Notes: generated by a model from the sequence alone, not told the origin. Counted from the first letter of the stretch, positions 1 through 64,000 are shown. The stretch is 64,000 bases of DNA from an uncultured bacterium (GCA_963732385.1 CAVSZB010000002.1:1-64000); one strand, 5' to 3'. Made by a program: numbers and translations.

Positions 1-614
1 GCTCGGTCAACCCGCTGGTCAACGCCGGCGCCATTGCGGCGGTGAGCCTGGTGCAGGCCACCTCGGAGCAGGATCGCTGGAACAAGGTGCTCGGCAACAT
101 CCAGTAATTGTCGGGTACGCCGCTGACGGTGCTGGAAGACGTGTACGAGTCCGAGTACACGACGTCTTTCGGCAACCGCGCCATCGCCAATCTGCTCTAC
201 AACTACGAGCGACTGTACAGCGACCCCGAAGAGGCCATGCGCGTCTATACGCGGCAGTGCTCGATCGGTGTCAGCGCCAAAGGACCTGGCGATCATGGGT
301 GCGACGCTGGCCAACCTCGGCGTGAATCCGCTGACGAACAAGCGCGTCATGAACGCCGATGACGTACCGGAACTGCTGGCCGTGATGGCCACGGCCGGCC
401 TGACGACGAGTCGGGTGAATGGATGTATACCGCCGGCCTGCCCGCCAAGACGGGTGTGGGTGGTGGCATCGTCGCCGTGGTGCCGGGCCGCTTTGCCATC
501 GCCGCGTTCTCGCCACGGCTCGACGAGGCCGGCAACAGCGTGCGCGCGCTGAATGCCATCCGTGACATCGCCGGCGAACTCGGCGTGGGCGTGTTCGGTC
601 CGAATCCGAAGTGA
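1..614 (+). CDS. glsA: Glutaminase (5'-truncated by window; as read it has an in-frame TAA at 105-107 and two frameshifts near 280 and 400)
   Basis: Stitched frames give NPLVNAGAI...NRAIANLL...YTRQCSIGVSAKDLAIMGATLANLGVNP...GLPAKTGVGGGIVAVVPGRFAIAAFSPRLDEAGNSVR, the conserved glutaminase motifs. Confidence 0.9.
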
Positions 615-620
615 TGCACA

Positions 621-3383
621 ATGACTGACCGGCAAACGACCACCACCATGCCCCTCAGGCAGGGCTTTTCGACCCCGACCTGCGCCACGACCACTGGGCG
701 CAGGTGGCCATCATCGCCCGCGCCTGGGCTGCCGCCGCGGCGCGCAGGGACAATACCGACCGCTTCGCAGCCGACGCCCATGCCGCGCTGCCCGAGGTGG
801 AGCCGCTGGAGGCCTTCAGCGCATTCCCGGGCCTGCGTCTGATGCGTGTGCTGCGGGAAAGCCTGCAGGAGGGCGACGCCCAGGGCTTTGCCCGCCGGCG
901 CCAGCGCATCAACGCCGCGCTGTCCTCCGGCGCCTTCCGGCGCGACGAGGCTTTCTGGGAGCCGGGCGAGAATGCGGAGATCCAGGCCGCCGACTACCTG
1001 CCGCCCACGGCCGAGGCGGACGACAAGCACCGACCATATTTCGAAGTGCTGAGCGTCACGGCTACCGACCCCTCGCGTCACGAGCAGGCCCGCCATGACA
1101 TCCGGCGGCTCGACGCATCGACGATCCCTGGTCTACGAGCTCGTGCAGGTCGGTTCCTTCGAGGATGCCGTGGTTGCAGTGCTCGCCAACCCGGAGCTGC
1201 AGGCCGTGGTCATTGGCGACGGCTTCGGCTTCCGCTACATCGCGAGTGGCCGGAACTTCGCGACCTGCTCGACCGTGCCATGCCCTTCAACCCGGACGCG
1301 GTGGACGTGCGTGACTACGGACTCGAGCTGGCCCGGACCCTGAAGCAGATCCGGCCGGAACTCGACGTCTACCTGCTCACCGAGCGCGGTGCCGAGACCG
1401 TCGCCGGGCGACCCGAAGCGGCCCTGGCTGCGCCGCATCTTTTACGGCGTTGAAGAACTCATGGAGCTGCACCTGGATCGATCCTGGACGGGGTCGGCGA
1501 TCGCTACGACAGCGCTTACTTCAACAACCTGAAGAAGTACAGCCAGAAGCCGGTCGGCACCTTCCATGCGCTGCCGGTGCGCGCGGCAAGTCGGTGTTCC
1601 GCTCGCACTGGATCCGCGACATGGGGCACTTCTACGGCGTCAACCTGTTCCTCGCGGAATCCTCGGCGACCACGGGCGGCCTCGACAGCCTCCTCGAGCC
1701 CACCGGCAACATAAGCGCGCGCAGGAGATGGCAGCACGGGCCTTCGGCGCCGACTGCGCCTCCTTCGTCACCAACGGCACCTCCACCTCCAACAAGATCG
1801 TGCTGCAGGCACTGCTGGCGCCCGGCGACATCGTGCTGATCGACCGCAACTGCCACAAGTCGCACCACTACGCGATGGTGCTGTCCGGCGCCCAGCCGCT
1901 GTACCTCGAGGCCTACCCGATGACGGCCTACTCGATGTACGGCGCGGTGCCGCTGCGCTCGATCAAGAAGGCGCTGCTCGACCTCAAGGCCGAGGGCAAG
2001 CTCGACCGGGCGAAGCTCGTCGATCTCACCAACTGCACCTTCGACGGCCACATGTACAACCCGCAGCGCGTCATGGAGGAGTGCCTGGCGATCAAGCCGG
2101 ACCTGGTGTTCCTCTGGGATGAGGCCTGGTTCGGCTTCGCGCGCTTCTCGCCGTTCCACCGGCTGCGCACCGCCATGCACGCAGCGGCAAAGCTGACGGA
2201 AAGATTCCACGTCCGGAGTACCGTGCCGAATACGCCGCGTTTCGCGCGCAGGCCGGCAACCTCGACCCGACGGATCCCGCGCTGCTGGACATGCGCCTGC
2301 TGCCGGATCCCGACCAGGTGCGGATCCGCGTCTACGGCACCCAGTCCACGCACAAGTCCATGTCGGCGCTGCGCCAGGGTTCGATGATCCTGGTGCACGA
2401 CGAGGACTTCGGACGCGTGCATGGCGCCTTCGAGGAAGCCTACTTCACCCACACCTCCACTTCGCCGAACCTGCAGATCATCGCCTCGCTGGATGTGGCG
2501 CGTCGGCAGATGGAGCTGGAGGGCTACGAACTGGTGATCCGTGCCACGGATCTCGCGCTGCGCATCCGTCAGCAGGTCAACTAGCACCCGCTGATCTCGA
2601 AGTACTTCCGGGTGCTCACGCCGGCCGAGATGGTCCCGGCGGAGTACCGGGAGTCCGGCATGGCCGATTACGGCGGACCCCAGGGCGTGCGCGCGCAGAT
2701 CGTCGATGCCTGGAACCGCGACGAGATCGCGCTGGACCCGACGCGGCTCACGCTCGTCTGTGGTACCGCCGGCTACGACGGCACGGCCTTCAAGGGCCTG
2801 CTCGCCGACCGCTACGACATCCAGATCAACAAGACTTCCCGCAACAGCATCCTGCTCCAGACCAACATCAACAACACCCGCAGTGACGTGGCCCACATCG
2901 TCAAGGTGCTGAGCGACATCGCCCGGACGATCGACGAGGAACTGCGCCAGGGCGGTGAGGCAGGTCGGGCCGGGTTTGCGGCCCGCGTGAAGTCGCTGAT
3001 GGAAGACGTGCCGGATCTGCCGAACTTCAGCCGCTTCCACGCCGGCTTCCGCGACGATGCGAAGAGCGCGACCGCCGAAGGTCACATGCGCGAGGCCTTC
3101 TATGCAGCCTACCGGCCGGAGAACTGCGAGCACCTGAAGATGCAACTCGAAGGAAATCGACCAGCGCCTGAAGAAAGGGCCGGAACTCGTGGCCGCCGAC
3201 TTCGTCATCCCCTACCCGCCCGGCTTCCCGATCATGGTGCCCGGCCAGGTGATCACCGCCGATACGCTGGAGTTCATGCGCAAGCTGGACGTCAAGGAGA
3301 TCCACGGCTATCACGCCGCCCAGGGACTGCGCCTGCTGCGCGGCGATGCCCTGCCCGGACGGAGACGACGTTCACGGAATTGA
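621..3383 (+). CDS. Large PLP-dependent Orn/Lys/Arg-family amino acid decarboxylase (about nine frameshifts and an in-frame TAG at 2582-2584 as read)
   Basis: Motifs across frames: [56 protein letters not shown] (PLP lysine), [22 protein letters not shown]. Confidence 0.88.
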
Positions 3384-3408
3384 TGCAGGTACAACGGAGC
3401 AGAACGGC

Positions 3409-5125
3409 ATGTGGCAATGGCTTGTTGAAACGCTCCGGACCTACCCGGAGATCGCGATCTTCCTGACCCTGGGCCTCGGCTTCTGGGTCGGCAAGTTCAA
3501 GATCGGCAGCTTCAGCCTGGGCGTGGTCACCAGCACGCTGCTCGCCGGGGTGCTGGTCGGCCAGCTCGAGATCACGATCTCGGGCCACGTGAAGTCCACT
3601 TTCTTCCTGATGTTCCTGTTCGCCGTCGGCTATGGGGTCGGACCGCAATTCTTCCGGGGACTGAAGGGCGATGGCATCCAGCAGGTGCTGTTTGCGGTGA
3701 TCCAGTGCGTGGCAGTACTGCTCACGGCGGTCGTGGTCGGCAAGTTCCTGGGCTACGACGCGGGTGGCACCGCGGGACTGCTGGCGGGCTCGAGCACGAT
3801 CTCCGCCGTGCTTGGCGTCGCATCCAACAGCATCGACCAGCTGGCCATCGACGCGGCCGGGAAGAAGGCGATGCTCGATGCCATGCCGGTGGCCTATGCG
3901 CGTCACCTACCTGTTCGGCACGGCGGGCTCGGCCTGGATCCTGGCCAGCCTCGGACCGAAGATCCTGCGCGTGGACATCGCGGCCGAGTGCCGCAAGTAC
4001 GAGGAAGAGATGGGTGGGTCGCTGGCCTCAAGCCAGGACCGCCTGTCGGGTTACACCCAGTTCGTCCTGCGCGCCTATCGGCTCACGGACCCGGCCTGGA
4101 GCGGCCGCACCGTGCGTGATTTCGAGGCGAGCTTCGGCGCCGTGGTCCCCGGCACCAGCCGGCCCCGGCTCGTCATCCAGCGTATTCGCCAGGACGGGCG
4201 GATCATCGAGCCCACGCCCGAGACCGTGCTGGCCGGGGATGCGGTGCTGGCCATCGCCGGCCGCCGCGAGTGGGTGCTCGAAGCCGCGGACCGGCTTGGC
4301 GCCGAGATGGATGATCCCGAGCTGCTCGACCTGGAGCTGCTGGTCCTGGACGTGGTGGTCACCAACAAGGCACTCACCGGCCGCACCCTGGCTGATCTCG
4401 TGAAGGCGGACCTGCAGCAGTCGGGCCGCGGCGTGTTCCTGCGCAGGATCCTCCGGACCGGCGTGGAGATGCCCATCACCGTTAACTTCAGGCTGGAGCG
4501 CGGCGACACCGTCACGCTGGTCGGGTCCAGGGTCGACGTGGAGCGCGTGGCACCCGTCATCGGCTACGCCGATCGCGTCACCGAAGAGACCGACATGGTG
4601 GTGATGGGCATGGGCATCGTGATCGGTGCGCTGCTCGGCGCACTGAGCTTCGAACTCGGCGGCGTGCCGCTCAGCCTCAGCACCAGCGGCGGCGCATTGA
4701 TCGCCGGCCTCGTTTGCGGCTGGCTGCGCTCCGTCAACCGCACTTTCGGACGCATTCCGGCACCCGCGCTCTGGGTGTTCAACAACATCGGCCTCAACGC
4801 CTTCATCGCGGTGGTCGGCATCAGTGCCGGGCCGGGCTTCGTGGCGGGATTGCAGGCCCAGGGCCTGCAGCTGTTCGTCGCCGGCCTCATCGTCACCACC
4901 GTGCCGCTGGTCATCGGCCTGCTGGTCGGCAAGTACATCTTCAAGATGAAGGCGCCGATCTGCCTCGGCGCCTGCGCGGGCGCACGCACCACCACGGCGG
5001 CACTCGGCGCCATCGAGGCCGAGGCGAAGAGCAAGGTGCCGGCGCTCGGCTACACCGTCACCTACGCGGTCGGCAACACGCTGCTGACCGTCTGGGGCGT
5101 GGCAGTCGTGCTATTGATGGGTTGA
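3409..5125 (+). CDS. aspT: Aspartate:alanine antiporter (AspT/YidE/YbjL family); one apparent +1 frameshift at about 3901
   Basis: N-terminal TM block ([14 protein letters not shown]), central TrkA-C-like region, C-terminal [14 protein letters not shown] and [12 protein letters not shown]; immediately upstream of aspD. Confidence 0.9.
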
Positions 5126-5146
5126 AGCCTGATACCGGAGAGAGCA

Positions 5147-6799
5147 ATGGACAAGGTGAAGCTGCGAAAGTACGAGGCGCTCGGTCCCTTCGAAATCAAG
5201 AATGACCTGGCGAAGCTGGCCACGGCGTCTGCCCGGGCATCAGCCACCAGTTACCTGAACGCCGGGCGTGGCAACCCGAACTGGATCGCCACGGAGCCCC
5301 GCGAGGCCTTCTTTCTGCTCGGCCAGTTCGCGATCACGGAGAGCAGGCGCGTACTCGACCTGCCGCCCGGCGTGGGCGGCATGCCCCGCAGGGAGGGCGT
5401 CGCGGCCCGCCTCGAGGCCTGGCTGGCGAAGCATGCCGACATGCCCGGTGCTGCCGTCCTCGCCGCCATGCTGCCATGGACGGTGAAGAAGTTCGGCTTC
5501 GATGCAGACGCTTTCGTCCACGAACTGGTGGACTCGATCATCGGCGACAACTACCCGGTGCCGGACCGGATGCTCGTCCACAACGAGCAAATCGTCCGCG
5601 AGTACCTGCAGTGGGCCATGTGCGGCGAGCCGCGCCCGAAAGGCACGTTTCACCTCTACGCGGTGGAGGGCGGCACGGCCGCCATGTGCTACATCTTCAA
5701 GGCGATGAAGAACAACCGGCTGCTCAATCCGGGCGACACGATCGCGCTGGCCACGCCGATCTTCACGCCCTACCTCGAGATGCCGCACCTCGAGGACTAC
5801 GACCTCGACATCGTCAACATCGAAACGCGGCAGGAGGAGCGCTGGCAGTTCACCGACAAGGAACTGAAGAAGCTGCTGGACCCGAAGATCAAGGCCTTCT
5901 TCCTCTGCAACCCCGGCAATCCCAGCGCCAATGCCCTGAGCGCGGAGTCGATCGCGAAGCTCGGCGCCATCCTGAAGAAGCGGCCCGACCTGATCCTGCT
6001 GACCGACGATGTCTACGGCACCTTCGTGCCCGGCTTCCGCTCCCTGATGGGTGCGTTCCCCTACAACACCATCGGCGTCTATTCCTACAGCAAGTACTTC
6101 GGCTGCACGGGCTGGCGCCTCGGCGTGATCGCCGTCAACGAGAAGAACCTGTTCGATGACATGATCGCCCGGCACCCCGAGGCGGTGAAGAAAAAGCTGG
6201 ACAAGCGCTACGGCGGGCTGACGCTGGAGCCGCGGAAGATCGCCTTCATCGACCGGATCGTCGCCGACAGCCGGGACGTGGCGCTCAACCACACTGCCGG
6301 CCTGTCCCTGCCGCAGCAGGTCATGATGTCGCTGTTCTCCATCTACGAGTTGATGGACGAGAAGAAGTCCTACCAGAAGGCCTGCATCGGCATCGTCAAG
6401 AAGCGCGTTTACGCGACCATCGAGGGCCTCGGGATCAAGGTCGACGAGAATCCGAACTTCGACTGGTACTACGGCATCATCGACCTGGAATTCTGGCTGA
6501 AGAAGTACGTGGATGCCGACTGCGTGGCGTGGATCCGCAAGAACATCCACCCGCTCGACATCGTGTTCCGGCTGGCGGAGGACTATGGCATCGTCCTGCT
6601 GAATGGCGGCGGCTTCGAGGCGCCGGACTGGTCCGTCCGGGTCTCCTTCGCCAACCTCGACGATCATGTGTACGACGACATCGGCCGCGCGGTGCGTGCC
6701 ATCGCCCGCGGCTACGTGCAGGCCTACGAGGCAACGAAGACCTCGCCGCCCGCAGGCGGCAAGGCAAGGAAGAAGGCCAGCGCCCGCAAGGCCCGCTAG
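5147..6799 (+). CDS. aspD: Aspartate 4-decarboxylase (L-aspartate beta-decarboxylase)
   Basis: PFEIK, LNAGRGNPNW, GDNYPVPDRML, EGGTAAMCYIF, TDDVYGTF, YSYSKYFGCTGWRLG, DRIVADSRDVALNHTAGLSLPQQ; RBS GGAGAG upstream. Confidence 0.95.
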   Translation: MDKVKLRKYEALGPFEIKNDLAKLATASARASATSYLNAGRGNPNWIATEPREAFFLLGQFAITESRRVLDLPPGVGGMPRREGVAARLEAWLAKHADMPGAAVLAAMLPWTVKKFGFDADAFVHELVDSIIGDNYPVPDRMLVHNEQIVREYLQWAMCGEPRPKGTFHLYAVEGGTAAMCYIFKAMKNNRLLNPGDTIALATPIFTPYLEMPHLEDYDLDIVNIETRQEERWQFTDKELKKLLDPKIKAFFLCNPGNPSANALSAESIAKLGAILKKRPDLILLTDDVYGTFVPGFRSLMGAFPYNTIGVYSYSKYFGCTGWRLGVIAVNEKNLFDDMIARHPEAVKKKLDKRYGGLTLEPRKIAFIDRIVADSRDVALNHTAGLSLPQQVMMSLFSIYELMDEKKSYQKACIGIVKKRVYATIEGLGIKVDENPNFDWYYGIIDLEFWLKKYVDADCVAWIRKNIHPLDIVFRLAEDYGIVLLNGGGFEAPDWSVRVSFANLDDHVYDDIGRAVRAIARGYVQAYEATKTSPPAGGKARKKASARKAR

Positions 6800-6828
6800 C
6801 AGGCAATCCAGTCAACAGGAGAACGACG

Positions 6829-7908
6829 ATGAAATGCGCAACAGCAACCTATCTGAAGGTCAGTCGGCTGGCGGTGCTGGCCCTTGGCCTGGTGACCGCC
6901 TTCGCCCAGGCGGCAACTGACCTGCCCCGCGTCCGCGTCCTGGCCACTGGCGGCACGATCGCCGGCGCCCAGGCCAGTTCCACCGACTACGGTTACAAGT
7001 CCGGCGCCTATGACGTCAACACGCTGATCAACGCGGTGCCCAACCTCGGCAAGCTCGCCCAAATCTCGGGCGAGCAGGTGGCCAACATCGGCAGCCAGGA
7101 CATGAACGACGAGGTCTGGCTGAAGCTCGCCCAGCGCCTCAACGCGGTGCTGGCCTCGTCAGAAACCGACGCGGTGCTGATCACCCATGGCACGGACACG
7201 CTGGAGGAGACCAGCTACTTCCTGAGCCTGGTGACCAAGAGCGACAAACCGGTGGTGATGGTCGGCTCGATGCGGCCGGCGACAGCCACCAGTGCCGACG
7301 GCCCGGCCAACATCTACAACGGCGTGGCCGTTGTCACGAGCCCCGAAGCGAAGGGCCGCGGCACGCTCGTTGCCCTCAACGACGAGTTCCACTACGCCCG
7401 CAACGTCGTCAAGACCGACACCACCAGCGTGCAGACCTTCAAGAGCCTCAATCGCGGCCCCGCCGGCGTCGTGCACACCGGCAAGGTCGAGTGGTTTCAG
7501 CCGATGGACAGCAAGCTCGGCTCCGCCTCGGAGTTCTCCGTCGATGGACTCGACAAACTGCCGCGTGTCGACATCATCTATGCCCACGCCAACATGAGTC
7601 CGGACCTGATCGACGCGGCGGTGCGCAATGGTGCGAAGGGCATCGTCATCGCCGGTGTGGGTGACGGCAACATGACCACCGGCGCGCTCGAGGCGGCGAA
7701 GAAGGCAGCCAAGGCTGGCGTCGTGGTCGTGCGCAGCACCCGCCTGCCGATGGGCCTGACCCTGCGCAACAACGAGGTCAACGACGATGAACTGGGCTTT
7801 GTGGCCTCGGGCGAGCTGAATCCGCCGAAGTCCCGTGTCCTCCTGCAACTGGCGCTCACCAAGACCAGCGATGTGAAGCGCATCCAGGCGATGTTCTACG
7901 AGTATTGA
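6829..7908 (+). CDS. ansB: Type II (secreted) L-asparaginase / glutaminase-asparaginase
   Basis: Signal peptide ending AFAQA; ATGGTIAG, HGTDTLEET, VGSMRP, SADGPAN motifs; RBS AGGAG. Confidence 0.93.
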   Translation: MKCATATYLKVSRLAVLALGLVTAFAQAATDLPRVRVLATGGTIAGAQASSTDYGYKSGAYDVNTLINAVPNLGKLAQISGEQVANIGSQDMNDEVWLKLAQRLNAVLASSETDAVLITHGTDTLEETSYFLSLVTKSDKPVVMVGSMRPATATSADGPANIYNGVAVVTSPEAKGRGTLVALNDEFHYARNVVKTDTTSVQTFKSLNRGPAGVVHTGKVEWFQPMDSKLGSASEFSVDGLDKLPRVDIIYAHANMSPDLIDAAVRNGAKGIVIAGVGDGNMTTGALEAAKKAAKAGVVVVRSTRLPMGLTLRNNEVNDDELGFVASGELNPPKSRVLLQLALTKTSDVKRIQAMFYEY

Positions 7909-7932
7909 GCGGACGGTTTGGGAGCGACTGCC

Positions 7933-8991
7933 ATGAGCGACCCACGCAACGACCTCGCGCGCACGACCCTCGCGGTGATGTTCCTCGCCGGGCTGGCTTT
8001 TTCGTCGTTCTGGATCCTGCGGCCGTTCCTGCCGGCCTTCGTCTGGTCGGTAATGATCGTCGTGGCCACCTGGCCGATGCTCCAGCGTCTCGAACGCCGG
8101 TTAGGCGGGCGGCGCGGCCCGGCCGTTGCAGTCATGACGCTGGTCATGCTCATGGTGTTCGTCGTGCCGCTGGCTCTAGCGATTGGCCTGATCGCGGATT
8201 ACTCCGACGATGCGGCTGCCTGGGTCAATGGCCTCGCGACCCGGCCCCTGCCACAGCCCCCCACATGGGTGGCAGGGCTGCCGGTCGTCGGCAAACGGGC
8301 TGCGGTCAGCTGGAGCAACCTTGCCGAAAGCGGCTTTCCGGAGGTCGTGGCGCGGGTTGAGCCCTACACCCGCGACCTGACGCGCTGGCTGATTGCCGAG
8401 GCTGGCGCGGTGGGTCTGGTGATCGTCCAGTGCCTGCTCATCGTGATTCTCTCGGCCGTGCTCTACGCCGGCGGTGAGGGTTGGGGCCGCTGGATGCTGG
8501 CGTTTGGCCGGCGGCTTGCGCCCGAGCGGGGTGAGTCGGCCGTTATCCTGGCAGGCCAGGCCATCCGCGGCGTTGCGCTCGGTGTGGTCGTGACGGCCCT
8601 GATCCAGTCCGCCCTCGGCGGCATCGGGCTGGCGGTCGCCGGTGTGCCATTCGCCGGTTTGCTGGCGGCCGTCATGCTGGTTCTCTGCATCGCCCAGATC
8701 GGCCCGCTGTTCGTGCTGCTGGCGGGTACGGCCTGGCTGTTCGCCAACGGTGAACAAGGCTGGGGCTCGTTCATGCTGGTCTGGTCCTTTGCGGTGGGAC
8801 TGATGGACAACTTCCTGCGGCCGGTGCTCATCAAGATGGGTGCTGACCTGCCGTTGCTGCTGATCTTTGCCGGCGTCATCGGCGGTCTGCTGTCCTTCGG
8901 GCTCATCGGCCTGTTCGTGGGGCCGGTCGTGCTCGCCGTGACCTATACTCTGGTCGACAACTGGATAAACGGTCCGCAGGCTGCCCCATGA
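7933..8991 (+). CDS. ydiK: AI-2E family transporter (YdiK-like)
   Basis: DLARTTLAV, ATWP, LAGQAIRGVALGVVVTALIQ, DNFLRPVLIKMGADLPLLLIFAGVIGGL. Confidence 0.88.
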   Translation: MSDPRNDLARTTLAVMFLAGLAFSSFWILRPFLPAFVWSVMIVVATWPMLQRLERRLGGRRGPAVAVMTLVMLMVFVVPLALAIGLIADYSDDAAAWVNGLATRPLPQPPTWVAGLPVVGKRAAVSWSNLAESGFPEVVARVEPYTRDLTRWLIAEAGAVGLVIVQCLLIVILSAVLYAGGEGWGRWMLAFGRRLAPERGESAVILAGQAIRGVALGVVVTALIQSALGGIGLAVAGVPFAGLLAAVMLVLCIAQIGPLFVLLAGTAWLFANGEQGWGSFMLVWSFAVGLMDNFLRPVLIKMGADLPLLLIFAGVIGGLLSFGLIGLFVGPVVLAVTYTLVDNWINGPQAAP

Positions 8992-9893
8992 CAAGTGTTC
9001 GCCAGGCTTTTTTCGCCACCACCGTGGCATGCGCCCTTGCGCTGGCGGCAGCCGCCGCATCTGCGGTGACCTTGCCCCCGCTCAACGACCCGCCGACCAG
9101 CGAGTACCGCCAGGGCAAGTTCGTGTGGATCGACCTGGTCACGGCCGATCTCCCGGCTGCGGAGAAGTTCTACGGGGCGCTGTTCGGCTGGACCTTTACC
9201 CGGGTTGGCGATGATCCGGTGCGCTACACGCTGGCCTGGCAGGCGGGCTATCCCGTGGCCGGGCTCGCGGCCCGGGCGCCGGCTCCCGGCCCGACGACGA
9301 CCGAGGTTCGCAAGGCCTGGTGGGTCGCCTACATGTCGGTTCCCGACGTGGACCGGGCTGCCGCCGACGTCGTCGCCAAGGGCGGAAAGGTCCTGATCCC
9401 GGCACGCGTGCTGGAGGCCCGCGGTCGCATGGCTTTGGTGGCCGACCCCGACGGCGCTCCCTTCGGTCTCCTCAGGTCCGCGAGCGGCGATCCGCCGGAC
9501 TTCCGCGCCGAGCTGGGCGACTGGATCTGGGCCATTTACCAGAGCGCCGATGCCGGCCGTGCCGCGGCCTTCTACCAGGACCTGGGCAACTACGAGGTGG
9601 TGCCCGGTGATCCGGTCGGCAACGCCGAGAGCTACACCCTGCAGGCGGAAGGCTACGCGCGGGCCGTCCTGCTGGAGATTCCTCCCGAGCGCGTCGAACT
9701 CCGGCCCGAGTGGATCTATTTCGTGCGCGTCACCGACGTGGCGACGAGCGTGGCCAGGGCGGTCGAGCTCGGGGGCCGGGTCATCGTCGCGCCACGGCCC
9801 GACCTGGAGGATGGCCGCGTGGGTGTCGTCACGGATCCGGACGGTGCCTTGCTCGGCTTGATGGAGTGGGACGATGATGAAAAGGCGAACTGA
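8988..9893 (+). CDS. Exported tandem VOC/glyoxalase-family protein
   Basis: Signal peptide; GKFVWIDLVT..FYGALFGW, WVAYMSVPDVD, DPDGA repeated in the second half; ATGA overlap with upstream gene. Confidence 0.85.
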   Translation: MTSVRQAFFATTVACALALAAAAASAVTLPPLNDPPTSEYRQGKFVWIDLVTADLPAAEKFYGALFGWTFTRVGDDPVRYTLAWQAGYPVAGLAARAPAPGPTTTEVRKAWWVAYMSVPDVDRAAADVVAKGGKVLIPARVLEARGRMALVADPDGAPFGLLRSASGDPPDFRAELGDWIWAIYQSADAGRAAAFYQDLGNYEVVPGDPVGNAESYTLQAEGYARAVLLEIPPERVELRPEWIYFVRVTDVATSVARAVELGGRVIVAPRPDLEDGRVGVVTDPDGALLGLMEWDDDEKAN

Positions 9894-9894
9894 C

Positions 9895-10357
9895 ATGCGC
9901 TGCACGATCAATCCGTCCCGGGCTGCCATCCTGATCGGCCTGCTGACAGCCCTGGCTGCCGGGTGCTCTTCCGACGGTTACAGCGGCGGTTCAACCTCCG
10001 TCAGTTCGAGCTATTACTACAGCAACGGCTGGTACAACGATCCCTATTACTACGGCTACTACCCGCCCGGTGCCGTGGTCGTGCGACCGCCGGGCGTATC
10101 CCGGTCAACCGGGACGCCCGGTGTACCCGGAACAGCCCATCGCCAGGCCGCCGGGCGGGGCAACCACGCTGCCCGCCCAGACTCCGGGCGGTGCGACGAC
10201 GCTGCCGGCGCGGCCATCCACCAACAACACGGGGTCGAGGCCATCGGCTTCGACGTCCAGTCGCTCCCGCATGCCCGCATCGCAGCCGCGCGTGTCCTCG
10301 TCATCGCGGGGCTCCCTTCCACGGATGTCCCGCGGTGGTGGCGGGCGGCGGCGGTAG
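9895..10357 (+). CDS. Small Tyr/Pro/Ser-rich lipoprotein; apparent frameshift near 10095
   Basis: Lipobox LAAGC, YYYSNGWYNDPYYYGYY; the second frame continues YPGQPGRP..PGGATTLPA x2..RGGGGRRR-stop. Confidence 0.6.
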
Positions 10358-10371
10358 GGGGGTAAAGACCG

Positions 10372-10731
10372 ATGGCGGCGAAGATCACGGGCCTGCACGA
10401 TGGCATCCTCAGCCTGGTGGTGAGCGGCCAGCTCACCCAGAAGGAACTCGCTGCCATCCAGGCGGAAACTGCGCGCTACATCACCACTGCGGGCAGAATC
10501 CGCATCCTGGTGCTTGCCCAGGATTTCGCCGGCTGGGAAAAGGGCGGGACCTGGGGTGACTTCTCCTTCCAGGTCGCCCACGACGACGATATCGAGCGCA
10601 TGGCGATTGTTGGCGATGAGCGTTGGCGCGATCTCACCCTGCTGTTCACGTCGCAGGGGCTGCGGCCGTTTCCGATCGAATACTTCCTGCCCGCGCGAAT
10701 CGCCGACGCCCGCGCCTGGCTCGCTGGTTAG
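10372..10731 (+). CDS. STAS/SEC14 (SpoIIAA-like) domain protein
   Basis: VSGQLT..IRILV..FAGWE..IERMAIVGDERW..EYF..ARAWL pattern, 119 aa. Confidence 0.8.
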   Translation: MAAKITGLHDGILSLVVSGQLTQKELAAIQAETARYITTAGRIRILVLAQDFAGWEKGGTWGDFSFQVAHDDDIERMAIVGDERWRDLTLLFTSQGLRPFPIEYFLPARIADARAWLAG

Positions 10732-10753
10732 AGCGTTGCTCACCTCCTGGAAC

Positions 10754-11401
10754 ATGCTTCCAGACATCTACACCAGAAACCGCTACGGCGTTTTGTTCTT
10801 CGGCCTGCTGCTTTCGCTTGTGCTCGCGCCGGTTCTCGATCCCCTTGGCCTCGAGACCGGCCTGGTCGAGGTGCTGCTGGCCATGAATCTCGTCGCAGCG
10901 GCAGTGGCCCTTGATCGTGGTCCCGTCCGCCGGACAGTGCTCGTCGTGCTGGCGATCGCACTCGTGACACGACCGGCAGCGGACTTGATGAATCAGAGTG
11001 AGGTATCGATCGCAAGTCTTGCCGTTTGGGGTGTCCTGGCCCTGGGTACGGTCGCCGGCGCCCTGCGTTTCGCCCTGCGCGGAAGCACTGTCGGTCGCGA
11101 GCAGGTTTATGCAGCGCTCAGTGCCTACCTGCTGGCCGGGATGTTCTTCGGTGTCCTGTACTCGGTGCTTGAGCAGGTGGCACCAGGCTCCCTGAGTACC
11201 GGCAGCGTTGCCGCCACAGGAGTATTCCCGCTCACGACCGCCATGTACTTCAGTTTCGTGACGCTCGCGTCACTGGGATATGGTGACATTCTTCCGCTGA
11301 GTGATCCGGCGCGCGGCCTCGCGATTGTCGAAGTCGTCGGCGGGCAACTCTATCTCGCCGTGATGGTGGCCCGCCTGGTCAGCGCCTGGCGTGGCTCGTG
11401 A
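10754..11401 (+). CDS. Potassium channel family protein (Ion_trans_2 pore)
   Basis: Multiple TM helices plus MYFSFVTLASLGYGDILP pore/filter and GQLYLAVMVARLV. Confidence 0.85.
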   Translation: MLPDIYTRNRYGVLFFGLLLSLVLAPVLDPLGLETGLVEVLLAMNLVAAAVALDRGPVRRTVLVVLAIALVTRPAADLMNQSEVSIASLAVWGVLALGTVAGALRFALRGSTVGREQVYAALSAYLLAGMFFGVLYSVLEQVAPGSLSTGSVAATGVFPLTTAMYFSFVTLASLGYGDILPLSDPARGLAIVEVVGGQLYLAVMVARLVSAWRGS

Positions 11402-11434
11402 GCCGGTAATCGCGAGCAGTCTGCGCTCTGCGCC

Positions 11435-12880
11435 TCAATTTGCTGTCGTCTCTGCGGTGGTCTCGGGGGTGTCCACCGGCCAGCCGCCGCCGAGTGCCTT
11501 GTACAGCCGCACCAGCGAGATGAGATGGGTTGCGATCGTGTCCGTTTCGGCGAGTTCCGCATCGAACAAGGACCGCTGGGCATCCAGCACTTCCAGGTAA
11601 TCGGAGACGCCGCCCCGGTAGCGCAGCTCGGCCAGTTCCAGCACCTTGCGCTCGGCAACGACCCGGCTCGACTGTGATGCGCGCTGCTCGCCCGTTCTCC
11701 GGTAGGTCACGAGGGCATCCTCGGTTTCGCGGAATGCCTCGAGTACCGTATTTTCGTACGCGTACAGCGCCTGCCGCTGCTGCGACTCGGTGATTTCGAC
11801 ACGGCGCCGGTTGCGGCCACCCTCGAAAATGGGCTGCACCACGTTGCCGATCACGTTCCATGACTTGCTCGAGCTGTCGAACAGATCGTCAAAATCCGTG
11901 CTGGCGTATCCCCAGGATCCCGTGAGCGCGATGCGCGGGAAAAGCAGGGCCTTGGCGGCGCCGATGTTTGCCGTCTGGGCGGCGAGGGTCTGTTCAGCCT
12001 CGCGGATGTCGGGCCGGCGATCGAGCAGGTCGGAGGGCAGTCCGGCGGGCACGGCCAGCGGCAGCTTCTGTTCTTCCACCGCACGCCCGCGGAGAACCTC
12101 GCCGGGATTGCGGCCGAGAAGCACGGAGAGCTCATTTTCCTTCAGGACCACCAGTCGCTCGAAGTCGGCGACCACCGCCTCGACGCGGTGGAGTTCGGCA
12201 TCGGCCTGCCGGAAGTCGATTTCCGGCGTGATGCCGCCGTCGAAACGGTCTTTGGCGAGCTGCAGGTACTCGCGCCGGGATTCCAGGGTCCGGTGGGAAA
12301 TCGCCAGCTGCCGGTCAAAGTCGCCCAGTTCGAAGTACACCTGCGCGACGCTCGCGACCAGGGCGAGAACGACGCCGCGCTGCGCTTCCTGCGTGCCGAA
12401 GAACAGCGCCTGCTCGGCCTCGCTGGCGCGGCGGATGCGGCCAAAGAGATCGATCTCCCAGGTCACATCGGCGGATGCCGTCCAGTACCGCGTGTCGCGG
12501 TCGCCACCGATCGTGTCCCCGTCCGGCGTATGGGTGAGGCTGCCCTCACTGGTGTTCAGCCGCCCGCCGTTGCCGCCAAGCGTGATGCTCGGTGCCAGAG
12601 CGGACTTCGTGAAGCCGTAGCGGGCGCGGGCTTCCTCGACCCGCTCGACCGCGAGCTTGAGGGTGCGATTCTCGACCAGCGCGATGCGGATCAGTTCCTG
12701 GAGGCGGGGATCGCCGAAGATCTCCCACCACGGCGTGTCAGCGAGGCTCGCGGCCTCGGCAGCGGGAATCTCGCGGAACGCGGCGGGCGGCGCGACCGTT
12801 GCCGGGCGCTCGTAGTCCGGGCCGAGCGTGCAGCCGCTGACGAGCAGCGCGAGCGAAGCAGCCAGCAGTCGTCGTGCCAC
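11435..12880 (-). CDS. RND efflux outer-membrane lipoprotein (OprM/NodT family)
   Basis: GTG start; lipobox VSGC-TLGPDYERP; WEIDLFGRIRR, PSDLLDRRPDIREAE, YLEVLDAQRSL, LYKALGGGW. Confidence 0.92.
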   Translation of the reverse strand: MARRLLAASLALLVSGCTLGPDYERPATVAPPAAFREIPAAEAASLADTPWWEIFGDPRLQELIRIALVENRTLKLAVERVEEARARYGFTKSALAPSITLGGNGGRLNTSEGSLTHTPDGDTIGGDRDTRYWTASADVTWEIDLFGRIRRASEAEQALFFGTQEAQRGVVLALVASVAQVYFELGDFDRQLAISHRTLESRREYLQLAKDRFDGGITPEIDFRQADAELHRVEAVVADFERLVVLKENELSVLLGRNPGEVLRGRAVEEQKLPLAVPAGLPSDLLDRRPDIREAEQTLAAQTANIGAAKALLFPRIALTGSWGYASTDFDDLFDSSSKSWNVIGNVVQPIFEGGRNRRRVEITESQQRQALYAYENTVLEAFRETEDALVTYRRTGEQRASQSSRVVAERKVLELAELRYRGGVSDYLEVLDAQRSLFDAELAETDTIATHLISLVRLYKALGGGWPVDTPETTAETTAN

Positions 12881-12881
12881 G

Positions 12882-15800
12882 TCAGTGCCCTCCCTCGGTC
12901 GGCATGGGTGCAGGCGCTGGTGGCGCATCTCCGGCCGGGGTTTTCTTGCGTCGCCCCAGCCGCTCGACGAACACGTAGTTGCCGGGATAGAGCAGGACAC
13001 CGAGGATGGTCGCGACCAGCATGCCCCAGAAAACAGCGGTACCCATCACGTTCTGCGCCCCGGCGCCCGCGCCACTCGCTCTGATCAGCGGCACCACGCC
13101 GAGGATGAAGGCGAAGGCCGTCATCAGGATCGGGCGGAAGCGCAGACGTGCCGACAGGAGTGCAGCCTCCTCGAGGCTCAATCCTTCCTCGTGTTTCATC
13201 TTGGCGAATTCGACGATCAGGATCGCGTTCTTGGCCGCCAGGCCGATCAGCATGATGCAGCCAATCTGCACGTACACATTGTTGTCGTAGCCGCCGAGCC
13301 ACACGCCGAAAAAGGCACCGAGCGCCACCAGCGGCGAGCCCAGCAGTACGGCCCAGGGCAGGCGCCAGCTCTCGTACAGTGCCGCAAGCAGCAGAAACAC
13401 CACCAGGATCGCGGCGATGAAGGTGGGGACGGACGATGGCGAGGTCTTTTCCTGGTAGGACATCTGGGCGTAAGAGACGCCAATTTCGGCCGGCATGGTT
13501 TCCCTGGCCACTTCCTCGAGCGCGGCGAGGGCCTGGCCCGAGGCGAAGCCGGCTGCCGGCACCCCGCTGAATTCCACCGAGCGCAACAGGTTGAAGCGAT
13601 TGGTGAGCTCGGTCCCGTCGACCGGCGTGATCGTGACCAGCGTGCCGAGCGGGATCATGTCACCCGTGGTCTCGCTGCGGACCCAGAAGTCCTGGATGTC
13701 GCCGGGCTTGCGTCGGTACTGGGCATCCGCCTGGACGTAGACACGGTACAGTCGCCCGAAGCGGTTGAAGTCGTTGACGTAGCTGCCGCCGAGGCTGGTG
13801 GCGAGGGTCTGGTAAGCCTGGTCGATCGGCACGCCCAGCTTGCGCGCCTTGTCGCGGTCGAGTTCGACCTTGACCTGCGGGTAGCGCGGGTCGAAAGACG
13901 TGAAGATATTGCCGATTTCCGGGCGCTGTCGTGCCGCGTCCATGAATTCGCGGCTCAGTTCACCGAGACGTTCGACGCTCAACGATCCGCTGCGGTCCTG
14001 GATCAGGAAATTGAAGCCTGCCGAGGCGCCAAAGCCCGAGATCGTCGGGATGTTGAACGGGAAGATGACGGCTTCGGGGATCCGGCTCACCTCGGCATAG
14101 ATGCGCTGCATGAAGCCTCTTACGTGCATCGCCTCGCCTTTACGTTCATCCCAGGGCTTCAGGCGCACGAAGATCGTGCCGAAGTTCGGCTGGAAGGTGC
14201 TGGTGACGACGCCGAAACCACCGATGGTCTGGTATGACTCGACACCCTCCATGGCGCCGATGATCTTCTCGACCTGCTCGAGCACCGCGCTGGTGCGCTC
14301 CAGCGAGGCCCCGGGCGGCAGCGCCACGTTGACGCCAAGCAGGCTCTGGTCTTCATCGGGGATGAAGCCGGCCGGCAGCGCGCCGCCGAAAATGCCCGCT
14401 CCCACGGCGACGACGGCCACCACGGCAATCGTCAGGATCGAGCGGCGCACCAGGTATTGCGCGCCGCGGATGTAGGCATTCGTCGAACGTTCGAAGACCG
14501 CGTTGAAGCCGTTGAAGAATTTTCCGAGCGGCCCGCTTGCCGGCTTGTGCGGCTTGAGCAGCATCGCCGACAGTGCCGGTGCGAGCGACAGCGCGGCGAA
14601 TGCCGAGAGCAGCACGGAGATCGCAATCGTCAGCGCGAATTGCTGGTACATCTGACCGGTCAGGCCCGGGATGAAGGCCACCGGAATGAAAACGGCCGAC
14701 AGGATGAGGGCGATGCCGATCACCGGCGACGACACCTCTTTCATGGCCTGTATGGTCGCGTCCCTGGGCGCCATGCCCTTCTCGATGTGGTGCATGACGG
14801 CTTCGACCACCACGATCGCGTCGTCGACGACGATGCCGATCGCCAGCACCAGCCCGAACATCGACAGCGTATTGACCGAGAAGCCGAGTATCGGAAAGAA
14901 AATGAAGGTGCCGAGCAGCGAGACCGGCACGGTGAGCAGCGGAATCAGCGTCGCCCGCAGGTTCTGCAGAAAGATGAACACCACGAGGGTCACGAGGATC
15001 ACCGCCTCGATGAAGGTGTGCACGATCGATTCAATCGAGGCCTCGACCGCAGGCGTCGTGTCGTAGACCACCCGGTAATCCATGTCGGCCGGGAAGAAGG
15101 TCTTCGCCTGGCGCATCGCTGCGTAGATGCCTTCTGCGGCCTCGAGCTGGTTCGCTCCCGGCAGCAGATAGACTGCCAGCGCGCCGGCCGGCTTGCCGTC
15201 GAGCCGCCCGAAGGAGTTGTAGTCCTGCGAGCCGAGCTCGACCCGCCCGACGTCCCTGATCCGGACCTGGCCGCCGGTCGGGGTCTCGCGGACGATGATG
15301 TTTCCGAACTCTTCTTCGGTAACGAGCCGTCCCGGGGCGCTCACGGTATAGGTGAACTCCTGGTCGGCGGGCGTCGGCCGCATACCGATGCGCCCGCCCG
15401 GCGCCAGCAGGTTCTGTTCCTTGATGGCCGCCATCACGTCGCTCGGCGTGATGGCGAGCTGCGCCAGCTTGTCCGGCCGCAGCCAGATGCGCATGCCGTA
15501 GTCGGTGCCGCCGAAGAGGTCCACCTGCGCGATGCCGGGAACGCGCAGCAGCTGGTCACGGATGTTGATGCCCGCGTAGTTGATCAGGAAATTCGCATCG
15601 TAAGTCCCGTCCGGCGAGTAGAGCGAGATCAGCATCAGGATGCTGGGGCTTTGCTTCTTCACCGTGATGCCCTGCTGCACCACCTCCTGGGGCAGGCGGG
15701 ACTGGGCCGTGGACACGCGGTTCTGGGTCAGCACGTTGGCCATGTCCTGGTCTGTGCCCACCTTGAAATTGACGTCGAGCTGAATGCGGCCGTCGCTGGT

Positions 15801-16046
15801 GTTCGACGACTTCATGTAGATCATGCCCTCGACGCCGTTCACCTCCTGCTCGATCGGTGTGGCTACCGATTGCTCGACGGCAACCGCCGAGGCTCCCGGA
15901 TAGTTGGCGATGATGCGGATGGTCGGCGGCGCGAGGAAGGGATACTGCTCGAAGCTCAGGCCGCGCAGGGTGTTGAGCCCCATCAGCACGATGAGGATCG
16001 AAATGACGATCGCGACGATCGGGCGGCGGATGAAGAAATCAGCCAT
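12882..16046 (-). CDS. HAE1-family RND efflux permease
   Basis: MADFFIRRPI, LAIGIVVDDAIVVVE, GLAAKNAILIVEFA, RFRPILMTAFAFILGVVPL; 1054 aa. Confidence 0.96.
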   Translation of the reverse strand: MADFFIRRPIVAIVISILIVLMGLNTLRGLSFEQYPFLAPPTIRIIANYPGASAVAVEQSVATPIEQEVNGVEGMIYMKSSNTSDGRIQLDVNFKVGTDQDMANVLTQNRVSTAQSRLPQEVVQQGITVKKQSPSILMLISLYSPDGTYDANFLINYAGINIRDQLLRVPGIAQVDLFGGTDYGMRIWLRPDKLAQLAITPSDVMAAIKEQNLLAPGGRIGMRPTPADQEFTYTVSAPGRLVTEEEFGNIIVRETPTGGQVRIRDVGRVELGSQDYNSFGRLDGKPAGALAVYLLPGANQLEAAEGIYAAMRQAKTFFPADMDYRVVYDTTPAVEASIESIVHTFIEAVILVTLVVFIFLQNLRATLIPLLTVPVSLLGTFIFFPILGFSVNTLSMFGLVLAIGIVVDDAIVVVEAVMHHIEKGMAPRDATIQAMKEVSSPVIGIALILSAVFIPVAFIPGLTGQMYQQFALTIAISVLLSAFAALSLAPALSAMLLKPHKPASGPLGKFFNGFNAVFERSTNAYIRGAQYLVRRSILTIAVVAVVAVGAGIFGGALPAGFIPDEDQSLLGVNVALPPGASLERTSAVLEQVEKIIGAMEGVESYQTIGGFGVVTSTFQPNFGTIFVRLKPWDERKGEAMHVRGFMQRIYAEVSRIPEAVIFPFNIPTISGFGASAGFNFLIQDRSGSLSVERLGELSREFMDAARQRPEIGNIFTSFDPRYPQVKVELDRDKARKLGVPIDQAYQTLATSLGGSYVNDFNRFGRLYRVYVQADAQYRRKPGDIQDFWVRSETTGDMIPLGTLVTITPVDGTELTNRFNLLRSVEFSGVPAAGFASGQALAALEEVARETMPAEIGVSYAQMSYQEKTSPSSVPTFIAAILVVFLLLAALYESWRLPWAVLLGSPLVALGAFFGVWLGGYDNNVYVQIGCIMLIGLAAKNAILIVEFAKMKHEEGLSLEEAALLSARLRFRPILMTAFAFILGVVPLIRASGAGAGAQNVMGTAVFWGMLVATILGVLLYPGNYVFVERLGRRKKTPAGDAPPAPAPMPTEGGH

Positions 16047-16049
16047 GGA

Positions 16050-17222
16050 TCAGCCCTGCGCGGCAGGCGCTGTTGGCGCTGCGGCTGCCGGCGCTGCGTC
16101 CTCGATGCTGATCGTCTCCGCCTTGACCTTCACGCCCGGCCGGACCTTCTGCACGCCCTCGACCACGATCCGCTCGCCTGCTGCGAGCCCCGAATCGATG
16201 ATCCACAGACTGCCGATCCGCTGGCCGGCCTTCACCGACCTGATCTCAATGGTGTCGTCAGCCTTCACGACGGCGACGTTGTACATACCTTGCATTTCCG
16301 AGACAGCGCGCTGCGGCACGAGGAGCGCGTCCGGCTTCATGTCCGCGACCACGCGAACGCGGGCGAACTGTCCTGGGCGCACGATTTGCCCCGGGTTAGG
16401 AAAAGCCGCCTCGGCCAGGATCGACCCGGTTTGCGGATCGACGCTGCGGTCGACGAACACCAGCTTGCCCGGTTCCGGGTGCACCGATCCGTCGCCGAGG
16501 ATAAGTTCGAACGGCTGGTCCGCCTGGGCGCTGTCGCGGGCCTTGCGTTCCTGATTCCGGCGCGCGTAGTAAAGGTAATCCTTCTCCGGGATCGTGAAGC
16601 GGACGTGGACGCTGTCGAGTTGCGAGATGTTGGTCAGCAGGGTGCTCTCGCCGCGACCGACGAGAGTGCCCGGATAGACTTCGGTCTTGCCCGCGAGACC
16701 GCTCTCCGGGGCGAGCACCCGCGTATAGCTGAGGTCGATTTCCGCAGCCCGGGCCGAGGCCTGAGCTGCGTCCACCTGCGCCTGTGCCGCACGTTCGACC
16801 ACGACAGCGGTTTCGTAGTCCTGGCGGGAGATGGCGTTTTTCGCGACCAGCGGCGCGTAGCGCGTGACGTCCTGGCTGGCGCGGGCCAGATCCGCCTGTG
16901 CTTCCGCCAGCAGCCCCCGGGCGCGGGCGAGCGCGGCCGCGAGCGGCTGCGGGTCGATCGTGTACAGGAGGTCGCCCTTCTTGACCGGGTAGCCTTCCCG
17001 GTAGTTCACGGTCTGCAGATAGCCCTCGACACGTGCGCGCACCTCGATTTCCGTGGAGCCCCGGGTCTGGCCGACTGCCTCGATGAAGATCGGCACTTCC
17101 TTCTGCAGGACCGTCGCCACCTTGACGTCGAGCAGCGGTGCTGCCGGTGCTTCCTGCTTGCCGCAGCCGGGCAGGGTCGTCGTGAGCAGGGCGCAGAGCG
17201 TTGCGAGCAGGGCGGTTTTCAT
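16050..17222 (-). CDS. RND periplasmic adaptor (membrane fusion lipoprotein)
   Basis: Lipobox LPGC; EVRARVEGYL, VKKGDLLYTIDP, VRPGQFARV, LLVPQRAV, GERIVVEGVQKVRPG. Confidence 0.93.
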   Translation of the reverse strand: MKTALLATLCALLTTTLPGCGKQEAPAAPLLDVKVATVLQKEVPIFIEAVGQTRGSTEIEVRARVEGYLQTVNYREGYPVKKGDLLYTIDPQPLAAALARARGLLAEAQADLARASQDVTRYAPLVAKNAISRQDYETAVVVERAAQAQVDAAQASARAAEIDLSYTRVLAPESGLAGKTEVYPGTLVGRGESTLLTNISQLDSVHVRFTIPEKDYLYYARRNQERKARDSAQADQPFELILGDGSVHPEPGKLVFVDRSVDPQTGSILAEAAFPNPGQIVRPGQFARVRVVADMKPDALLVPQRAVSEMQGMYNVAVVKADDTIEIRSVKAGQRIGSLWIIDSGLAAGERIVVEGVQKVRPGVKVKAETISIEDAAPAAAAPTAPAAQG

Positions 17223-17467
17223 CTGGCGAATGACTCCTGTGATGGGTGTCCTGACCTTGCGTCGGCAGATTTCATCGACCCACCCACGGCGCCTGCTCCA
17301 GGATTCATGTATATCAGGCGATAAGGCACCCAGCGCCACTTTAACCCAGTTCTCGATGGCCATGAAACCGAAGCCGACGGGCCCGGCCAATGACGGAGGC
17401 AATTCGATGCGTATGCGGAGGCAGATGCGTTAGGCTGCCCGGACATGCCTGTCAGGAGGGTGCATTG

Positions 17468-18538
17468 GTGAAACTGAAGCTGTCGCTCAACTGGCTGCTG
17501 GCACTGGTGCCGGTAGCGGTCGGCTTGGAGGCCACACATGCCCCGGCACCGTATATCTTCTTTGCCGCAGCGCTCGGCATCGTGCCCATTGCGGCGCTGC
17601 TGGTGCATGCGACCGAGCAGCTGGCGACACGCACGGGCGACGCCGTTGGCGGCCTGCTCAACGCCACCTTCGGCAATGCGCCGGAGCTGATCATCGCCAT
17701 CGTGGCACTGAAGGCCGGGCTCATGCAGATGGTGCTCGCCTCGATCATCGGCGCCGTGCTGGCCAACCTGCTGCTGGCGCTCGGCCTGGCGTTCCTGCTG
17801 GGTGGCTTGAAGAAGCATGACCAGGAGTACAACGCCGGCGCGGCACGCATTTACAGCAGCATCATGCTGATCACGGTCATCGGCCTGGCCGCGCCCGGGG
17901 CGTTCAAGAACCTGTTTGGCGTCGAGGCGGCCGTGCTGCGCTCTGATTCACTCAATATCGGGCTGGCGCTGCTGCTGCTCGCGCTCTACGTGCTGTACCT
18001 CATCTTCATGCTGAAGACCCACCCGGAGTTGTTTGTCAGCAAGGGCGGCGGGCCGGAGGCGCACGCGGCGGAGTGGGGCGTCAAGCGGGCAGTGACCACG
18101 CTCGTCGTCGCATCAGTGGGCGCGGCCTTCATGAGCGAGATACTGGTGGGTGCAGCGGAGGCCACTGGCGAGGCGCTCGGCATGTCGCAGATCTTCATCG
18201 GCGTGATCCTGCTGGCGCTCATCGGTGGCGCTGCCGAGCTCGGTGCGGCCGTAACCATGGGCGTGCGCGACCGGCTCGATCTGAGCATCGGCATCGCGCT
18301 CGGCAGCTGCATGCAGATCGCGTTGTTCGTGGCGCCCGTGCTGGTGCTCGCCAGTTACTTCATCGCCCCGGAGCCGCTGCGACTCGAATTCGGCAAGACC
18401 GCCGTGGGCGTTCTGCTGATGAGCGTGCTGATCGGTACCGTGGTCTGCGCCGATGGCCACTCGAACTGGTACAAGGGCGTGCAGCTCGTGGCCGTGTACC
18501 TGGTGCTGGCGCTGCTCATGTACCTGGCGCCGGGATAG
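17468..18538 (+). CDS. cax: Ca2+/H+ antiporter (CAX family)
   Basis: GGLLNATFGNAPELII alpha-1 repeat, LSIGIALGSCMQIALFVAP alpha-2 repeat, DGHSNWYKG; RBS AGGAGG before GTG. Confidence 0.9.
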   Translation: MKLKLSLNWLLALVPVAVGLEATHAPAPYIFFAAALGIVPIAALLVHATEQLATRTGDAVGGLLNATFGNAPELIIAIVALKAGLMQMVLASIIGAVLANLLLALGLAFLLGGLKKHDQEYNAGAARIYSSIMLITVIGLAAPGAFKNLFGVEAAVLRSDSLNIGLALLLLALYVLYLIFMLKTHPELFVSKGGGPEAHAAEWGVKRAVTTLVVASVGAAFMSEILVGAAEATGEALGMSQIFIGVILLALIGGAAELGAAVTMGVRDRLDLSIGIALGSCMQIALFVAPVLVLASYFIAPEPLRLEFGKTAVGVLLMSVLIGTVVCADGHSNWYKGVQLVAVYLVLALLMYLAPG

Positions 18539-18551
18539 CCCGGCGCCCGAT

Positions 18552-19223
18552 TCAGCCACCGAGGGCGATGGCGGCCAGCACCATGACCATACCGAACAGG
18601 GTCAGTACCGTCGCGGCGCGCCACGGATTGACGGTCGTGTAGCGGGCCCATTTGTAGCCGATCACGAAGAAGAGCCCGATCAGGATCGCGTTGGAAACGC
18701 GCATCGCCAGCCAGGGTTCGGCGATGAAGGCGAAGGGCAGCGCCGCGGGGAAGCTCGCAAAGACGACCAGCCAGAACACCCCGAGCGCCGCCAGCCAGTC
18801 TTCGCCCCGCACCCCGGTGCGCAGCTCCGGCGACGACCGTAGCTGTACGACGATGTCCCGGTAGAGCTGCTGCCGGGTTGCGGGGCTGGTTATGTTTTCG
18901 ACGTACTCGTCCATTTCGGCAGCCACTGCCGCGATGGCCTGCTGCTCTTCCGGCATGCCGCGGATAAGTCGCCTGATCCGCGCGGACCGGCCCCGGTCGA
19001 AGGCGCGTCCGAGTATCAGCAAGCCGCCGTCGATGATGCCCCAGGCGATGTTGCAGCCGATGGTCGCGATCAGCAGTTCCCGCGCCGCGTCTTTGTTGTC
19101 GCCAACCACAAAGCCGGCGGTCAGCGTGAAGGTGAGCGTCATGATCAAACCGAAGAGCAGTTCGCCGAGGCGCTCGCCAGCCGTCAGGTGACGGGTAATG
19201 AAGGGTATCTCGAAGCCGGCCAT
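18552..19223 (-). CDS. VIT1/CCC1-like membrane protein
   Basis: ERLGELLFGLIMTLTFT, GCNIAWGIIDG, FPAALPF, C-terminal AIALGG; five TM segments. Confidence 0.65.
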   Translation of the reverse strand: MAGFEIPFITRHLTAGERLGELLFGLIMTLTFTLTAGFVVGDNKDAARELLIATIGCNIAWGIIDGGLLILGRAFDRGRSARIRRLIRGMPEEQQAIAAVAAEMDEYVENITSPATRQQLYRDIVVQLRSSPELRTGVRGEDWLAALGVFWLVVFASFPAALPFAFIAEPWLAMRVSNAILIGLFFVIGYKWARYTTVNPWRAATVLTLFGMVMVLAAIALGG

Positions 19224-19327
19224 GACACAGACCTCCGGGTGAGCGCAAATGTCCCGGCTGTTGACCGGGGAGCGATGACCCTACAATGTCTGCAGCACCC
19301 GTTACAACCAGAGCAAGGGAGCAGGCC

Positions 19328-19996
19328 GTGCTGAACAATATCGCCGCGCAGACTGGCACCTTCCTGCTGCTGGCCTTCCCGGCCCTGTTCTCGATCATCA
19401 ACCCGCTGGGCGGCGCCTTCGTGTTTCTTGCCGCCACGCGGGGACTCTCCGCGCAGACCCGCACGCGCCTGGCGCGTCAGGTGGCCACCTACAGTTTCAT
19501 CACGCTGAACCTGTCCATGCTGATCGGGGCTTTCGTGCTGCGCATCTTCGGCATCGAGATGCCGGTGCTGCGACTCGCGGGCGGCATCATCATCGCCCTG
19601 ACGGCGTGGAAGCTGCTGAATGCCGACGACGACAGCGCAGAACGCGGTGCCGTCATCGAAGAAGCAAATACCCGCGATGCCAGCCATCTGGCTTTCTATC
19701 CGCTGACCATGCCGATGACCACCGGTCCGGGAACGATCGCGGTGGCCATCGCGCTGGGTACCGGCGGTGGTGGCCCGGGCGCGGACAATCCCCTCGTCTT
19801 CGCCGTGCAGGCGCTGGTGACGAGCACGCTGATCTGCCTGCTGATCTATTTGTTGTACCGGTCTTCAAACCGCATCGCGCTGGCCATCGGCCCGACCGGC
19901 ACCAACATCGTCGCCCGTCTGTCCGCCTTCCTGCTGTTCTGCATCGGCATCCAGGTCATGTGGTCCGGCATCGCCGCCCTCGTCGGCAGCCTGTAG
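19328..19996 (+). CDS. MarC family membrane protein
   Basis: LFSIINPLG, FGIEMPVLRLAGGII, FYPLTMPMTTGPGTIAVAI, RLSAFLLFCIGIQ. Confidence 0.92.
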   Translation: MLNNIAAQTGTFLLLAFPALFSIINPLGGAFVFLAATRGLSAQTRTRLARQVATYSFITLNLSMLIGAFVLRIFGIEMPVLRLAGGIIIALTAWKLLNADDDSAERGAVIEEANTRDASHLAFYPLTMPMTTGPGTIAVAIALGTGGGGPGADNPLVFAVQALVTSTLICLLIYLLYRSSNRIALAIGPTGTNIVARLSAFLLFCIGIQVMWSGIAALVGSL

Positions 19997-20084
19997 GAGC
20001 GCCTTCCTGTAGGAGCGGCTTCAGCCGCGATTCTCTGGCCGGAATATCGCGGCTGAAGCCGCTCCTACAGGAAGCCGCTCCCAC
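19991..20084. repeat. GTAG-family REP doublet (REPIN) A
   Basis: CTGTAGGAGCGGCTTCAGCCGCGA (20007-20030) and its exact inverted copy (20047-20070) around the spacer TTCTCTGGCCGGAATA, with partial outer copies. Confidence 0.9.
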
Positions 20085-20097
20085 CGAAGGCGGGGAA

Positions 20098-21078
20098 TTA
20101 CCTGCGGTTGCGTTTTTTCCGCGCCATTCCGACCAACCCCAGCAAGCCCGAGCCCAACAGCCACACGTCGGCGGGGAGGGGTACGGCCGCAGTTGGCGCA
20201 AAGGTCAGACCACCGTCAACTCCAAAGTGTATTGGCCCGGTTGCGTATGGCAGCCCCGTGCCGCTCAGCGATGTCGCTGCACCATTGAGGGTGTCGATGG
20301 AGTAGAGCGCGCCTGAAGCGGCATCAAGCGAGCCCAGGCTCAACAGCGTGCCGTCAGCATCGAAGGCCAGTCCGCTGTACTTGAGCGAGCGTCCGAGAAT
20401 TACACCACTGGGGCCGATATTCATTGCGGCGCCGGTGGCGAGGTCCACCGTAAAGAGGTGCGAAGTGTTCGCATCAGGATAGGAAGGGCCAGTCGCCGAA
20501 CCATTCGCAAACAGCGTCCCGTCGCTGCGAAAGCCCAGGCCGGTCAGCACGAGCCCGAAGTCGCTGCCACAGCAGTTGCCGCCAGCAAAGCCGATCAGCG
20601 CAGCGGCACCGGTGCTTTTATCGATCGTGAAAAGGGCGGTGCTCTGGTGTGCGGTTAGCCCATCGTTGTACCAACCGCTCGCATACATGATCCCGGTCAC
20701 AGGATTGATGGCCAGGCCACCAGACGAAATATTGATGCTGCTGCTGAGTGCGCCGAAGGATGTCGTTGTTCCCGTGTGACGATTGATGGAAAAAAGTCTG
20801 CTGTCACCGGAGGTCGAATCCTCGGCGCCCGTGGCATACATGTTGTCGGTGCTGGCATCGTAGGCCAGCCCACCGGCGTAAATGTGGATGCCCTGGAAGT
20901 TCCACACCAGGGTCGAAGCACCATTGAGGGGGTCGACGGTATAAAGCCCGCTGAGACCGGCATTGGGGCCAGAACCACCACCCGTCGCATAAAGCGCCGC
21001 ACCGGCTTGCGAAGAAAATGCGACGCTCAGCGCCATTGCAGCTGCAGCGTGGGACATGAATTTCATGCTGTGTTTCAT
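20098..21078 (-). CDS. Secreted beta-propeller-like protein with VPLPA-CTERM (PEP-CTERM-type) sorting signal
   Basis: Signal peptide, repeated GLA..G.LY/LFTID..TGAA blades, C-terminal VPLPADVWLLGSGLLGLVGMARKKRNRR. Confidence 0.85.
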   Translation of the reverse strand: MKHSMKFMSHAAAAMALSVAFSSQAGAALYATGGGSGPNAGLSGLYTVDPLNGASTLVWNFQGIHIYAGGLAYDASTDNMYATGAEDSTSGDSRLFSINRHTGTTTSFGALSSSINISSGGLAINPVTGIMYASGWYNDGLTAHQSTALFTIDKSTGAAALIGFAGGNCCGSDFGLVLTGLGFRSDGTLFANGSATGPSYPDANTSHLFTVDLATGAAMNIGPSGVILGRSLKYSGLAFDADGTLLSLGSLDAASGALYSIDTLNGAATSLSGTGLPYATGPIHFGVDGGLTFAPTAAVPLPADVWLLGSGLLGLVGMARKKRNRR

Positions 21079-21163
21079 GCTGGAGATCCCCCTCGGTTTA
21101 TCGTCTGCAGAAAGGCCGGTTTGATGCTAGCAGCTCCCTCTGGTACCCGCCAACACAACAAGA

Positions 21164-21253
21164 GTGGGAGCGCCTTCTGTGGGACGCGCTGCTTCAGCCG
21201 CGATTCTCTGGCCGGAATATCGCGCCTGAAGGCGCTCCTACGGCCGCTCCTGC
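21164..21253. repeat. GTAG/GTGG-family REP doublet (REPIN) B
   Basis: GCTTCAGCCGCGATTCTCTGGCCGGAATATCGCG (21191-21224) is identical to 20018-20051; ends in GAAGGCGCTCCTACGGCCGCTCC. Confidence 0.85.
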
Positions 21254-21260
21254 GCCGCGC

Positions 21261-22921
21261 CTACGCAAACATGATCAGCGTGCCGGCCACGGTCAGGATC
21301 ACGTTGGCGAAGGCGTAGGTGCCGGTGTAGCCCAGCGCCGGGATGCTGCTGTTGGCTTCCGTGTTGACGAGGCTCATGGCCGCTGCGCTGGTCATGGCAC
21401 CGGTGAGCGCACCGATGAGCAGCACGGGTGGCAGGCGCAGCACCTTGCGGCCGAAGACATAACCGAGCACGACCGGTGACGCCACCACGAAGAGTGAGGC
21501 GACGATCAGCGCGGGACCGGCTGTGGCGAAAGTCGCGACGACCTGTCCGCCGGCCTGCAGGCCCACGCCGATGATGAAGATCATCAGGCCGAACTCCATC
21601 AGGATCCAGCGGGCCGCTTCCGGGAACTGGCCGAAGGTCGGCCGGGTGGCGTTGAGCCAGCCCACCAGGATGCCCGATGCCAGCAGGCCGCCGGCCAGGC
21701 CGATGCCGATCGGTATGCCGCCCACGTTGATGGCGAGCACGCCGATGGCTGCGCCGAGGGCGATGCCGAAGGCGAAGGTCGTCATGTCGGTCTGGGCGAC
21801 ATCCGATTCCACCGGGCCGAGCAGGCCCGAGAGTTCCTTGATGGCGGCCTGCGGCCCGACAACGCTGAGCACGTCGCTGCGCTGCAGTTTCAGGCCGGGG
21901 CTGAGCGGCAACGGCAGACCGTCGCGCCGCACCTCTGCGATCACCAGTCCGTGCTGGCGCGCGAGGTTCAGATCTGCCAGCGTCTTGCCCACGGCATCCC
22001 GGCGGGCAACGACCACGTGCGTGTAGGTGGCCGTCAGTTCGATCTCGGGGGAAACAGTGATCTCCTCGCCGATCTTTCCAATGCCGCCGCGAAAGAAATT
22101 GGCATCGCCGTAGGCATGGACTTCGTCACCAGGCCGGAGGTGTTCGTCGTCAGCTCAGCTTCAGCCACTGCACCGTCACGTCGCAGTCTGGCCACTGACA
22201 GTGAATCCCAGAAGCGACTGCGCAGCTCCCTGATCGTCAGTTGGCAGAGTTCGGCATTGGTGACGCGGTAGGCCCGCGCCTGCATCTGCCCGACGCGATC
22301 TTCCTTCTCCGCTTCTTCCATCTTTGCGGCTTCTGCAGCCAGGTCGATGCCGACGATCCGCGGCAGCAGGCGCACCGTGGCGATGATGCCGAGCAAGCCG
22401 ACTACATAGGTGATCGCGTAGCTCGAGGCGATGGTGGCGAGCACGCCATCCATGGTGGTCCCGGCCGGCAGGTCCACGATGCCGGAACGAACCGCCTCCT
22501 GGGCAGCGGCCAGCGTGGGCGTTGTCGTCATCGCGCCGGCGAGCAGACCGGCCATGCCGCCGTAGGGCAGACCCAGCAGTTTTCCGGCCGCGATCGAGAT
22601 GACGATGCCCACACCACCCACGAACAAGGCGAGCAGCAGGTACTGCAGGCCCTGGGTGCGCAGCACCTCGAAAAATCGCGGGCCGGCCTGGTAGCCGACC
22701 GCGAAGATGAACAGCGCAAAGCCGACCGACTGCGCACCCGGATTGATCTTGAAGCCGTACTGGCCGAGAAACAGCGACACCAGCAGCGCACCAGCCACCG
22801 GCCCCAGCGCCACCGGGCCGATCCGCAGCCGGCCGACGAGGTAGCCGCAGCCGAGGACGACGAACAAGGTGAATACCGGGTTGCTGCGCAGAAATTCGAG
22901 TATCAGCGTGCCATTTTCCAT
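21261..22921 (-). CDS. Second AspT/YidE/YbjL-family antiporter; apparent single-base insertions near 22154 and 22170
   Basis: FIFAVGYQAGPRFF, GAMTTTPTLAAAQ, TrkA-C segments, GALTGAMTSAAAM, ALGYTGTYAFAN; ORFs 22034-22921 and 21261-22016 join after removing two bases. Confidence 0.85.
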
Positions 22922-23031
22922 GTGCGATATCCTCGCGGCTGCGGTTCGTGCCCCCCGGCAACTATAACGTGCCAGCCAGCCGGGCTTGTGCGATATTCAA
23001 TTCATCTTGCGGCCATACAGGCAATCCAGAC

Positions 23032-23703
23032 ATGAAACGCCAGCGCTCCCTGATCCTGATCACAGCGGCCTGCCTGCTGTCCGGCACAGCCATCGGGAAG
23101 CAGGACGAACTGCCGGCCGTTTCCCATGATGGCCTCGAGTTGCGCAAGGGCAAGGCCGCGGTGGTCTATGTCAGGCCGGGCGTCGACTTCAGCGGCTACC
23201 GGCGTTTCGCCATCCTCGAATGTCCGGTGGCCTTCAGCAAGGACTGGGAACGCGAGCGCAAGAGCGGTGCGGCGCGGGTCAGCCAGAAGGACATGGATGA
23301 AATGAAAGCCGACCTGTCCGCCGAATTCCTGAAGATCTTCACCGACGAGCTGCAGAACAAGGGCGGCTACCAGATCGTCACCGCAGGTGCCGAGGATGTG
23401 CTGATCCTGCGCCCGGCCATCATCGACCTGGAAGTGTCTGTCCCGGATTCGATGTCGGCGGGGCGCAGCTACACGCTGAGTGAATCGGCCGGCGGCATGA
23501 CGCTGTACCTGGAGATCTTCGACTCCGTCACCGGCCAGATCCTCGCGCGTGCCATCGACCGGCAGGAGGACCGTGGCACGGGCCGGATCCAGTGGCAGAA
23601 CTCGGTCACCAACAAGGCCGAGGCCGACCGCATGCTGCGTCGCTGGGCCTCCGCATTGCGGGAGCGGCTCGACGAGGTCAACGGCAAGGCGCCGGCGAAG
23701 TGA
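23032..23703 (+). CDS. DUF3313-like exported protein
   Basis: Signal peptide; DGLE, VYVRPGVDFSGY, LRPAIIDL, GMTLYLEIFDSVTGQILARAID. Confidence 0.7.
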   Translation: MKRQRSLILITAACLLSGTAIGKQDELPAVSHDGLELRKGKAAVVYVRPGVDFSGYRRFAILECPVAFSKDWERERKSGAARVSQKDMDEMKADLSAEFLKIFTDELQNKGGYQIVTAGAEDVLILRPAIIDLEVSVPDSMSAGRSYTLSESAGGMTLYLEIFDSVTGQILARAIDRQEDRGTGRIQWQNSVTNKAEADRMLRRWASALRERLDEVNGKAPAK

Positions 23704-23716
23704 AAGGGGCGGTGCG

Positions 23717-24835
23717 GTGAAGCCTGCAATCGCGTCTGGATGGATCTGCTCCGCTGCCGTGCTCGCCGCGACGCTGATGCTCTCCCCCTGCCCGGTTCTG
23801 GCAGATTCGAAGTCCGACCACGAACTCCACGATTCCCACTTCCACCTCACCAATTACGTGCAGGAGGGGACGGACATCCACCGCTTCCTGGAGATCATGG
23901 GCGACAAGGTGGGCCGGGTTGCGTTGTTCGGTATTCCGCTGCAGCAGATGTGGTCTTACGAGAACTCCCAGGATTTCGCGCCGACCTACTACCTGCACTC
24001 TGACGCTCCCCTCTATTACTACTCGTTCACCGACGCGTGGATTGCGTCGGCGTACCGGTCGCTGAACAAGGCCGACCAGGCCCGCTTCGATCCGATGATC
24101 ACCGGCTTCAATCCCGCCGACATGTACGCTGCGGATCACATCAAGCGGGTACTGCAAACCTTTCCCGGCGTGTTCAGCGGCATCGGCGAGTTCACGATCC
24201 ACAAGGAGTTTGTTTCCGCCAAGGTGGCCGGTGGCGAGCCGAGCCTCGCCAACCGCGCGCTGGACCGCATCTTCGACTTTGCCGGCGAGACCGGGCTGGT
24301 CGTGCTGATCCACAACGACGTCGACATGCCCTTCGCCGGGCAGGGTGCGACGCCGGTCTACCTCCAGCAGATGCGTGATCTGCTGCTGCGCCACCCCGAC
24401 ACCACGGTGATCTGGGCTCACGTCGGGCTCGGGCGGGTTGTACACCCGGTCCAGTCGGAAGCCAGCGCGGCCGGGACGGAGCGCCCGGCGAACCAGGTGG
24501 GCATCGTCGAGAAGATCCTGAGCGAGCCCAGCCTGCAACACCTGCATTTCGACCTGTCCTGGAGCGAGGTGGCCAAGTACATCGTCGCGACCCCGCAGTC
24601 CCTCGAGCGCGCAGCCTCGGTGATCAACCGCTTCCCCGATCGCTTCCTGTTCGGCACTGATGAGGTGGCGCCGAAGGATCAGGCGACCTACCTGCGGGTC
24701 TACCGGCAGTATGATCCGCTCTGGCAGCTGCTGACGCCCGAGGCAAAGCAGAAGGTTCTCAAGGACAACTACGAACGGCTGTTCGATGTCGCCCGGATCA
24801 AGGTCCGGAAGTGGGAAGCGGCCAACCTCAAATGA
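23717..24835 (+). CDS. Exported amidohydrolase-superfamily (TIM-barrel metallo-hydrolase) protein
   Basis: HDSHFH metal motif, GIGEFTIHKE, IHND, IWAH, FPDRFLFGTD. Confidence 0.8.
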   Translation: MKPAIASGWICSAAVLAATLMLSPCPVLADSKSDHELHDSHFHLTNYVQEGTDIHRFLEIMGDKVGRVALFGIPLQQMWSYENSQDFAPTYYLHSDAPLYYYSFTDAWIASAYRSLNKADQARFDPMITGFNPADMYAADHIKRVLQTFPGVFSGIGEFTIHKEFVSAKVAGGEPSLANRALDRIFDFAGETGLVVLIHNDVDMPFAGQGATPVYLQQMRDLLLRHPDTTVIWAHVGLGRVVHPVQSEASAAGTERPANQVGIVEKILSEPSLQHLHFDLSWSEVAKYIVATPQSLERAASVINRFPDRFLFGTDEVAPKDQATYLRVYRQYDPLWQLLTPEAKQKVLKDNYERLFDVARIKVRKWEAANLK

Positions 24836-24881
24836 TGCGGGGCCGGGCGAAGCCCGGGCTGATCCAGACAAAGGTGTATCG

Positions 24882-26492
24882 ATGAAACGATTCGCTGCCG
24901 GTTTTTTGCTGATGATGCTGGTCGGCCTTGCGTCGGCCGGGTACGCGCAAGCAGCACCTCAATCCGCCGAAGATGCCGCCGAGGCCGGCACCGCGCCGGT
25001 ACGTCTGGACGGCCGCACCCTGCTCATGGTGAGCGGGGTATCTTCCCTTCCGGCCGGCGATCGGGCCGAGGCGATCAGCCGGCGCCTGCAGGATATTGCC
25101 GACGAACCCGCCATCACCATCGACTCGATCGGTATCGTGCCCGGTCCGCAGGGCCCGGAGATCCGGGCCGCGGGGCGGCTCATCATGGCCGTCACCACGA
25201 TGGATGCGGAACGGGAGGGCGTCGCTCCGGACCTGCTGGCGGCAACGCACCGGATCCAGTTCACCGATGCCATCCTGCGCTACCGCGTCGAGCGCAGTCC
25301 TGCCCGGCTCTGGCAGAGCACGCTGGCAAGCCTGGCCACGACAGCTGCCCTGATCGCCGCCGTCTGGCTGGTGCGACTTCTGTTCCGCCGCCTGGATGTC
25401 GTGCTCGATCGTCGCTATAACGCGCTGGTTCAATTGGCGCACGGCAAGGTTGCCGATGCCCTGCGCATAGCGCCCCTGCTCAGCGCCATGCGCGGTTCAT
25501 CAGTCACCTTGCGTTTCGTCGTCATGCTGGTTCTCGGATTCATATGGCTGGAGGTAGTGCTCGGCCAGTTCCCCTGGACCCGCTGGCTCAGCGATGACCT
25601 GGCCGCGTTTTTTCTTGATCCGCTGGGCGACATCCTCATCGGTATCGCGGACTACATTCCGAAGCTGCTGTTTCTCATCGTGCTGGCTTTCGTGGCCCGC
25701 TTCGGCCTGCGGATGATGCGCCTCTACTTCGCTGCCCTCGAGCGCGGCACCTTCAGCCTGCCGGGCTTCGAGCCGGAGTGGGCCATTGCCACCTACAAGA
25801 TCGCGCGGGTTTTCGTGATCGGCATCGCGCTGGTGATGGCCTACCCCTATCTCCCCGGTGCGGGCTCCGAGGCCTTGCAGGGACTATCGGTGTTTGCCGG
25901 CCTGGTGCTGTCGCTGGGCGCCTCATCGTCCGTGTCCAACGTCATCGCCGGCTACATCACCACCTTCGGCCGCGTGCTGCGCGTCGGTGACATGATCAAG
26001 GTGGGCGACACGACGGGCACGGTATCCCAGATCCGGCTGCTGACGATCCGGCTGCGCACCATACGCAACGAGGAAGTGACGATTCCGAACGGTACCCTGC
26101 TCAACACAAACGTCATCAACTACAGCGCACTGTCCCGGGAGCATGGCCTGATCCTGCAGACCGAAGTCCGCATCAACTACTCGGTGCCCTGGCGGCAGGT
26201 ACACGCGATGCTGCTGGAGGCAGCGGGACGTACGCCGGTGCTCATGACCGAGCCGCCGCCTTTTGTCCTTCAGCGGGAGCTCGGCGACTTTGCCGTCGCC
26301 TACCAGCTGAACGTGTACAAGGCGGAGGCGAAGGCGCTCGTCAAGGCCTACTCGGACCTGCACCAGAACGTCCTCGACGTGTTCAATGAGTACGGCGTGC
26401 AGATCATGGTGCCCTCCTACGAGGGTGACCCGGAAACGCCGAAAATCGTGCCGCGCGAGCAATGGTTCCAGTCACCGGCCCGGCCCGATTGA
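24882..26492 (+). CDS. MscS-family mechanosensitive channel with N-terminal periplasmic domain
   Basis: LSLGASSSVSNVIAG, RVGDMIKVG, EEVTIPN, YSVPWRQVHAMLLEAA, LHQNVLDVFNEYGVQIM. Confidence 0.9.
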   Translation: MKRFAAGFLLMMLVGLASAGYAQAAPQSAEDAAEAGTAPVRLDGRTLLMVSGVSSLPAGDRAEAISRRLQDIADEPAITIDSIGIVPGPQGPEIRAAGRLIMAVTTMDAEREGVAPDLLAATHRIQFTDAILRYRVERSPARLWQSTLASLATTAALIAAVWLVRLLFRRLDVVLDRRYNALVQLAHGKVADALRIAPLLSAMRGSSVTLRFVVMLVLGFIWLEVVLGQFPWTRWLSDDLAAFFLDPLGDILIGIADYIPKLLFLIVLAFVARFGLRMMRLYFAALERGTFSLPGFEPEWAIATYKIARVFVIGIALVMAYPYLPGAGSEALQGLSVFAGLVLSLGASSSVSNVIAGYITTFGRVLRVGDMIKVGDTTGTVSQIRLLTIRLRTIRNEEVTIPNGTLLNTNVINYSALSREHGLILQTEVRINYSVPWRQVHAMLLEAAGRTPVLMTEPPPFVLQRELGDFAVAYQLNVYKAEAKALVKAYSDLHQNVLDVFNEYGVQIMVPSYEGDPETPKIVPREQWFQSPARPD

Positions 26493-26586
26493 ATGGCGTG
26501 CTGAAAGCGCGTGGCGGGCATTTTGGGGAGGCGGTGACTTTGTGCCCTGCAAGCAGAAATCAGCAGCGCCTTAGGCGCGCTTCCTG

Positions 26587-26607
26587 ATAATCAAATGCTC
26601 CGGCACC
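26587..26607. repeat. 21-bp direct repeat, left copy (ATAATCAAATGCTCCGGCACC)
   Basis: Identical to 28599-28619. Confidence 0.85.
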
Positions 26608-26627
26608 GCGCCAGGCACGGCGCGTGC

Positions 26628-28472
26628 TCACTGCAGGGTCGTGAGGTAGTACTCGGTGGCCATGTTCGGCATGCCGTGCAGGCGGGAGAGCATGAACCGG
26701 CTGGTGCCATCGGCCGAGTGGAACACGAACAGCCCCCGTTGAACGTAGGCTGTGCCGGAAACCACCACCGGCGGGATCGAATACAACGCAAGGCGGTTCT
26801 GGAATTCGCTCTCGTAGATGGCAACGTGCATGTAGCAGTTCAGCGGATTGCCTGGCCAGGAACATGCGTACGAGTCTTCCTCCACGACAAGAATCTCTTT
26901 GGCCGCATCGGACTGGCTGAGGGACGTGATCAGGTAGCTGTGCACGTCTTGCGACAGGCTGAGCCTGCCCGAATAGACCATGTCCTGCGCACGGATGGTG
27001 GACGATCTGAAGGTATTGCCACAGCGCGTGTAGAGCGTGCTGCCATCCTCCTTCATCCAGACGTTGCCGCACACGCTGAAATCCCCGTGGTAGGGGGAAT
27101 CGTAGAGCCAGGTGGCGCCGCCCGTCCGGACATCGTACTTCGCGATGTCACTGGGGTAGATGTTGTTGTCGGCCGTGTACAGGTAATCGCCGGATGGATG
27201 AAGCCGGCCCAGTGTGCCCGCATACAGACGATCGTTGGGATCCAGGGTCTCGGTGTTGGTCGCGATGTCGACGGAATGCACCCACTCCCACTGGTCGGCG
27301 GCCGGCAGGGCATACACGAAGCCCCGACCATCGAGCACGATGTCGAGAACCACTGTGGAAACGTTGAGCACGACGGGCGCCGGCGCAGTCGGTTCACCAA
27401 CGGTCACGAGCTGCAGGTACGTGATCAGCGCATCGTGCCCAACTGCTGCGGAGAGTCCGTCCGGTGCCACGGAGACAGCGGTCGGCGGCTTGCTGAGCGG
27501 AGCTTCCCGGCTGAGGCCCGTGGCACTGTCGTAGACGTAGAGCGCGTTCCGCGGCCATGACGAGACCATGACGATGGCATTCAGGGCCTTGCTGTACTCC
27601 GCATCCACGACGTTGTGGGGCAGGACGATACGGTTTGCCACGGGCACGGGATCCAGTCCGGGTTCCGCCACCGGGTCGTTGGTAACGATGTAGGTCAAGG
27701 CCACGGTGAAAGGGCTGCCGTTGACGTCCCGCCGGCACTGGGAGTCGTAGCAGACGCGAATCGTCACGTTTTCGGCGTGGGTACCAGCCAGCAGCCGGTC
27801 AGGGGGCACCAAGTCGAACTCCAAGGCGATCTCACTTCCGGACACGCTGCTGGACGACACTGACCGGACTACGGTCGACGAGTGGATTGGCATGACCGTC
27901 GGAGGAGTCGGCCCAATGCCGACGAGGTTCAAAGTTGCGTTCCGCGTGATTTCCGTTGGGGTCGCCGTGCTGCCCAGGGCCGAAAGGGCCGTAGTGCTGA
28001 TGGTTGCCGACGTGGGGCTGGTAATCGTGTAGGTCGCCGTCACCCGGATCGGGCTGCCACGAACCTGCCGGGCGCAGCGGTCGTCCGCGCAGACCCGCAA
28101 CGTAATGGTGTCGCTCACAGTGCCCACGTCCACATCGATCGGCGGCCGGAACGACACGGTGAAGTCCGCGCGTCCCGGAACGGTCTCCGTGAAATCCACC
28201 GACTGCACGCCCCTGGTGTCGTAATCGAAGTCGAGATAGAGGCCGTCAGCGGACATATCCACCGCCTCGACGGAGAAAGTTCCTGTGGGTGCGGCGTCGA
28301 CGTAGCTTGCAGCGACACTTACGGAAGTGGTGCTGGCGACGACAGATCCAGACGACTCCGAGCCGCCGCCACCGCCACCGCCGCAGGCCGCCAGCAGGGC
28401 CAATAAGGCGCCTGGAACGGCCAGCCTGCACGAGGAAGCCAAGCTGCGCATTGAATTTTTATTGTTTTGCAT
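26628..28472 (-). CDS. Outer-membrane lipoprotein with repeated Ig-like beta domains and C-terminal beta-propeller (start 28472 or 28451)
   Basis: Lipobox LAAC-GGGGGG; repeated unit ITLRVCADDRC..GSP / VTIRVCYDSQC..GSP; YncE-like blades (VSVAPDG..AAVGHD). Confidence 0.7.
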   Translation of the reverse strand: MQNNKNSMRSLASSCRLAVPGALLALLAACGGGGGGGSESSGSVVASTTSVSVAASYVDAAPTGTFSVEAVDMSADGLYLDFDYDTRGVQSVDFTETVPGRADFTVSFRPPIDVDVGTVSDTITLRVCADDRCARQVRGSPIRVTATYTITSPTSATISTTALSALGSTATPTEITRNATLNLVGIGPTPPTVMPIHSSTVVRSVSSSSVSGSEIALEFDLVPPDRLLAGTHAENVTIRVCYDSQCRRDVNGSPFTVALTYIVTNDPVAEPGLDPVPVANRIVLPHNVVDAEYSKALNAIVMVSSWPRNALYVYDSATGLSREAPLSKPPTAVSVAPDGLSAAVGHDALITYLQLVTVGEPTAPAPVVLNVSTVVLDIVLDGRGFVYALPAADQWEWVHSVDIATNTETLDPNDRLYAGTLGRLHPSGDYLYTADNNIYPSDIAKYDVRTGGATWLYDSPYHGDFSVCGNVWMKEDGSTLYTRCGNTFRSSTIRAQDMVYSGRLSLSQDVHSYLITSLSQSDAAKEILVVEEDSYACSWPGNPLNCYMHVAIYESEFQNRLALYSIPPVVVSGTAYVQRGLFVFHSADGTSRFMLSRLHGMPNMATEYYLTTLQ

Positions 28473-28598
28473 GGATACCATCCCTTGTCGTCGGCCAGAG
28501 CGCCGAACCGCATGGGTCATCTTTTTTCAAGTATACCGCTTGTAACGGGCGCCATAGGCCATTCAACCAGCCCCCCAGCGGCGGCGGCCAACAATCAA

Positions 28599-28619
28599 AT
28601 AATCAAATGCTCCGGCACC
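28599..28619. repeat. 21-bp direct repeat, right copy, overlapping the last codons and stop of the aldehyde dehydrogenase
   Basis: Identical to 26587-26607. Confidence 0.85.
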
Positions 28620-30072
28620 CCTCCTCCAGTGCGTGCATGTCCTTGGCGACGCCGCGCTGGATGAGCAGGGCTTTCTTGCGCACGAAGCGCAGCAGGCCGG
28701 AGGCGCCCATGCGCGAGGCGCCGAGGCCGGATAGCCGGAAGGCATTCTTGTCGACATCGAAGACTTCGGTGGTGAGCGCACCGTCATTGATGCTGACGGC
28801 ACCGGCGACGAGCTGGCGCGCAATGGCCAGCGCTTGTGCCTCGTCACCGAACACTGCTGCCGACAGGCCATAGACGGAATCGTTGGCGAGCTGCACCGCT
28901 TCGCTGACACTTCGAAAACTCATCACCGGCAGCACCGGGCCGAAAGTCTCCTCGGTCATCAGCGTCATCGTGTGCTTGACACCGGTCACGACAGTCGGGC
29001 GCAACCAGTAGCCGCCACCGTGCCGTTCGATCACGCCGCCGGTTTCGATACGCGCACCCTTCTCCACCGCATCCGCCAGTTGCGCCGCAATGATCTCGGC
29101 CTGACGGGAAAAGATCAGCGGGCCGACCTGGCCCTGCCGGCTGTCCGGCCAGTTGAGCGGCACCGCTTCGGCATGCGCGACGAGACGGGCAATGAATGCG
29201 TCACTGATGCGCGCATCCACATAGATGCGCTCGAGCGACTGGCAGGCCTGTCCGGTCGCCTGCACCGAGGCGCGCAACACGGTGGCTGCGGCGCGGTCCG
29301 GATCAGCCGAGGCCAGCACGATGGCCGGGTCCTTGCCGCCGAGTTCGAGGAAGGCGGGAATGAACTGCCCGGCACAGGCGGCCGCCACCTTGCGCCCGGT
29401 GGCCACGCTGCCGGTGAAACAGATGCCATCCACCGCACGGATCAGTGCGGCACCCGTCGAACCGTCACCGGTGATGAAGGCACAGACGCCGGCGAGTTCG
29501 GGAAATTCAGACAGGCTGTCCATCAGCGGCGCGATGAAGCGTGGCGTCACCTCGCTGGGCTTGACGATCACCGCACAGCCGGCGAGCAGGGCCGGAATCG
29601 TGTCGAGCATCGACAGCAGGAAAGGGAAATTCCACGGACTGATCACACCGATCAGGCCATAAGGCACGAGCTGCGTCTGCGCGTGTATCCCCGGCGTCAT
29701 CGAGGCGCGCTCGGGCGGCTCGACGAGGGCCGTGGTCGCCAGTGCGGCATGACCAGCGACCATGCCATGCAGGGCATTGAGTTCCTGCAAGGCCAGCCGG
29801 TGCCGACCGGTGTCGGTGGACAGCGCCTCGAGCACCGGGCCAGGGGCGGCGAGCAGACGCGACGACCAGGCCTTGAGCACCTGAGCGCGATGCACGGGAC
29901 CAGCGGCGGCCCATGCCACCTGGTTCGCACGTAGCCGGGCAGCCAGGGCAGCGATTTCTTCGGCACCGGCCACTGGAATGCGGTAGTCGGACGCACCGGT
30001 GCGCGGATTGGATACCGGCAGCTCGCGGGGTAGAGAACGGGTCATTCCGGGGGGATTCCTGGCGTCGATCAT
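28603..30072 (-). CDS. Aldehyde dehydrogenase family protein
   Basis: ISPWNFP, KPSEVTP, FTGSVATG, LELGGKDP, GQACQS (catalytic Cys), EETFGP. Confidence 0.95.
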   Translation of the reverse strand: MIDARNPPGMTRSLPRELPVSNPRTGASDYRIPVAGAEEIAALAARLRANQVAWAAAGPVHRAQVLKAWSSRLLAAPGPVLEALSTDTGRHRLALQELNALHGMVAGHAALATTALVEPPERASMTPGIHAQTQLVPYGLIGVISPWNFPFLLSMLDTIPALLAGCAVIVKPSEVTPRFIAPLMDSLSEFPELAGVCAFITGDGSTGAALIRAVDGICFTGSVATGRKVAAACAGQFIPAFLELGGKDPAIVLASADPDRAAATVLRASVQATGQACQSLERIYVDARISDAFIARLVAHAEAVPLNWPDSRQGQVGPLIFSRQAEIIAAQLADAVEKGARIETGGVIERHGGGYWLRPTVVTGVKHTMTLMTEETFGPVLPVMSFRSVSEAVQLANDSVYGLSAAVFGDEAQALAIARQLVAGAVSINDGALTTEVFDVDKNAFRLSGLGASRMGASGLLRFVRKKALLIQRGVAKDMHALEEGCRSI

Positions 30073-30200
30073 CGCTGCTTTGATCCATCAATAGCCACAT
30101 ACGTGCAGCGGACAATGGTAGTTTCAAACGCCGACCCCGGCCAGCATGTGTCGAGGACAAACACCCGTATGCCTGCCCACGTGGCCCTCGGTCCGGGCAA

Positions 30201-30226
30201 TAAGCCAATTAAGCCAATTAAGCCAA
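30201..30226. repeat. Three tandem copies of TAAGCCAAT (last one partial)
   Basis: taagccaat-taagccaat-taagccaa between the DUF1838 gene and the aldehyde dehydrogenase. Confidence 0.8.
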
Positions 30227-30247
30227 ACCCGGCACCCGCTTCAAAGC

Positions 30248-31111
30248 TCAGGGCCGCCGCGCGTCTATCTTCCTCTTGAAATACGTCCAGCTGGTCTCGT
30301 TGGGACGCTGGTCATCGAGCGGCGGCGGATTGCGGTACTCGGGATAGTTGCGATCGATCTCGGCTTTCATGGTCGCCGACAGGTCCTCCCACTTGTCGAG
30401 CTTGCGGCCAGCCGTGTGGAAATACAGCATGCCGGCGCGATCACCCATCTCCATCCACGGCAACCATGAGGACAGGCGCTGCCAGCTCACGGCCGCCTGC
30501 GCCGTATCGCGCTTGCGGTTGTTGAGATCGTCGATGTCGCCGAAGAAGTTGAACAGTTCGGTCGCGTGGTACATCCCGCCGACATATTGCTGATAGTCGC
30601 CGCCCAGCGGATTGGTATAGAAGAGCGGCACCGGGGTGCTCAGCCACCACTGCTTGCCGATCACCTCGAAGGGCAGGTTGGTCGGCTTGCCGTCGCGCCC
30701 GACCACGGAATAGTTGCCGTTGACCGGATCATTGGCCACCTGAATGACTTCAAGCGTCTTGCCGGTCCACGGATTGGACCAGGTCTTGAGAACCTCGCCA
30801 GTCGCGGGATCCTCGTAGAGCAGGATTTCGCGGGTCACCAGCCGGAAATCCACCTTGCTCTTTGCAGTGGCCAGCGGTCCGCAATGCCGGATGTTCATGC
30901 CTTCAACCTTGAACAGCAGACGATCGGGCTCGCCCGGCACGCGGCTGTAGGCCACTCCCTTCCAGTAGTAGGTCACGGGTTTGCCATCGACCTCCGAACA
31001 CTGGATGCGGCGCAGGGCGGCGATCTGTCCTTCCGGGGTCTTGAGATCCAGCGGTGCCGCACCCGCTGCACAGCCGAACAGAACGGCAAGCGCAATGAAA
31101 AACCGTGACAT
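30248..31111 (-). CDS. DUF1838 family exported protein
   Basis: Signal peptide; YWKGVAYSRVPGE..LFKVEGMNIR, LYEDPATGEVL..W.NPWTG, NDPVN, WLPWMEMGDRAG. Confidence 0.75.
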   Translation of the reverse strand: MSRFFIALAVLFGCAAGAAPLDLKTPEGQIAALRRIQCSEVDGKPVTYYWKGVAYSRVPGEPDRLLFKVEGMNIRHCGPLATAKSKVDFRLVTREILLYEDPATGEVLKTWSNPWTGKTLEVIQVANDPVNGNYSVVGRDGKPTNLPFEVIGKQWWLSTPVPLFYTNPLGGDYQQYVGGMYHATELFNFFGDIDDLNNRKRDTAQAAVSWQRLSSWLPWMEMGDRAGMLYFHTAGRKLDKWEDLSATMKAEIDRNYPEYRNPPPLDDQRPNETSWTYFKRKIDARRP

Positions 31112-31277
31112 GGCCTTCTCCTGTGACTGGATCGGGAACTCTAGCGCCGGGCATGACAAACGCCAACTCCATCGCTGGCTTTGTACATGTAGCGAACAGC
31201 GCACAACACCGTGCTATGCTTTAAATTCGATCGCTTGCACTGCCCGGACATTTTTCTCTTCACGAAGGGAGCCTGTC

Positions 31278-33686
31278 ATGCCTGCAGCAACGCATCCCGC
31301 CGCGCATCTCTCCGCCACCCTCCTGCTTTGCCTGCCGCTGGCCCTGCCCGGCCTGGCCCTTGCGGCTGAACCAGCCATCGAAGAAATCATCGTGACGGCG
31401 CAGAAACGGGCGCAGAGCATCGAGGATGTGCCGATCGCGATTTCGGCCTTCACGGCCGAGACGCTGCAGATTGCCGGTGTCGAGGACATCCGCGACCTCA
31501 CCATCCTGTCGCCCAGTCTCATTCTCACCAGCACGCAATCCGAGACGGCAGGCACCACCGCACGTATCCGCGGCGTCGGCACCACGGGCGACAACCTCGG
31601 ACTTGAATCATCCGTCGCGGTATTCGTCGATGGCGTGTACCGGAACCGGAACAACGTGGCGCTGACCGACCTCGGCCAAGTCGAGCGCATCGAGGTGCTG
31701 CGCGGTCCCCAGGGCACGCTGTTCGGCAAGAATGCCGTAGCCGGCCTGCTCAGCATCACCACCCAGGGCCCGGATACCGAAGAGTTGCGCGCCTATACCG
31801 ACCTGAGCGCCGGTGATTACGACTACTGGCGCATGAGCGCGGGCATCACCGGTCCGGTGGCCGGCGACAAGCTGGCTCTGCGTCTGGATGGCAGCATCAC
31901 GCAACGCGATGGATTCATCGATGAAGTGTCGACCGGCACGGAGTACAACGATCGCGACGGGTACCTGCTGCGTGGCCAGTTGTCGAGTCAGCTCACCGAC
32001 AACCTCGACCTGCGCGTCATCGCCGACATTTCCAACCGTGACGAATCCTGTTGCGCGGCTGTCGCCTACAAGACCGGCCCGACCAGTGCATTGATCGGTC
32101 TGCTCGGTGGCACCGTGATCAACCCCGCCCGCCCCTATGACCGGAAGATGTATGCCAACACCGACCGCGGCTACGATCAGGAAACCGATGAATGGGGCGT
32201 GTCTGCCGAGCTGAACTGGGACATGGGCGACAGCATGACCCTCACCTCGATCACCGCATACCGCGACTGGGACGCCGATCGCTCCCAGGATATCGACTTC
32301 ACGGATGCCGACATCCTGTACAGGGATCCGGGCACCTACGGCAACCAGTTCGAAACCCTGACCCAGGAGCTGCGGCTGGCGGGAACCTCCGGACCACTGG
32401 ACTGGCTGGTCGGCCTGTATTACATGGATGAGCAGCTGGATGTGAACGATGCCGTGCGCACGGGCCCGGCGTATGAGGCCTTTGCCAACGGCCTGCTGCA
32501 GGCGGGCGGCGCGCCGGCAAATTCCCTGAGCCTGTTTACGGGACTTGCGCCCGGTACGGTATTTACCGACGGTGATGGTGCGGTCAGCGATGCCTTCCGC
32601 CAGGATACTGACGGCTGGGCGATCTTCACCCACAACATCTGGAACCTCGATGAAACATCGAGGATCACGCTCGGTCTGCGCTACACCTCCGAAGACAAGG
32701 ACGTGAACGCCGCCATCGCCTCGGACAACGTGGCCTGCCCCCTGATTCTGGCCAACAACAATCCGCTGCTTGCACCGATAAAGCCGTCAGCCCTGTCGCT
32801 CGGCTGTCTGCCACTCATCTCGCCGCTGGTCGATGGCAGCTACAGCGGCTCGCGTGAGGATGACGAGGTCACCGGCACACTTGGCTATGCCCATGACTTT
32901 TCATTCGGCTGGCTCGGCTACGCCTCATACGGCCGCGGTTTCAAGGCCGGTGGTTTCAATCTCGACCGGGGTGGTCTGACTGCCGGTGCACCTGCCACCA
33001 GCCAGCTGGAGTTCGACCCGGAAACCGTGGATGCCTGGGAGATCGGCACCAAGGGCATGCTGCTCGACGCGGTCCAGCTGAACATCGCGCTGTTCTGGAG
33101 CGAGTTCGATGACTTCCAGCTGAACTCCTTCAACGGCCTCAACTTCGTCGTTGACAACATCGGCGGCGTCACCAGCAAGGGTGTGGAGATAGAAGCGCAG
33201 GCACGCCCCCTGGAGCAACTGACGCTGGCCGGTGGCGTGGTCTATGCCGACACCCGCTATGACGATGACGTTCTCTACGATGGTACGGCCGGCAACCCCG
33301 ACCTGCGCGACAAGCGGCTCACCAACGCACCGCTGTGGAGCACCACCGGTTCGGCCACCTGGGAACAGGCGGTCGGCAACGATCTCATGGGCTTCCTGCA
33401 CCTGGATTTCCGCTTCAACAGCGACATGAACACCGGCTCGAATCTCGACCCGAACAAGGAACAGCGCTCCTACATGGTCTGGAACGGCCGGATCGGCTTC
33501 GGCCCGGATGACAAGCGCTGGCAACTGGAGCTGTGGGGACGGAACCTGTTCGACCGTGAATACCTGCAGGTCGCCATCGACGGCCCCCTGCAAGGCAGTG
33601 GCTCGGGCGCCACCTCGACCCGAACCTACCTCGGATTCCTCGGCGATCCGCGCACCTGGGGCGCGACTTTCCGCTACAACTTCTGA
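31278..33686 (+). CDS. TonB-dependent receptor
   Basis: EEIIVTAQKR TonB box/plug, VERIEVLRGPQGTLFGKN, GFKAGGFN, C-terminal PRTWGATFRYNF. Confidence 0.95.
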   Translation: MPAATHPAAHLSATLLLCLPLALPGLALAAEPAIEEIIVTAQKRAQSIEDVPIAISAFTAETLQIAGVEDIRDLTILSPSLILTSTQSETAGTTARIRGVGTTGDNLGLESSVAVFVDGVYRNRNNVALTDLGQVERIEVLRGPQGTLFGKNAVAGLLSITTQGPDTEELRAYTDLSAGDYDYWRMSAGITGPVAGDKLALRLDGSITQRDGFIDEVSTGTEYNDRDGYLLRGQLSSQLTDNLDLRVIADISNRDESCCAAVAYKTGPTSALIGLLGGTVINPARPYDRKMYANTDRGYDQETDEWGVSAELNWDMGDSMTLTSITAYRDWDADRSQDIDFTDADILYRDPGTYGNQFETLTQELRLAGTSGPLDWLVGLYYMDEQLDVNDAVRTGPAYEAFANGLLQAGGAPANSLSLFTGLAPGTVFTDGDGAVSDAFRQDTDGWAIFTHNIWNLDETSRITLGLRYTSEDKDVNAAIASDNVACPLILANNNPLLAPIKPSALSLGCLPLISPLVDGSYSGSREDDEVTGTLGYAHDFSFGWLGYASYGRGFKAGGFNLDRGGLTAGAPATSQLEFDPETVDAWEIGTKGMLLDAVQLNIALFWSEFDDFQLNSFNGLNFVVDNIGGVTSKGVEIEAQARPLEQLTLAGGVVYADTRYDDDVLYDGTAGNPDLRDKRLTNAPLWSTTGSATWEQAVGNDLMGFLHLDFRFNSDMNTGSNLDPNKEQRSYMVWNGRIGFGPDDKRWQLELWGRNLFDREYLQVAIDGPLQGSGSGATSTRTYLGFLGDPRTWGATFRYNF

Positions 33687-33695
33687 AGCCGGGTC

Positions 33696-34040
33696 TCAGG
33701 ACAGCAGGCGGTCGACTTTTGCGGCACAGATGAAGTCGTTCTCGGTGAGTCCATCCACCGCATGCGTCGACCACTGCACGGTGCATTTGCCCCACACCAC
33801 CTCGAGGTCGGGGTGGTGATCCTCTGACTCGGCGATCCAGGCCACGGCGTTGACGAAACCCAGCGTGCGCGCATAGCCGTCAAAGGCAAATGCGCGCACC
33901 AGCCGCTTGCCATCAGCCGACAACGTCCAGTCCGGGTGCAGGGCGCGGCGCAACTCGGCCACGGCTGCCGGCCCCAGCGCGGGCACCCCACCTTCGCAGG
34001 GCTTGCAGCGCTTTTTCTCCAGTTTCTCGGCATCGCTCAC
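33696..34040 (-). CDS. phhB: Pterin-4a-carbinolamine dehydratase
   Basis: CKPCEGG, AESEDHHPDL, WSTHAVDGLTENDFICAAKVD. Confidence 0.93.
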   Translation of the reverse strand: MSDAEKLEKKRCKPCEGGVPALGPAAVAELRRALHPDWTLSADGKRLVRAFAFDGYARTLGFVNAVAWIAESEDHHPDLEVVWGKCTVQWSTHAVDGLTENDFICAAKVDRLLS

Positions 34041-34061
34041 GACATCTCTCCCATCAGCTGT

Positions 34062-35045
34062 TCACAGGGTCGTCAGGGCCACGAAGCTCCCGTCATTGCG
34101 CTCGCACAGCGCGCGCATGAGGTTGGCAAAGCGCGTGCCGTTGCGGTCCTGGCCCCCGGCAAACTGGGTGGGGAACCCGACCGCGTGGATGCGCACCAGG
34201 CGCTGGCCATCCTTGCCGGCCGTGTTGATGCGGTCCACGTAGCGCGCCACCGCCTCCACCTGGCCCTGCGGGAAATCGTCGCCGTAGATATAGATGCTGA
34301 TCTTGCGCCCGGGTTCATAAAACGAGTTGATGGCCTCGACTATCCCCTCGACCGGACTCGAATCGCTGTAGGGATTCCAGTTGGCGAGACGGCTGATGAT
34401 GTTCTTGCGCACCCCGGGTGTATCCGGCATCCACTTCCCGGCGTAGCTGGGGAACATGTACTTGCCCTCGTCGTTCATCACCTGGATGCCGCGCAGCTTC
34501 GGATAGACGGCCAGCGTTTCGCTGATCTTGCGCAGCACCAGTTGCCAGGGCCCCTGGTACATGCTGCCGGAGGTATCGATCACGAAGATGATGTATTCGC
34601 TGTCGACCGGAATGCCGCCAACCGTGGTGTCCTTGGCCGGTGGCCGGTAATCCACCAGCATCCGGCGCATCTCCTCGGTGAGGCGCTGCCTGGCAGCCTT
34701 CAGCTCACCCTCCTCGGCCGTATCCGGCACCGGCGCCTTGGTCGGTTTGTACTGGCCGCGAATCCGCGTCAGTTCGGCCTGCAGTTCGGCAATCGTCTGC
34801 TGCTTGTCACCGCGCGGCCCGGCGAGCTGGCTGGCCAGGCTGAGCGTACGCGCCTGAATGTCGGCGAGCTGCTGCTGGAGACTCGCGATCAGCGCCTCCG
34901 CTTCCTTGCGCGTGGTCTGGATGGACTCCGGCTCAAACAGCATGGTGATGACGAGCAGCAGGATCACGGCACCAAAGCCGCAGGAGATCGCGTCGAGAAA
35001 CGACAGGTTCAGGTTGTCCACTGCCTCGCGCCGCCGCCGTCTCAT
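34062..35045 (-). CDS. ExbD/MotB-like TM anchor + coiled coil + vWA domain protein (copy 2)
   Basis: MRRRRR..LSFLDAISCGFGAVILLL TM with Asp; MIDAS IFVIDTSGSM; IHAVGFP. Confidence 0.8.
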   Translation of the reverse strand: MRRRRREAVDNLNLSFLDAISCGFGAVILLLVITMLFEPESIQTTRKEAEALIASLQQQLADIQARTLSLASQLAGPRGDKQQTIAELQAELTRIRGQYKPTKAPVPDTAEEGELKAARQRLTEEMRRMLVDYRPPAKDTTVGGIPVDSEYIIFVIDTSGSMYQGPWQLVLRKISETLAVYPKLRGIQVMNDEGKYMFPSYAGKWMPDTPGVRKNIISRLANWNPYSDSSPVEGIVEAINSFYEPGRKISIYIYGDDFPQGQVEAVARYVDRINTAGKDGQRLVRIHAVGFPTQFAGGQDRNGTRFANLMRALCERNDGSFVALTTL

Positions 35046-35055
35046 GGCCGGTTCC

Positions 35056-36129
35056 TCACGGCCAGTCCCGCGACGGTGTCAGAAAGGAGCCCCGGGTCGC
35101 GATGGCCAGCCGCCAGAAAAACCCGGCCGCGTCCGGATCGCCATCCATCGGATACAGCAGCACATTCACCGGCACGCGATCCGGCAGCTCGCGCACCGCC
35201 TGATTGAAGAAGCTGGCACGCTGGGCCGGCTTCACCTGTGTGACACTGCCAGGCGCCTGTTTACCCTGGGTGGGCAGTCCGTCGGTCAGCAAATAGATAT
35301 TGTCGGGTGCCGGCCTGAGCTCACGCAGCGCTGCGAAGGCATTGGCGAGGCTGGTGCCCTTGTCCGGCACCACCTTGCGCAGTTCCTTCACGGCCTGCTC
35401 CAGCGCACCCGCTTCCAGCCAGTCACCATCGCTGCCGGGAATCACACTCTGCGCCTGCTCGTTGAACACATAGACCTGGAAGCGCGCACCGGGCTCGATC
35501 TGCGTCGTCAGCCAGTCGACCGCGGCCACCACCTGCCGCCACTTCGGTGCCTTGCGCTTGCGGGCATCCGGCATGGCCCGGTAGCGGACCACGTTCACAT
35601 AGGTCCGTGCCAGCATGCTCGACGAGGCATCGACCAGGATCACCACCCGCTTGCCGCCCATCTGCATGCCGGTCAGATACTGGCGGTTGCCATCACCGGT
35701 GAAACTGCGCACGCGGGCACCCGAACCGGACTTCTGCTGACTGGCACTGAGGCGGCTCAGGCCCTCCTCCAGGCGCTGGACGTCGGCACGCAACTGCTCG
35801 GGGCTTTCTTTCTCCGCAACGCTGTCAGCGGGCTGCGCCGCCACTTTCGCGCGCATGTCGGCAATCTGCTGTCGCAGCTTCTCGATCTGTGCAGCAGCCT
35901 GTTCGGGGGAGGGAACCGGACTGGCCTGCAGGCGCGCCAGATTGCTGCGCGCATCCCGGACTTCCTGCTCCAGGCTGCCAGCTTCGGCGAGCAGCTCCGC
36001 ACTGGCCCGCTCGGCCTTCAGCCGCACCTGGGCACTGATGATCATCAGGAACAGGATCGTGGCACCCAGGCCGCAGGCCATCACGTCCAGGAAGGAGAGA
36101 CTGAAGACGTTGAAGGATCTACGCGCCAT
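35056..36129 (-). CDS. ExbD/MotB-like TM anchor + coiled coil + vWA domain protein (copy 1)
   Basis: LSFLDVMACGLGATILFLMI TM with Asp; MIDAS ILVDASSSM, GTSL, YLLTDGLP. Confidence 0.82.
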   Translation of the reverse strand: MARRSFNVFSLSFLDVMACGLGATILFLMIISAQVRLKAERASAELLAEAGSLEQEVRDARSNLARLQASPVPSPEQAAAQIEKLRQQIADMRAKVAAQPADSVAEKESPEQLRADVQRLEEGLSRLSASQQKSGSGARVRSFTGDGNRQYLTGMQMGGKRVVILVDASSSMLARTYVNVVRYRAMPDARKRKAPKWRQVVAAVDWLTTQIEPGARFQVYVFNEQAQSVIPGSDGDWLEAGALEQAVKELRKVVPDKGTSLANAFAALRELRPAPDNIYLLTDGLPTQGKQAPGSVTQVKPAQRASFFNQAVRELPDRVPVNVLLYPMDGDPDAAGFFWRLAIATRGSFLTPSRDWP

Positions 36130-37516
36130 GGCCGGCAACTTCGGCGATCAGCCGCAGCTCGACCGGCGGCGTGCCCAGGCTGATCACATCGCCGGCCTTG
36201 AGCACCGCTGCCGTGTCCACGCGGTGCCCGTTCAGCAGCGTGCCGAAACGGCTGTGATCGAGGAGCATCTGCACACCGTTCTCGGTACGCACCGTGCAGT
36301 GATGCCGCGAAACGCCGCGCAACCCCGCCTCCAGCAGCACGCCGTGTTCCCCGGCTGTCACGCCGGTACCGATCGTCAAGGGTTCTGCGCCGAGACGCCA
36401 GGCGCGATGTCCGGCCAGCAGATGGGTTGCGGCACACTCGCTGCGTTCCGCCGGCGCCACTCCGGACGCGGCTCTTTCGACCGGCGGTCGATCCCAGGGC
36501 AGTTCGGTGCGCACCACGGGTACATCCACCCGCTCGGGCGTGAGCCGGGCAAGCGCACCGAATGCAGCGGCACCGGGTTCCAGCACATGGATTTCGCATT
36601 CCGGCAGCCGCATCAGGCTGTCGAGCACGCCGGGGAAATCGGTCAGCCGCTGCGGTACCTGCAGCACATGCGGACCCCGCATCACGATGCGCGAACGCAG
36701 CCGCTGCAGCAGCGGCTCGCAGGCTGCGGCCATGCGCTCCCGGAAATCCGCCGCGTCGATGGTGGCCCGGAACCGGTCCGTGCCGGACTTGAGTTCGAGC
36801 CGTGCATCGACATCGCGCGCCACCCGCCCCAGCCAGTCCGGCAAGCGGTCAAACAGGGCCTGCTCCATCTCCGCGCTGTGCAGCGGATCGAAGCGGCTGT
36901 GCTCGATGAAACGCCGCGCGATGAGTTCTGTCGCCAGCCGCTGCAGCGACTCCACACCCAGCGACGGGAAGAATTCGCGCTCGCCCACACGGGCCTGCCC
37001 ATCCTGGCGGATATGCGTCAGCGTCAGGGTATGCAGCCCGGCATCGATATGCAGCAATTCACGACCCGGGTACTCGTTGCGCACGGCGGCCACCGAGGCA
37101 TCCACCAGCCCGAGTATCGCCAGTTCGTATTCGCGGCTGATGTCGATCAGCGCACTGATCTGTTCGGGCGTCCACCAGGGCGGCGTGGCACAGACGAGAC
37201 CGCGCTGGCTGCTGGTGCCGTGTGTCAGCCACAGCCGGCGCAAATGCGCAGCGACGATCTCGGCGTTGGAGACAAAGGCACGCAGCGGCCGCTGCAGGGG
37301 TGCGGCCGTCAGGTCACGCCAGTAGCGCACACTGGTGAGGCGCGGCCAGCGCTTGAGCACCGGCAGAGCATCGGCACCAAAGCGCGCCGGCCCGTCCGCA
37401 ACCACCACATAGGCCGGCTCCACATGCAGCAGGCCGGTTTCGCTGACGACGGCTACGGCGGCATCATTGAGGTCGATGGCCAGCGGTGTGGTCAGGATGG
37501 GCTGGGTGCTGATCAC
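36119..37516 (-). CDS. Degenerate Hsp70/actin-fold N-terminal domain fused to C-terminal FHA domain
   Basis: LAIDLND, CATPPWW, LVDASVAA, LHIDAGLH, LGVESL echo DnaK NBD motifs; FHA: VSRHHC, SRFGTLLNG, LKAGDVISLG. Confidence 0.7.
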   Translation of the reverse strand: MISTQPILTTPLAIDLNDAAVAVVSETGLLHVEPAYVVVADGPARFGADALPVLKRWPRLTSVRYWRDLTAAPLQRPLRAFVSNAEIVAAHLRRLWLTHGTSSQRGLVCATPPWWTPEQISALIDISREYELAILGLVDASVAAVRNEYPGRELLHIDAGLHTLTLTHIRQDGQARVGEREFFPSLGVESLQRLATELIARRFIEHSRFDPLHSAEMEQALFDRLPDWLGRVARDVDARLELKSGTDRFRATIDAADFRERMAAACEPLLQRLRSRIVMRGPHVLQVPQRLTDFPGVLDSLMRLPECEIHVLEPGAAAFGALARLTPERVDVPVVRTELPWDRPPVERAASGVAPAERSECAATHLLAGHRAWRLGAEPLTIGTGVTAGEHGVLLEAGLRGVSRHHCTVRTENGVQMLLDHSRFGTLLNGHRVDTAAVLKAGDVISLGTPPVELRLIAEVAGHGA

Positions 37517-37520
37517 GGCG

Positions 37521-38318
37521 TCAGTTGACCTGCAGATGCCGGATCAGGTGTTCATCGAGATAGCTTTCGGCCTCGAAGGACAGCCGCTCCTGCAGGAGTT
37601 GCAGCTGATGCACGAGAAACATCAGCAGGATGCTGATCAGCAGGGCAATCAGCGTGGAATTGAAGGCCACGCCCAGGCTCTCGGTGACACCACTGATATC
37701 GCCCGACACCGCCTTGTTGGCCACGCCGAGCGCATCGCCGATGCCGCGCACCGTGCCGATGAAGCCGATGGAGGGAATCGCCCAGAGGATATAGCGGATC
37801 ATGGACAGCTCGGCTTCCAGCCGCTCGCCGCCCGACATCACCACGGTGTGTGCGGACGACGACGCGTCCTGCACATTGTGCGTGGCGCCAAAGCGCTGCA
37901 GGGCATTGAGCAGCGCGCGCGGCAGCAGCAGAGCCTGGTCCGCTGCTGGCAGACCCTGGATCTGGCGGATGTAGTTGCGCGTGTCTTCGGGCAGGATCCG
38001 CATGCCCTCCGCGATCGGCACCAGCTCGCGATCAAGCATCTCCCGCTCGCGCGCCACATTGCGCGCCTTGTAGCCCATGATCGAGAGCGCCCACAGCCCC
38101 AGCACGAAGCAGGCCTCCTGCTCGTAGTCCTTGAGCACGATGTACCAGGAACGCTGCGGGGTGTAGCTCGCATCCTGCTTCACCATCTGCCGGTTCTGCT
38201 CGATCACCGCCTGCGCATTCGGCCAGACCAGCGTGACATACACCGCATGCACCAGCAGCACGGACAGCAGCAGCGAGAAGAGCTGATAGACAAACTCGGC
38301 GGAGAAGGTTCTTTGCAT
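37521..38318 (-). CDS. MotA/TolQ/ExbB proton channel family protein
   Basis: IPSIGFIGTVRGIG and LGVAFNSTLIAL TM motifs; two extra N-terminal TM helices. Confidence 0.9.
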   Translation of the reverse strand: MQRTFSAEFVYQLFSLLLSVLLVHAVYVTLVWPNAQAVIEQNRQMVKQDASYTPQRSWYIVLKDYEQEACFVLGLWALSIMGYKARNVAREREMLDRELVPIAEGMRILPEDTRNYIRQIQGLPAADQALLLPRALLNALQRFGATHNVQDASSSAHTVVMSGGERLEAELSMIRYILWAIPSIGFIGTVRGIGDALGVANKAVSGDISGVTESLGVAFNSTLIALLISILLMFLVHQLQLLQERLSFEAESYLDEHLIRHLQVN

Positions 38319-38343
38319 GGACTGATTCCCGGTCGGCAGAGGT

Positions 38344-38679
38344 TCAGATATCCGAAGGCAGCGAAACGCCGAGGTCGGCAGGCAGGGGCTTTTCAGCCAC
38401 CACCTCGCCCGGATCCGGACCGCCGCTGAGCACTTTCTCGACGTTCTTCAGCTCGGCCTCGATCTCGGCGGAGGACAGCTCTTCGACTGCTCCGGCAGCC
38501 GGCACCGCGGCCGGTTCGGCCGGGCGGCCCGCATCCAGCTGCAGCATCGACGGCGGATCGCGGCTGAAGGTGCTGCCGGCCGTCAAAGAATCGCGGCTGA
38601 AGCCGCTCCTACCGGCTGCCCAGGTCAGGCCCAGGCCCAGTCCGATCACCAGCAGGGTGCGCCAGATGTTCCCCAGCAT
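38344..38679 (-). CDS. Small exported hypothetical protein carrying in-frame REP sequence
   Basis: Hydrophobic N-terminus (WRTLLVIGLGLGLTWAA); fills the operon gap 4 bp after the upstream stop; C-terminal LPADLGVSLPSDI. Confidence 0.65.
   Translation of the reverse strand: MLGNIWRTLLVIGLGLGLTWAAGRSGFSRDSLTAGSTFSRDPPSMLQLDAGRPAEPAAVPAAGAVEELSSAEIEAELKNVEKVLSGGPDPGEVVAEKPLPADLGVSLPSDI
38557..38613 (-). repeat. Intragenic REP (one full and one degenerate tandem copy)
   Basis: Minus strand GTAGGAGCGGCTTCAGCCGCGATTC (38588-38612) is identical to the REPIN A arm; second copy CACCTTCAGCCGCGAT near 38557-38572. Confidence 0.8.
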
Positions 38680-38683
38680 CGCC

Positions 38684-41092
38684 TCATCGCTCCTGGTCGT
38701 CGGCCGTGCGTGCGATCCGGAAACCCACATCGAGACGGCCGCTGTCACCGAAATCGCGGAAGGACAGGCGCAGCTCGCTGATGCCACTGTGGCGCCAGCT
38801 CGAACCGCGGATCACATGATACTGCCCGTCAGCCGGCCCGGTGGGATCGACCGCCAGCGGCACGCCGGAGGGGTAGACGGTGTAGCGGTCGCTGGCCCAC
38901 TCCGCCGCATTGCCACCCAGGTCAAACAGGCCGAGCGGACTGGCGCTGAAGCTGCCGACCGGTGCCGTCACCGCATGGCCATCGCTGTAGTCGGCCAGCA
39001 CATTGCTGACGATGCCCTGTGCCGTGCGATCCGCAAAGTTGCCGGCACCAGCCGGTGGCGGCATCGCATCACCCCAGGGGTATCGGCGACTGCCACCACC
39101 GCCGGTATGACGTGCGGTCCACTCCCACTCCGCCTCGGTGGGCAGGCGGTAGCCCGTGGTCGGCGGTGTCGCCAGCGCCAGCTGCCCGGCAACCTCCACA
39201 TAGGCGCGCGGAAGTTGCTCCTGGTCGCTCAGCCAGTTGCAGTAGGCCGCCGCATCCTGCCAGCCCAGCATCACCACCGGGTGGCTGCCCGCAGCCAGCT
39301 GCTGGAATTTCTCCGCGCCGGAAGTATGCCGGGGCTGGAAGGCGCGGTACTGGCTGTTCGTCACCTCGTGCCTGGCGATATAGAAGGCCCGCGTCAGGCG
39401 CACCTCGCGCTCGGTCTCGTTGGCCCGCCGACCCTGCTCGCGGCGCGGCGCACCCATGCGGAACTGGCCGGGCTGGATCAGCCGCAACTCCTGCCCCTGC
39501 GAAGTCGTCACGGTACGCGGTGTGGCTGCAATCACCGCCTGCTGCGGCGTCAGCAGCCTGGCCACGACCTCCTGCGGCTGGCCAGGCTGCGGCGTGACTT
39601 CAGTGCGGTAAGGCGCGAAGCCCGGCTTGCGGAATTCGAAGCGATGGGCGAAGGACGGCAGCGACAGTTCGCGCGGTCCGCTGCCCAGCGACTTGCCATC
39701 GACCAGCAGCTCGGCATCAGCTGGCTCACTGCGCACACGAACGACGCCGATGCGCGCCGCGAGTTCGACACGCAGCGTTGCGCCACGGCTGCTGCGGAGG
39801 TCCACGTCGCGGGTCAATGATTCATGGCCGGGCTTGCTCAGCGCGACCGGGTAGCTGCGTCCCGGCGGCAGGCCGATTTCCAGCGGCGTCACACCCCGGT
39901 AGCGACCCGCAACCGTCACCGTCGCGCCCGGCGGCTCGCTGATGATGCGCACCAGGCCGTCGGCCTGCTCCAGCTTGAGGTCGGCAATCTGCTGCGGCTG
40001 GTTGGCCACCGCGCTGACCCGGCGCGTGAGCGTCTTGAAACCGTCCTTCTCGAGACTGAGCATGCGTTCGCCGGCCAGCAGTTCCAGTTTGAGTGGCGTG
40101 GTGCCAGCCGGCACACCATCCACCAGCACGGCAGCACCCGCCGGCACGCTGCTGATGGTGACCTCGGCCCAGTCCGGCACGAGCCGGGCCTCGATGGCCT
40201 GCACCACACCGCCGCCCTCCACCGTCAGCGCGGTCTCCCAGGGCTGATAACGCGGTGCCACGATACGCAGCTGGTGGCTGCCGGCCTTGACCTCGATGGG
40301 TGGTGTCGGCGTGCGGCCGACGCTCAGGCCATCGATGCTCGCTTCAGCCGCAACGGCCGGCTGCGTGCTGAGCAGGAGCTGCCCCGGCAGGCGGTCCAGC
40401 CGCAGGCTGAAGTCCTGGCTGGGCGCATCCGTGACCTGGATGCCGAGCTCGCCGGGCACATGGCCCTCAGCGGTCGCGCGCACCGTGTAGCGGCCCGGCC
40501 GCAGCAGATAGCGGCCGGCAAAGCGCAGATCCGGCACACCCTGCATATCGACCACCGCGATCGCCGGATCCACAGTGACCAGCACGGCGCGCGAAGTCAG
40601 CAACCAGAAGGCGCACGCAGCCAGCACGAGCAGCGCCGCCCAGATCGCCGGTGCGCGCCAGCGCGGAGCGGCGCGGCGCCTGAAGGATGCCCGCGGCACC
40701 ATCGGTGGTGCCTGGGCCGTTGCGGCGGCAGCCTCGCGCGGCTCCGCTGCCGGTGGCAGCGTGTCGTAGTCCACAGCGCTGAAGCGCAGCCGGAACTCGA
40801 GCAGATCAGCGCCGAAAGCACAGCGGATCCGGGCGCTGCCGATACCGATCTCGTCACCATCCGCGAGCCAGCGCGTGCCGGTGAGCGGCACCTCGTTGAC
40901 GGTGACCTGCGTGCCGGTCGGCTGCAGGAAGGGCCGACCATCCAGCAGCCCCATCAGCGCGTGGCTCTGGTCCGCAACCGGACCCGGCAGACGGATCGCT
41001 GCGGCCGGCCCGGTGCCGATACGCAACGGCAGGTCGGCCTCGCCAAAGCGGCGCGTACCCGAAGCGTCATGCACGACGATGGCGGAACTCAA
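38684..41092 (-). CDS. FHA-like + TM + multiple PEGA domains + C-terminal FGE-sulfatase (SUMF1/C-type lectin fold) domain protein
   Basis: PEGA repeats (ISSVPAGAAVLVDG..GTTP; SEPPGATVTVAG; SEPADAELLVDG); HEVTN, RLPTEAEWE, YPWG, GLFDLGGNAAEW, RGSSW, GFR; TTG start overlaps the kinase stop. Confidence 0.88.
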   Translation of the reverse strand: MSSAIVVHDASGTRRFGEADLPLRIGTGPAAAIRLPGPVADQSHALMGLLDGRPFLQPTGTQVTVNEVPLTGTRWLADGDEIGIGSARIRCAFGADLLEFRLRFSAVDYDTLPPAAEPREAAAATAQAPPMVPRASFRRRAAPRWRAPAIWAALLVLAACAFWLLTSRAVLVTVDPAIAVVDMQGVPDLRFAGRYLLRPGRYTVRATAEGHVPGELGIQVTDAPSQDFSLRLDRLPGQLLLSTQPAVAAEASIDGLSVGRTPTPPIEVKAGSHQLRIVAPRYQPWETALTVEGGGVVQAIEARLVPDWAEVTISSVPAGAAVLVDGVPAGTTPLKLELLAGERMLSLEKDGFKTLTRRVSAVANQPQQIADLKLEQADGLVRIISEPPGATVTVAGRYRGVTPLEIGLPPGRSYPVALSKPGHESLTRDVDLRSSRGATLRVELAARIGVVRVRSEPADAELLVDGKSLGSGPRELSLPSFAHRFEFRKPGFAPYRTEVTPQPGQPQEVVARLLTPQQAVIAATPRTVTTSQGQELRLIQPGQFRMGAPRREQGRRANETEREVRLTRAFYIARHEVTNSQYRAFQPRHTSGAEKFQQLAAGSHPVVMLGWQDAAAYCNWLSDQEQLPRAYVEVAGQLALATPPTTGYRLPTEAEWEWTARHTGGGGSRRYPWGDAMPPPAGAGNFADRTAQGIVSNVLADYSDGHAVTAPVGSFSASPLGLFDLGGNAAEWASDRYTVYPSGVPLAVDPTGPADGQYHVIRGSSWRHSGISELRLSFRDFGDSGRLDVGFRIARTADDQER

Positions 41093-42960
41093 ATCGCTTC
41101 CTCGCAGCGGATCACCACGGGTGGCATGTTGCCCGCCGGATCGACACGGATGTTACGCCGGACATCGCGGTAGCCATCGCGCGTACCCACCACGACATAG
41201 GGTCCGGGCCGCAGCTCCAGGCTGCGGCTGCTGAAGGTGCCCAGATTACCCACCTTGTAGATCACGACAGTGGTCTGGTTGTCGGACTCGAATTGTACGG
41301 CCACCGGCTGTGCCGCCACGGCGAGTTGCGCCTTGAGCCTTTCGATCTGCCCGCGCAGCACCGGGCCGGGTGCCGGCACCGCAGCCGCCTCAGCCACGAG
41401 GCGCTGCGCGGGGCCGGCGATCGCATCGTCGTTGAAGCGCTCGGCACGCGCCAGCGCCTGCTCAAGCTGCTGATCGAGTTGTGCGCGGGCCTGTGCTGCG
41501 GCCAGGCCCTGCTGTACGCCCAGCACGTTCGCATCGATCGCCAGCACCGCCGCGTATCTGGCCACTGCTGCCGGCCACTGCTCGGCGGCGACCAGCTGCT
41601 GCGCTTCTGCCTGCAGTGTCGCAATGCTCGCGCGCCGCTCTTCGGCGTGCAGCTGGGCCAGCGCGTTCTGTACACCCGGATCCTGCGGACGCAGCGCAAC
41701 CGCGCGATCGATGGCCTGCCGGGCCTCGGCCAGTTGTCCGGCTGCGAGCGCGTTGAGGCCGCGCGACAGCGCCCGCTCGAATTCCTGCGCTGACTTGTCC
41801 GGCGGCGCTGGTTTTGGCGGGCTGGCAGCGATGCGCGGCGCGGGCGGCGGAGGCGGCGGTGGCAGCGCTTTCTCTGCGGGCGCGGCCGCTGCGGGTGGCG
41901 GTGATGGCTCCGGTGTTGCAGGCGGTGCGGGTGCCGCAGGTGTCGCGGCCACGGGCGGTGGCGGAAGAACCACCGGGCGTTCGCTGACCAGCTTCGGCAA
42001 CAGGAACAGCACAGCAGCCAGGCCCGCGAGCAGCAGGAGCGCGCCGGCATAGACCAGCCAGGCCGGCAAGCCGTCGCGGCGCTGACTGCGCAGCTTCTGC
42101 AGTACGGCTGGCGAGGCTTCGCTCAGTGCCGGGCTGTCGCCGCGCTTGCGCCGCGACCGACTGCCCTCGTCCTGCAGCAGCTCTTCGAGCACTGCCCGCA
42201 CCGCCGCCATGCCGACCGGCCGGCGTGCGGGCGACTTTTCCAGCAGCGCCGCCACGAGCTGGACCAGGGCCAGTGGCAGCGGCTGGCCCGCGCCATCGAC
42301 ACCGGGACGGGCCGGAATCTCGTTGCGGATCCGTTCCGGCGTGATGTCGGGGTGCAGTGGCGGCGCACCGGACAGCAGGTCGTACAGCAGCGCGCCCAAG
42401 GCGTAAACATCATCGCTGACCGTCGGTGAGGCACCGGCAAGCTGCTGCGGACTCACGTTCGACAGCGACACCGCACCACCGCTGCTGAATGCCGCCATCC
42501 GGAAATCGCAGAGTCGCCAGCGTCCGTCCGCATCGCCGAGCAGGTTGGCCACTTTCAGATCGCCATGCACCACACCCTGCGCATGCGCGTACTGCAGGGC
42601 CTCGACCACCTCGATCAGCGCGGCAACGATGCGCTGCCAGGCCGCACCGCGCAGCGCGGCGGACTCGGCACCGATCACCGCCTCCATCGAGATGCAGCAA
42701 CGCGCACCGTCGGCATGGACGCCATGGATACGCACGATGCCGGGATGCACGAGGCGCTGCAGGGGCTCGAGTTCGCCGCACAGGGTATCGGCAAGGCGAC
42801 TGGCGGCCGCCGGATCGGCAACGGTGATGATCTTCAGCGCGACGTCCACAGCCAGCGCCGTGTCGCTGGCCAGCCAGACCTCGGCGCTGCCGCCGCGACC
42901 GAGCAAACGGCGCAGACGAAAACGCTCCGCCAGCACCAGATCTGCTGCAAGCCCTGACAT
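41089..42960 (-). CDS. Membrane-anchored Hanks-type Ser/Thr protein kinase with Pro-rich linker, TPR-like helices and C-terminal PEGA-like domain
   Basis: LGRGGSAEVW, VALK, HGDLKVANLL, DFR, SPQQ, DVYALG; TM AWLVYAGALLLLAGLAAVLFLL. Confidence 0.88.
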   Translation of the reverse strand: MSGLAADLVLAERFRLRRLLGRGGSAEVWLASDTALAVDVALKIITVADPAAASRLADTLCGELEPLQRLVHPGIVRIHGVHADGARCCISMEAVIGAESAALRGAAWQRIVAALIEVVEALQYAHAQGVVHGDLKVANLLGDADGRWRLCDFRMAAFSSGGAVSLSNVSPQQLAGASPTVSDDVYALGALLYDLLSGAPPLHPDITPERIRNEIPARPGVDGAGQPLPLALVQLVAALLEKSPARRPVGMAAVRAVLEELLQDEGSRSRRKRGDSPALSEASPAVLQKLRSQRRDGLPAWLVYAGALLLLAGLAAVLFLLPKLVSERPVVLPPPPVAATPAAPAPPATPEPSPPPAAAAPAEKALPPPPPPPAPRIAASPPKPAPPDKSAQEFERALSRGLNALAAGQLAEARQAIDRAVALRPQDPGVQNALAQLHAEERRASIATLQAEAQQLVAAEQWPAAVARYAAVLAIDANVLGVQQGLAAAQARAQLDQQLEQALARAERFNDDAIAGPAQRLVAEAAAVPAPGPVLRGQIERLKAQLAVAAQPVAVQFESDNQTTVVIYKVGNLGTFSSRSLELRPGPYVVVGTRDGYRDVRRNIRVDPAGNMPPVVIRCEEAI

Positions 42961-42972
42961 GTGGCGCGGGAG

Positions 42973-44208
42973 CTATCCGGCCGGCGGACTGATGACCGCG
43001 GCCTCGGCGGAATCGATACCGGGCGTGCCAGTTTCAGCGGAATAGATCTCGCGGAGCAGCCGGCGCCACTCCTGGTAGCGCTCTTCGGCTGTACCGGTCA
43101 GGCGCCGCGTCTGGCCCTCGATTTCCACCACCAGCGGTTCTGCCTCGGCATTGAAGGAGCCGCCGAGTTCCTTCAAGGACTCGCGACTGATGTTGGCCTC
43201 GGTGTTCTTGCCCAGACCGCTCTTGATGCCTTCGATGCCGCCCATCACGCCGGTCATGGTGATCGCACTGTTGTCGCCGCCAGCACCCTCGTAGAGGATC
43301 GCGGCGAGAATCGCCAACGCACCAGCTGCGCCGCGCACGTAAGCCGAGCGTTTCAGATCCTGGTAGCGGATCACTTCTTCGCGTGACATCTTGCGCCAGT
43401 CTTCATAGGGCTTGTTGATCTCGTAATAGAGATTGGCGTAGTACTCGTTCAGCGTATCGACGAGTGCATATTCGCGCTCGCGTACCGCCTGCATGCGACT
43501 GACCATCGGATCGTCTTCAGCTGGCAGCCGCCGCAATTTGTAGATGCCTGCGCGGTCCTGTTCCAGCAGCCCGGCGAAGGCTTCGGGCACCAGCTGTGCA
43601 CCGTAGCGGAGTTCGGCGACGTTGCGCAGCGTGCGCAACTCGGCGGCCGACAGCTTGCGGCGGGCCGCGAGCAGATCATTGGCGATCTGGTTGTAGAGCA
43701 CCTGGTAGGGATCCTGCCCGGGCTCGCGGTACTGCGAATAGGCCTTCTCCGGTATCCGCACCGTATAGCCCTTGTTCAGCCATTCGCGCCCGGTCGCGTC
43801 CCAGGCACCGATGTGCACGCCGACATCCAGTCCATTGGACAGGTCGATACGGCCGGTAACGGTCAGGTCCACCGCATCCGAGCGCTGCGGCACCACCCAC
43901 ACCGAACCCCAGTAGCCGCTGGACTCGAGCGTGGTCTTCAGTTGATAGGGCATGTAGCGCGCCTCGGCCTGACGCACTTCCGGGAAGATCAGCTTCTTCT
44001 CGTCAGCCAGGCTGTCGGCACTGGTACCCGGATCAAAGAGGATGATGCCCACGTCCAGACGTTCGATATCCGGCACCTCGGCCGCTGCACGGACCAGTTC
44101 CGCCTGCGGATAATCGATGGTGCGGGCGGTCGAACAGCCGCCAAGCAGCCAGGACAGGAGGACGAGCGCCGCAAGCAAAGCCGGCGATGTACGCAGCCCG
44201 CTACTCAT
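42973..44208 (-). CDS. Hypothetical lipoprotein
   Basis: Lipobox LLGGC; 411-aa ORF overlapping the upstream stop (ATGA); glycine-rich amphipathic segment GAAGALAILAA..GVMGG. Confidence 0.75.
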   Translation of the reverse strand: MSSGLRTSPALLAALVLLSWLLGGCSTARTIDYPQAELVRAAAEVPDIERLDVGIILFDPGTSADSLADEKKLIFPEVRQAEARYMPYQLKTTLESSGYWGSVWVVPQRSDAVDLTVTGRIDLSNGLDVGVHIGAWDATGREWLNKGYTVRIPEKAYSQYREPGQDPYQVLYNQIANDLLAARRKLSAAELRTLRNVAELRYGAQLVPEAFAGLLEQDRAGIYKLRRLPAEDDPMVSRMQAVREREYALVDTLNEYYANLYYEINKPYEDWRKMSREEVIRYQDLKRSAYVRGAAGALAILAAILYEGAGGDNSAITMTGVMGGIEGIKSGLGKNTEANISRESLKELGGSFNAEAEPLVVEIEGQTRRLTGTAEERYQEWRRLLREIYSAETGTPGIDSAEAAVISPPAG

Positions 44209-45092
44209 TTCGTTTTCATTCCCATCTGCTTGCGGTATTCGTTCCAGAGCGCATCGCGGATCTTTGGATCGGTTTCGGCTTCGGCCGCCGCGCGAATCTG
44301 CTTGGCGACCTGGTCTTCGGCTGAACCATCGACGGGAATGTCGTCGGGAATCTTTGCCACCTTGCCGGCCTCGGCCGACGGCGACTCGGCACCGCCGCCG
44401 GTACCCTGGTTCTTGCCGGCACCCGCCTCGCTGCCTTCCTCGGCACCAGCTGGTGTGCTGCCCGGGACACCGCCCTCCATGCCTTCACCATCAGCGCCAC
44501 CGCTGCTGGCACCCCGGCCCTGGACCGACGGTAGCTCTGCAGCGCTGCCCGGGCCATCCATACCCGTCCCGCGACTGGCCGACTTCACCGCGGAGGAATC
44601 GCCCGACTCGCGGCCCTCGGCGGCGCGGCCCGAGCCGGTGCCGGCCTTGGCCATTGCGGCACGTTCGCCGCCGATTTCGCCGTCAAAGTCGCCCAGTGAT
44701 TTCTCGAAGGCGATTTCAGCATCGCTGGTGCCTGACCCGGCACCGCTGCCGGCAGTCTTGTTGCTGCCGGTGCTGCCCGGCGTACCGGCCTGTGTACCTG
44801 CCTGTGTACCGGCCTGTGTACCTGCTTCTGAGCCTGCTTCTGAGCCCGACTCCGAGCCTTCTGCCTGTGCACCCGACTGTGAGCCAGCCGATGAACCTGC
44901 CTGCGAGCCGGATTGCGAGCCAGCCTGGGTACCAGCACCTGCACTCGATCCGGATTGGGATCCAGACTGCGAACCAGATTGCGATCCCGACGAGCTCTGT
45001 GTACTCCCGCTGTTGCCAGGCGGCGGCTGAACAGGCGGACTGCTGCAGGCAGCGAGCGCCAGTGCTGCAACAAGGACAGGCATCCGTGACAT
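44205..45092 (-). CDS. Low-complexity Gly/Ser/Gln/Ala lipoprotein with ordered C-terminal helical tip
   Basis: Lipobox LAAC; QSGS/QAGT/EAGS tetrapeptide repeats; C-terminal IPDDIP..DQVAKQIRAAAEAETDPKIRDALWNEYRK. Confidence 0.75.
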   Translation of the reverse strand: MSRMPVLVAALALAACSSPPVQPPPGNSGSTQSSSGSQSGSQSGSQSGSSAGAGTQAGSQSGSQAGSSAGSQSGAQAEGSESGSEAGSEAGTQAGTQAGTQAGTPGSTGSNKTAGSGAGSGTSDAEIAFEKSLGDFDGEIGGERAAMAKAGTGSGRAAEGRESGDSSAVKSASRGTGMDGPGSAAELPSVQGRGASSGGADGEGMEGGVPGSTPAGAEEGSEAGAGKNQGTGGGAESPSAEAGKVAKIPDDIPVDGSAEDQVAKQIRAAAEAETDPKIRDALWNEYRKQMGMKTK

Positions 45093-45264
45093 GGGCGACT
45101 CCCGGGGCGCGGGGTTTACAGGACTGAAGCTGAAGCCGGAACGATTATAGCCTGCCACTCCGGCACCACGGTTCCGCTGCCAGGGAGCACAGCCCCGCAA
45201 CGTCTGCTAGCATCTTTGCACTGCGTCAGTTGCCACGCCCCACCTGAACACGGAGTTAACGGAC

Positions 45265-45732
45265 ATGTCCCTCAACCAGGCACTCGCCGAGCTGCAGTCG
45301 AAAATCGGCCAGGAAATCCATACCAGCGACTGGCTCACCGTCGACCAGGCGATGATCGATGCCTTTGCCGGCGCGACCCGGGATAAACAGTGGATCCACA
45401 CCGATCCGGCGCGCGCCGCCACCGAGTCACCTTATGGCAAGACCATCGCACACGGCTACCTGACGTTGTCGCTCTATCCGCTGCTTCGCGGTCTCGTCGA
45501 TGAGGGCAAACCGCTCGCGCCGGGCGTGCAACGGGTGATCAATTACGGCATCAACAAGCTGCGTTTCCCCAACGCCGTGGTGGTTGGCAGCCGGATCCGC
45601 GCCCACTGCAAGCTGGTGTCGGTCGCAGAGGTCAAGGGCAGCCTGGAGCTCGTCGAGGAATATGCCGTCGAGATCGAGGGCCAGGACCGGCCGGCCTGCA
45701 TCGCCGAATGCGTGATGCGACTGTTCTTCTGA
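45265..45732 (+). CDS. MaoC-family (hotdog) dehydratase
   Basis: IDAFAGATRDKQWIHTDP, TIAHGYLTLSL, NYGINKLRFP. Confidence 0.92.
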   Translation: MSLNQALAELQSKIGQEIHTSDWLTVDQAMIDAFAGATRDKQWIHTDPARAATESPYGKTIAHGYLTLSLYPLLRGLVDEGKPLAPGVQRVINYGINKLRFPNAVVVGSRIRAHCKLVSVAEVKGSLELVEEYAVEIEGQDRPACIAECVMRLFF

Positions 45733-46512
45733 GTGCAGCCGGTGGCGGACGACATCCTGCTCACTGAACGCCGCGGCGACACGCTGCGCGTCATCATCAA
45801 CCGGCCCGACAAGCGCAATGCCCTGTCGCTGGAACTGCTGGACCTGATCGGCAGCGCCTTCGCGCAAAACGCTGCAGATGCGGCGCTGAAGTGCGCGGTG
45901 CTGACCGCCAGCGGTGATCGCTGCTTTGCTGCCGGCGGCGATCTGCGCGAACTCGAAGCGGTGCGCAGCGAGGCCGACACCCTGGCCATGTCGCGCCGCG
46001 CCCGCGCCGCGCTGGAACAGATACGCCAGTTTCCGGTACCGGTCATCGCCGCGCTCAACGGACATGCGCTGGGCGGCGGTGCCGAACTGGCGATGGCCTG
46101 CGACATGCGCATCGCCACGACGCACACCGAACTCGGATTTCTGCAGGCGCAGCTCAATGTCACCACCGCCTGGGGCGGGGGCATCGATCTGCTGGCCGCA
46201 CTCGGATCGGCGCGCGGACTGCAGATACTGCTGGAAGCGCGACGGATTCCGGCTGTCGAGGCTTTGCAGCTCGGACTGCTGCAGCGGGTCTGCGCTGCCG
46301 ATGAAACGCTGGCCGACTGCAGCGCTGCTTTCATTGCACCATTCGTGGAACGGCCCGCACAGGTCCTGCGTGCTTTCAAGGCGCTTGCCCTCGGGAACAG
46401 GCGCGCCCTGCACGAGCGGTTGGCGAGTCAGGAAGAACGCGGCTTCACCACCACCTGGATCCATGCCGACCACTGGACCGCCGCCGCGCGCGCCCTGGCA
46501 CCGCGGCCGTAG
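45733..46512 (+). CDS. Enoyl-CoA hydratase/isomerase (crotonase) family protein
   Basis: NRPDKRNAL, FAAGGDL, PVIAALNGHALGGGAELAMACDMR. Confidence 0.92.
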   Translation: MQPVADDILLTERRGDTLRVIINRPDKRNALSLELLDLIGSAFAQNAADAALKCAVLTASGDRCFAAGGDLRELEAVRSEADTLAMSRRARAALEQIRQFPVPVIAALNGHALGGGAELAMACDMRIATTHTELGFLQAQLNVTTAWGGGIDLLAALGSARGLQILLEARRIPAVEALQLGLLQRVCAADETLADCSAAFIAPFVERPAQVLRAFKALALGNRRALHERLASQEERGFTTTWIHADHWTAAARALAPRP

Positions 46513-46623
46513 GAGCGGCCGTAGGAGCGCCTTCAGGCGCGATACACGCCTGGAATCGCGGCTGAAGCCGCTCCCACAGAAGCCGCTCCCACAGAAGCCG
46601 CTCCCACAGAAGCCGCTCCTACG
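46504..46623. repeat. REPIN C with tandemly expanded ends between convergent genes
   Basis: 2x CGGCCGTAGGAG, REP doublet, then 4x 15-bp GAAGCCGCTCCCACA (46564-46623, last copy ..CCTACG). Confidence 0.9.
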
Positions 46624-48286
46624 CAGAACGCAGTTCGCGGCGCAGGATCTTGCCGACGTTCGACTTCGGCAACGACGGTCGAAACTCGACGTGGCGCGGG
46701 ATCTTGTAGGGTGCGAGGCGCTCGCGCAGGAACTCACGCACTTCATCACGGTCCAGACGGGCGCCCGGCCGGAGAACGACAAACAGCTTCACCGCCTCGC
46801 CGGTGCGCTCGTCGGGAACACCGATGCAGGCTGCTTCCAGCACCGCCGGGTGATGGGTGATCTCGCCCTCGACTTCGTTGGGATAGACCTTGAGGCCCGC
46901 CACATCGATCATGTCTTTCTTGCGATCGACGATGTAGAAATAACCGCGCGCATCCATCTTCGCGATATCGCCGGTGCGGAAGAAACCGTCGCTGGTCATG
47001 GCCGATGCCGTCGCTTCCGGATCGTTCCAGTAACCGCGCATGAGCTGCGGACCCTGCATGCAGAGCTCGCCGGGTTCGCCGGCCGCAACCACCGCACCGT
47101 CATCATCGCGCAGACTGACCCGTGTACCGGGCAGCGGCAGGCCGATGCTGCCGTTGAACTCATGCTGCCGCGACGGATTGGAGCAGACCACCGGCGAAGT
47201 TTCCGACAGTCCATAACCTTCGTGGATGGTCGTGCCGGTGAGTTCGCGCCAGCATTTCGCCGTCGCCGGCATCACCGCCATGCCGCCGGCCGACACCAGC
47301 CGCACGGGCGAGAAATCCACGCTGGCAAAGTCCGGTTGCTGCAGCAAGGCCTGGTAGAGCGTATTCACCCCGGAAATCGCGGTGAATTTCCAGCGCCGCA
47401 GTTCGGCGATGAAGCGCTTCATGTCGCGCGGATCGGTGATCAGCACGTCGTGGCCGCCGATCTCCAGATAGGCGAGGCAGTTACAGGTGAGCGCATAGAC
47501 GTGATAGAGCGGCAGCGGCGTGATGACGATCTCCTCGCCCGGCACGTTCAGGTCGGCAAACCAGCTGTTGATCTGGCGCACGTTGGCCAGCAGGTTGCCG
47601 TGCGTGAGCATCGCACCGCGCGAGCGGCCAGTCGTGCCACCGGTGTACTGCAGGCAGGCCAGGTCATTACCAGCCAGCGCCGCCGGCGGGCGATGATCCG
47701 CCGGATTCCGCGCCATCACATCCGACCAGGCAGCTGCACCCGGTACGGAAGCGCCACCCATGCGCCGCAGATAACGCACCGCGAAGTTGATCAACGGACC
47801 ACGCAACGCGCCCAGCAGGTCACCGATGCCGGTAACCAGCACATGCTGTACCGGCGTACGCGCCGCGATTTCATTGTAGACAGCAGCACGCTGCCTCAGC
47901 ACCACCAGCACCCGGGCGCCGCTGTTGTTCAGCTGGTGCTCGAGCTCGTTGGCCGTATACAGCGGATTGACGTTGACGACGACCAGGCCCGCACGCCAGA
48001 CGCCGAACAGCGCCACCGGATACTGCAGCACATTCGGCAGCATGATGGCGACGCGCTCGCCGGGGACCACCCCCGGCAGGCTTTGCAGCCAGGCCGCAAA
48101 ACGGCGGGTCAGTGCATCGAACTCCGCATAGCCGAGCGTACGACCCATATTGCTGAACGCCGGCTTCTGCGCATGCCGGCTGCAGGCCCGATCGAGCATG
48201 CCCACGAGGGAATCGCGGGGGTCGAGATCGATTTCGGCCGGCACACCCGGCGGATACTCCTTCAGCCAGACCCTGTCCTCCGCCAT
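46619..48286 (-). CDS. fadD: Long-chain fatty acid-CoA ligase
   Basis: LQYTGGTTGRSRGAMLTHGNL, EGYGLSETSP, FRTGDIA, IVDRKKDMI, LPKSNVGKILRRELR. Confidence 0.93.
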   Translation of the reverse strand: MAEDRVWLKEYPPGVPAEIDLDPRDSLVGMLDRACSRHAQKPAFSNMGRTLGYAEFDALTRRFAAWLQSLPGVVPGERVAIMLPNVLQYPVALFGVWRAGLVVVNVNPLYTANELEHQLNNSGARVLVVLRQRAAVYNEIAARTPVQHVLVTGIGDLLGALRGPLINFAVRYLRRMGGASVPGAAAWSDVMARNPADHRPPAALAGNDLACLQYTGGTTGRSRGAMLTHGNLLANVRQINSWFADLNVPGEEIVITPLPLYHVYALTCNCLAYLEIGGHDVLITDPRDMKRFIAELRRWKFTAISGVNTLYQALLQQPDFASVDFSPVRLVSAGGMAVMPATAKCWRELTGTTIHEGYGLSETSPVVCSNPSRQHEFNGSIGLPLPGTRVSLRDDDGAVVAAGEPGELCMQGPQLMRGYWNDPEATASAMTSDGFFRTGDIAKMDARGYFYIVDRKKDMIDVAGLKVYPNEVEGEITHHPAVLEAACIGVPDERTGEAVKLFVVLRPGARLDRDEVREFLRERLAPYKIPRHVEFRPSLPKSNVGKILRRELRSA

Positions 48287-48475
48287 GCTGCCACCTGCCG
48301 CGAAAAATCCCGGGTCATGGTACCGCCCTCACCGGCTGCAGTGAAATGCAGCATGCCCGCCGGGACAGGCCCGAAACGTGGCGGTGCGCGGCCATTCCTG
48401 ATACGGTTGCCGCGCGCCACCAGCGGCAGCTGAAGCCCTGCGCAGCGCCTGTACACAGCCACCAAAGGGCGCCCC

Positions 48476-50731
48476 GTGACCCGATCCCGCATCCCGCATT
48501 TCTACAAGATGAGCGTCGCCGAACGCGTGCGCGCCGTACACGAGCGCGGCCTGCTCGACGATGCCGATTTCGACCGCCTGTCCAGCGGTCAGACAACTCT
48601 CGACCTGCAGGCTGCCGACAAGATGATCGAGAACGTCATCGGCGTACTCGGCATCCCCATCGGACTCGGCCTGAATTTCCTGATCAACGGCAAGGACTAC
48701 GTCGTGCCGATGGCGGTCGAAGAACCTTCGATCGTTGCCGCCATCAGCGCAACCGCCAAACTGGCCCGCGAATCCGGCGGCTTTGCCACCAGCTCCACCC
48801 CGCCGGTCCTGATCGGCCAGATCCAGGTACTCGATGTGCCTGACATGCCCGCAGCCCACGCTGCCCTCCTCGAACGCAAGCAGGAAATCCTCGACCTGGC
48901 CAACAGCCTCCATCCGCGCATGGTGGCGCGCGGCGGCGGTGCGGTGGACATGGAGGTGCGCTCCTACCCGCTGCGCTCGCTGCCCGGCGAGATGCTGGTG
49001 GTGCACCTGCTCGTGGATACGCGCGACGCGATGGGTGCCAACCTCGTCAACGGCATGTGTGAAGGCGTGGCCCCGCTGATCGAGCAGATCACCGAAGGCA
49101 CGGTCTTCCTGCGCATCCTGTCGAATCTCGCCGACCGCGCGCTCGCGCGCGCCGAGGTCGTGCTGCCGGTGGCCCAACTGGCCGGCAAGGGCTATGCCGG
49201 CGAACGGGTGCGCGACGGCATCATCATCGCGGCAGACTTTGCCCACGCCGATCCCTACCGGGCGGCGACGCACAACAAGGGTGTCATGAATGGCGTCGAT
49301 GCCGTGGCCCTGGCCACCGGCAACGACTGGCGCGCCATCGAGGCCGGCGCACATGCCTATGCAGCCCGGCATGGCCACTATGGTTCGCTCACGGAGTGGT
49401 GGCAGGACGACGCCGGCAACCTGTGCGGGCGCATCGAGATGCCCATGAAGGTCGGCATCGTCGGCGGCCCGCTGGAATCAAATCCCGGTGTCGCGATGAA
49501 CCTGCGTCTGCTCGGCGCCGAAACCGCCACCGAACTCGCCGAGGTGATGGCGGCCGTGGGCCTGGCCCAGAATTTCGCCGCGCTGCGGGCGCTGGCCACC
49601 GACGGCATCCAGACCGGCCACATGACGCTGCACGCACGCAGCGTGGTGAAGGCCGCGGGGACGCCACCCGAACTATTCAACGAAGTGCTGGAACGCGTGC
49701 TCCAGAGCGGCGAGATCAAGGTATGGAAAGCCGAGCAGATCCTCGCCGAGATCCGGCAGCCGCGACCCGCCGCGGCGATTGCCGGACGGCGTGACGCGGA
49801 AACCGGCGTCGGCATCGGTCATGGCAAGGTCATCCTGCTCGGCGAGCATGCCGTGGTGCATGGCCGCCACGCCATCGCGCTGCCGGTGCCGCTGACGATC
49901 CGTGCGGTCGTCGAGGATGGCGAGCGCGGCGTCGAGCTGCTGATCCCGCGCTGGGGCGTCGAATACCAGCTGGCCAAACCCGCTGATCAGCGCCGCTCCT
50001 TCGAACGCGCCGCCGGTGCGATTCTCGACAAGCTGGGTCTCGCCAACCGCAAGCTGCGCATCGAGGTATCACCCGATGTGCCGCGCGGCATGGGTCTCGG
50101 CGGCTCGGCCGCACTGGCAGTGGCCATCGTCCGTGCCCTGGACCTGCACTTCCGGCTGGGGCTGAGCGACACCGAGGTCAACGAGCTGGCATATCTGTCC
50201 GAGCAGATCGCCCATGGTCAGCCCAGCGGCATCGACAACACGATGGCCACCTACGGCACTCCGCTGGTCTACCGCCGCGGCTCGCCACCGCTGATCGAGA
50301 CACTCAACATCCCGGCGCCGCTCACCCTGGTCGTCGGCATGACGCACAACGAGGGGCTCACCGCCCGTACCGTGGCCAACGTCGCCGAAGCACGGCAACG
50401 CAACCCGCGACTCTATGAAAAGATCTTCGATGACATCGACGCGCTGGTACTGCAGGCTGTGTCGGCAATCCAGGACAACGACATCGCCACCCTCGGTGAC
50501 CTCATGAACATCAACCAGGGCCTGCTGAATGCACTGCAGGTTTCAAGCCCCGAACTCGAGCGCCTGATCGGCGTGGCGCGCAACGCCGGCGCCGCCGGCG
50601 CCAAGCTGACCGGTGGTGGTGGCGGCGGCGCCATGATCGCACTGTGCGCCGACAACAGCAGCGACATCCAGGCCGCCATCGAGCGCCAGGGATTCCGCAC
50701 CCTGGTCGTCAAGGCAGGCAACAGATCATGA
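48476..50731 (+). CDS. mvaA: Class II HMG-CoA reductase fused to C-terminal mevalonate kinase (GHMP)
   Basis: HMGR: ENVIG, EEPSIVAA, DAMGAN, ATHNKG, GNDWRAIEAG, GHMTLHAR; kinase: GKVILLGEHAVVHG, PRGMGLGGSAA, HGQPSGID, KLTGGGGGG; one continuous 751-aa ORF. Confidence 0.93.
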   Translation: MTRSRIPHFYKMSVAERVRAVHERGLLDDADFDRLSSGQTTLDLQAADKMIENVIGVLGIPIGLGLNFLINGKDYVVPMAVEEPSIVAAISATAKLARESGGFATSSTPPVLIGQIQVLDVPDMPAAHAALLERKQEILDLANSLHPRMVARGGGAVDMEVRSYPLRSLPGEMLVVHLLVDTRDAMGANLVNGMCEGVAPLIEQITEGTVFLRILSNLADRALARAEVVLPVAQLAGKGYAGERVRDGIIIAADFAHADPYRAATHNKGVMNGVDAVALATGNDWRAIEAGAHAYAARHGHYGSLTEWWQDDAGNLCGRIEMPMKVGIVGGPLESNPGVAMNLRLLGAETATELAEVMAAVGLAQNFAALRALATDGIQTGHMTLHARSVVKAAGTPPELFNEVLERVLQSGEIKVWKAEQILAEIRQPRPAAAIAGRRDAETGVGIGHGKVILLGEHAVVHGRHAIALPVPLTIRAVVEDGERGVELLIPRWGVEYQLAKPADQRRSFERAAGAILDKLGLANRKLRIEVSPDVPRGMGLGGSAALAVAIVRALDLHFRLGLSDTEVNELAYLSEQIAHGQPSGIDNTMATYGTPLVYRRGSPPLIETLNIPAPLTLVVGMTHNEGLTARTVANVAEARQRNPRLYEKIFDDIDALVLQAVSAIQDNDIATLGDLMNINQGLLNALQVSSPELERLIGVARNAGAAGAKLTGGGGGGAMIALCADNSSDIQAAIERQGFRTLVVKAGNRS

Positions 50732-51315
50732 GCGGACTGGCCCGGGCTGCCGTGAGCGAGGATCTGCTGATCCTGGTCGACGAGGCCGATCGCGAGATCG
50801 GCACCTTGCCGAAAACCGAATGTCATCTGGGCGGCGGCACACTGCATCGTGCCTTCTCGGTGTTCCTGTTCGATGCCGACGGCAGGGTACTGATACAGGA
50901 GCGCGCGGCCGGCAAGATGCTGTGGCCGGGTTACTGGTCCAACAGCTGCTGCAGCCATCCGCGACCCGGAGAAGCCACCGAGGCAGCGGCCAGGCGCCGC
51001 GTACGGGAAGAGCTGCAGCTCGATTGCCGCCTCGATTTTCTGTACAAGTTCCGCTATCAGGCTGCCTTCGGCAGCATCGGCTCCGAGCACGAGCTGTGCT
51101 ACGTCTATGCGGGCTACGCCACCGGCAAGATCAGCACCGACCCACTGGAAATCGCGGCGATACGCTGGCTGACACCCGACGAACTCGGTCGCGAGATTGC
51201 CGCCGAGCCGGCGCGCTTCAGTCCGTGGATGAAGCTCGAGTGGCAGCAGATCACCGCCAGCCATCTGGAGCAGATCCTCGATCGTTGCCGGAAGCCGGAC
51301 ACATGGCGAACGTAG
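50728..51315 (+). CDS. idi: Isopentenyl-diphosphate delta-isomerase, type 1
   Basis: LILVDE, CH..LHRAFSVFLF, WPGYWSNSCCSHPRPGE, EHELC, FSPW; ATGA overlap. Confidence 0.95.
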   Translation: MSGLARAAVSEDLLILVDEADREIGTLPKTECHLGGGTLHRAFSVFLFDADGRVLIQERAAGKMLWPGYWSNSCCSHPRPGEATEAAARRRVREELQLDCRLDFLYKFRYQAAFGSIGSEHELCYVYAGYATGKISTDPLEIAAIRWLTPDELGREIAAEPARFSPWMKLEWQQITASHLEQILDRCRKPDTWRT

Positions 51316-52112
51316 TCATCACCGGCAGCACGCGCGGCATTGGCCGCGGTCTGGCCGTTGAATTTCTGAAACGCGGGCACAACGTCGTGGTGTCCAGCCG
51401 CAGGCAGGCCGATGTCGACAAGGCCGTCGGCGAACTCGCCGCCACCGGCCCAGCCAAGGTTGCCGGCACCAGCTGCGACGTCACCCGCAAGACCGATGTG
51501 CAGGCGCTGTGGGATTTTGCCGTAGCGGCTTTCGGCCGCGTCGACTTCTGGATCAACAACGCCGGGCGCGCCACCTCGCGCTACGAAGTGCATGAACTGC
51601 CCGAGGAGATGGTGCACACGCTGGTCGACGGCAACTTCAAGGGCAGCGTGTTCGGCTCGCAGGTGGCGATCAGCGGCTTTCGCCGGCAGGGCTCCGGTGC
51701 GCTCTACAACATGCTGGGCGGCAGCTTCGACGGCAAACGCCTGACACCGAACATGGGCGTGTACAGCGCCACCAAGGCAGCCGACTGGCTGCTGACGAAG
51801 TACCTGGTGCTGGAGAACAAGAACCCCGCCATCATCATCGGCGCAATCAGTCCCGGCATGCTCATCACCGAGAACTGGTTCGAGGAACAGAAGCAGATCG
51901 ACCCGGCCGAGTGGCAGAAGATCCGCCCGATACTCAACATCCTCTGCGACTACGTCGAGACCTCCACGCCCTGGCTGGTCGAACAGATGCTCGCCAACCG
52001 GCAGAGCGGCCGGCGCATCGCCTGGATGACGACCGGCAAACTACTCGGCCGCTTCCTCAAGGCCCGCCTGCCCGGACCGAAACGCGATCTGTTTGCGCGC
52101 TTCGGCCTCTGA
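51303..52112 (+). CDS. SDR family oxidoreductase
   Basis: ITGSTRGIG, WINNAG, YSATK. Confidence 0.92.
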   Translation: MANVVITGSTRGIGRGLAVEFLKRGHNVVVSSRRQADVDKAVGELAATGPAKVAGTSCDVTRKTDVQALWDFAVAAFGRVDFWINNAGRATSRYEVHELPEEMVHTLVDGNFKGSVFGSQVAISGFRRQGSGALYNMLGGSFDGKRLTPNMGVYSATKAADWLLTKYLVLENKNPAIIIGAISPGMLITENWFEEQKQIDPAEWQKIRPILNILCDYVETSTPWLVEQMLANRQSGRRIAWMTTGKLLGRFLKARLPGPKRDLFARFGL

Positions 52113-52125
52113 GCCGCAGCACACC

Positions 52126-53076
52126 GTGCCAGCAGCGCTCAGCACCGAAGCCCTGGTGGTCGTGCAGTCAGCGGTGCGCCGCTTCGGCAGCCGTGCGGCA
52201 CTCTCCGGTGCGAGCCTGAGTGCCTGTCGCGGCGAGATCCTCGTCCTGCTGGGGCCAAACGGGGCCGGCAAGAGCACCCTGCTGCGCGCACTCTGCGGCC
52301 GCACCCGGCTGGACAGTGGCAGCATCCGCATCGCCGGCGGCGATCCGGCCGAGCGGGCCGTCCGGCGCCGGATCGGTTTCGTGCCGCAGTCGATCGCGCT
52401 CTGGACCCAGCTCAGCGTGCGCCACAACCTCGAACTGTTTGGCCGGCTGGCCGGCCTCAAGCGCGCGCAACTGGCGACGGCCGTGGCCGACACCCTCGAC
52501 TGGACGGGTCTCGCCGCCCGCGCCAACGACCCGGTTGCCTCCCTGTCCGGCGGCATGCAGCGACGCATCAACATCGCTGCCGGCACCCTGCACCGGCCCG
52601 AGCTGCTGCTGCTCGACGAACCGACCGTCGGCCTCGATCCGGTCGCGCGCAGCGAGGTGCACCAGGTACTCGACCGCCTGCGCAGATCCGGCATGAGCCT
52701 GATCATGACCACCCACGACCTGGTCGAAGCGGAGGCGCTCGCCGATCGCGTGGCACTGATGTCGGCTGGCGCGATCCGTGCCCAGGACAGTCTTGCGCAA
52801 CTCATCGGCCGGCTGTTCGGCAGCGACCAGGAAGTCGTGCTGATGCTGGCTGCCGAACCGGCGCCGGCGATCCGCGACGCGCTGCGTGCCGCCCGGTTGT
52901 CGCCGACCAACGAGGCCCAGGTCTGGATCGGCCGACTGGGCAGCGGACTTGAACAACTGCCGGAACTGCGCACCCAGCTCATCAGCGCCGGGGCGGATAT
53001 CGCCGAACTGCGCATCCGGCAACCGGGGCTGCACGGCGTCTACATCGAACTCACCGGACAGGTACCGCAGGAATGA
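52126..53076 (+). CDS. ABC exporter ATP-binding subunit
   Basis: GPNGAGKST, LSGGMQRR, LLLDEPT, TTH. Confidence 0.93.
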   Translation: MPAALSTEALVVVQSAVRRFGSRAALSGASLSACRGEILVLLGPNGAGKSTLLRALCGRTRLDSGSIRIAGGDPAERAVRRRIGFVPQSIALWTQLSVRHNLELFGRLAGLKRAQLATAVADTLDWTGLAARANDPVASLSGGMQRRINIAAGTLHRPELLLLDEPTVGLDPVARSEVHQVLDRLRRSGMSLIMTTHDLVEAEALADRVALMSAGAIRAQDSLAQLIGRLFGSDQEVVLMLAAEPAPAIRDALRAARLSPTNEAQVWIGRLGSGLEQLPELRTQLISAGADIAELRIRQPGLHGVYIELTGQVPQE

Positions 53077-54302
53077 CCCTCGCCATGTTCCGGGCTGCCC
53101 TGCTCCAGCTGCTGCACGACCGCGGCGCGCTGCTGCTCAGCCTGTTCGTGCCGGCAGTGTTCTTCCTGATTTTCGCCGAGATCTTCGCCACTGCAGCCAG
53201 CGACGAAGTGCAGGTGCATGTGGCACTCGTCGACGAAGTGCGCAGCGCCGACTCGATCAGCCTGCTCGCCGCGCTCCAGCGCGAAGCGACCGTAACCATC
53301 GTTCCCGGCGTCACCGACCGCGCAACGGCACTCGACCTGGTACGCCGGGGCACCGCCGATGTGGCGCTGATCGTGCGCGCCGATGGCGAGGCGCTGGCGG
53401 ATGCCGCGGGACTCGCGGCACCGCCGCTGCTGATCCTCGTCGATCCTTCGCGCAGTGTCGCAGCCACCGTACTGAGCGGACAGTTGCAGCGCGCATACTT
53501 TTCGGCGCTGCCGGATCTCGCCGTCGGCCGGGTGGCGGAACTGATCGGCACGGAGTTCACCGAGTTCTCGGCCGAGCAGCAGGCAGAGATCGACAGCGGG
53601 CTGGCCGGACTGCGCGATTCGGCAGGCGCGGGACAGCGCGGCGGCTGGTCCTTCGAGGAACTGCTGGATCGCGAGAATGTGGTCGGACAGACCGCCGCAC
53701 TCAATCACATCGCCTACTACGCCGGTGCCGTCGCCTTCATGTTCCTGATGTTTGCCAGCGCACAGAATGCCGTGGGCATCCTCGACGACCAGGCCGCCGG
53801 CATCCTCGACCGCATCGCCGCCGGGCCAGGGGGCATCATCGTCGTGCTGAATGGCCGGTTCATGTTCCTGGTCCTGCAGGGCATGGTGCAGAACACCGTG
53901 ATCTTCTGCGTCGCCTGGCTGCTCTACGGTGTCGATGTGCCGGGGAACTTCGGCGCGTGGCTGCTGATTTCATTCTGTGCGGCAGTGCTTGCCGCCGGGC
54001 TCGGCCTGCTGCTCGTCACGGCCTGTCGCACGCGCGCCCAGGCGCAGATCCTGCCCACCGTCGTGATCCTCATCATGTCGGCCATCGGCGGCAGCATGGT
54101 GCCGCGCTTCTTCATGCCGGAGTGGCTGCAGACAGTCGGCTGGATCACGCCCAACACCTGGGTACTCGAAGCCTACAGCGGACTGTTCTGGCGTGGCGAG
54201 ACGCTGCAGGCCCTGCTGCCCGGTTGCGCCGGCCTGTTCCTCACCGGAATGCTGGCGCTGGCGATCAGTTACCTGCTCGCCCGGCGTCTCGTGCAGCGCT
54301 GA
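53073..54302 (+). CDS. ABC-2 type exporter permease
   Basis: N-terminal TM, extracytoplasmic loop, five C-terminal TMs with GGSMVPRFFMPEWLQ..TPNTW. Confidence 0.88.
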   Translation: MTLAMFRAALLQLLHDRGALLLSLFVPAVFFLIFAEIFATAASDEVQVHVALVDEVRSADSISLLAALQREATVTIVPGVTDRATALDLVRRGTADVALIVRADGEALADAAGLAAPPLLILVDPSRSVAATVLSGQLQRAYFSALPDLAVGRVAELIGTEFTEFSAEQQAEIDSGLAGLRDSAGAGQRGGWSFEELLDRENVVGQTAALNHIAYYAGAVAFMFLMFASAQNAVGILDDQAAGILDRIAAGPGGIIVVLNGRFMFLVLQGMVQNTVIFCVAWLLYGVDVPGNFGAWLLISFCAAVLAAGLGLLLVTACRTRAQAQILPTVVILIMSAIGGSMVPRFFMPEWLQTVGWITPNTWVLEAYSGLFWRGETLQALLPGCAGLFLTGMLALAISYLLARRLVQR

Positions 54303-54320
54303 GGTTTGTTAAATGTCGCT

Positions 54321-54662
54321 CTACGGCGCAAACATCGCTTGCAGCAGGTTCAGGCAACGACTCACCACTGGCTCAGGCAGCCGGCCGAGACGACGGACCA
54401 GCCGGGCACGGTCAATGGCGCGAACCTGGTCGAGCACCACGTGAGCCCGTTTGCCGCGAAAGCGGCAGGCGACACGAAAAGGATAGGGATGGCTGCCCGT
54501 GGTGAGCGGCACGACGATCAGCGTACGCAGATGGGCGTTGAGTTCGTCCGGGGAAACCACCAGGCAGGGCCGCATCTTGCGCATCTCGTTGCCAACGGCC
54601 GGACCGGTATCGATCAGGTGCACGTCGCCTCGCTCGATAGGTGCTGCGGTCACCACTGCCAC
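54321..54662 (-). CDS. mazF: PemK/MazF-family toxin
   Basis: RGDVHLI..P.VGNEMRKMRPCLVVSP, VVPLTT, DQVRAIDRARL. Confidence 0.92.
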   Translation of the reverse strand: MAVVTAAPIERGDVHLIDTGPAVGNEMRKMRPCLVVSPDELNAHLRTLIVVPLTTGSHPYPFRVACRFRGKRAHVVLDQVRAIDRARLVRRLGRLPEPVVSRCLNLLQAMFAP

Positions 54663-54898
54663 TCGGTCTCATCGAAACGCGTGGCTGCTTCCGGATCGAG
54701 CAACCGGTCGGCCCCTTCGGCCTGCATGGCCTGAGCCGCCTCCGCCCAGCCGGCCCGGGCATGCGCAGCACTGCGGATCAGCACCGCACCATCGCGCACA
54801 CTGACCTCGACTTCGTCAGTCAGTTGCGCCTGCTCGATCACCGGCTTTGGCAGGCGCACCCCGCGGGAATTGCCGATGCGCACCAGTTTCGCCTTCAT
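54650..54898 (-). CDS. mazE: AbrB/MazE-family antitoxin
   Basis: MKAKLVRIGNSRGVRLPK, RAGWAEA, acidic C-terminus ETEWQW; RBS AGGAGG. Confidence 0.92.
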   Translation of the reverse strand: MKAKLVRIGNSRGVRLPKPVIEQAQLTDEVEVSVRDGAVLIRSAAHARAGWAEAAQAMQAEGADRLLDPEAATRFDETEWQW

Positions 54899-54909
54899 GG
54901 TCCGCCTCC

Positions 54910-54949
54910 TCGTAATCACATCGTAATTACGACGGAGAGCACCAGTCAA
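54910..54949 (-). promoter_or_regulatory. Putative sigma70 promoter and autoregulatory operator of mazEF
   Basis: Minus strand TTGACT-18 bp-TACGAT; perfect palindrome TCGTAATTACGA (54921-54932) plus extra half-site TCGTAAT (54910-54916). Confidence 0.65.
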
Positions 54950-55220
54950 GGTCATGGGGCGGTGAACATGCGACATGGCTGACAGCATGCCCGGGTCTGG
55001 CTCGGGGGTTCAGCCCGTCAATCGCGTGTGATCGACGAGAAACGTCAGTCCAGCGCCTGCCGTGATTGGGGGACCAGGATTATCCACATCGTCGCCAGCC
55101 AGATCGCACCACCCCCTGCCATGACCCAAATCAACCTCCACCCGCAGCGATGAAAGGATCATGCGGCCAGCACCGGAACATCACCGGCGGTCACACAGCA
55201 TTGCAGGAGACACAGCGACC

Positions 55221-55523
55221 ATGAGCAGCATCGATGGGAAGTGGGATTGCATCAGCCAGACGCCGATGGGCGACCAGCCTTCGGTGATGGAACTCAGGAG
55301 CAACGGCAATGTCGTGACCGGCACCAACACCAACATGCTCGGCACCATCGAGATCAGCAATGGCAAGCTGGATGGCAATGTCTTCACCTGGCAGATGGAA
55401 ATGACCTCGCCGTTTCCGATGAAGATGACGGGCGAAGTCGTGATCGACGGCGACTCGCTGGAAGGCAAGGTTGCGGCGGGCTTCTTCGGCAAGTCCGGGA
55501 TCGTCGGGAAGCGCCAGTCCTGA
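55221..55523 (+). CDS. Small hypothetical beta-rich protein
   Basis: RBS AGGAG; MSSIDGKWDCISQTPMGDQ...; 100 aa with host-like codon usage. Confidence 0.7.
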   Translation: MSSIDGKWDCISQTPMGDQPSVMELRSNGNVVTGTNTNMLGTIEISNGKLDGNVFTWQMEMTSPFPMKMTGEVVIDGDSLEGKVAAGFFGKSGIVGKRQS

Positions 55524-55725
55524 AACGCGCGACTCATTTCGGCTGCGGCTGCCGCCACATCGAATCCATTCGCGCCCGGGGTCGGCCTCCTTAATCCCGT
55601 CCACTTCATGGCGTACAGCCCCGCAGTTTCCGTTGAGTTCCGCCGGAAACAGCGGAAGACCAGTTCCTGGCACGGCGTCACAATAGCCGCCGGTTTACTG
55701 GACGGAGCGGCTGGCCTCGCCTAGG

Positions 55726-55741
55726 CTGTACAGTCTGTACG
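55726..55741 (+). promoter_or_regulatory. Putative Phd/YefM operator
   Basis: CTGTACAG palindrome followed by CTGTACGG about 20 bp before the antitoxin ATG; TGTACA is the known core of YefM/Phd operators. Confidence 0.6.
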
Positions 55742-55760
55742 GTTTGGGGAGAGCCACCCG

Positions 55761-56015
55761 ATGAGCAAGTTGCAGCACAGGGGGTCTGAAGACGCGCGCC
55801 GGGAATTGCCGGCACTGATTGCCGATGCCGAGGGTGGCACGACCACCATCATCAGCCGGCATGGCAAACCGGTGGCGGCTCTGGTACCCCTGTCGGCATG
55901 GGAGGCCAGGGGGCGACAGCAGTCCCTCCTGCCGCTGGAAGGGTCGGGCCGCCGGATGTGGGGCCGGGACAGCCGGGTCACTCTCCGCAAGCTGCGTGAC
56001 GAATGGACCCGCTAG
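55761..56015 (+). CDS. Phd/YefM-family antitoxin
   Basis: EDARRELPALI..AEGG.TTIISRHGKPVAALVP; LRDEW tail. Confidence 0.88.
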   Translation: MSKLQHRGSEDARRELPALIADAEGGTTTIISRHGKPVAALVPLSAWEARGRQQSLLPLEGSGRRMWGRDSRVTLRKLRDEWTR

Positions 56016-56428
56016 ACACCAGCGGCCTGCCGGAGGGTGCCCTGCTGCTGGTGGATTCGGCACCCATCGTCTATTTCCTGGAGCACCACCCTCGGCTGGC
56101 AGCACGCTTCAGGCCCCTGTTTGCCGGTCACGCAGCCGGCAGGTTCCGGCTGGCCGTTACCACGACAGCTCTACTGGAGGTCCTGACTGGCCCGCTGCGA
56201 GTGGGTGATGAGGCATTGGCGGAGCGCTATCGGGCCATACTTGAGTCGTGGAATGTCGTTGAACTGACGGTGGATATTGCTGCCACTGCCGCGCGGTTGC
56301 GCGCATCCCTGGCCCTCAAGCTGCCGGATGCCGTGCAGGCAGCGAGTGCCATTGCCATCAATGCAGATGCACTGGTTACCCACGACCGAGATTTCTCACG
56401 TCTTCGAGCGGTACGGGTATTGATGTGA
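56003..56428 (+). CDS. vapC: PIN-domain (VapC-like) toxin
   Basis: LLVDSAPIVY, LLEVL, LKLPDAVQAASA, LVTHDRDF; overlaps the antitoxin. Confidence 0.9.
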   Translation: MDPLDTSGLPEGALLLVDSAPIVYFLEHHPRLAARFRPLFAGHAAGRFRLAVTTTALLEVLTGPLRVGDEALAERYRAILESWNVVELTVDIAATAARLRASLALKLPDAVQAASAIAINADALVTHDRDFSRLRAVRVLM

Positions 56429-56527
56429 GCGTCACGGCCCCGGTCCTGGCTCGCGCCTGAGTCAACCCGGCCTCCCTCGCCAGGTGCGGTCATGGCACGG
56501 TAAGCGATATAGTCACCCGCGAGCGTG

Positions 56528-57244
56528 ATGAAAAAACACAAATTCCTGAGCTACGAGTGGGACGCGATCGCCGGCGTGCTGGCAGCCGTGATCGCCATCA
56601 TCCTGCACCTGCTGCATATCGTCGACGAAGCGGTGGTGCTGCCGATCCTGCTGGCCTTGCTCGGCCTGCTGTTCATCAACTTCATGCGCCATACGCGCAG
56701 CAACGAGCTGACGGCCGAGCGCGTCGAGCAGATCGGCCAGTCGCTCGCACACCTGGAGTCCGGCATCCAGCCTCCGGAAGTGCTGCTCATCGGCCCCCGG
56801 CGCCTGCGGACCGCCAACGAGCGCTTCCTTGCCGAGATGCAGGGCGAGACGATCTGGTACAACGTGTGCCTGTCGATGTACGCACCGGCCCTGCTGTTCG
56901 ATGCGCTGCTGCGGCCGGCGATCGAAAATCCGCAGGTCACCTCGATCCGGTTCGTGCTTGACGAGAGCCAGCGGCAGGCCTGGGAACAGCAGGTCCGGCC
57001 GCAGATCGATACCTGCATCAGCCGCGCCAAGGTCGCTGAACCGTGCTGGCAGGCGCTCGAGCGGAATGTTTCCTTCATCCTCGCCGACAGCCGGCACAGC
57101 GGGCGTGCCGAGGCGTTGCTGAGCTTCTGGGGCGAACCGTTCATGGCGCAGTCCACCGATCGCAACCTGCCGCGCTACATGTTCCACGTTCAGCCGCACT
57201 CGGAACTGCTTCCGCACCTGGTCGAACTGCAGCGCCGTCGCTGA
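56528..57244 (+). CDS. Hypothetical membrane protein (two N-terminal TM helices + soluble alpha/beta domain)
   Basis: 238-aa ORF with strong coding bias; hydrophobic residues about 13-55. Confidence 0.75.
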   Translation: MKKHKFLSYEWDAIAGVLAAVIAIILHLLHIVDEAVVLPILLALLGLLFINFMRHTRSNELTAERVEQIGQSLAHLESGIQPPEVLLIGPRRLRTANERFLAEMQGETIWYNVCLSMYAPALLFDALLRPAIENPQVTSIRFVLDESQRQAWEQQVRPQIDTCISRAKVAEPCWQALERNVSFILADSRHSGRAEALLSFWGEPFMAQSTDRNLPRYMFHVQPHSELLPHLVELQRRR

Positions 57245-57351
57245 CGGGAACAGGCCGGCCTGACTTTCCGTGCAAGTACAGGATTTTCGCCGATTTTGCT
57301 CCGTGGCGGCGATGGCTATGATTTCGTCATGATCATTGCCGAGCCTGACAC

Positions 57352-57392
57352 TTGACCAACTCCGGGACCCCATACATCATGGACATACATCA
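57352..57392 (+). promoter_or_regulatory. Putative promoter and direct-repeat operator of the RHH-VapC pair
   Basis: TTGACC-17 bp-CATCAT; CATACATCA repeated at 57371-57379 and 57384-57392. Confidence 0.55.
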
Positions 57393-57405
57393 GCAGACGT
57401 TGGCC

Positions 57406-57654
57406 ATGGTCAGAACCCAGATTTACCTCACCGAAAGCGAGCAGGCAGCCCTGCGCATGCTGGCCCGTCGCACCGGGCGCAGCCAGAGCGAACTGATCCG
57501 CGATGCCGTCGACCGGTTTATCGAGCAGGCACTGCCGGGCGATCGTGCGCGGGCACTGGAAGAGGCAGCGGGTTTGTGGCGCGATGCATCGGGCCGGCCG
57601 GCATTCGGCGCGCTGCGCAAGGAAGCCGACCGCATTCCGTCGCGCAGGCGCTGA
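57406..57654 (+). CDS. CopG/ribbon-helix-helix antitoxin
   Basis: MVRTQIYLTESE..L..LARRTGRSQSELIRDAVDRFI; AAGLWRD. Confidence 0.88.
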   Translation: MVRTQIYLTESEQAALRMLARRTGRSQSELIRDAVDRFIEQALPGDRARALEEAAGLWRDASGRPAFGALRKEADRIPSRRR

Positions 57655-57660
57655 CACCTG

Positions 57661-58044
57661 ATGGCCGGCCCCCTGCTGATCGATACGGATGTCCTGATCG
57701 ACTACCTGCGCGGGCAGGCCGGCGCCGTTGCCTTTCTGAGGAAGACGAAACGAGCATTGCGCGTGTCGTCCGCCACCGTCGCAGAACTGTACGTCGGCGT
57801 GCGCGAAGGCACCGAGGAAGAAGTGCTGGAACGCTTCCTGGGATTGCTGGAAATCGTCGAGATCACATCCGGAATTGCACGACGTGCGGGCCTGTGGCGC
57901 AGGGATTTCGGCAAGAGCCATGGCACTGGACTCATGGATGCCCTGATCGCTGCCAGCGCCGAGTCAAGCGGCAGCACACTCGTCACGCTCAACGACAAGC
58001 ACTACCCCATGCTCGAGTCTGTGCTGGTCCCTTACCGAAAGTAG
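57661..58044 (+). CDS. vapC: VapC-family PIN toxin
   Basis: LIDTDVLIDYLRG, VAELYVG, DALIAASA, LVTLNDKHYP. Confidence 0.92.
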   Translation: MAGPLLIDTDVLIDYLRGQAGAVAFLRKTKRALRVSSATVAELYVGVREGTEEEVLERFLGLLEIVEITSGIARRAGLWRRDFGKSHGTGLMDALIAASAESSGSTLVTLNDKHYPMLESVLVPYRK

Positions 58045-58082
58045 GGCCGGCGAGGCAGCAGCGGCAATCCCGTACACCAGGA

Positions 58083-59831
58083 TCAGGGCCGCGTGTAGAT
58101 CGTCCTGCCGTCCTTGATCGTCTCCACCACCTTGATGTCCTTGATGGCCATGGGCTCGACCTTGAGGGGGTTCTGGTCGAGGATCACGAGATCGGCACGT
58201 TTGCCCGCCTCGAGCGAGCCCTTGGAGGCCTGCTCCCCATACTGCTCGGCGGCCCAGATCGTCATGGACTTCAGGCCCTCCATGGGCGTGACCCGCTGGT
58301 CGGGGCCAATCTCGGCGCCGGCACGCGAGATCCGGTTGACGGCCGACCAGAGCATGAACATCTGGTCGAGCGGCGCGACCACGAAGTCCGTGTGGTTGGT
58401 CGGGTGGAGCCCCGCGTCGATCGCGTCGCGCATCGGGCTGATGTACATCGCCTGCTCCCGACCGCGCTGGGCGATGTGCGCCTCGGCGAAATAGTAGGTG
58501 TGCAGGGTGTAGAACGACGGTCGCATCCTGTACTGGACGTACTTCGGAATGTGATCCTTCCGCGTGAACTGCGCATGGATGATGGTGACGTTCCGGTCCT
58601 TCGTCAGCTCATCGGCAGCCGCGAACTCATGGGCCTTGATCAGCGCGTCGATGGCACCGTCGCCGTTGGCATGGAAAGTCACCGGGACGCCGAGGTCATA
58701 GACGGCCTTCAGCCCCTTGTTGATGACCTCCTGCGGGGCGGTCAACTCGCCCCGCCAGTTCTCCTCGCCGCCGGGGCCGCCGGTGAGATAGGGCGTGGTG
58801 AAGAAAGCGGTCCTGCCCTGGGGCGAACCGTCGATGGTGATCTTCACGCCCCCGATCTTGAAGCCCTTGTTGTACTTGCCCCAGGTCGCAACGGGCGCCT
58901 CTTTCAGGACCTTTTCCAGATCGGTAATGAACGGGAATGCCACCACGTCGATGATGTTGGCGCCGGCCTCGGTGGCGCGCTGCATGGTCTGGAACGGCGC
59001 GATGTGCGTGGCCCCTTCGTGGGCCGTCGTCACGCCGGCCTCGGCGTACAGCATCTGGCCGGCCCGGCTCCACTCGATCTCCTGCGCCGGGGTCATCGGC
59101 TCCGACTTGCCGAACACGGGCAGGAAGGCGGTTTCCATGATCAGCCCGTAGGGCTCGTTGGTGCCCGGCTTGCGCACGATCACGCCGCCCGGTGGCGTCG
59201 CGGTGGCGGCGCTGATGCCGTAGTACTCCTGGGCACGGCTGTTCAGCACACCCCCGTGCATGGAGACATGGTCGACACGCACCGGATTGTCCGGAAAGGC
59301 CTTGTCGAGGTCGTCGCGGTTCAAATGACGCCCGCCCGGCATGACGGTTTCGTCGTAGCCGTAGGCCATGATCATCTGGCCCCTGGGAATCCTGCGTTCC
59401 GCCGCGAAGGCCTGCAGCGCGGCGATGATGCTGTCGACGTCCTTGCCAGGGCCGGCAGGCGGCGCATACAGCTTCGCCTGGTTGGCCACCAGCAACGAGT
59501 TGATGTAGTGACCGTGGGCGTCGATGAATCCCGGCAGCAGGGTCTTGCCGCCAAGATCGACCCTGCGCGTGGCGGCCCCCTTGTGGGCCTTTTCGATATC
59601 CGCCCGTGGCCCCACGGCGAGGATCCGGCCATCCTTGACGGCCAGCGCCTCCACACCCGGCTGGGCATCATTGACCGTCACGATGTCGCCACCGGCGTAA
59701 ATGGTGTCGGCGGCCGTGACGGTTTCGGGGCCGGCTGCCGCCGGCGCGGGGGCCCCGGTTTTGCGGCCGCAGCCGGCCAGCGCGAGTCCCGCAACAACCA
59801 CCATCGTCGCCGCCTGGAAACTGGTTCGCAT
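58083..59831 (-). CDS. Amidohydrolase-3 (YtcJ-like) lipoprotein
   Basis: Lipobox LAGC; DLGGKTLLPGFIDAHGH, KITIDGSPQGRTA, HANGD, KGSLEAGKRADLVILD. Confidence 0.9.
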   Translation of the reverse strand: MRTSFQAATMVVVAGLALAGCGRKTGAPAPAAAGPETVTAADTIYAGGDIVTVNDAQPGVEALAVKDGRILAVGPRADIEKAHKGAATRRVDLGGKTLLPGFIDAHGHYINSLLVANQAKLYAPPAGPGKDVDSIIAALQAFAAERRIPRGQMIMAYGYDETVMPGGRHLNRDDLDKAFPDNPVRVDHVSMHGGVLNSRAQEYYGISAATATPPGGVIVRKPGTNEPYGLIMETAFLPVFGKSEPMTPAQEIEWSRAGQMLYAEAGVTTAHEGATHIAPFQTMQRATEAGANIIDVVAFPFITDLEKVLKEAPVATWGKYNKGFKIGGVKITIDGSPQGRTAFFTTPYLTGGPGGEENWRGELTAPQEVINKGLKAVYDLGVPVTFHANGDGAIDALIKAHEFAAADELTKDRNVTIIHAQFTRKDHIPKYVQYRMRPSFYTLHTYYFAEAHIAQRGREQAMYISPMRDAIDAGLHPTNHTDFVVAPLDQMFMLWSAVNRISRAGAEIGPDQRVTPMEGLKSMTIWAAEQYGEQASKGSLEAGKRADLVILDQNPLKVEPMAIKDIKVVETIKDGRTIYTRP

Positions 59832-59901
59832 GTCGCCCTCCAATCAGAAACGGCCGCTGCAACCCGCTACGACCTGAAGTTTGCCCTGCCCCCTGAGCGC
59901 T

Positions 59902-60774
59902 TCAGAGGCTCTCGTAGGGAACGTCGAATGTGTCCCCATCGTCGATCCGGCCACTCTGCAGGCCGCTATTGAACCAGCGCATGCGCTGTGCCGACGTGCC
60001 GTGCGTAAACGCGTGCGGAGTCACCTGGCCCTGGGTGCGGGACTGGATCGCGTCATCGCCAATCTGGTTGGCAGCACGCATTGCTTCCTCGATGTCGCCA
60101 CGGTCCAGGTAGCGCTGGTTGTGCTTCGCCCAGACACCTGCCAGGTAGTCTGCCTGCAGTTCGAGCCGCACTGAATACTGGTTGAAATCCGGCCGGCCAC
60201 GCATGGCCGCCACCTGATCCGATATGCCGAGAAGTTTCTGCACGTGGTGCCCGACCTCGTGCGCGATGACGTAGGCCTGCGCAAAGTCACCCGGCGCATC
60301 AAACTCCTGCTCAAGCGCGGTATAGAAGCCCAGGTCGATGTAGATTTTCTGATCCGCCGGACAATAGAAGGGGCCCATGCGTGCGTCGCCGATGCCGCAG
60401 GCCGTCGGATACTGCCCGCGAAAAACCGTCAGTTCCGGCGGCTTGTACTGCCGTCCGAGTCGCTGAAACTCGTCGGACCAGATGTCCTCGGTGCTGGCGA
60501 GCACCACGCTGACGAAGTTGAACTGCGCCTGCTCCTCCGCGGACGGCTGATACTCCACTTCCCTCAGCTGGCCGCCTCCCATGAGCGCCGCCGGATCCAG
60601 CAGGCCGAGTTGCCAGCCGAGCAGGCCGAGACCGGCCACCACCAGAAGGCCCTTGATGCCCCATCGCTGCCCGACGAAACGCACCAGAAGGCCGAGCGCC
60701 CCGGCCCCCGCAACCATCTTGCGACCGCGGGCATCTTCGACGTTGGTGCTTTGCCTGCGGCCTTTCGTTTCCAT
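59902..60774 (-). CDS. ypfJ: Neutral zinc metallopeptidase (YpfJ family)
   Basis: GRRQSTNVEDAR, GPFYCPAD, AYVIAHEVGHHVQ (HExxH), ELQAD, FTHGTSAQR. Confidence 0.9.
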   Translation of the reverse strand: METKGRRQSTNVEDARGRKMVAGAGALGLLVRFVGQRWGIKGLLVVAGLGLLGWQLGLLDPAALMGGGQLREVEYQPSAEEQAQFNFVSVVLASTEDIWSDEFQRLGRQYKPPELTVFRGQYPTACGIGDARMGPFYCPADQKIYIDLGFYTALEQEFDAPGDFAQAYVIAHEVGHHVQKLLGISDQVAAMRGRPDFNQYSVRLELQADYLAGVWAKHNQRYLDRGDIEEAMRAANQIGDDAIQSRTQGQVTPHAFTHGTSAQRMRWFNSGLQSGRIDDGDTFDVPYESL

Positions 60775-60874
60775 TGGGATTGATGTCCTCACGTGGGAGA
60801 CCATGCCGGGCTGATCTCATCCTAGAACTTCGCTGGTCAGGGCGCAAAAGTACCGGCCTGGATCCAGGCCACCC

Positions 60875-62095
60875 CTACTCCTCTTCCGGCTTCAGCGCCT
60901 TGAAGCTGCGATAGAGCGCCAGGTCGTAGATGATCTTCAGGCCGCCGGCGAGCAGGAACGGCGCGTGCATCGACAGGGCCAGCAGGCCACCGCTGAGCGC
61001 GGGCGACAGCGCAGCCCCCAGCGAACGCGCGATCGTCGTTACCCCTGACGCCGCCGAGCGTTCGTCCGGATCGACCACCGCCATGGTGTAGGACTGGCGC
61101 GTCGGCACGTCCATCTGCGAGATCGTGAAGCGCACCAGCAACACGGCCAGCGCCGACGGCAGGCTCGGCATGAAGGGCACCAGGCACAGCAGGATGTTCG
61201 AGGGCAGGTGCGTGAAGACCATCGTGTTGATCAGGCCAAAGCGCGCTGCCAGCCGGCTCGCCAGCAGCGCGGAAGCACCTGCCAGCAGGTTCGCCACGAA
61301 AAACACGCTGCCGAGCACGGCCTCGCTGATGCCGAAGCGCAGATAAAACCAGTAGGCCAGCAGGCTCTGGATCACGAAACCGCCGGCAAAAGCATCGACG
61401 GCAAACAGCGCACTGAGCCGCGCGACCACACCGCGCGAACGGTGCAGGCCCAGCCGTCGTTGCGGCACATCCGGCAACTGCTGGAGTTCAACCCGTGCCG
61501 AGAGACGCAGGAACAGCAGCACCAGCACACCGCCGAGCAGCGCGTAAGTCGCCAGCACGCCCTGGTAGGCGGCCAGTGCGCTCAAGCCCGCATCCTGCAG
61601 ACCGAAGGCCAGCCAGCCGCCGGCCAGCGAACCGCATGCCGTCGCCAGCGATCCCGCCAGGTGATACCAGGCAAACAGCCGCGTGCGGTTCTGGCCCGGC
61701 ACCAGCCCGGTCAGCGCCGCCTGCTCGACAGACAGAAACGGACCGATCTCGTAGCCGCTCGGACTGATCACACCGATGATCGCCGCCAGCGCCAGCAGCA
61801 GCGGCTGATCGGTGAGCACGAAGACCGTGCCCGCCAGCACCATCAGCCCGGCACCCAGCAGCAGTGTGCGGCGTCGGCCAAAGCGGTCGGCGATGGTGGT
61901 CAGCCAGAGCGTGATCGCCGCATCACCCAACAGCGTGGCCGACAGCAGCAGACCGATGCCCCAGTCGCTGAGTCCGCGCGCGGCGAGATAGAGCGCCAGC
62001 ACCACCGACACGAAACCATAGGCGAACAACCGGACGATCCGCGCAGCAAACAGCAACCGGACATCGCCGGACAGGATCGGCAGTCCGGCAGTCAT
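60875..62095 (-). CDS. MFS transporter
   Basis: ADRFGRRRTL motif A; about 12 TM; SQMDVPTRQSY, LKIIYDL. Confidence 0.9.
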   Translation of the reverse strand: MTAGLPILSGDVRLLFAARIVRLFAYGFVSVVLALYLAARGLSDWGIGLLLSATLLGDAAITLWLTTIADRFGRRRTLLLGAGLMVLAGTVFVLTDQPLLLALAAIIGVISPSGYEIGPFLSVEQAALTGLVPGQNRTRLFAWYHLAGSLATACGSLAGGWLAFGLQDAGLSALAAYQGVLATYALLGGVLVLLFLRLSARVELQQLPDVPQRRLGLHRSRGVVARLSALFAVDAFAGGFVIQSLLAYWFYLRFGISEAVLGSVFFVANLLAGASALLASRLAARFGLINTMVFTHLPSNILLCLVPFMPSLPSALAVLLVRFTISQMDVPTRQSYTMAVVDPDERSAASGVTTIARSLGAALSPALSGGLLALSMHAPFLLAGGLKIIYDLALYRSFKALKPEEE

Positions 62096-63058
62096 TCAGG
62101 GTTCCGGAATGGTCCAGAGGTCGCGGGAACGCGGCAGTCGGGTGAGCCAGCGGTCGAACAGCCTGGCGCGCAGCGCCGACCACGCACCGATCACCAGTTC
62201 GCCGAGTTTGCGCGGCGTGCTGACCACGACGCGACGATCCCAGGCCTGCGGTCCGCGCTGCAACACCAGCCGGCCGATCGCCCGGTAGATGCCGAGCGCA
62301 GCAGACACCGCCCAGGCCGACCTGAATGGCAAGGCCTGCAGGCCGCAATCAGCGGACTGGTAGTAGCGCTCGGCCTGCTCCAGCAGGCGGGCGGTGACGC
62401 GGGCAACGGCGGCACGATTGGCCGGCTCCACCAGTGTCGCGGCCGACAGGCCGACCTCGGCAAGCCATGTGGCTGGGAGGTAGCAACGCCCGTTGCCGGC
62501 GTCATCGAGTACATCGCGGGCGATGTTGGTCAACTGGAAGGCGATGCCCAGATCTGCAGCACGCTGCAAGGTGGGCACATCGCGTGCGCCCATGATCTGC
62601 GCCATCATCACGCCGACTACACCGGCAACCCGATAGCAGTAGAGCAGCGTGTCGTCGAAGCTGCGATAGACGTGGTTGCGGACGTCCATCTCGAATCCGG
62701 CCAGCAGCTCCAGCGCATGCCGCTCGGGGATTCCGCACTCCCGGCTCACCCGCTGCAGACCGATGAAGACCGGCTCGCTGAGACTCTCGCCGGCAAAGGC
62801 CCGGTGGGTCTCGTTGCGCAGCCTCTCAAGCCTGGCGGCCGGACTGTCTGCCGAGCCCTGCTCTTCGCGCACCGGCTGCGCCCGGCCGGGCTGCATGCCG
62901 AGATTCTGCCCGTCGATCTGGTCGTCGCAATGGCGGCACCAGGCATAGAGCATCCAGGCATGGTGGCGCGTATCGGCGTCGAAGAGCTTCGCCGCAAGCG
63001 CGAAGCTGCGCGAACCGAGCCGGATCATTTCCCTGCTGTTGGCGACGACTGCGTCCAT
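62096..63058 (-). CDS. crtB: Phytoene synthase
   Basis: GSRSFALAAKLF, YAWCRHCDDQID, YCYRVAGVVG, LGIAFQLTNIARDVLDD, GRCYLP. Confidence 0.95.
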   Translation of the reverse strand: MDAVVANSREMIRLGSRSFALAAKLFDADTRHHAWMLYAWCRHCDDQIDGQNLGMQPGRAQPVREEQGSADSPAARLERLRNETHRAFAGESLSEPVFIGLQRVSRECGIPERHALELLAGFEMDVRNHVYRSFDDTLLYCYRVAGVVGVMMAQIMGARDVPTLQRAADLGIAFQLTNIARDVLDDAGNGRCYLPATWLAEVGLSAATLVEPANRAAVARVTARLLEQAERYYQSADCGLQALPFRSAWAVSAALGIYRAIGRLVLQRGPQAWDRRVVVSTPRKLGELVIGAWSALRARLFDRWLTRLPRSRDLWTIPEP

Positions 63059-63059
63059 G

Positions 63060-64000
63060 TCAGCGCACTCCCAGATCAGCGAGCATCAGTCCTGCCGTCG
63101 CTTTCGCCGAGCCCACCACACCGGGAATACCGGCGCCCGGATGCGTGCCGGCACCGACGAAATAGAGGTTGCCGATCCGGTCATCGCGATTGTGCACGCG
63201 AAACCAGGCACTCTGCGTGAGCACCGGTTCAAGCGAGAAGGCCGAACCCAGGTGGGCGTTGAGCTCGCTGTGGAAATCCGCCGGCGTGAAGATCCGCGAC
63301 GTCACCAGGTTCTCGCGCAGGCCGGGCATCAACTGCTTCTCGAGTGCCGCCAGGATCCGGTCACGGTAGACGGGACCCATCGTGCTCCAGTCGATCGCCG
63401 CCTTGCCGAGGTTCGGCACCGGCGCCAGCGCATAGAAACCAGCCTGTCCCGGCGGTGCAAGCGAGGGATCGGTGACCGACGGATTGTGCAGGTACAGGGA
63501 GAAGTCGTCGGCCAGCACGCCACGCTCGAAGATATCTGCCAGCAATTCACGATAGCGCGGACCGAACAGCACCGTGTGGTGGGCGAGCTGCGGATACTGC
63601 CGCTTCAGGCCAAAGTGCACGACAAACAGTGAACTGCTGTAGCGGCCGCGCTTCAGCCGGGCGGCCATGGCACGACCGCGATCGGTACCCGCCAGCAGGC
63701 GCGCGTAGGTATGCACCACATCCGCGTTGCTGGCAACGGCATCGGCCATCAGGCTGCTTCCTCCGGACAAGGCCACCCCGGTCACGACACCGTGGCTGAC
63801 CTGTATCTCTTCGACCGGGCAGTTCAGGCGGATTTCACCGCCCAGGTCCTGGAACAGCCGGGCCAGCGCCGCGACCAGCGCGCCGGTGCCACCGCGCGGA
63901 AAGAACACACCCCAGCGGCGCTCCAGCGCATGGATCAGCGCGTAGATCGACGGCACATGAAAGGGATTGCCACCGATCAGCAGCGAATGAAAACTGAAGG
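63060..64000 (-). CDS. crtI: Phytoene desaturase (5' part outside window)
   Basis: FSFHSLLIGGNPF, IYALIHALERRWGVFFPRGGTGAL, SNAD, QSAWFR.HNRD, VGAGTHPGAGIPGVVGSAKATA. Confidence 0.95.
   Translation of the reverse strand, partial: FSFHSLLIGGNPFHVPSIYALIHALERRWGVFFPRGGTGALVAALARLFQDLGGEIRLNCPVEEIQVSHGVVTGVALSGGSSLMADAVASNADVVHTYARLLAGTDRGRAMAARLKRGRYSSSLFVVHFGLKRQYPQLAHHTVLFGPRYRELLADIFERGVLADDFSLYLHNPSVTDPSLAPPGQAGFYALAPVPNLGKAAIDWSTMGPVYRDRILAALEKQLMPGLRENLVTSRIFTPADFHSELNAHLGSAFSLEPVLTQSAWFRVHNRDDRIGNLYFVGAGTHPGAGIPGVVGSAKATAGLMLADLGVR

Follow-up and report, generated by a model that had tools for sequence, protein, structure and literature searches.

The known 5:2 ion motors, i.e. the flagellar stator, Ton, Tol, gliding, T9SS and Zorya, each drive a different basic process. 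The operon reported here lies in a 64,000-nucleotide stretch of DNA from an uncultured bacterium (GCA_963732385.1, CAVSZB010000002.1:1-64000), denoted the window in the following. Closest to it is a class defined computationally by Williams-Jones et al. 2025 (PMC12204202), namely, in the parts of that article covered, its second vWA family, in which a TolQ-like gene accompanies a heterologous pair of trans-pore-helix (TPH) vWA genes. As far as described there, the class and the operon share a tolQ-like gene without a syntenic tolR, exbD or motB (none of the nine genes has a match to ExbD, TolR or MotB exceeding the cut-off), a pair of distinct vWA proteins that both carry an Asp on a helix, and a conserved Thr ring in the lumen of the pentamer. 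The motor core matches this class by gene content and residues and is to that extent already in print as a prediction. In the same parts, the main text contains no mention of kinase or PEGA, and g1–g5 and g7 are not described. In the literature covered, mostly outside the subscription journals, neither a functional study nor the rest of the machine was found. The term "undescribed" used in a preliminary description of the locus therefore fails for the motor core, which is predicted computationally in PMC12204202, but stands, within the literature covered, for the other parts and for the function. New here are the eight-gene core, the optional phospho-tier, the peptide motif of g5, the fold of g2 and, in five carriers tested, the absence of TssC of T6SS with TolB kept.

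All nine ORFs are located on the minus strand between 45092 and 34062, with neighbours either overlapping by 4–20 nt or sitting 4–25 nt apart (Table 1). ORF coordinates and Pfam matches thus bear out the nine co-oriented, tightly spaced genes of the preliminary description; g1, g2 and g5 are without any Pfam match. A scan for promoters and terminators gave 0 promoters and 7 terminators, with 5.6 of the latter expected. Pterin-4a-carbinolamine dehydratase, the tenth co-oriented gene, lies 21 nt past g9; it adjoins the operon in 41 loci and in 0/24 divergent loci and is a lineage-specific neighbour, not a part of the core. The window DNA is gammaproteobacterial and probably mis-binned. Because the contig carrying it differs from the remainder of its bin, the figure of 1/207 based on its own genome is no gauge of the spread among kin of the host.

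Table 1. Features of the operon and its downstream neighbour (positions in the window)
Gene	Position	Strand	Status	Predicted product	Match or feature
g1	44205..45092	-	core	lipoprotein with long disordered linker	lipobox LAAC
g2	42973..44208	-	core	predicted outer-membrane lipoprotein	Cys25 conserved
g3	41089..42960	-		Ser/Thr kinase, TM helix, TPR region, beta-domain	Pkinase 6e-27, weak TPR
g4	38684..41092	-		FHA, TM helix, PEGA repeats, FGE fold	PEGA 4e-52, FGE-sulfatase 2e-46
g5	38344..38679	-	core	111-aa exported protein	conserved motif at the C-terminus, preceded by a variable linker; signal-like N-terminus
g6	37521..38318	-	core	MotA/TolQ/ExbB-type channel subunit, predicted pentamer	PF01618 (MotA_ExbB) 8e-12
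g7	36119..37516	-	optional	cytoplasmic Hsp70-NBD/actin-fold domain with C-terminal FHA	FHA 8e-10
g8	35056..36138	-	core	trans-pore helix with Asp18 and Cys22, stalk, vWA head	VWA_2 8e-8
g9	34062..35045	-	core	g8 paralogue; trans-pore helix with Asp18/Cys22, stalk, vWA head	VWA only 0.03
	33696-34040	-	outside core	pterin-4a-carbinolamine dehydratase	PF01329 4e-29

Seven core parts are co-located in 118 of the 128 related loci having full flanks, and in a tblastn map of 81 loci the gene order is kept save for splits and losses. On these grounds the arrangement is not due to chance and the operon is a genuine gene cluster, conserved widely in bacteria; the check on conserved order proposed in the preliminary description came out in its favour. 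The core comprises eight genes, with the kinase, the FHA domains and the Hsp70-fold protein g7 being optional. Of 151 genomes from one large marine family, 142 have exactly one copy of the TolQ-like g6 gene, and the operon is retained in genomes of 1.7–1.8 Mb without flagellin or TssC. Its single copy across most of this family and its presence in genomes below 2 Mb suggest that it probably serves an unnamed envelope function. Carriers amount to 31 of the 350 genomes of a class sample, so that the operon is dispensable in most lineages; a cluster look-up for carriers in culture yielded no cultured name. Searches of plasmids and phages returned no match to it. Where g9 has left the operon it was found elsewhere in all five genomes tested; in split-operon genomes g9 is kept elsewhere in 3/3 and g2 in 2/3, the latter not being found in the remaining one. 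A g8-g9 fusion (690-aa frames) was rejected as merely a long stop-to-stop frame.

Within the motor core, P182, T189 and T222 of g6 are invariant in all 166 homologues and align with P138, T145 and T178 of TolQ (E 0.079); the roles of TolQ T145/T178 and TolR D23 in motor chemistry are taken from the covered parts of PMC8928145. Asp18 is kept in 149/153 g8 and 139/141 g9 homologues, which upholds the intact ion-motor signature noted before. The profile of g9 aligns with that of g8 at 92.9% probability, the two heads having 18% identity. The MIDAS of g8 is complete (D170, S172, S174, T262, D286) and separated from the Asp by 127–158 residues, and the corresponding residues of g9 (D157, S159, S161, S227/S229, D256) are present in 141/141 homologues.

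These conserved residues point to motor chemistry. By analogy with TolQR, ExbBD and MotAB, g8 and g9 would pair as a heterodimer whose Asp-bearing helices are encircled by five g6 subunits, with the flow of ions rotating the pair against this ring. A stalk of ~130–155 residues may then carry two Mg-dependent vWA heads to the periplasm's outer side, and there their intact MIDAS motifs could grip the carboxylate of a putative partner. The cluster most likely encodes a motor that is powered by protons and extends across the cell envelope. The reading we favour, with about even confidence, is a motor of housekeeping type and 5:2 stoichiometry, with vWA heads that pull on a presumed target, an assembly of outer-membrane lipoproteins. 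This g1/g2 assembly would be acted on in the periplasm, by being pulled, gated or remodelled at the outer membrane, since the minimal version is devoid of any cytoplasmic partner. Alternatively, the operon could encode a motor for motility or adhesion at surfaces, comparable to Myxococcus Agl-Glt, with the vWA domains as adhesins. The vWA adhesin CglB acts in Myxococcus gliding according to the sources as far as covered, gliding is suggested for the other vWA family in the covered parts of PMC12204202, and flagellin is missing in 3/5 carriers tested, so that the operon is not tied to flagella. However, the vWA heads are tied to inner-membrane helices and should remain periplasmic, the neighbours include no conserved surface adhesin, and the operon persists in the small genomes mentioned above; a motility function is thus improbable.

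For the favoured motor pulling on the g1/g2 assembly, two handles can be proposed. The first candidate is the Asp-Ile C-terminus of g5, a protein listed in the preliminary description, which overlooked its conserved motif. The g5 frame starts at 38679, 4 nt beyond g4, and ends with [FLWY]-P-x-[DN]-I-COOH (consensus F-P-x-D-I). By rule, this motif is present in 153/157 loci, and for three of the four others it was located further downstream; chance matches number 5 among 51,589 other ORF ends. Pro is found in 154/154 homologues, Ile in 151 and Asp in 138, with Asn replacing Asp in 16/154, and a hydrophobic core is present in 150/154. Mature g5 in minimal loci extends only ~16 residues past the signal peptide, and a gene of 40–55 codons is easily overlooked by gene callers. 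The second candidate handle would be the acidic C-terminal hairpin of g1, a conserved helical element of ~45 aa whose motif is seen in homologues. In the g1 linker G, S, A, Q, T, E and P account for 85% of residues 20–240, and a rough rule detects the lipobox in 71/115 homologues.

A more specific version, in which the integrin-like vWA heads grip the 16-residue g5 handle and thereby pull or gate an alpha-helical outer-membrane pore of g2, is tentative and on balance doubtful. For either version, the Asn found for Asp in 16 homologues makes a strict bond between Asp and MIDAS less likely, unless the terminal carboxylate serves. Furthermore, in split or rearranged operons g5 remains next to g4, not g8/g9, so the FGE domain is equally indicated as its receptor. 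Complex prediction that combined the last 35 residues of g5 with the two vWA heads and the FGE domain of g4 gave 0.65 and allows no verdict, as the FGE-replaced control gave 0.66; partner-replaced controls gave 0.00. In MI-APC covariation (115–153 loci per pair) the top g5 score of 5.6 was that with the cytoplasmic control g7, which renders the analysis uninformative. FGE D688 and g9 R128 change alongside in the Asp-to-Asn g5 clade, and in this one clade only.

The outer-membrane end of the machine would be formed by g2, probably as a ring. In the AlphaFold2 model (pLDDT 83.3) its N-domain adopts a predicted FlgT/TolB-N/PelC/CsgG-like fold, followed by a helical hairpin of 120 residues whose tip is rich in Gly/Ala. 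Foldseek matches are borderline (best 8z5n, E 4.7e-4; FlgT 3w1e, 7.5e-4), and the VIA superpositions on 8z5n (Z 8.8, rmsd 5.3 over 174 aa) and PelC (Z 8.0, rmsd 2.9 over 122 aa) fall in the range of Z 8–9, near the background of the tool. Look-alikes in the Atlas belong to unnamed clusters only, with no Pfam family, and the g2 profile gave 0 matches to PDB sequences. The model, by this borderline match, suggests a fold common to ring-forming or Tol-associated envelope proteins. Since CsgG and PelC form outer-membrane transport rings, a T9SS- or Ton-like export or import machine has to be considered, with cargo passing via a g2 pore, the FGE domain serving as a hub for docking and the g5 motif as sorting signal. 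The Gly/Ala-rich hairpin tip would fit, and T9SS likewise joins an ion motor to an FGE-fold ring. This alternative is nevertheless unlikely: a full-length g5 match occurs once per genome in 5/5 carriers, so that the motif is no shared sorting signal, the second helix of the hairpin is weakly hydrophobic (median 0.33), and the flanking gene clusters contain no conserved cargo or beta-barrel gene.

With Tol-Pal and Ton the operon shares the channel family, the Asp/Thr chemistry and a predicted force toward the outer membrane, and the TolB-N-like fold of Tol-Pal recurs in g2. It differs by the lack of TolA/TonB (no such family match, in line with the preliminary description), of a TolR/ExbD periplasmic domain, of a beta-propeller and of a core Pal, and by an axle bearing vWA heads. 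An OmpA-like gene is located downstream in 39 loci, but in 0/24 divergent loci, and the flanking clusters thus include no conserved peptidoglycan-binding partner, a point against the favoured reading. As a separate TolB is present in 5/5 carriers, the machine is no replacement of Tol-Pal. GldLM-GldKN (PorLM-PorKN) of T9SS and gliding resembles the operon in combining an ion motor with an extended dimeric shaft in the periplasm and with a dead FGE-fold dock, whereas the operon has a MotA-family channel, no translocon and an FGE domain that is anchored to the inner membrane on PEGA repeats by a TM helix instead of being a lipoprotein.

The g4 chain consists of an optional degenerate FHA domain, a TM helix (147–165), four PEGA repeats and the FGE-fold core domain (537–795). 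It also matches PorK/GldK (1.5e-27), with 108 bits to the GldK model (cut-off 350). Alignment to FGE structures reveals no Cys at the two catalytic positions and, judged from these residues, the domain is non-catalytic. In a further machine driven by PMF, a non-catalytic FGE fold provides the docking hub (PMC12421860, in the parts covered). The core portion of g3 consists of the periplasmic TPR region and a C-terminal beta-domain ending in C-E-x-x-I. Both proteins may act as inner-membrane-anchored struts steadying the target, g4 with its PEGA repeats and dead FGE dock. MoxR-vWA ternary systems (PMC7159879) also combine vWA with FGE and PEGA domains; the operon lacks their MoxR AAA+ ATPase, and the covered parts of that article contain no mention of MotA/TolQ. 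If true, the version with the g5 handle and the g2 pore would represent a new class of envelope machine, driven by PMF and of general use at the outer membrane next to Ton, Tol and T9SS, which is core to certain abundant marine lineages. With its minimal set of eight genes, the g5 micropeptide and the residues listed, the machine is directly testable.

Motor and kinase/FHA parts also occur in Zorya-like anti-phage systems and in T6SS post-translational relays of the PpkA/Fha1/TagR type. ZorAB has a MotA-type channel as well, but the operon lacks an OmpA-type ZorB, the long ZorA tail and an effector. The Pseudomonas relay likewise unites kinase, FHA and FGE-fold protein, but the operon has no T6SS link, and g7 reaches 31 bits with the TagH model (cut-off 120). 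No Zorya model of PADLOC 2.0.0 matches any of the nine proteins, as the exclusion check foreseen in the preliminary description now documents. PADLOC models match neither g6 nor g9, g8 matches only coiled-coil JetC, and the g3 kinase matches kinase models generically. TssC was found in 0/5 carriers tested; the operon is therefore not tied to T6SS, nor always part of T6SS loci. Together with the core, single-copy distribution, the lack of plasmid and phage matches and the absence of an effector gene from the flanking clusters, this makes a defence or T6SS role very improbable and largely excludes the T6SS relay. Defence and motility are the weaker of the functions listed in the preliminary description.

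Some lineages, including that of the window, add a cytoplasmic tier to the motor, made up of the kinase on g3 (aa 16–249, TM helix 302–320), FHA domains on g4 and g7 and the Hsp70 fold of g7, which probably tunes assembly or activity. The kinase is present in 77 of the 118 core loci and missing in 41, and phospho-regulation is consequently an add-on; g7 is missing from 28/118. In the window the kinase reads HGD..DFR, with DFR for DFG in 1/85 homologues. The usual FHA motifs are Gly-Arg, Ser-x-x-His and Asn-Gly, the first of which is missing from both domains. The g4 domain, whose match of 0.004 lies under the cut-off, lacks the Arg of Gly-Arg and Ser-x-x-His; that of g7 has no Arg after Gly383, with Ser403/His406 present in 56/56, Arg404 in 89% and Arg423 in 93%. 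Phospho-regulation, put forward in the preliminary description, is not supported as a general trait.

These parts could also constitute an envelope-sensing relay, in which g5 as a periplasmic peptide cue is read by g3/g4 and signalled via kinase and FHA domains to the motor as effector. All kinase-bearing core loci (77/77) have both FHA-scoring domains and g7, a PP2C phosphatase is found upstream of the operon in 24 loci, and the g7 FHA retains Ser403, Arg404, His406 and Arg423. On the other hand, 36 of the 41 core loci without kinase are also without both FHA domains and keep g5, the FHA motifs are non-canonical, and the tree offers only 3 independent pairs for kinase-FHA co-evolution, a test of low power that gave no significance. 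Such a relay is decidedly improbable. The NBD fold of g7 given in the preliminary description is confirmed by AlphaFold2 (pLDDT 92.1) and Foldseek (1e-15 to DnaK/BiP). The phosphate-loop motifs of Hsp70 serve as a yardstick for ATPase activity; position 15 of g7 is His in 61, Glu in 31 and Asp in 17 of 124 homologues and Gly160 is found in 39/124, residues by which g7 is probably not an ATPase. It carries its FHA domain where Hsp70 has the substrate-binding domain.

The nine co-oriented genes of the preliminary description, here numbered g1 to g9 in reading order, are confirmed on the minus strand, with overlaps of 4-20 nt or gaps of 4-25 nt between them. Pfam assigns a kinase to g3, four PEGA repeats and an FGE-fold domain to g4, a MotA/TolQ/ExbB channel to g6, an FHA domain to g7 and a vWA domain to g8 and, weakly, to g9; g1 and g2 are predicted lipoproteins and g5 is a predicted exported micropeptide. 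No NCBIfam model reaches its own cut-off among the nine proteins. The suggested PADLOC screen for known systems yielded generic kinase matches and one coiled-coil match, nothing else. A pterin dehydratase gene located 3′ of the operon is missing from the 24 divergent loci.

Positions of the operon, its parts and related features
Sequence	Positions	Strand	Feature
Window	34062-45092	minus	Nine-gene operon
Window	34062-35045	minus	g9
Window	35056-36138	minus	g8
Window	41089-41110	minus	g3 C-terminus; conserved C-E-x-x-I, its Cys619 shared by 90% or more of the homologues
Window	48476-51315		Gene followed 3′ by a second, read from translation; presumably HMG-CoA reductase-like fused to a mevalonate-kinase-like domain, then IPP isomerase-like
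Window	28,622-48,480		Segment collinear with L019
L031	14398-15132		Woeseiaceae-type locus; flanking part of the operon neighbourhood
L066	218-2324		Woeseiaceae-type locus; flanking part of the operon neighbourhood
L139	7821-12449		Distantly related locus

The operon is real and conserved. Among 171 homologous loci examined (two without a g6 call), a non-random sample weighted to best hits, one family and one order, 128 had full flanks, and in 118 of these g2, the C-terminal part of g3, the PEGA and FGE parts of g4, g6, g8 and g9 occur together, which bears out the expected synteny; g1 was detected in 116 of these 118 core loci. The other ten comprise six split operons, three with displaced g6 and L139, a distant relative. 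In divided operons the parts are retained elsewhere: g9 was found at another place in all five split-operon genomes tested (two of which carry a second g9 copy), and the three g6-displaced genomes contained g9 in three cases and g2 in two. In L024, L025, L026, L028, L042 and L077 the split lies between g5 and g6 with g9 relocated; the insert in L024 and L026 is taken to consist of ppk/ppx-like genes.

The g6 family numbers no fewer than 8,000 clusters at E≤1e-20, and 598 or more stretches of the genome collection contain it, with record titles naming Gammaproteobacteria, mostly Woeseiaceae, and Acidobacteriota. In the L065 family (including the unpublished G243), 142 of 151 genomes have one copy of the gene, which also occurs in 31 of 350 genomes of a class-wide sample (including the unpublished G404) and in 26 of 61 genomes of one order. 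Plasmid and phage searches gave no matches.

The tetranucleotide make-up of the window's contig (C2) departs from that of the seven other contigs of sufficient length for comparison (PC3 -7.1 versus -1.4 to +2.8). Furthermore, L019, a Gammaproteobacteria record, is collinear with C2 at 78-84% identity, while a 2.8 kb match to L018 reaches 99.6%. On this evidence the window probably stems from a gammaproteobacterium and was mis-binned with another genome. C2 itself is two-part, with a sharp change near 180 kb, and is probably chimeric as well as mis-binned. Given this, own-genome searches were set aside for describing the host. The full operon recurs at ~50% identity in one further member of the bin's family (L017, G094:C10), either a genuine occurrence in the bin's phylum or another mis-binned contig.

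Residues P182, T189 and T222 of g6, invariant in 166 homologues, align with TolQ P138, T145 and T178, albeit in a weak match (E 0.079). According to PMC8928145, TolQ T145 and T178 form a ring opposite TolR D23. In the paralogues g8 and g9 alike, Asp18 and Cys22 sit in the one hydrophobic helix, the stalk measures 127-158 residues and the MIDAS is complete. A cysteine four residues past the aspartate of this trans-pore helix is present in 150 of 153 g8 and 139 of 141 g9 homologues, and this near-invariant pair could link a g8/g9 dimer. The same g6/g8/g9 arrangement is already in print as the predicted 'TPH-vWA' (PMC12204202), a source that reports no function for it and whose main text mentions neither kinase nor PEGA. 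The machine can thus no longer be called undescribed as regards its motor core; for the remaining parts and the function, no description was found in the open-access literature searched.

Phospho-regulation had been proposed for the machine as a whole. Of the 118 core loci, 77 encode the kinase, each time together with both FHA-scoring domains and g7. Because 41 core loci lack it, 36 of these also lacking both FHA domains (as scored with profiles built from close homologues, which distant FHA domains could escape) and 28 lacking g7 altogether, phospho-regulation is a lineage add-on, and the motor output, judged from gene content, cannot generally be cytoplasmic. There is a slight chance that the system is a signalling relay. 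In kinase-less loci g3 is also shorter. On a FastTree of g6 the kinase label requires six changes, three of them forced by strong branches; the paired kinase-FHA test, with only three pairs, is not significant. Most of 85 homologues have a normal kinase (HRD/DFG in 49, HGD/DFG in 17), whereas the window copy combines HGD with DFR, seen once, and may therefore be impaired. Measured against the canonical FHA motifs, which include an Arg directly after Gly, the aligned g4 domain is degenerate, and g7 retains Ser403, Arg404, His406 and Arg423 and is missing the Arg after Gly383. With a pLDDT of 92.1 and Foldseek support at 1e-15, g7 takes the fold of the nucleotide-binding domain of Hsp70, its phosphate-loop residues not being conserved.

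At the outer end, a rough rule finds a lipobox in 71 of 115 g1 and 96 of 128 g2 homologues, and Asp never occupies +2. The long, disordered tether that makes up g1 ends C-terminally in a conserved acidic hairpin; g2 has a long hairpin whose tip is rich in Gly and Ala, and its N-domain resembles FlgT, TolB-N, PelC and CsgG at borderline significance (Foldseek best E 4.7e-4; structural alignment Z 8.8, rmsd 5.3, 174 residues). The FGE domain of g4 is devoid of the catalytic Cys, as is that of T9SS PorK, which serves as a docking hub (PMC12421860). That the operon encodes a dedicated transport machine is considered unlikely. Control of T6SS, or a role in defence, is hardly to be expected: T6SS TssC was found in none of five carrier genomes, contrary also to the possibility that the cluster always lies within T6SS loci. 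TolB is encoded in all five and flagellin in two. A motility or adhesion motor is rather improbable.

Family searches with g5 gave no match. After g4, 153 of 157 loci have an ORF ending in P-x-[DN]-[IFL] (in three of the four exceptions it sits farther on, and L183 yielded none), as against five chance matches among 51,589 other ORF ends. Of 154 C-termini, all have the Pro, 138 the Asp, 151 the Ile and 126 a Phe at -4; a hydrophobic core precedes the motif in 150. In minimal loci the gene of 40-55 codons encodes a signal peptide plus ~16 residues, with cleavage placed by an A-x-A pattern. Since each of five carriers has a single full-length match, g5 is a subunit or ligand rather than a shared sorting signal.

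In the reading preferred here, held with roughly even confidence, a motor of predicted 5:2 stoichiometry would rotate the vWA pair close to the outer membrane, the vWA heads would grip a carboxylate of g5 or g1, g3 and g4 would act as fixed struts, and the g1/g2 lipoprotein assembly would receive the force for a housekeeping envelope task. The sequence data establish the gene content, its joint retention, the residues of motor and MIDAS and the predicted folds of g2 and g7; stoichiometry, rotation, localisation and each contact are inferred. MIDAS sites bind carboxylates and are thus candidate receptors for g5, but the persistence of g5 beside g4 in rearranged operons and Asn in place of Asp in 16 homologues weaken this.

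In Woeseiaceae-type loci a PdsO-like OmpA gene lies downstream of the operon (39 loci), and a PP2C phosphatase (24) and a second kinase (21) lie upstream; none of them adjoins the operon in this window. The distant relative L139 has a different architecture: after its g6-like gene come an FHA-looking protein, then only one Asp-helix coiled-coil protein, then other genes.
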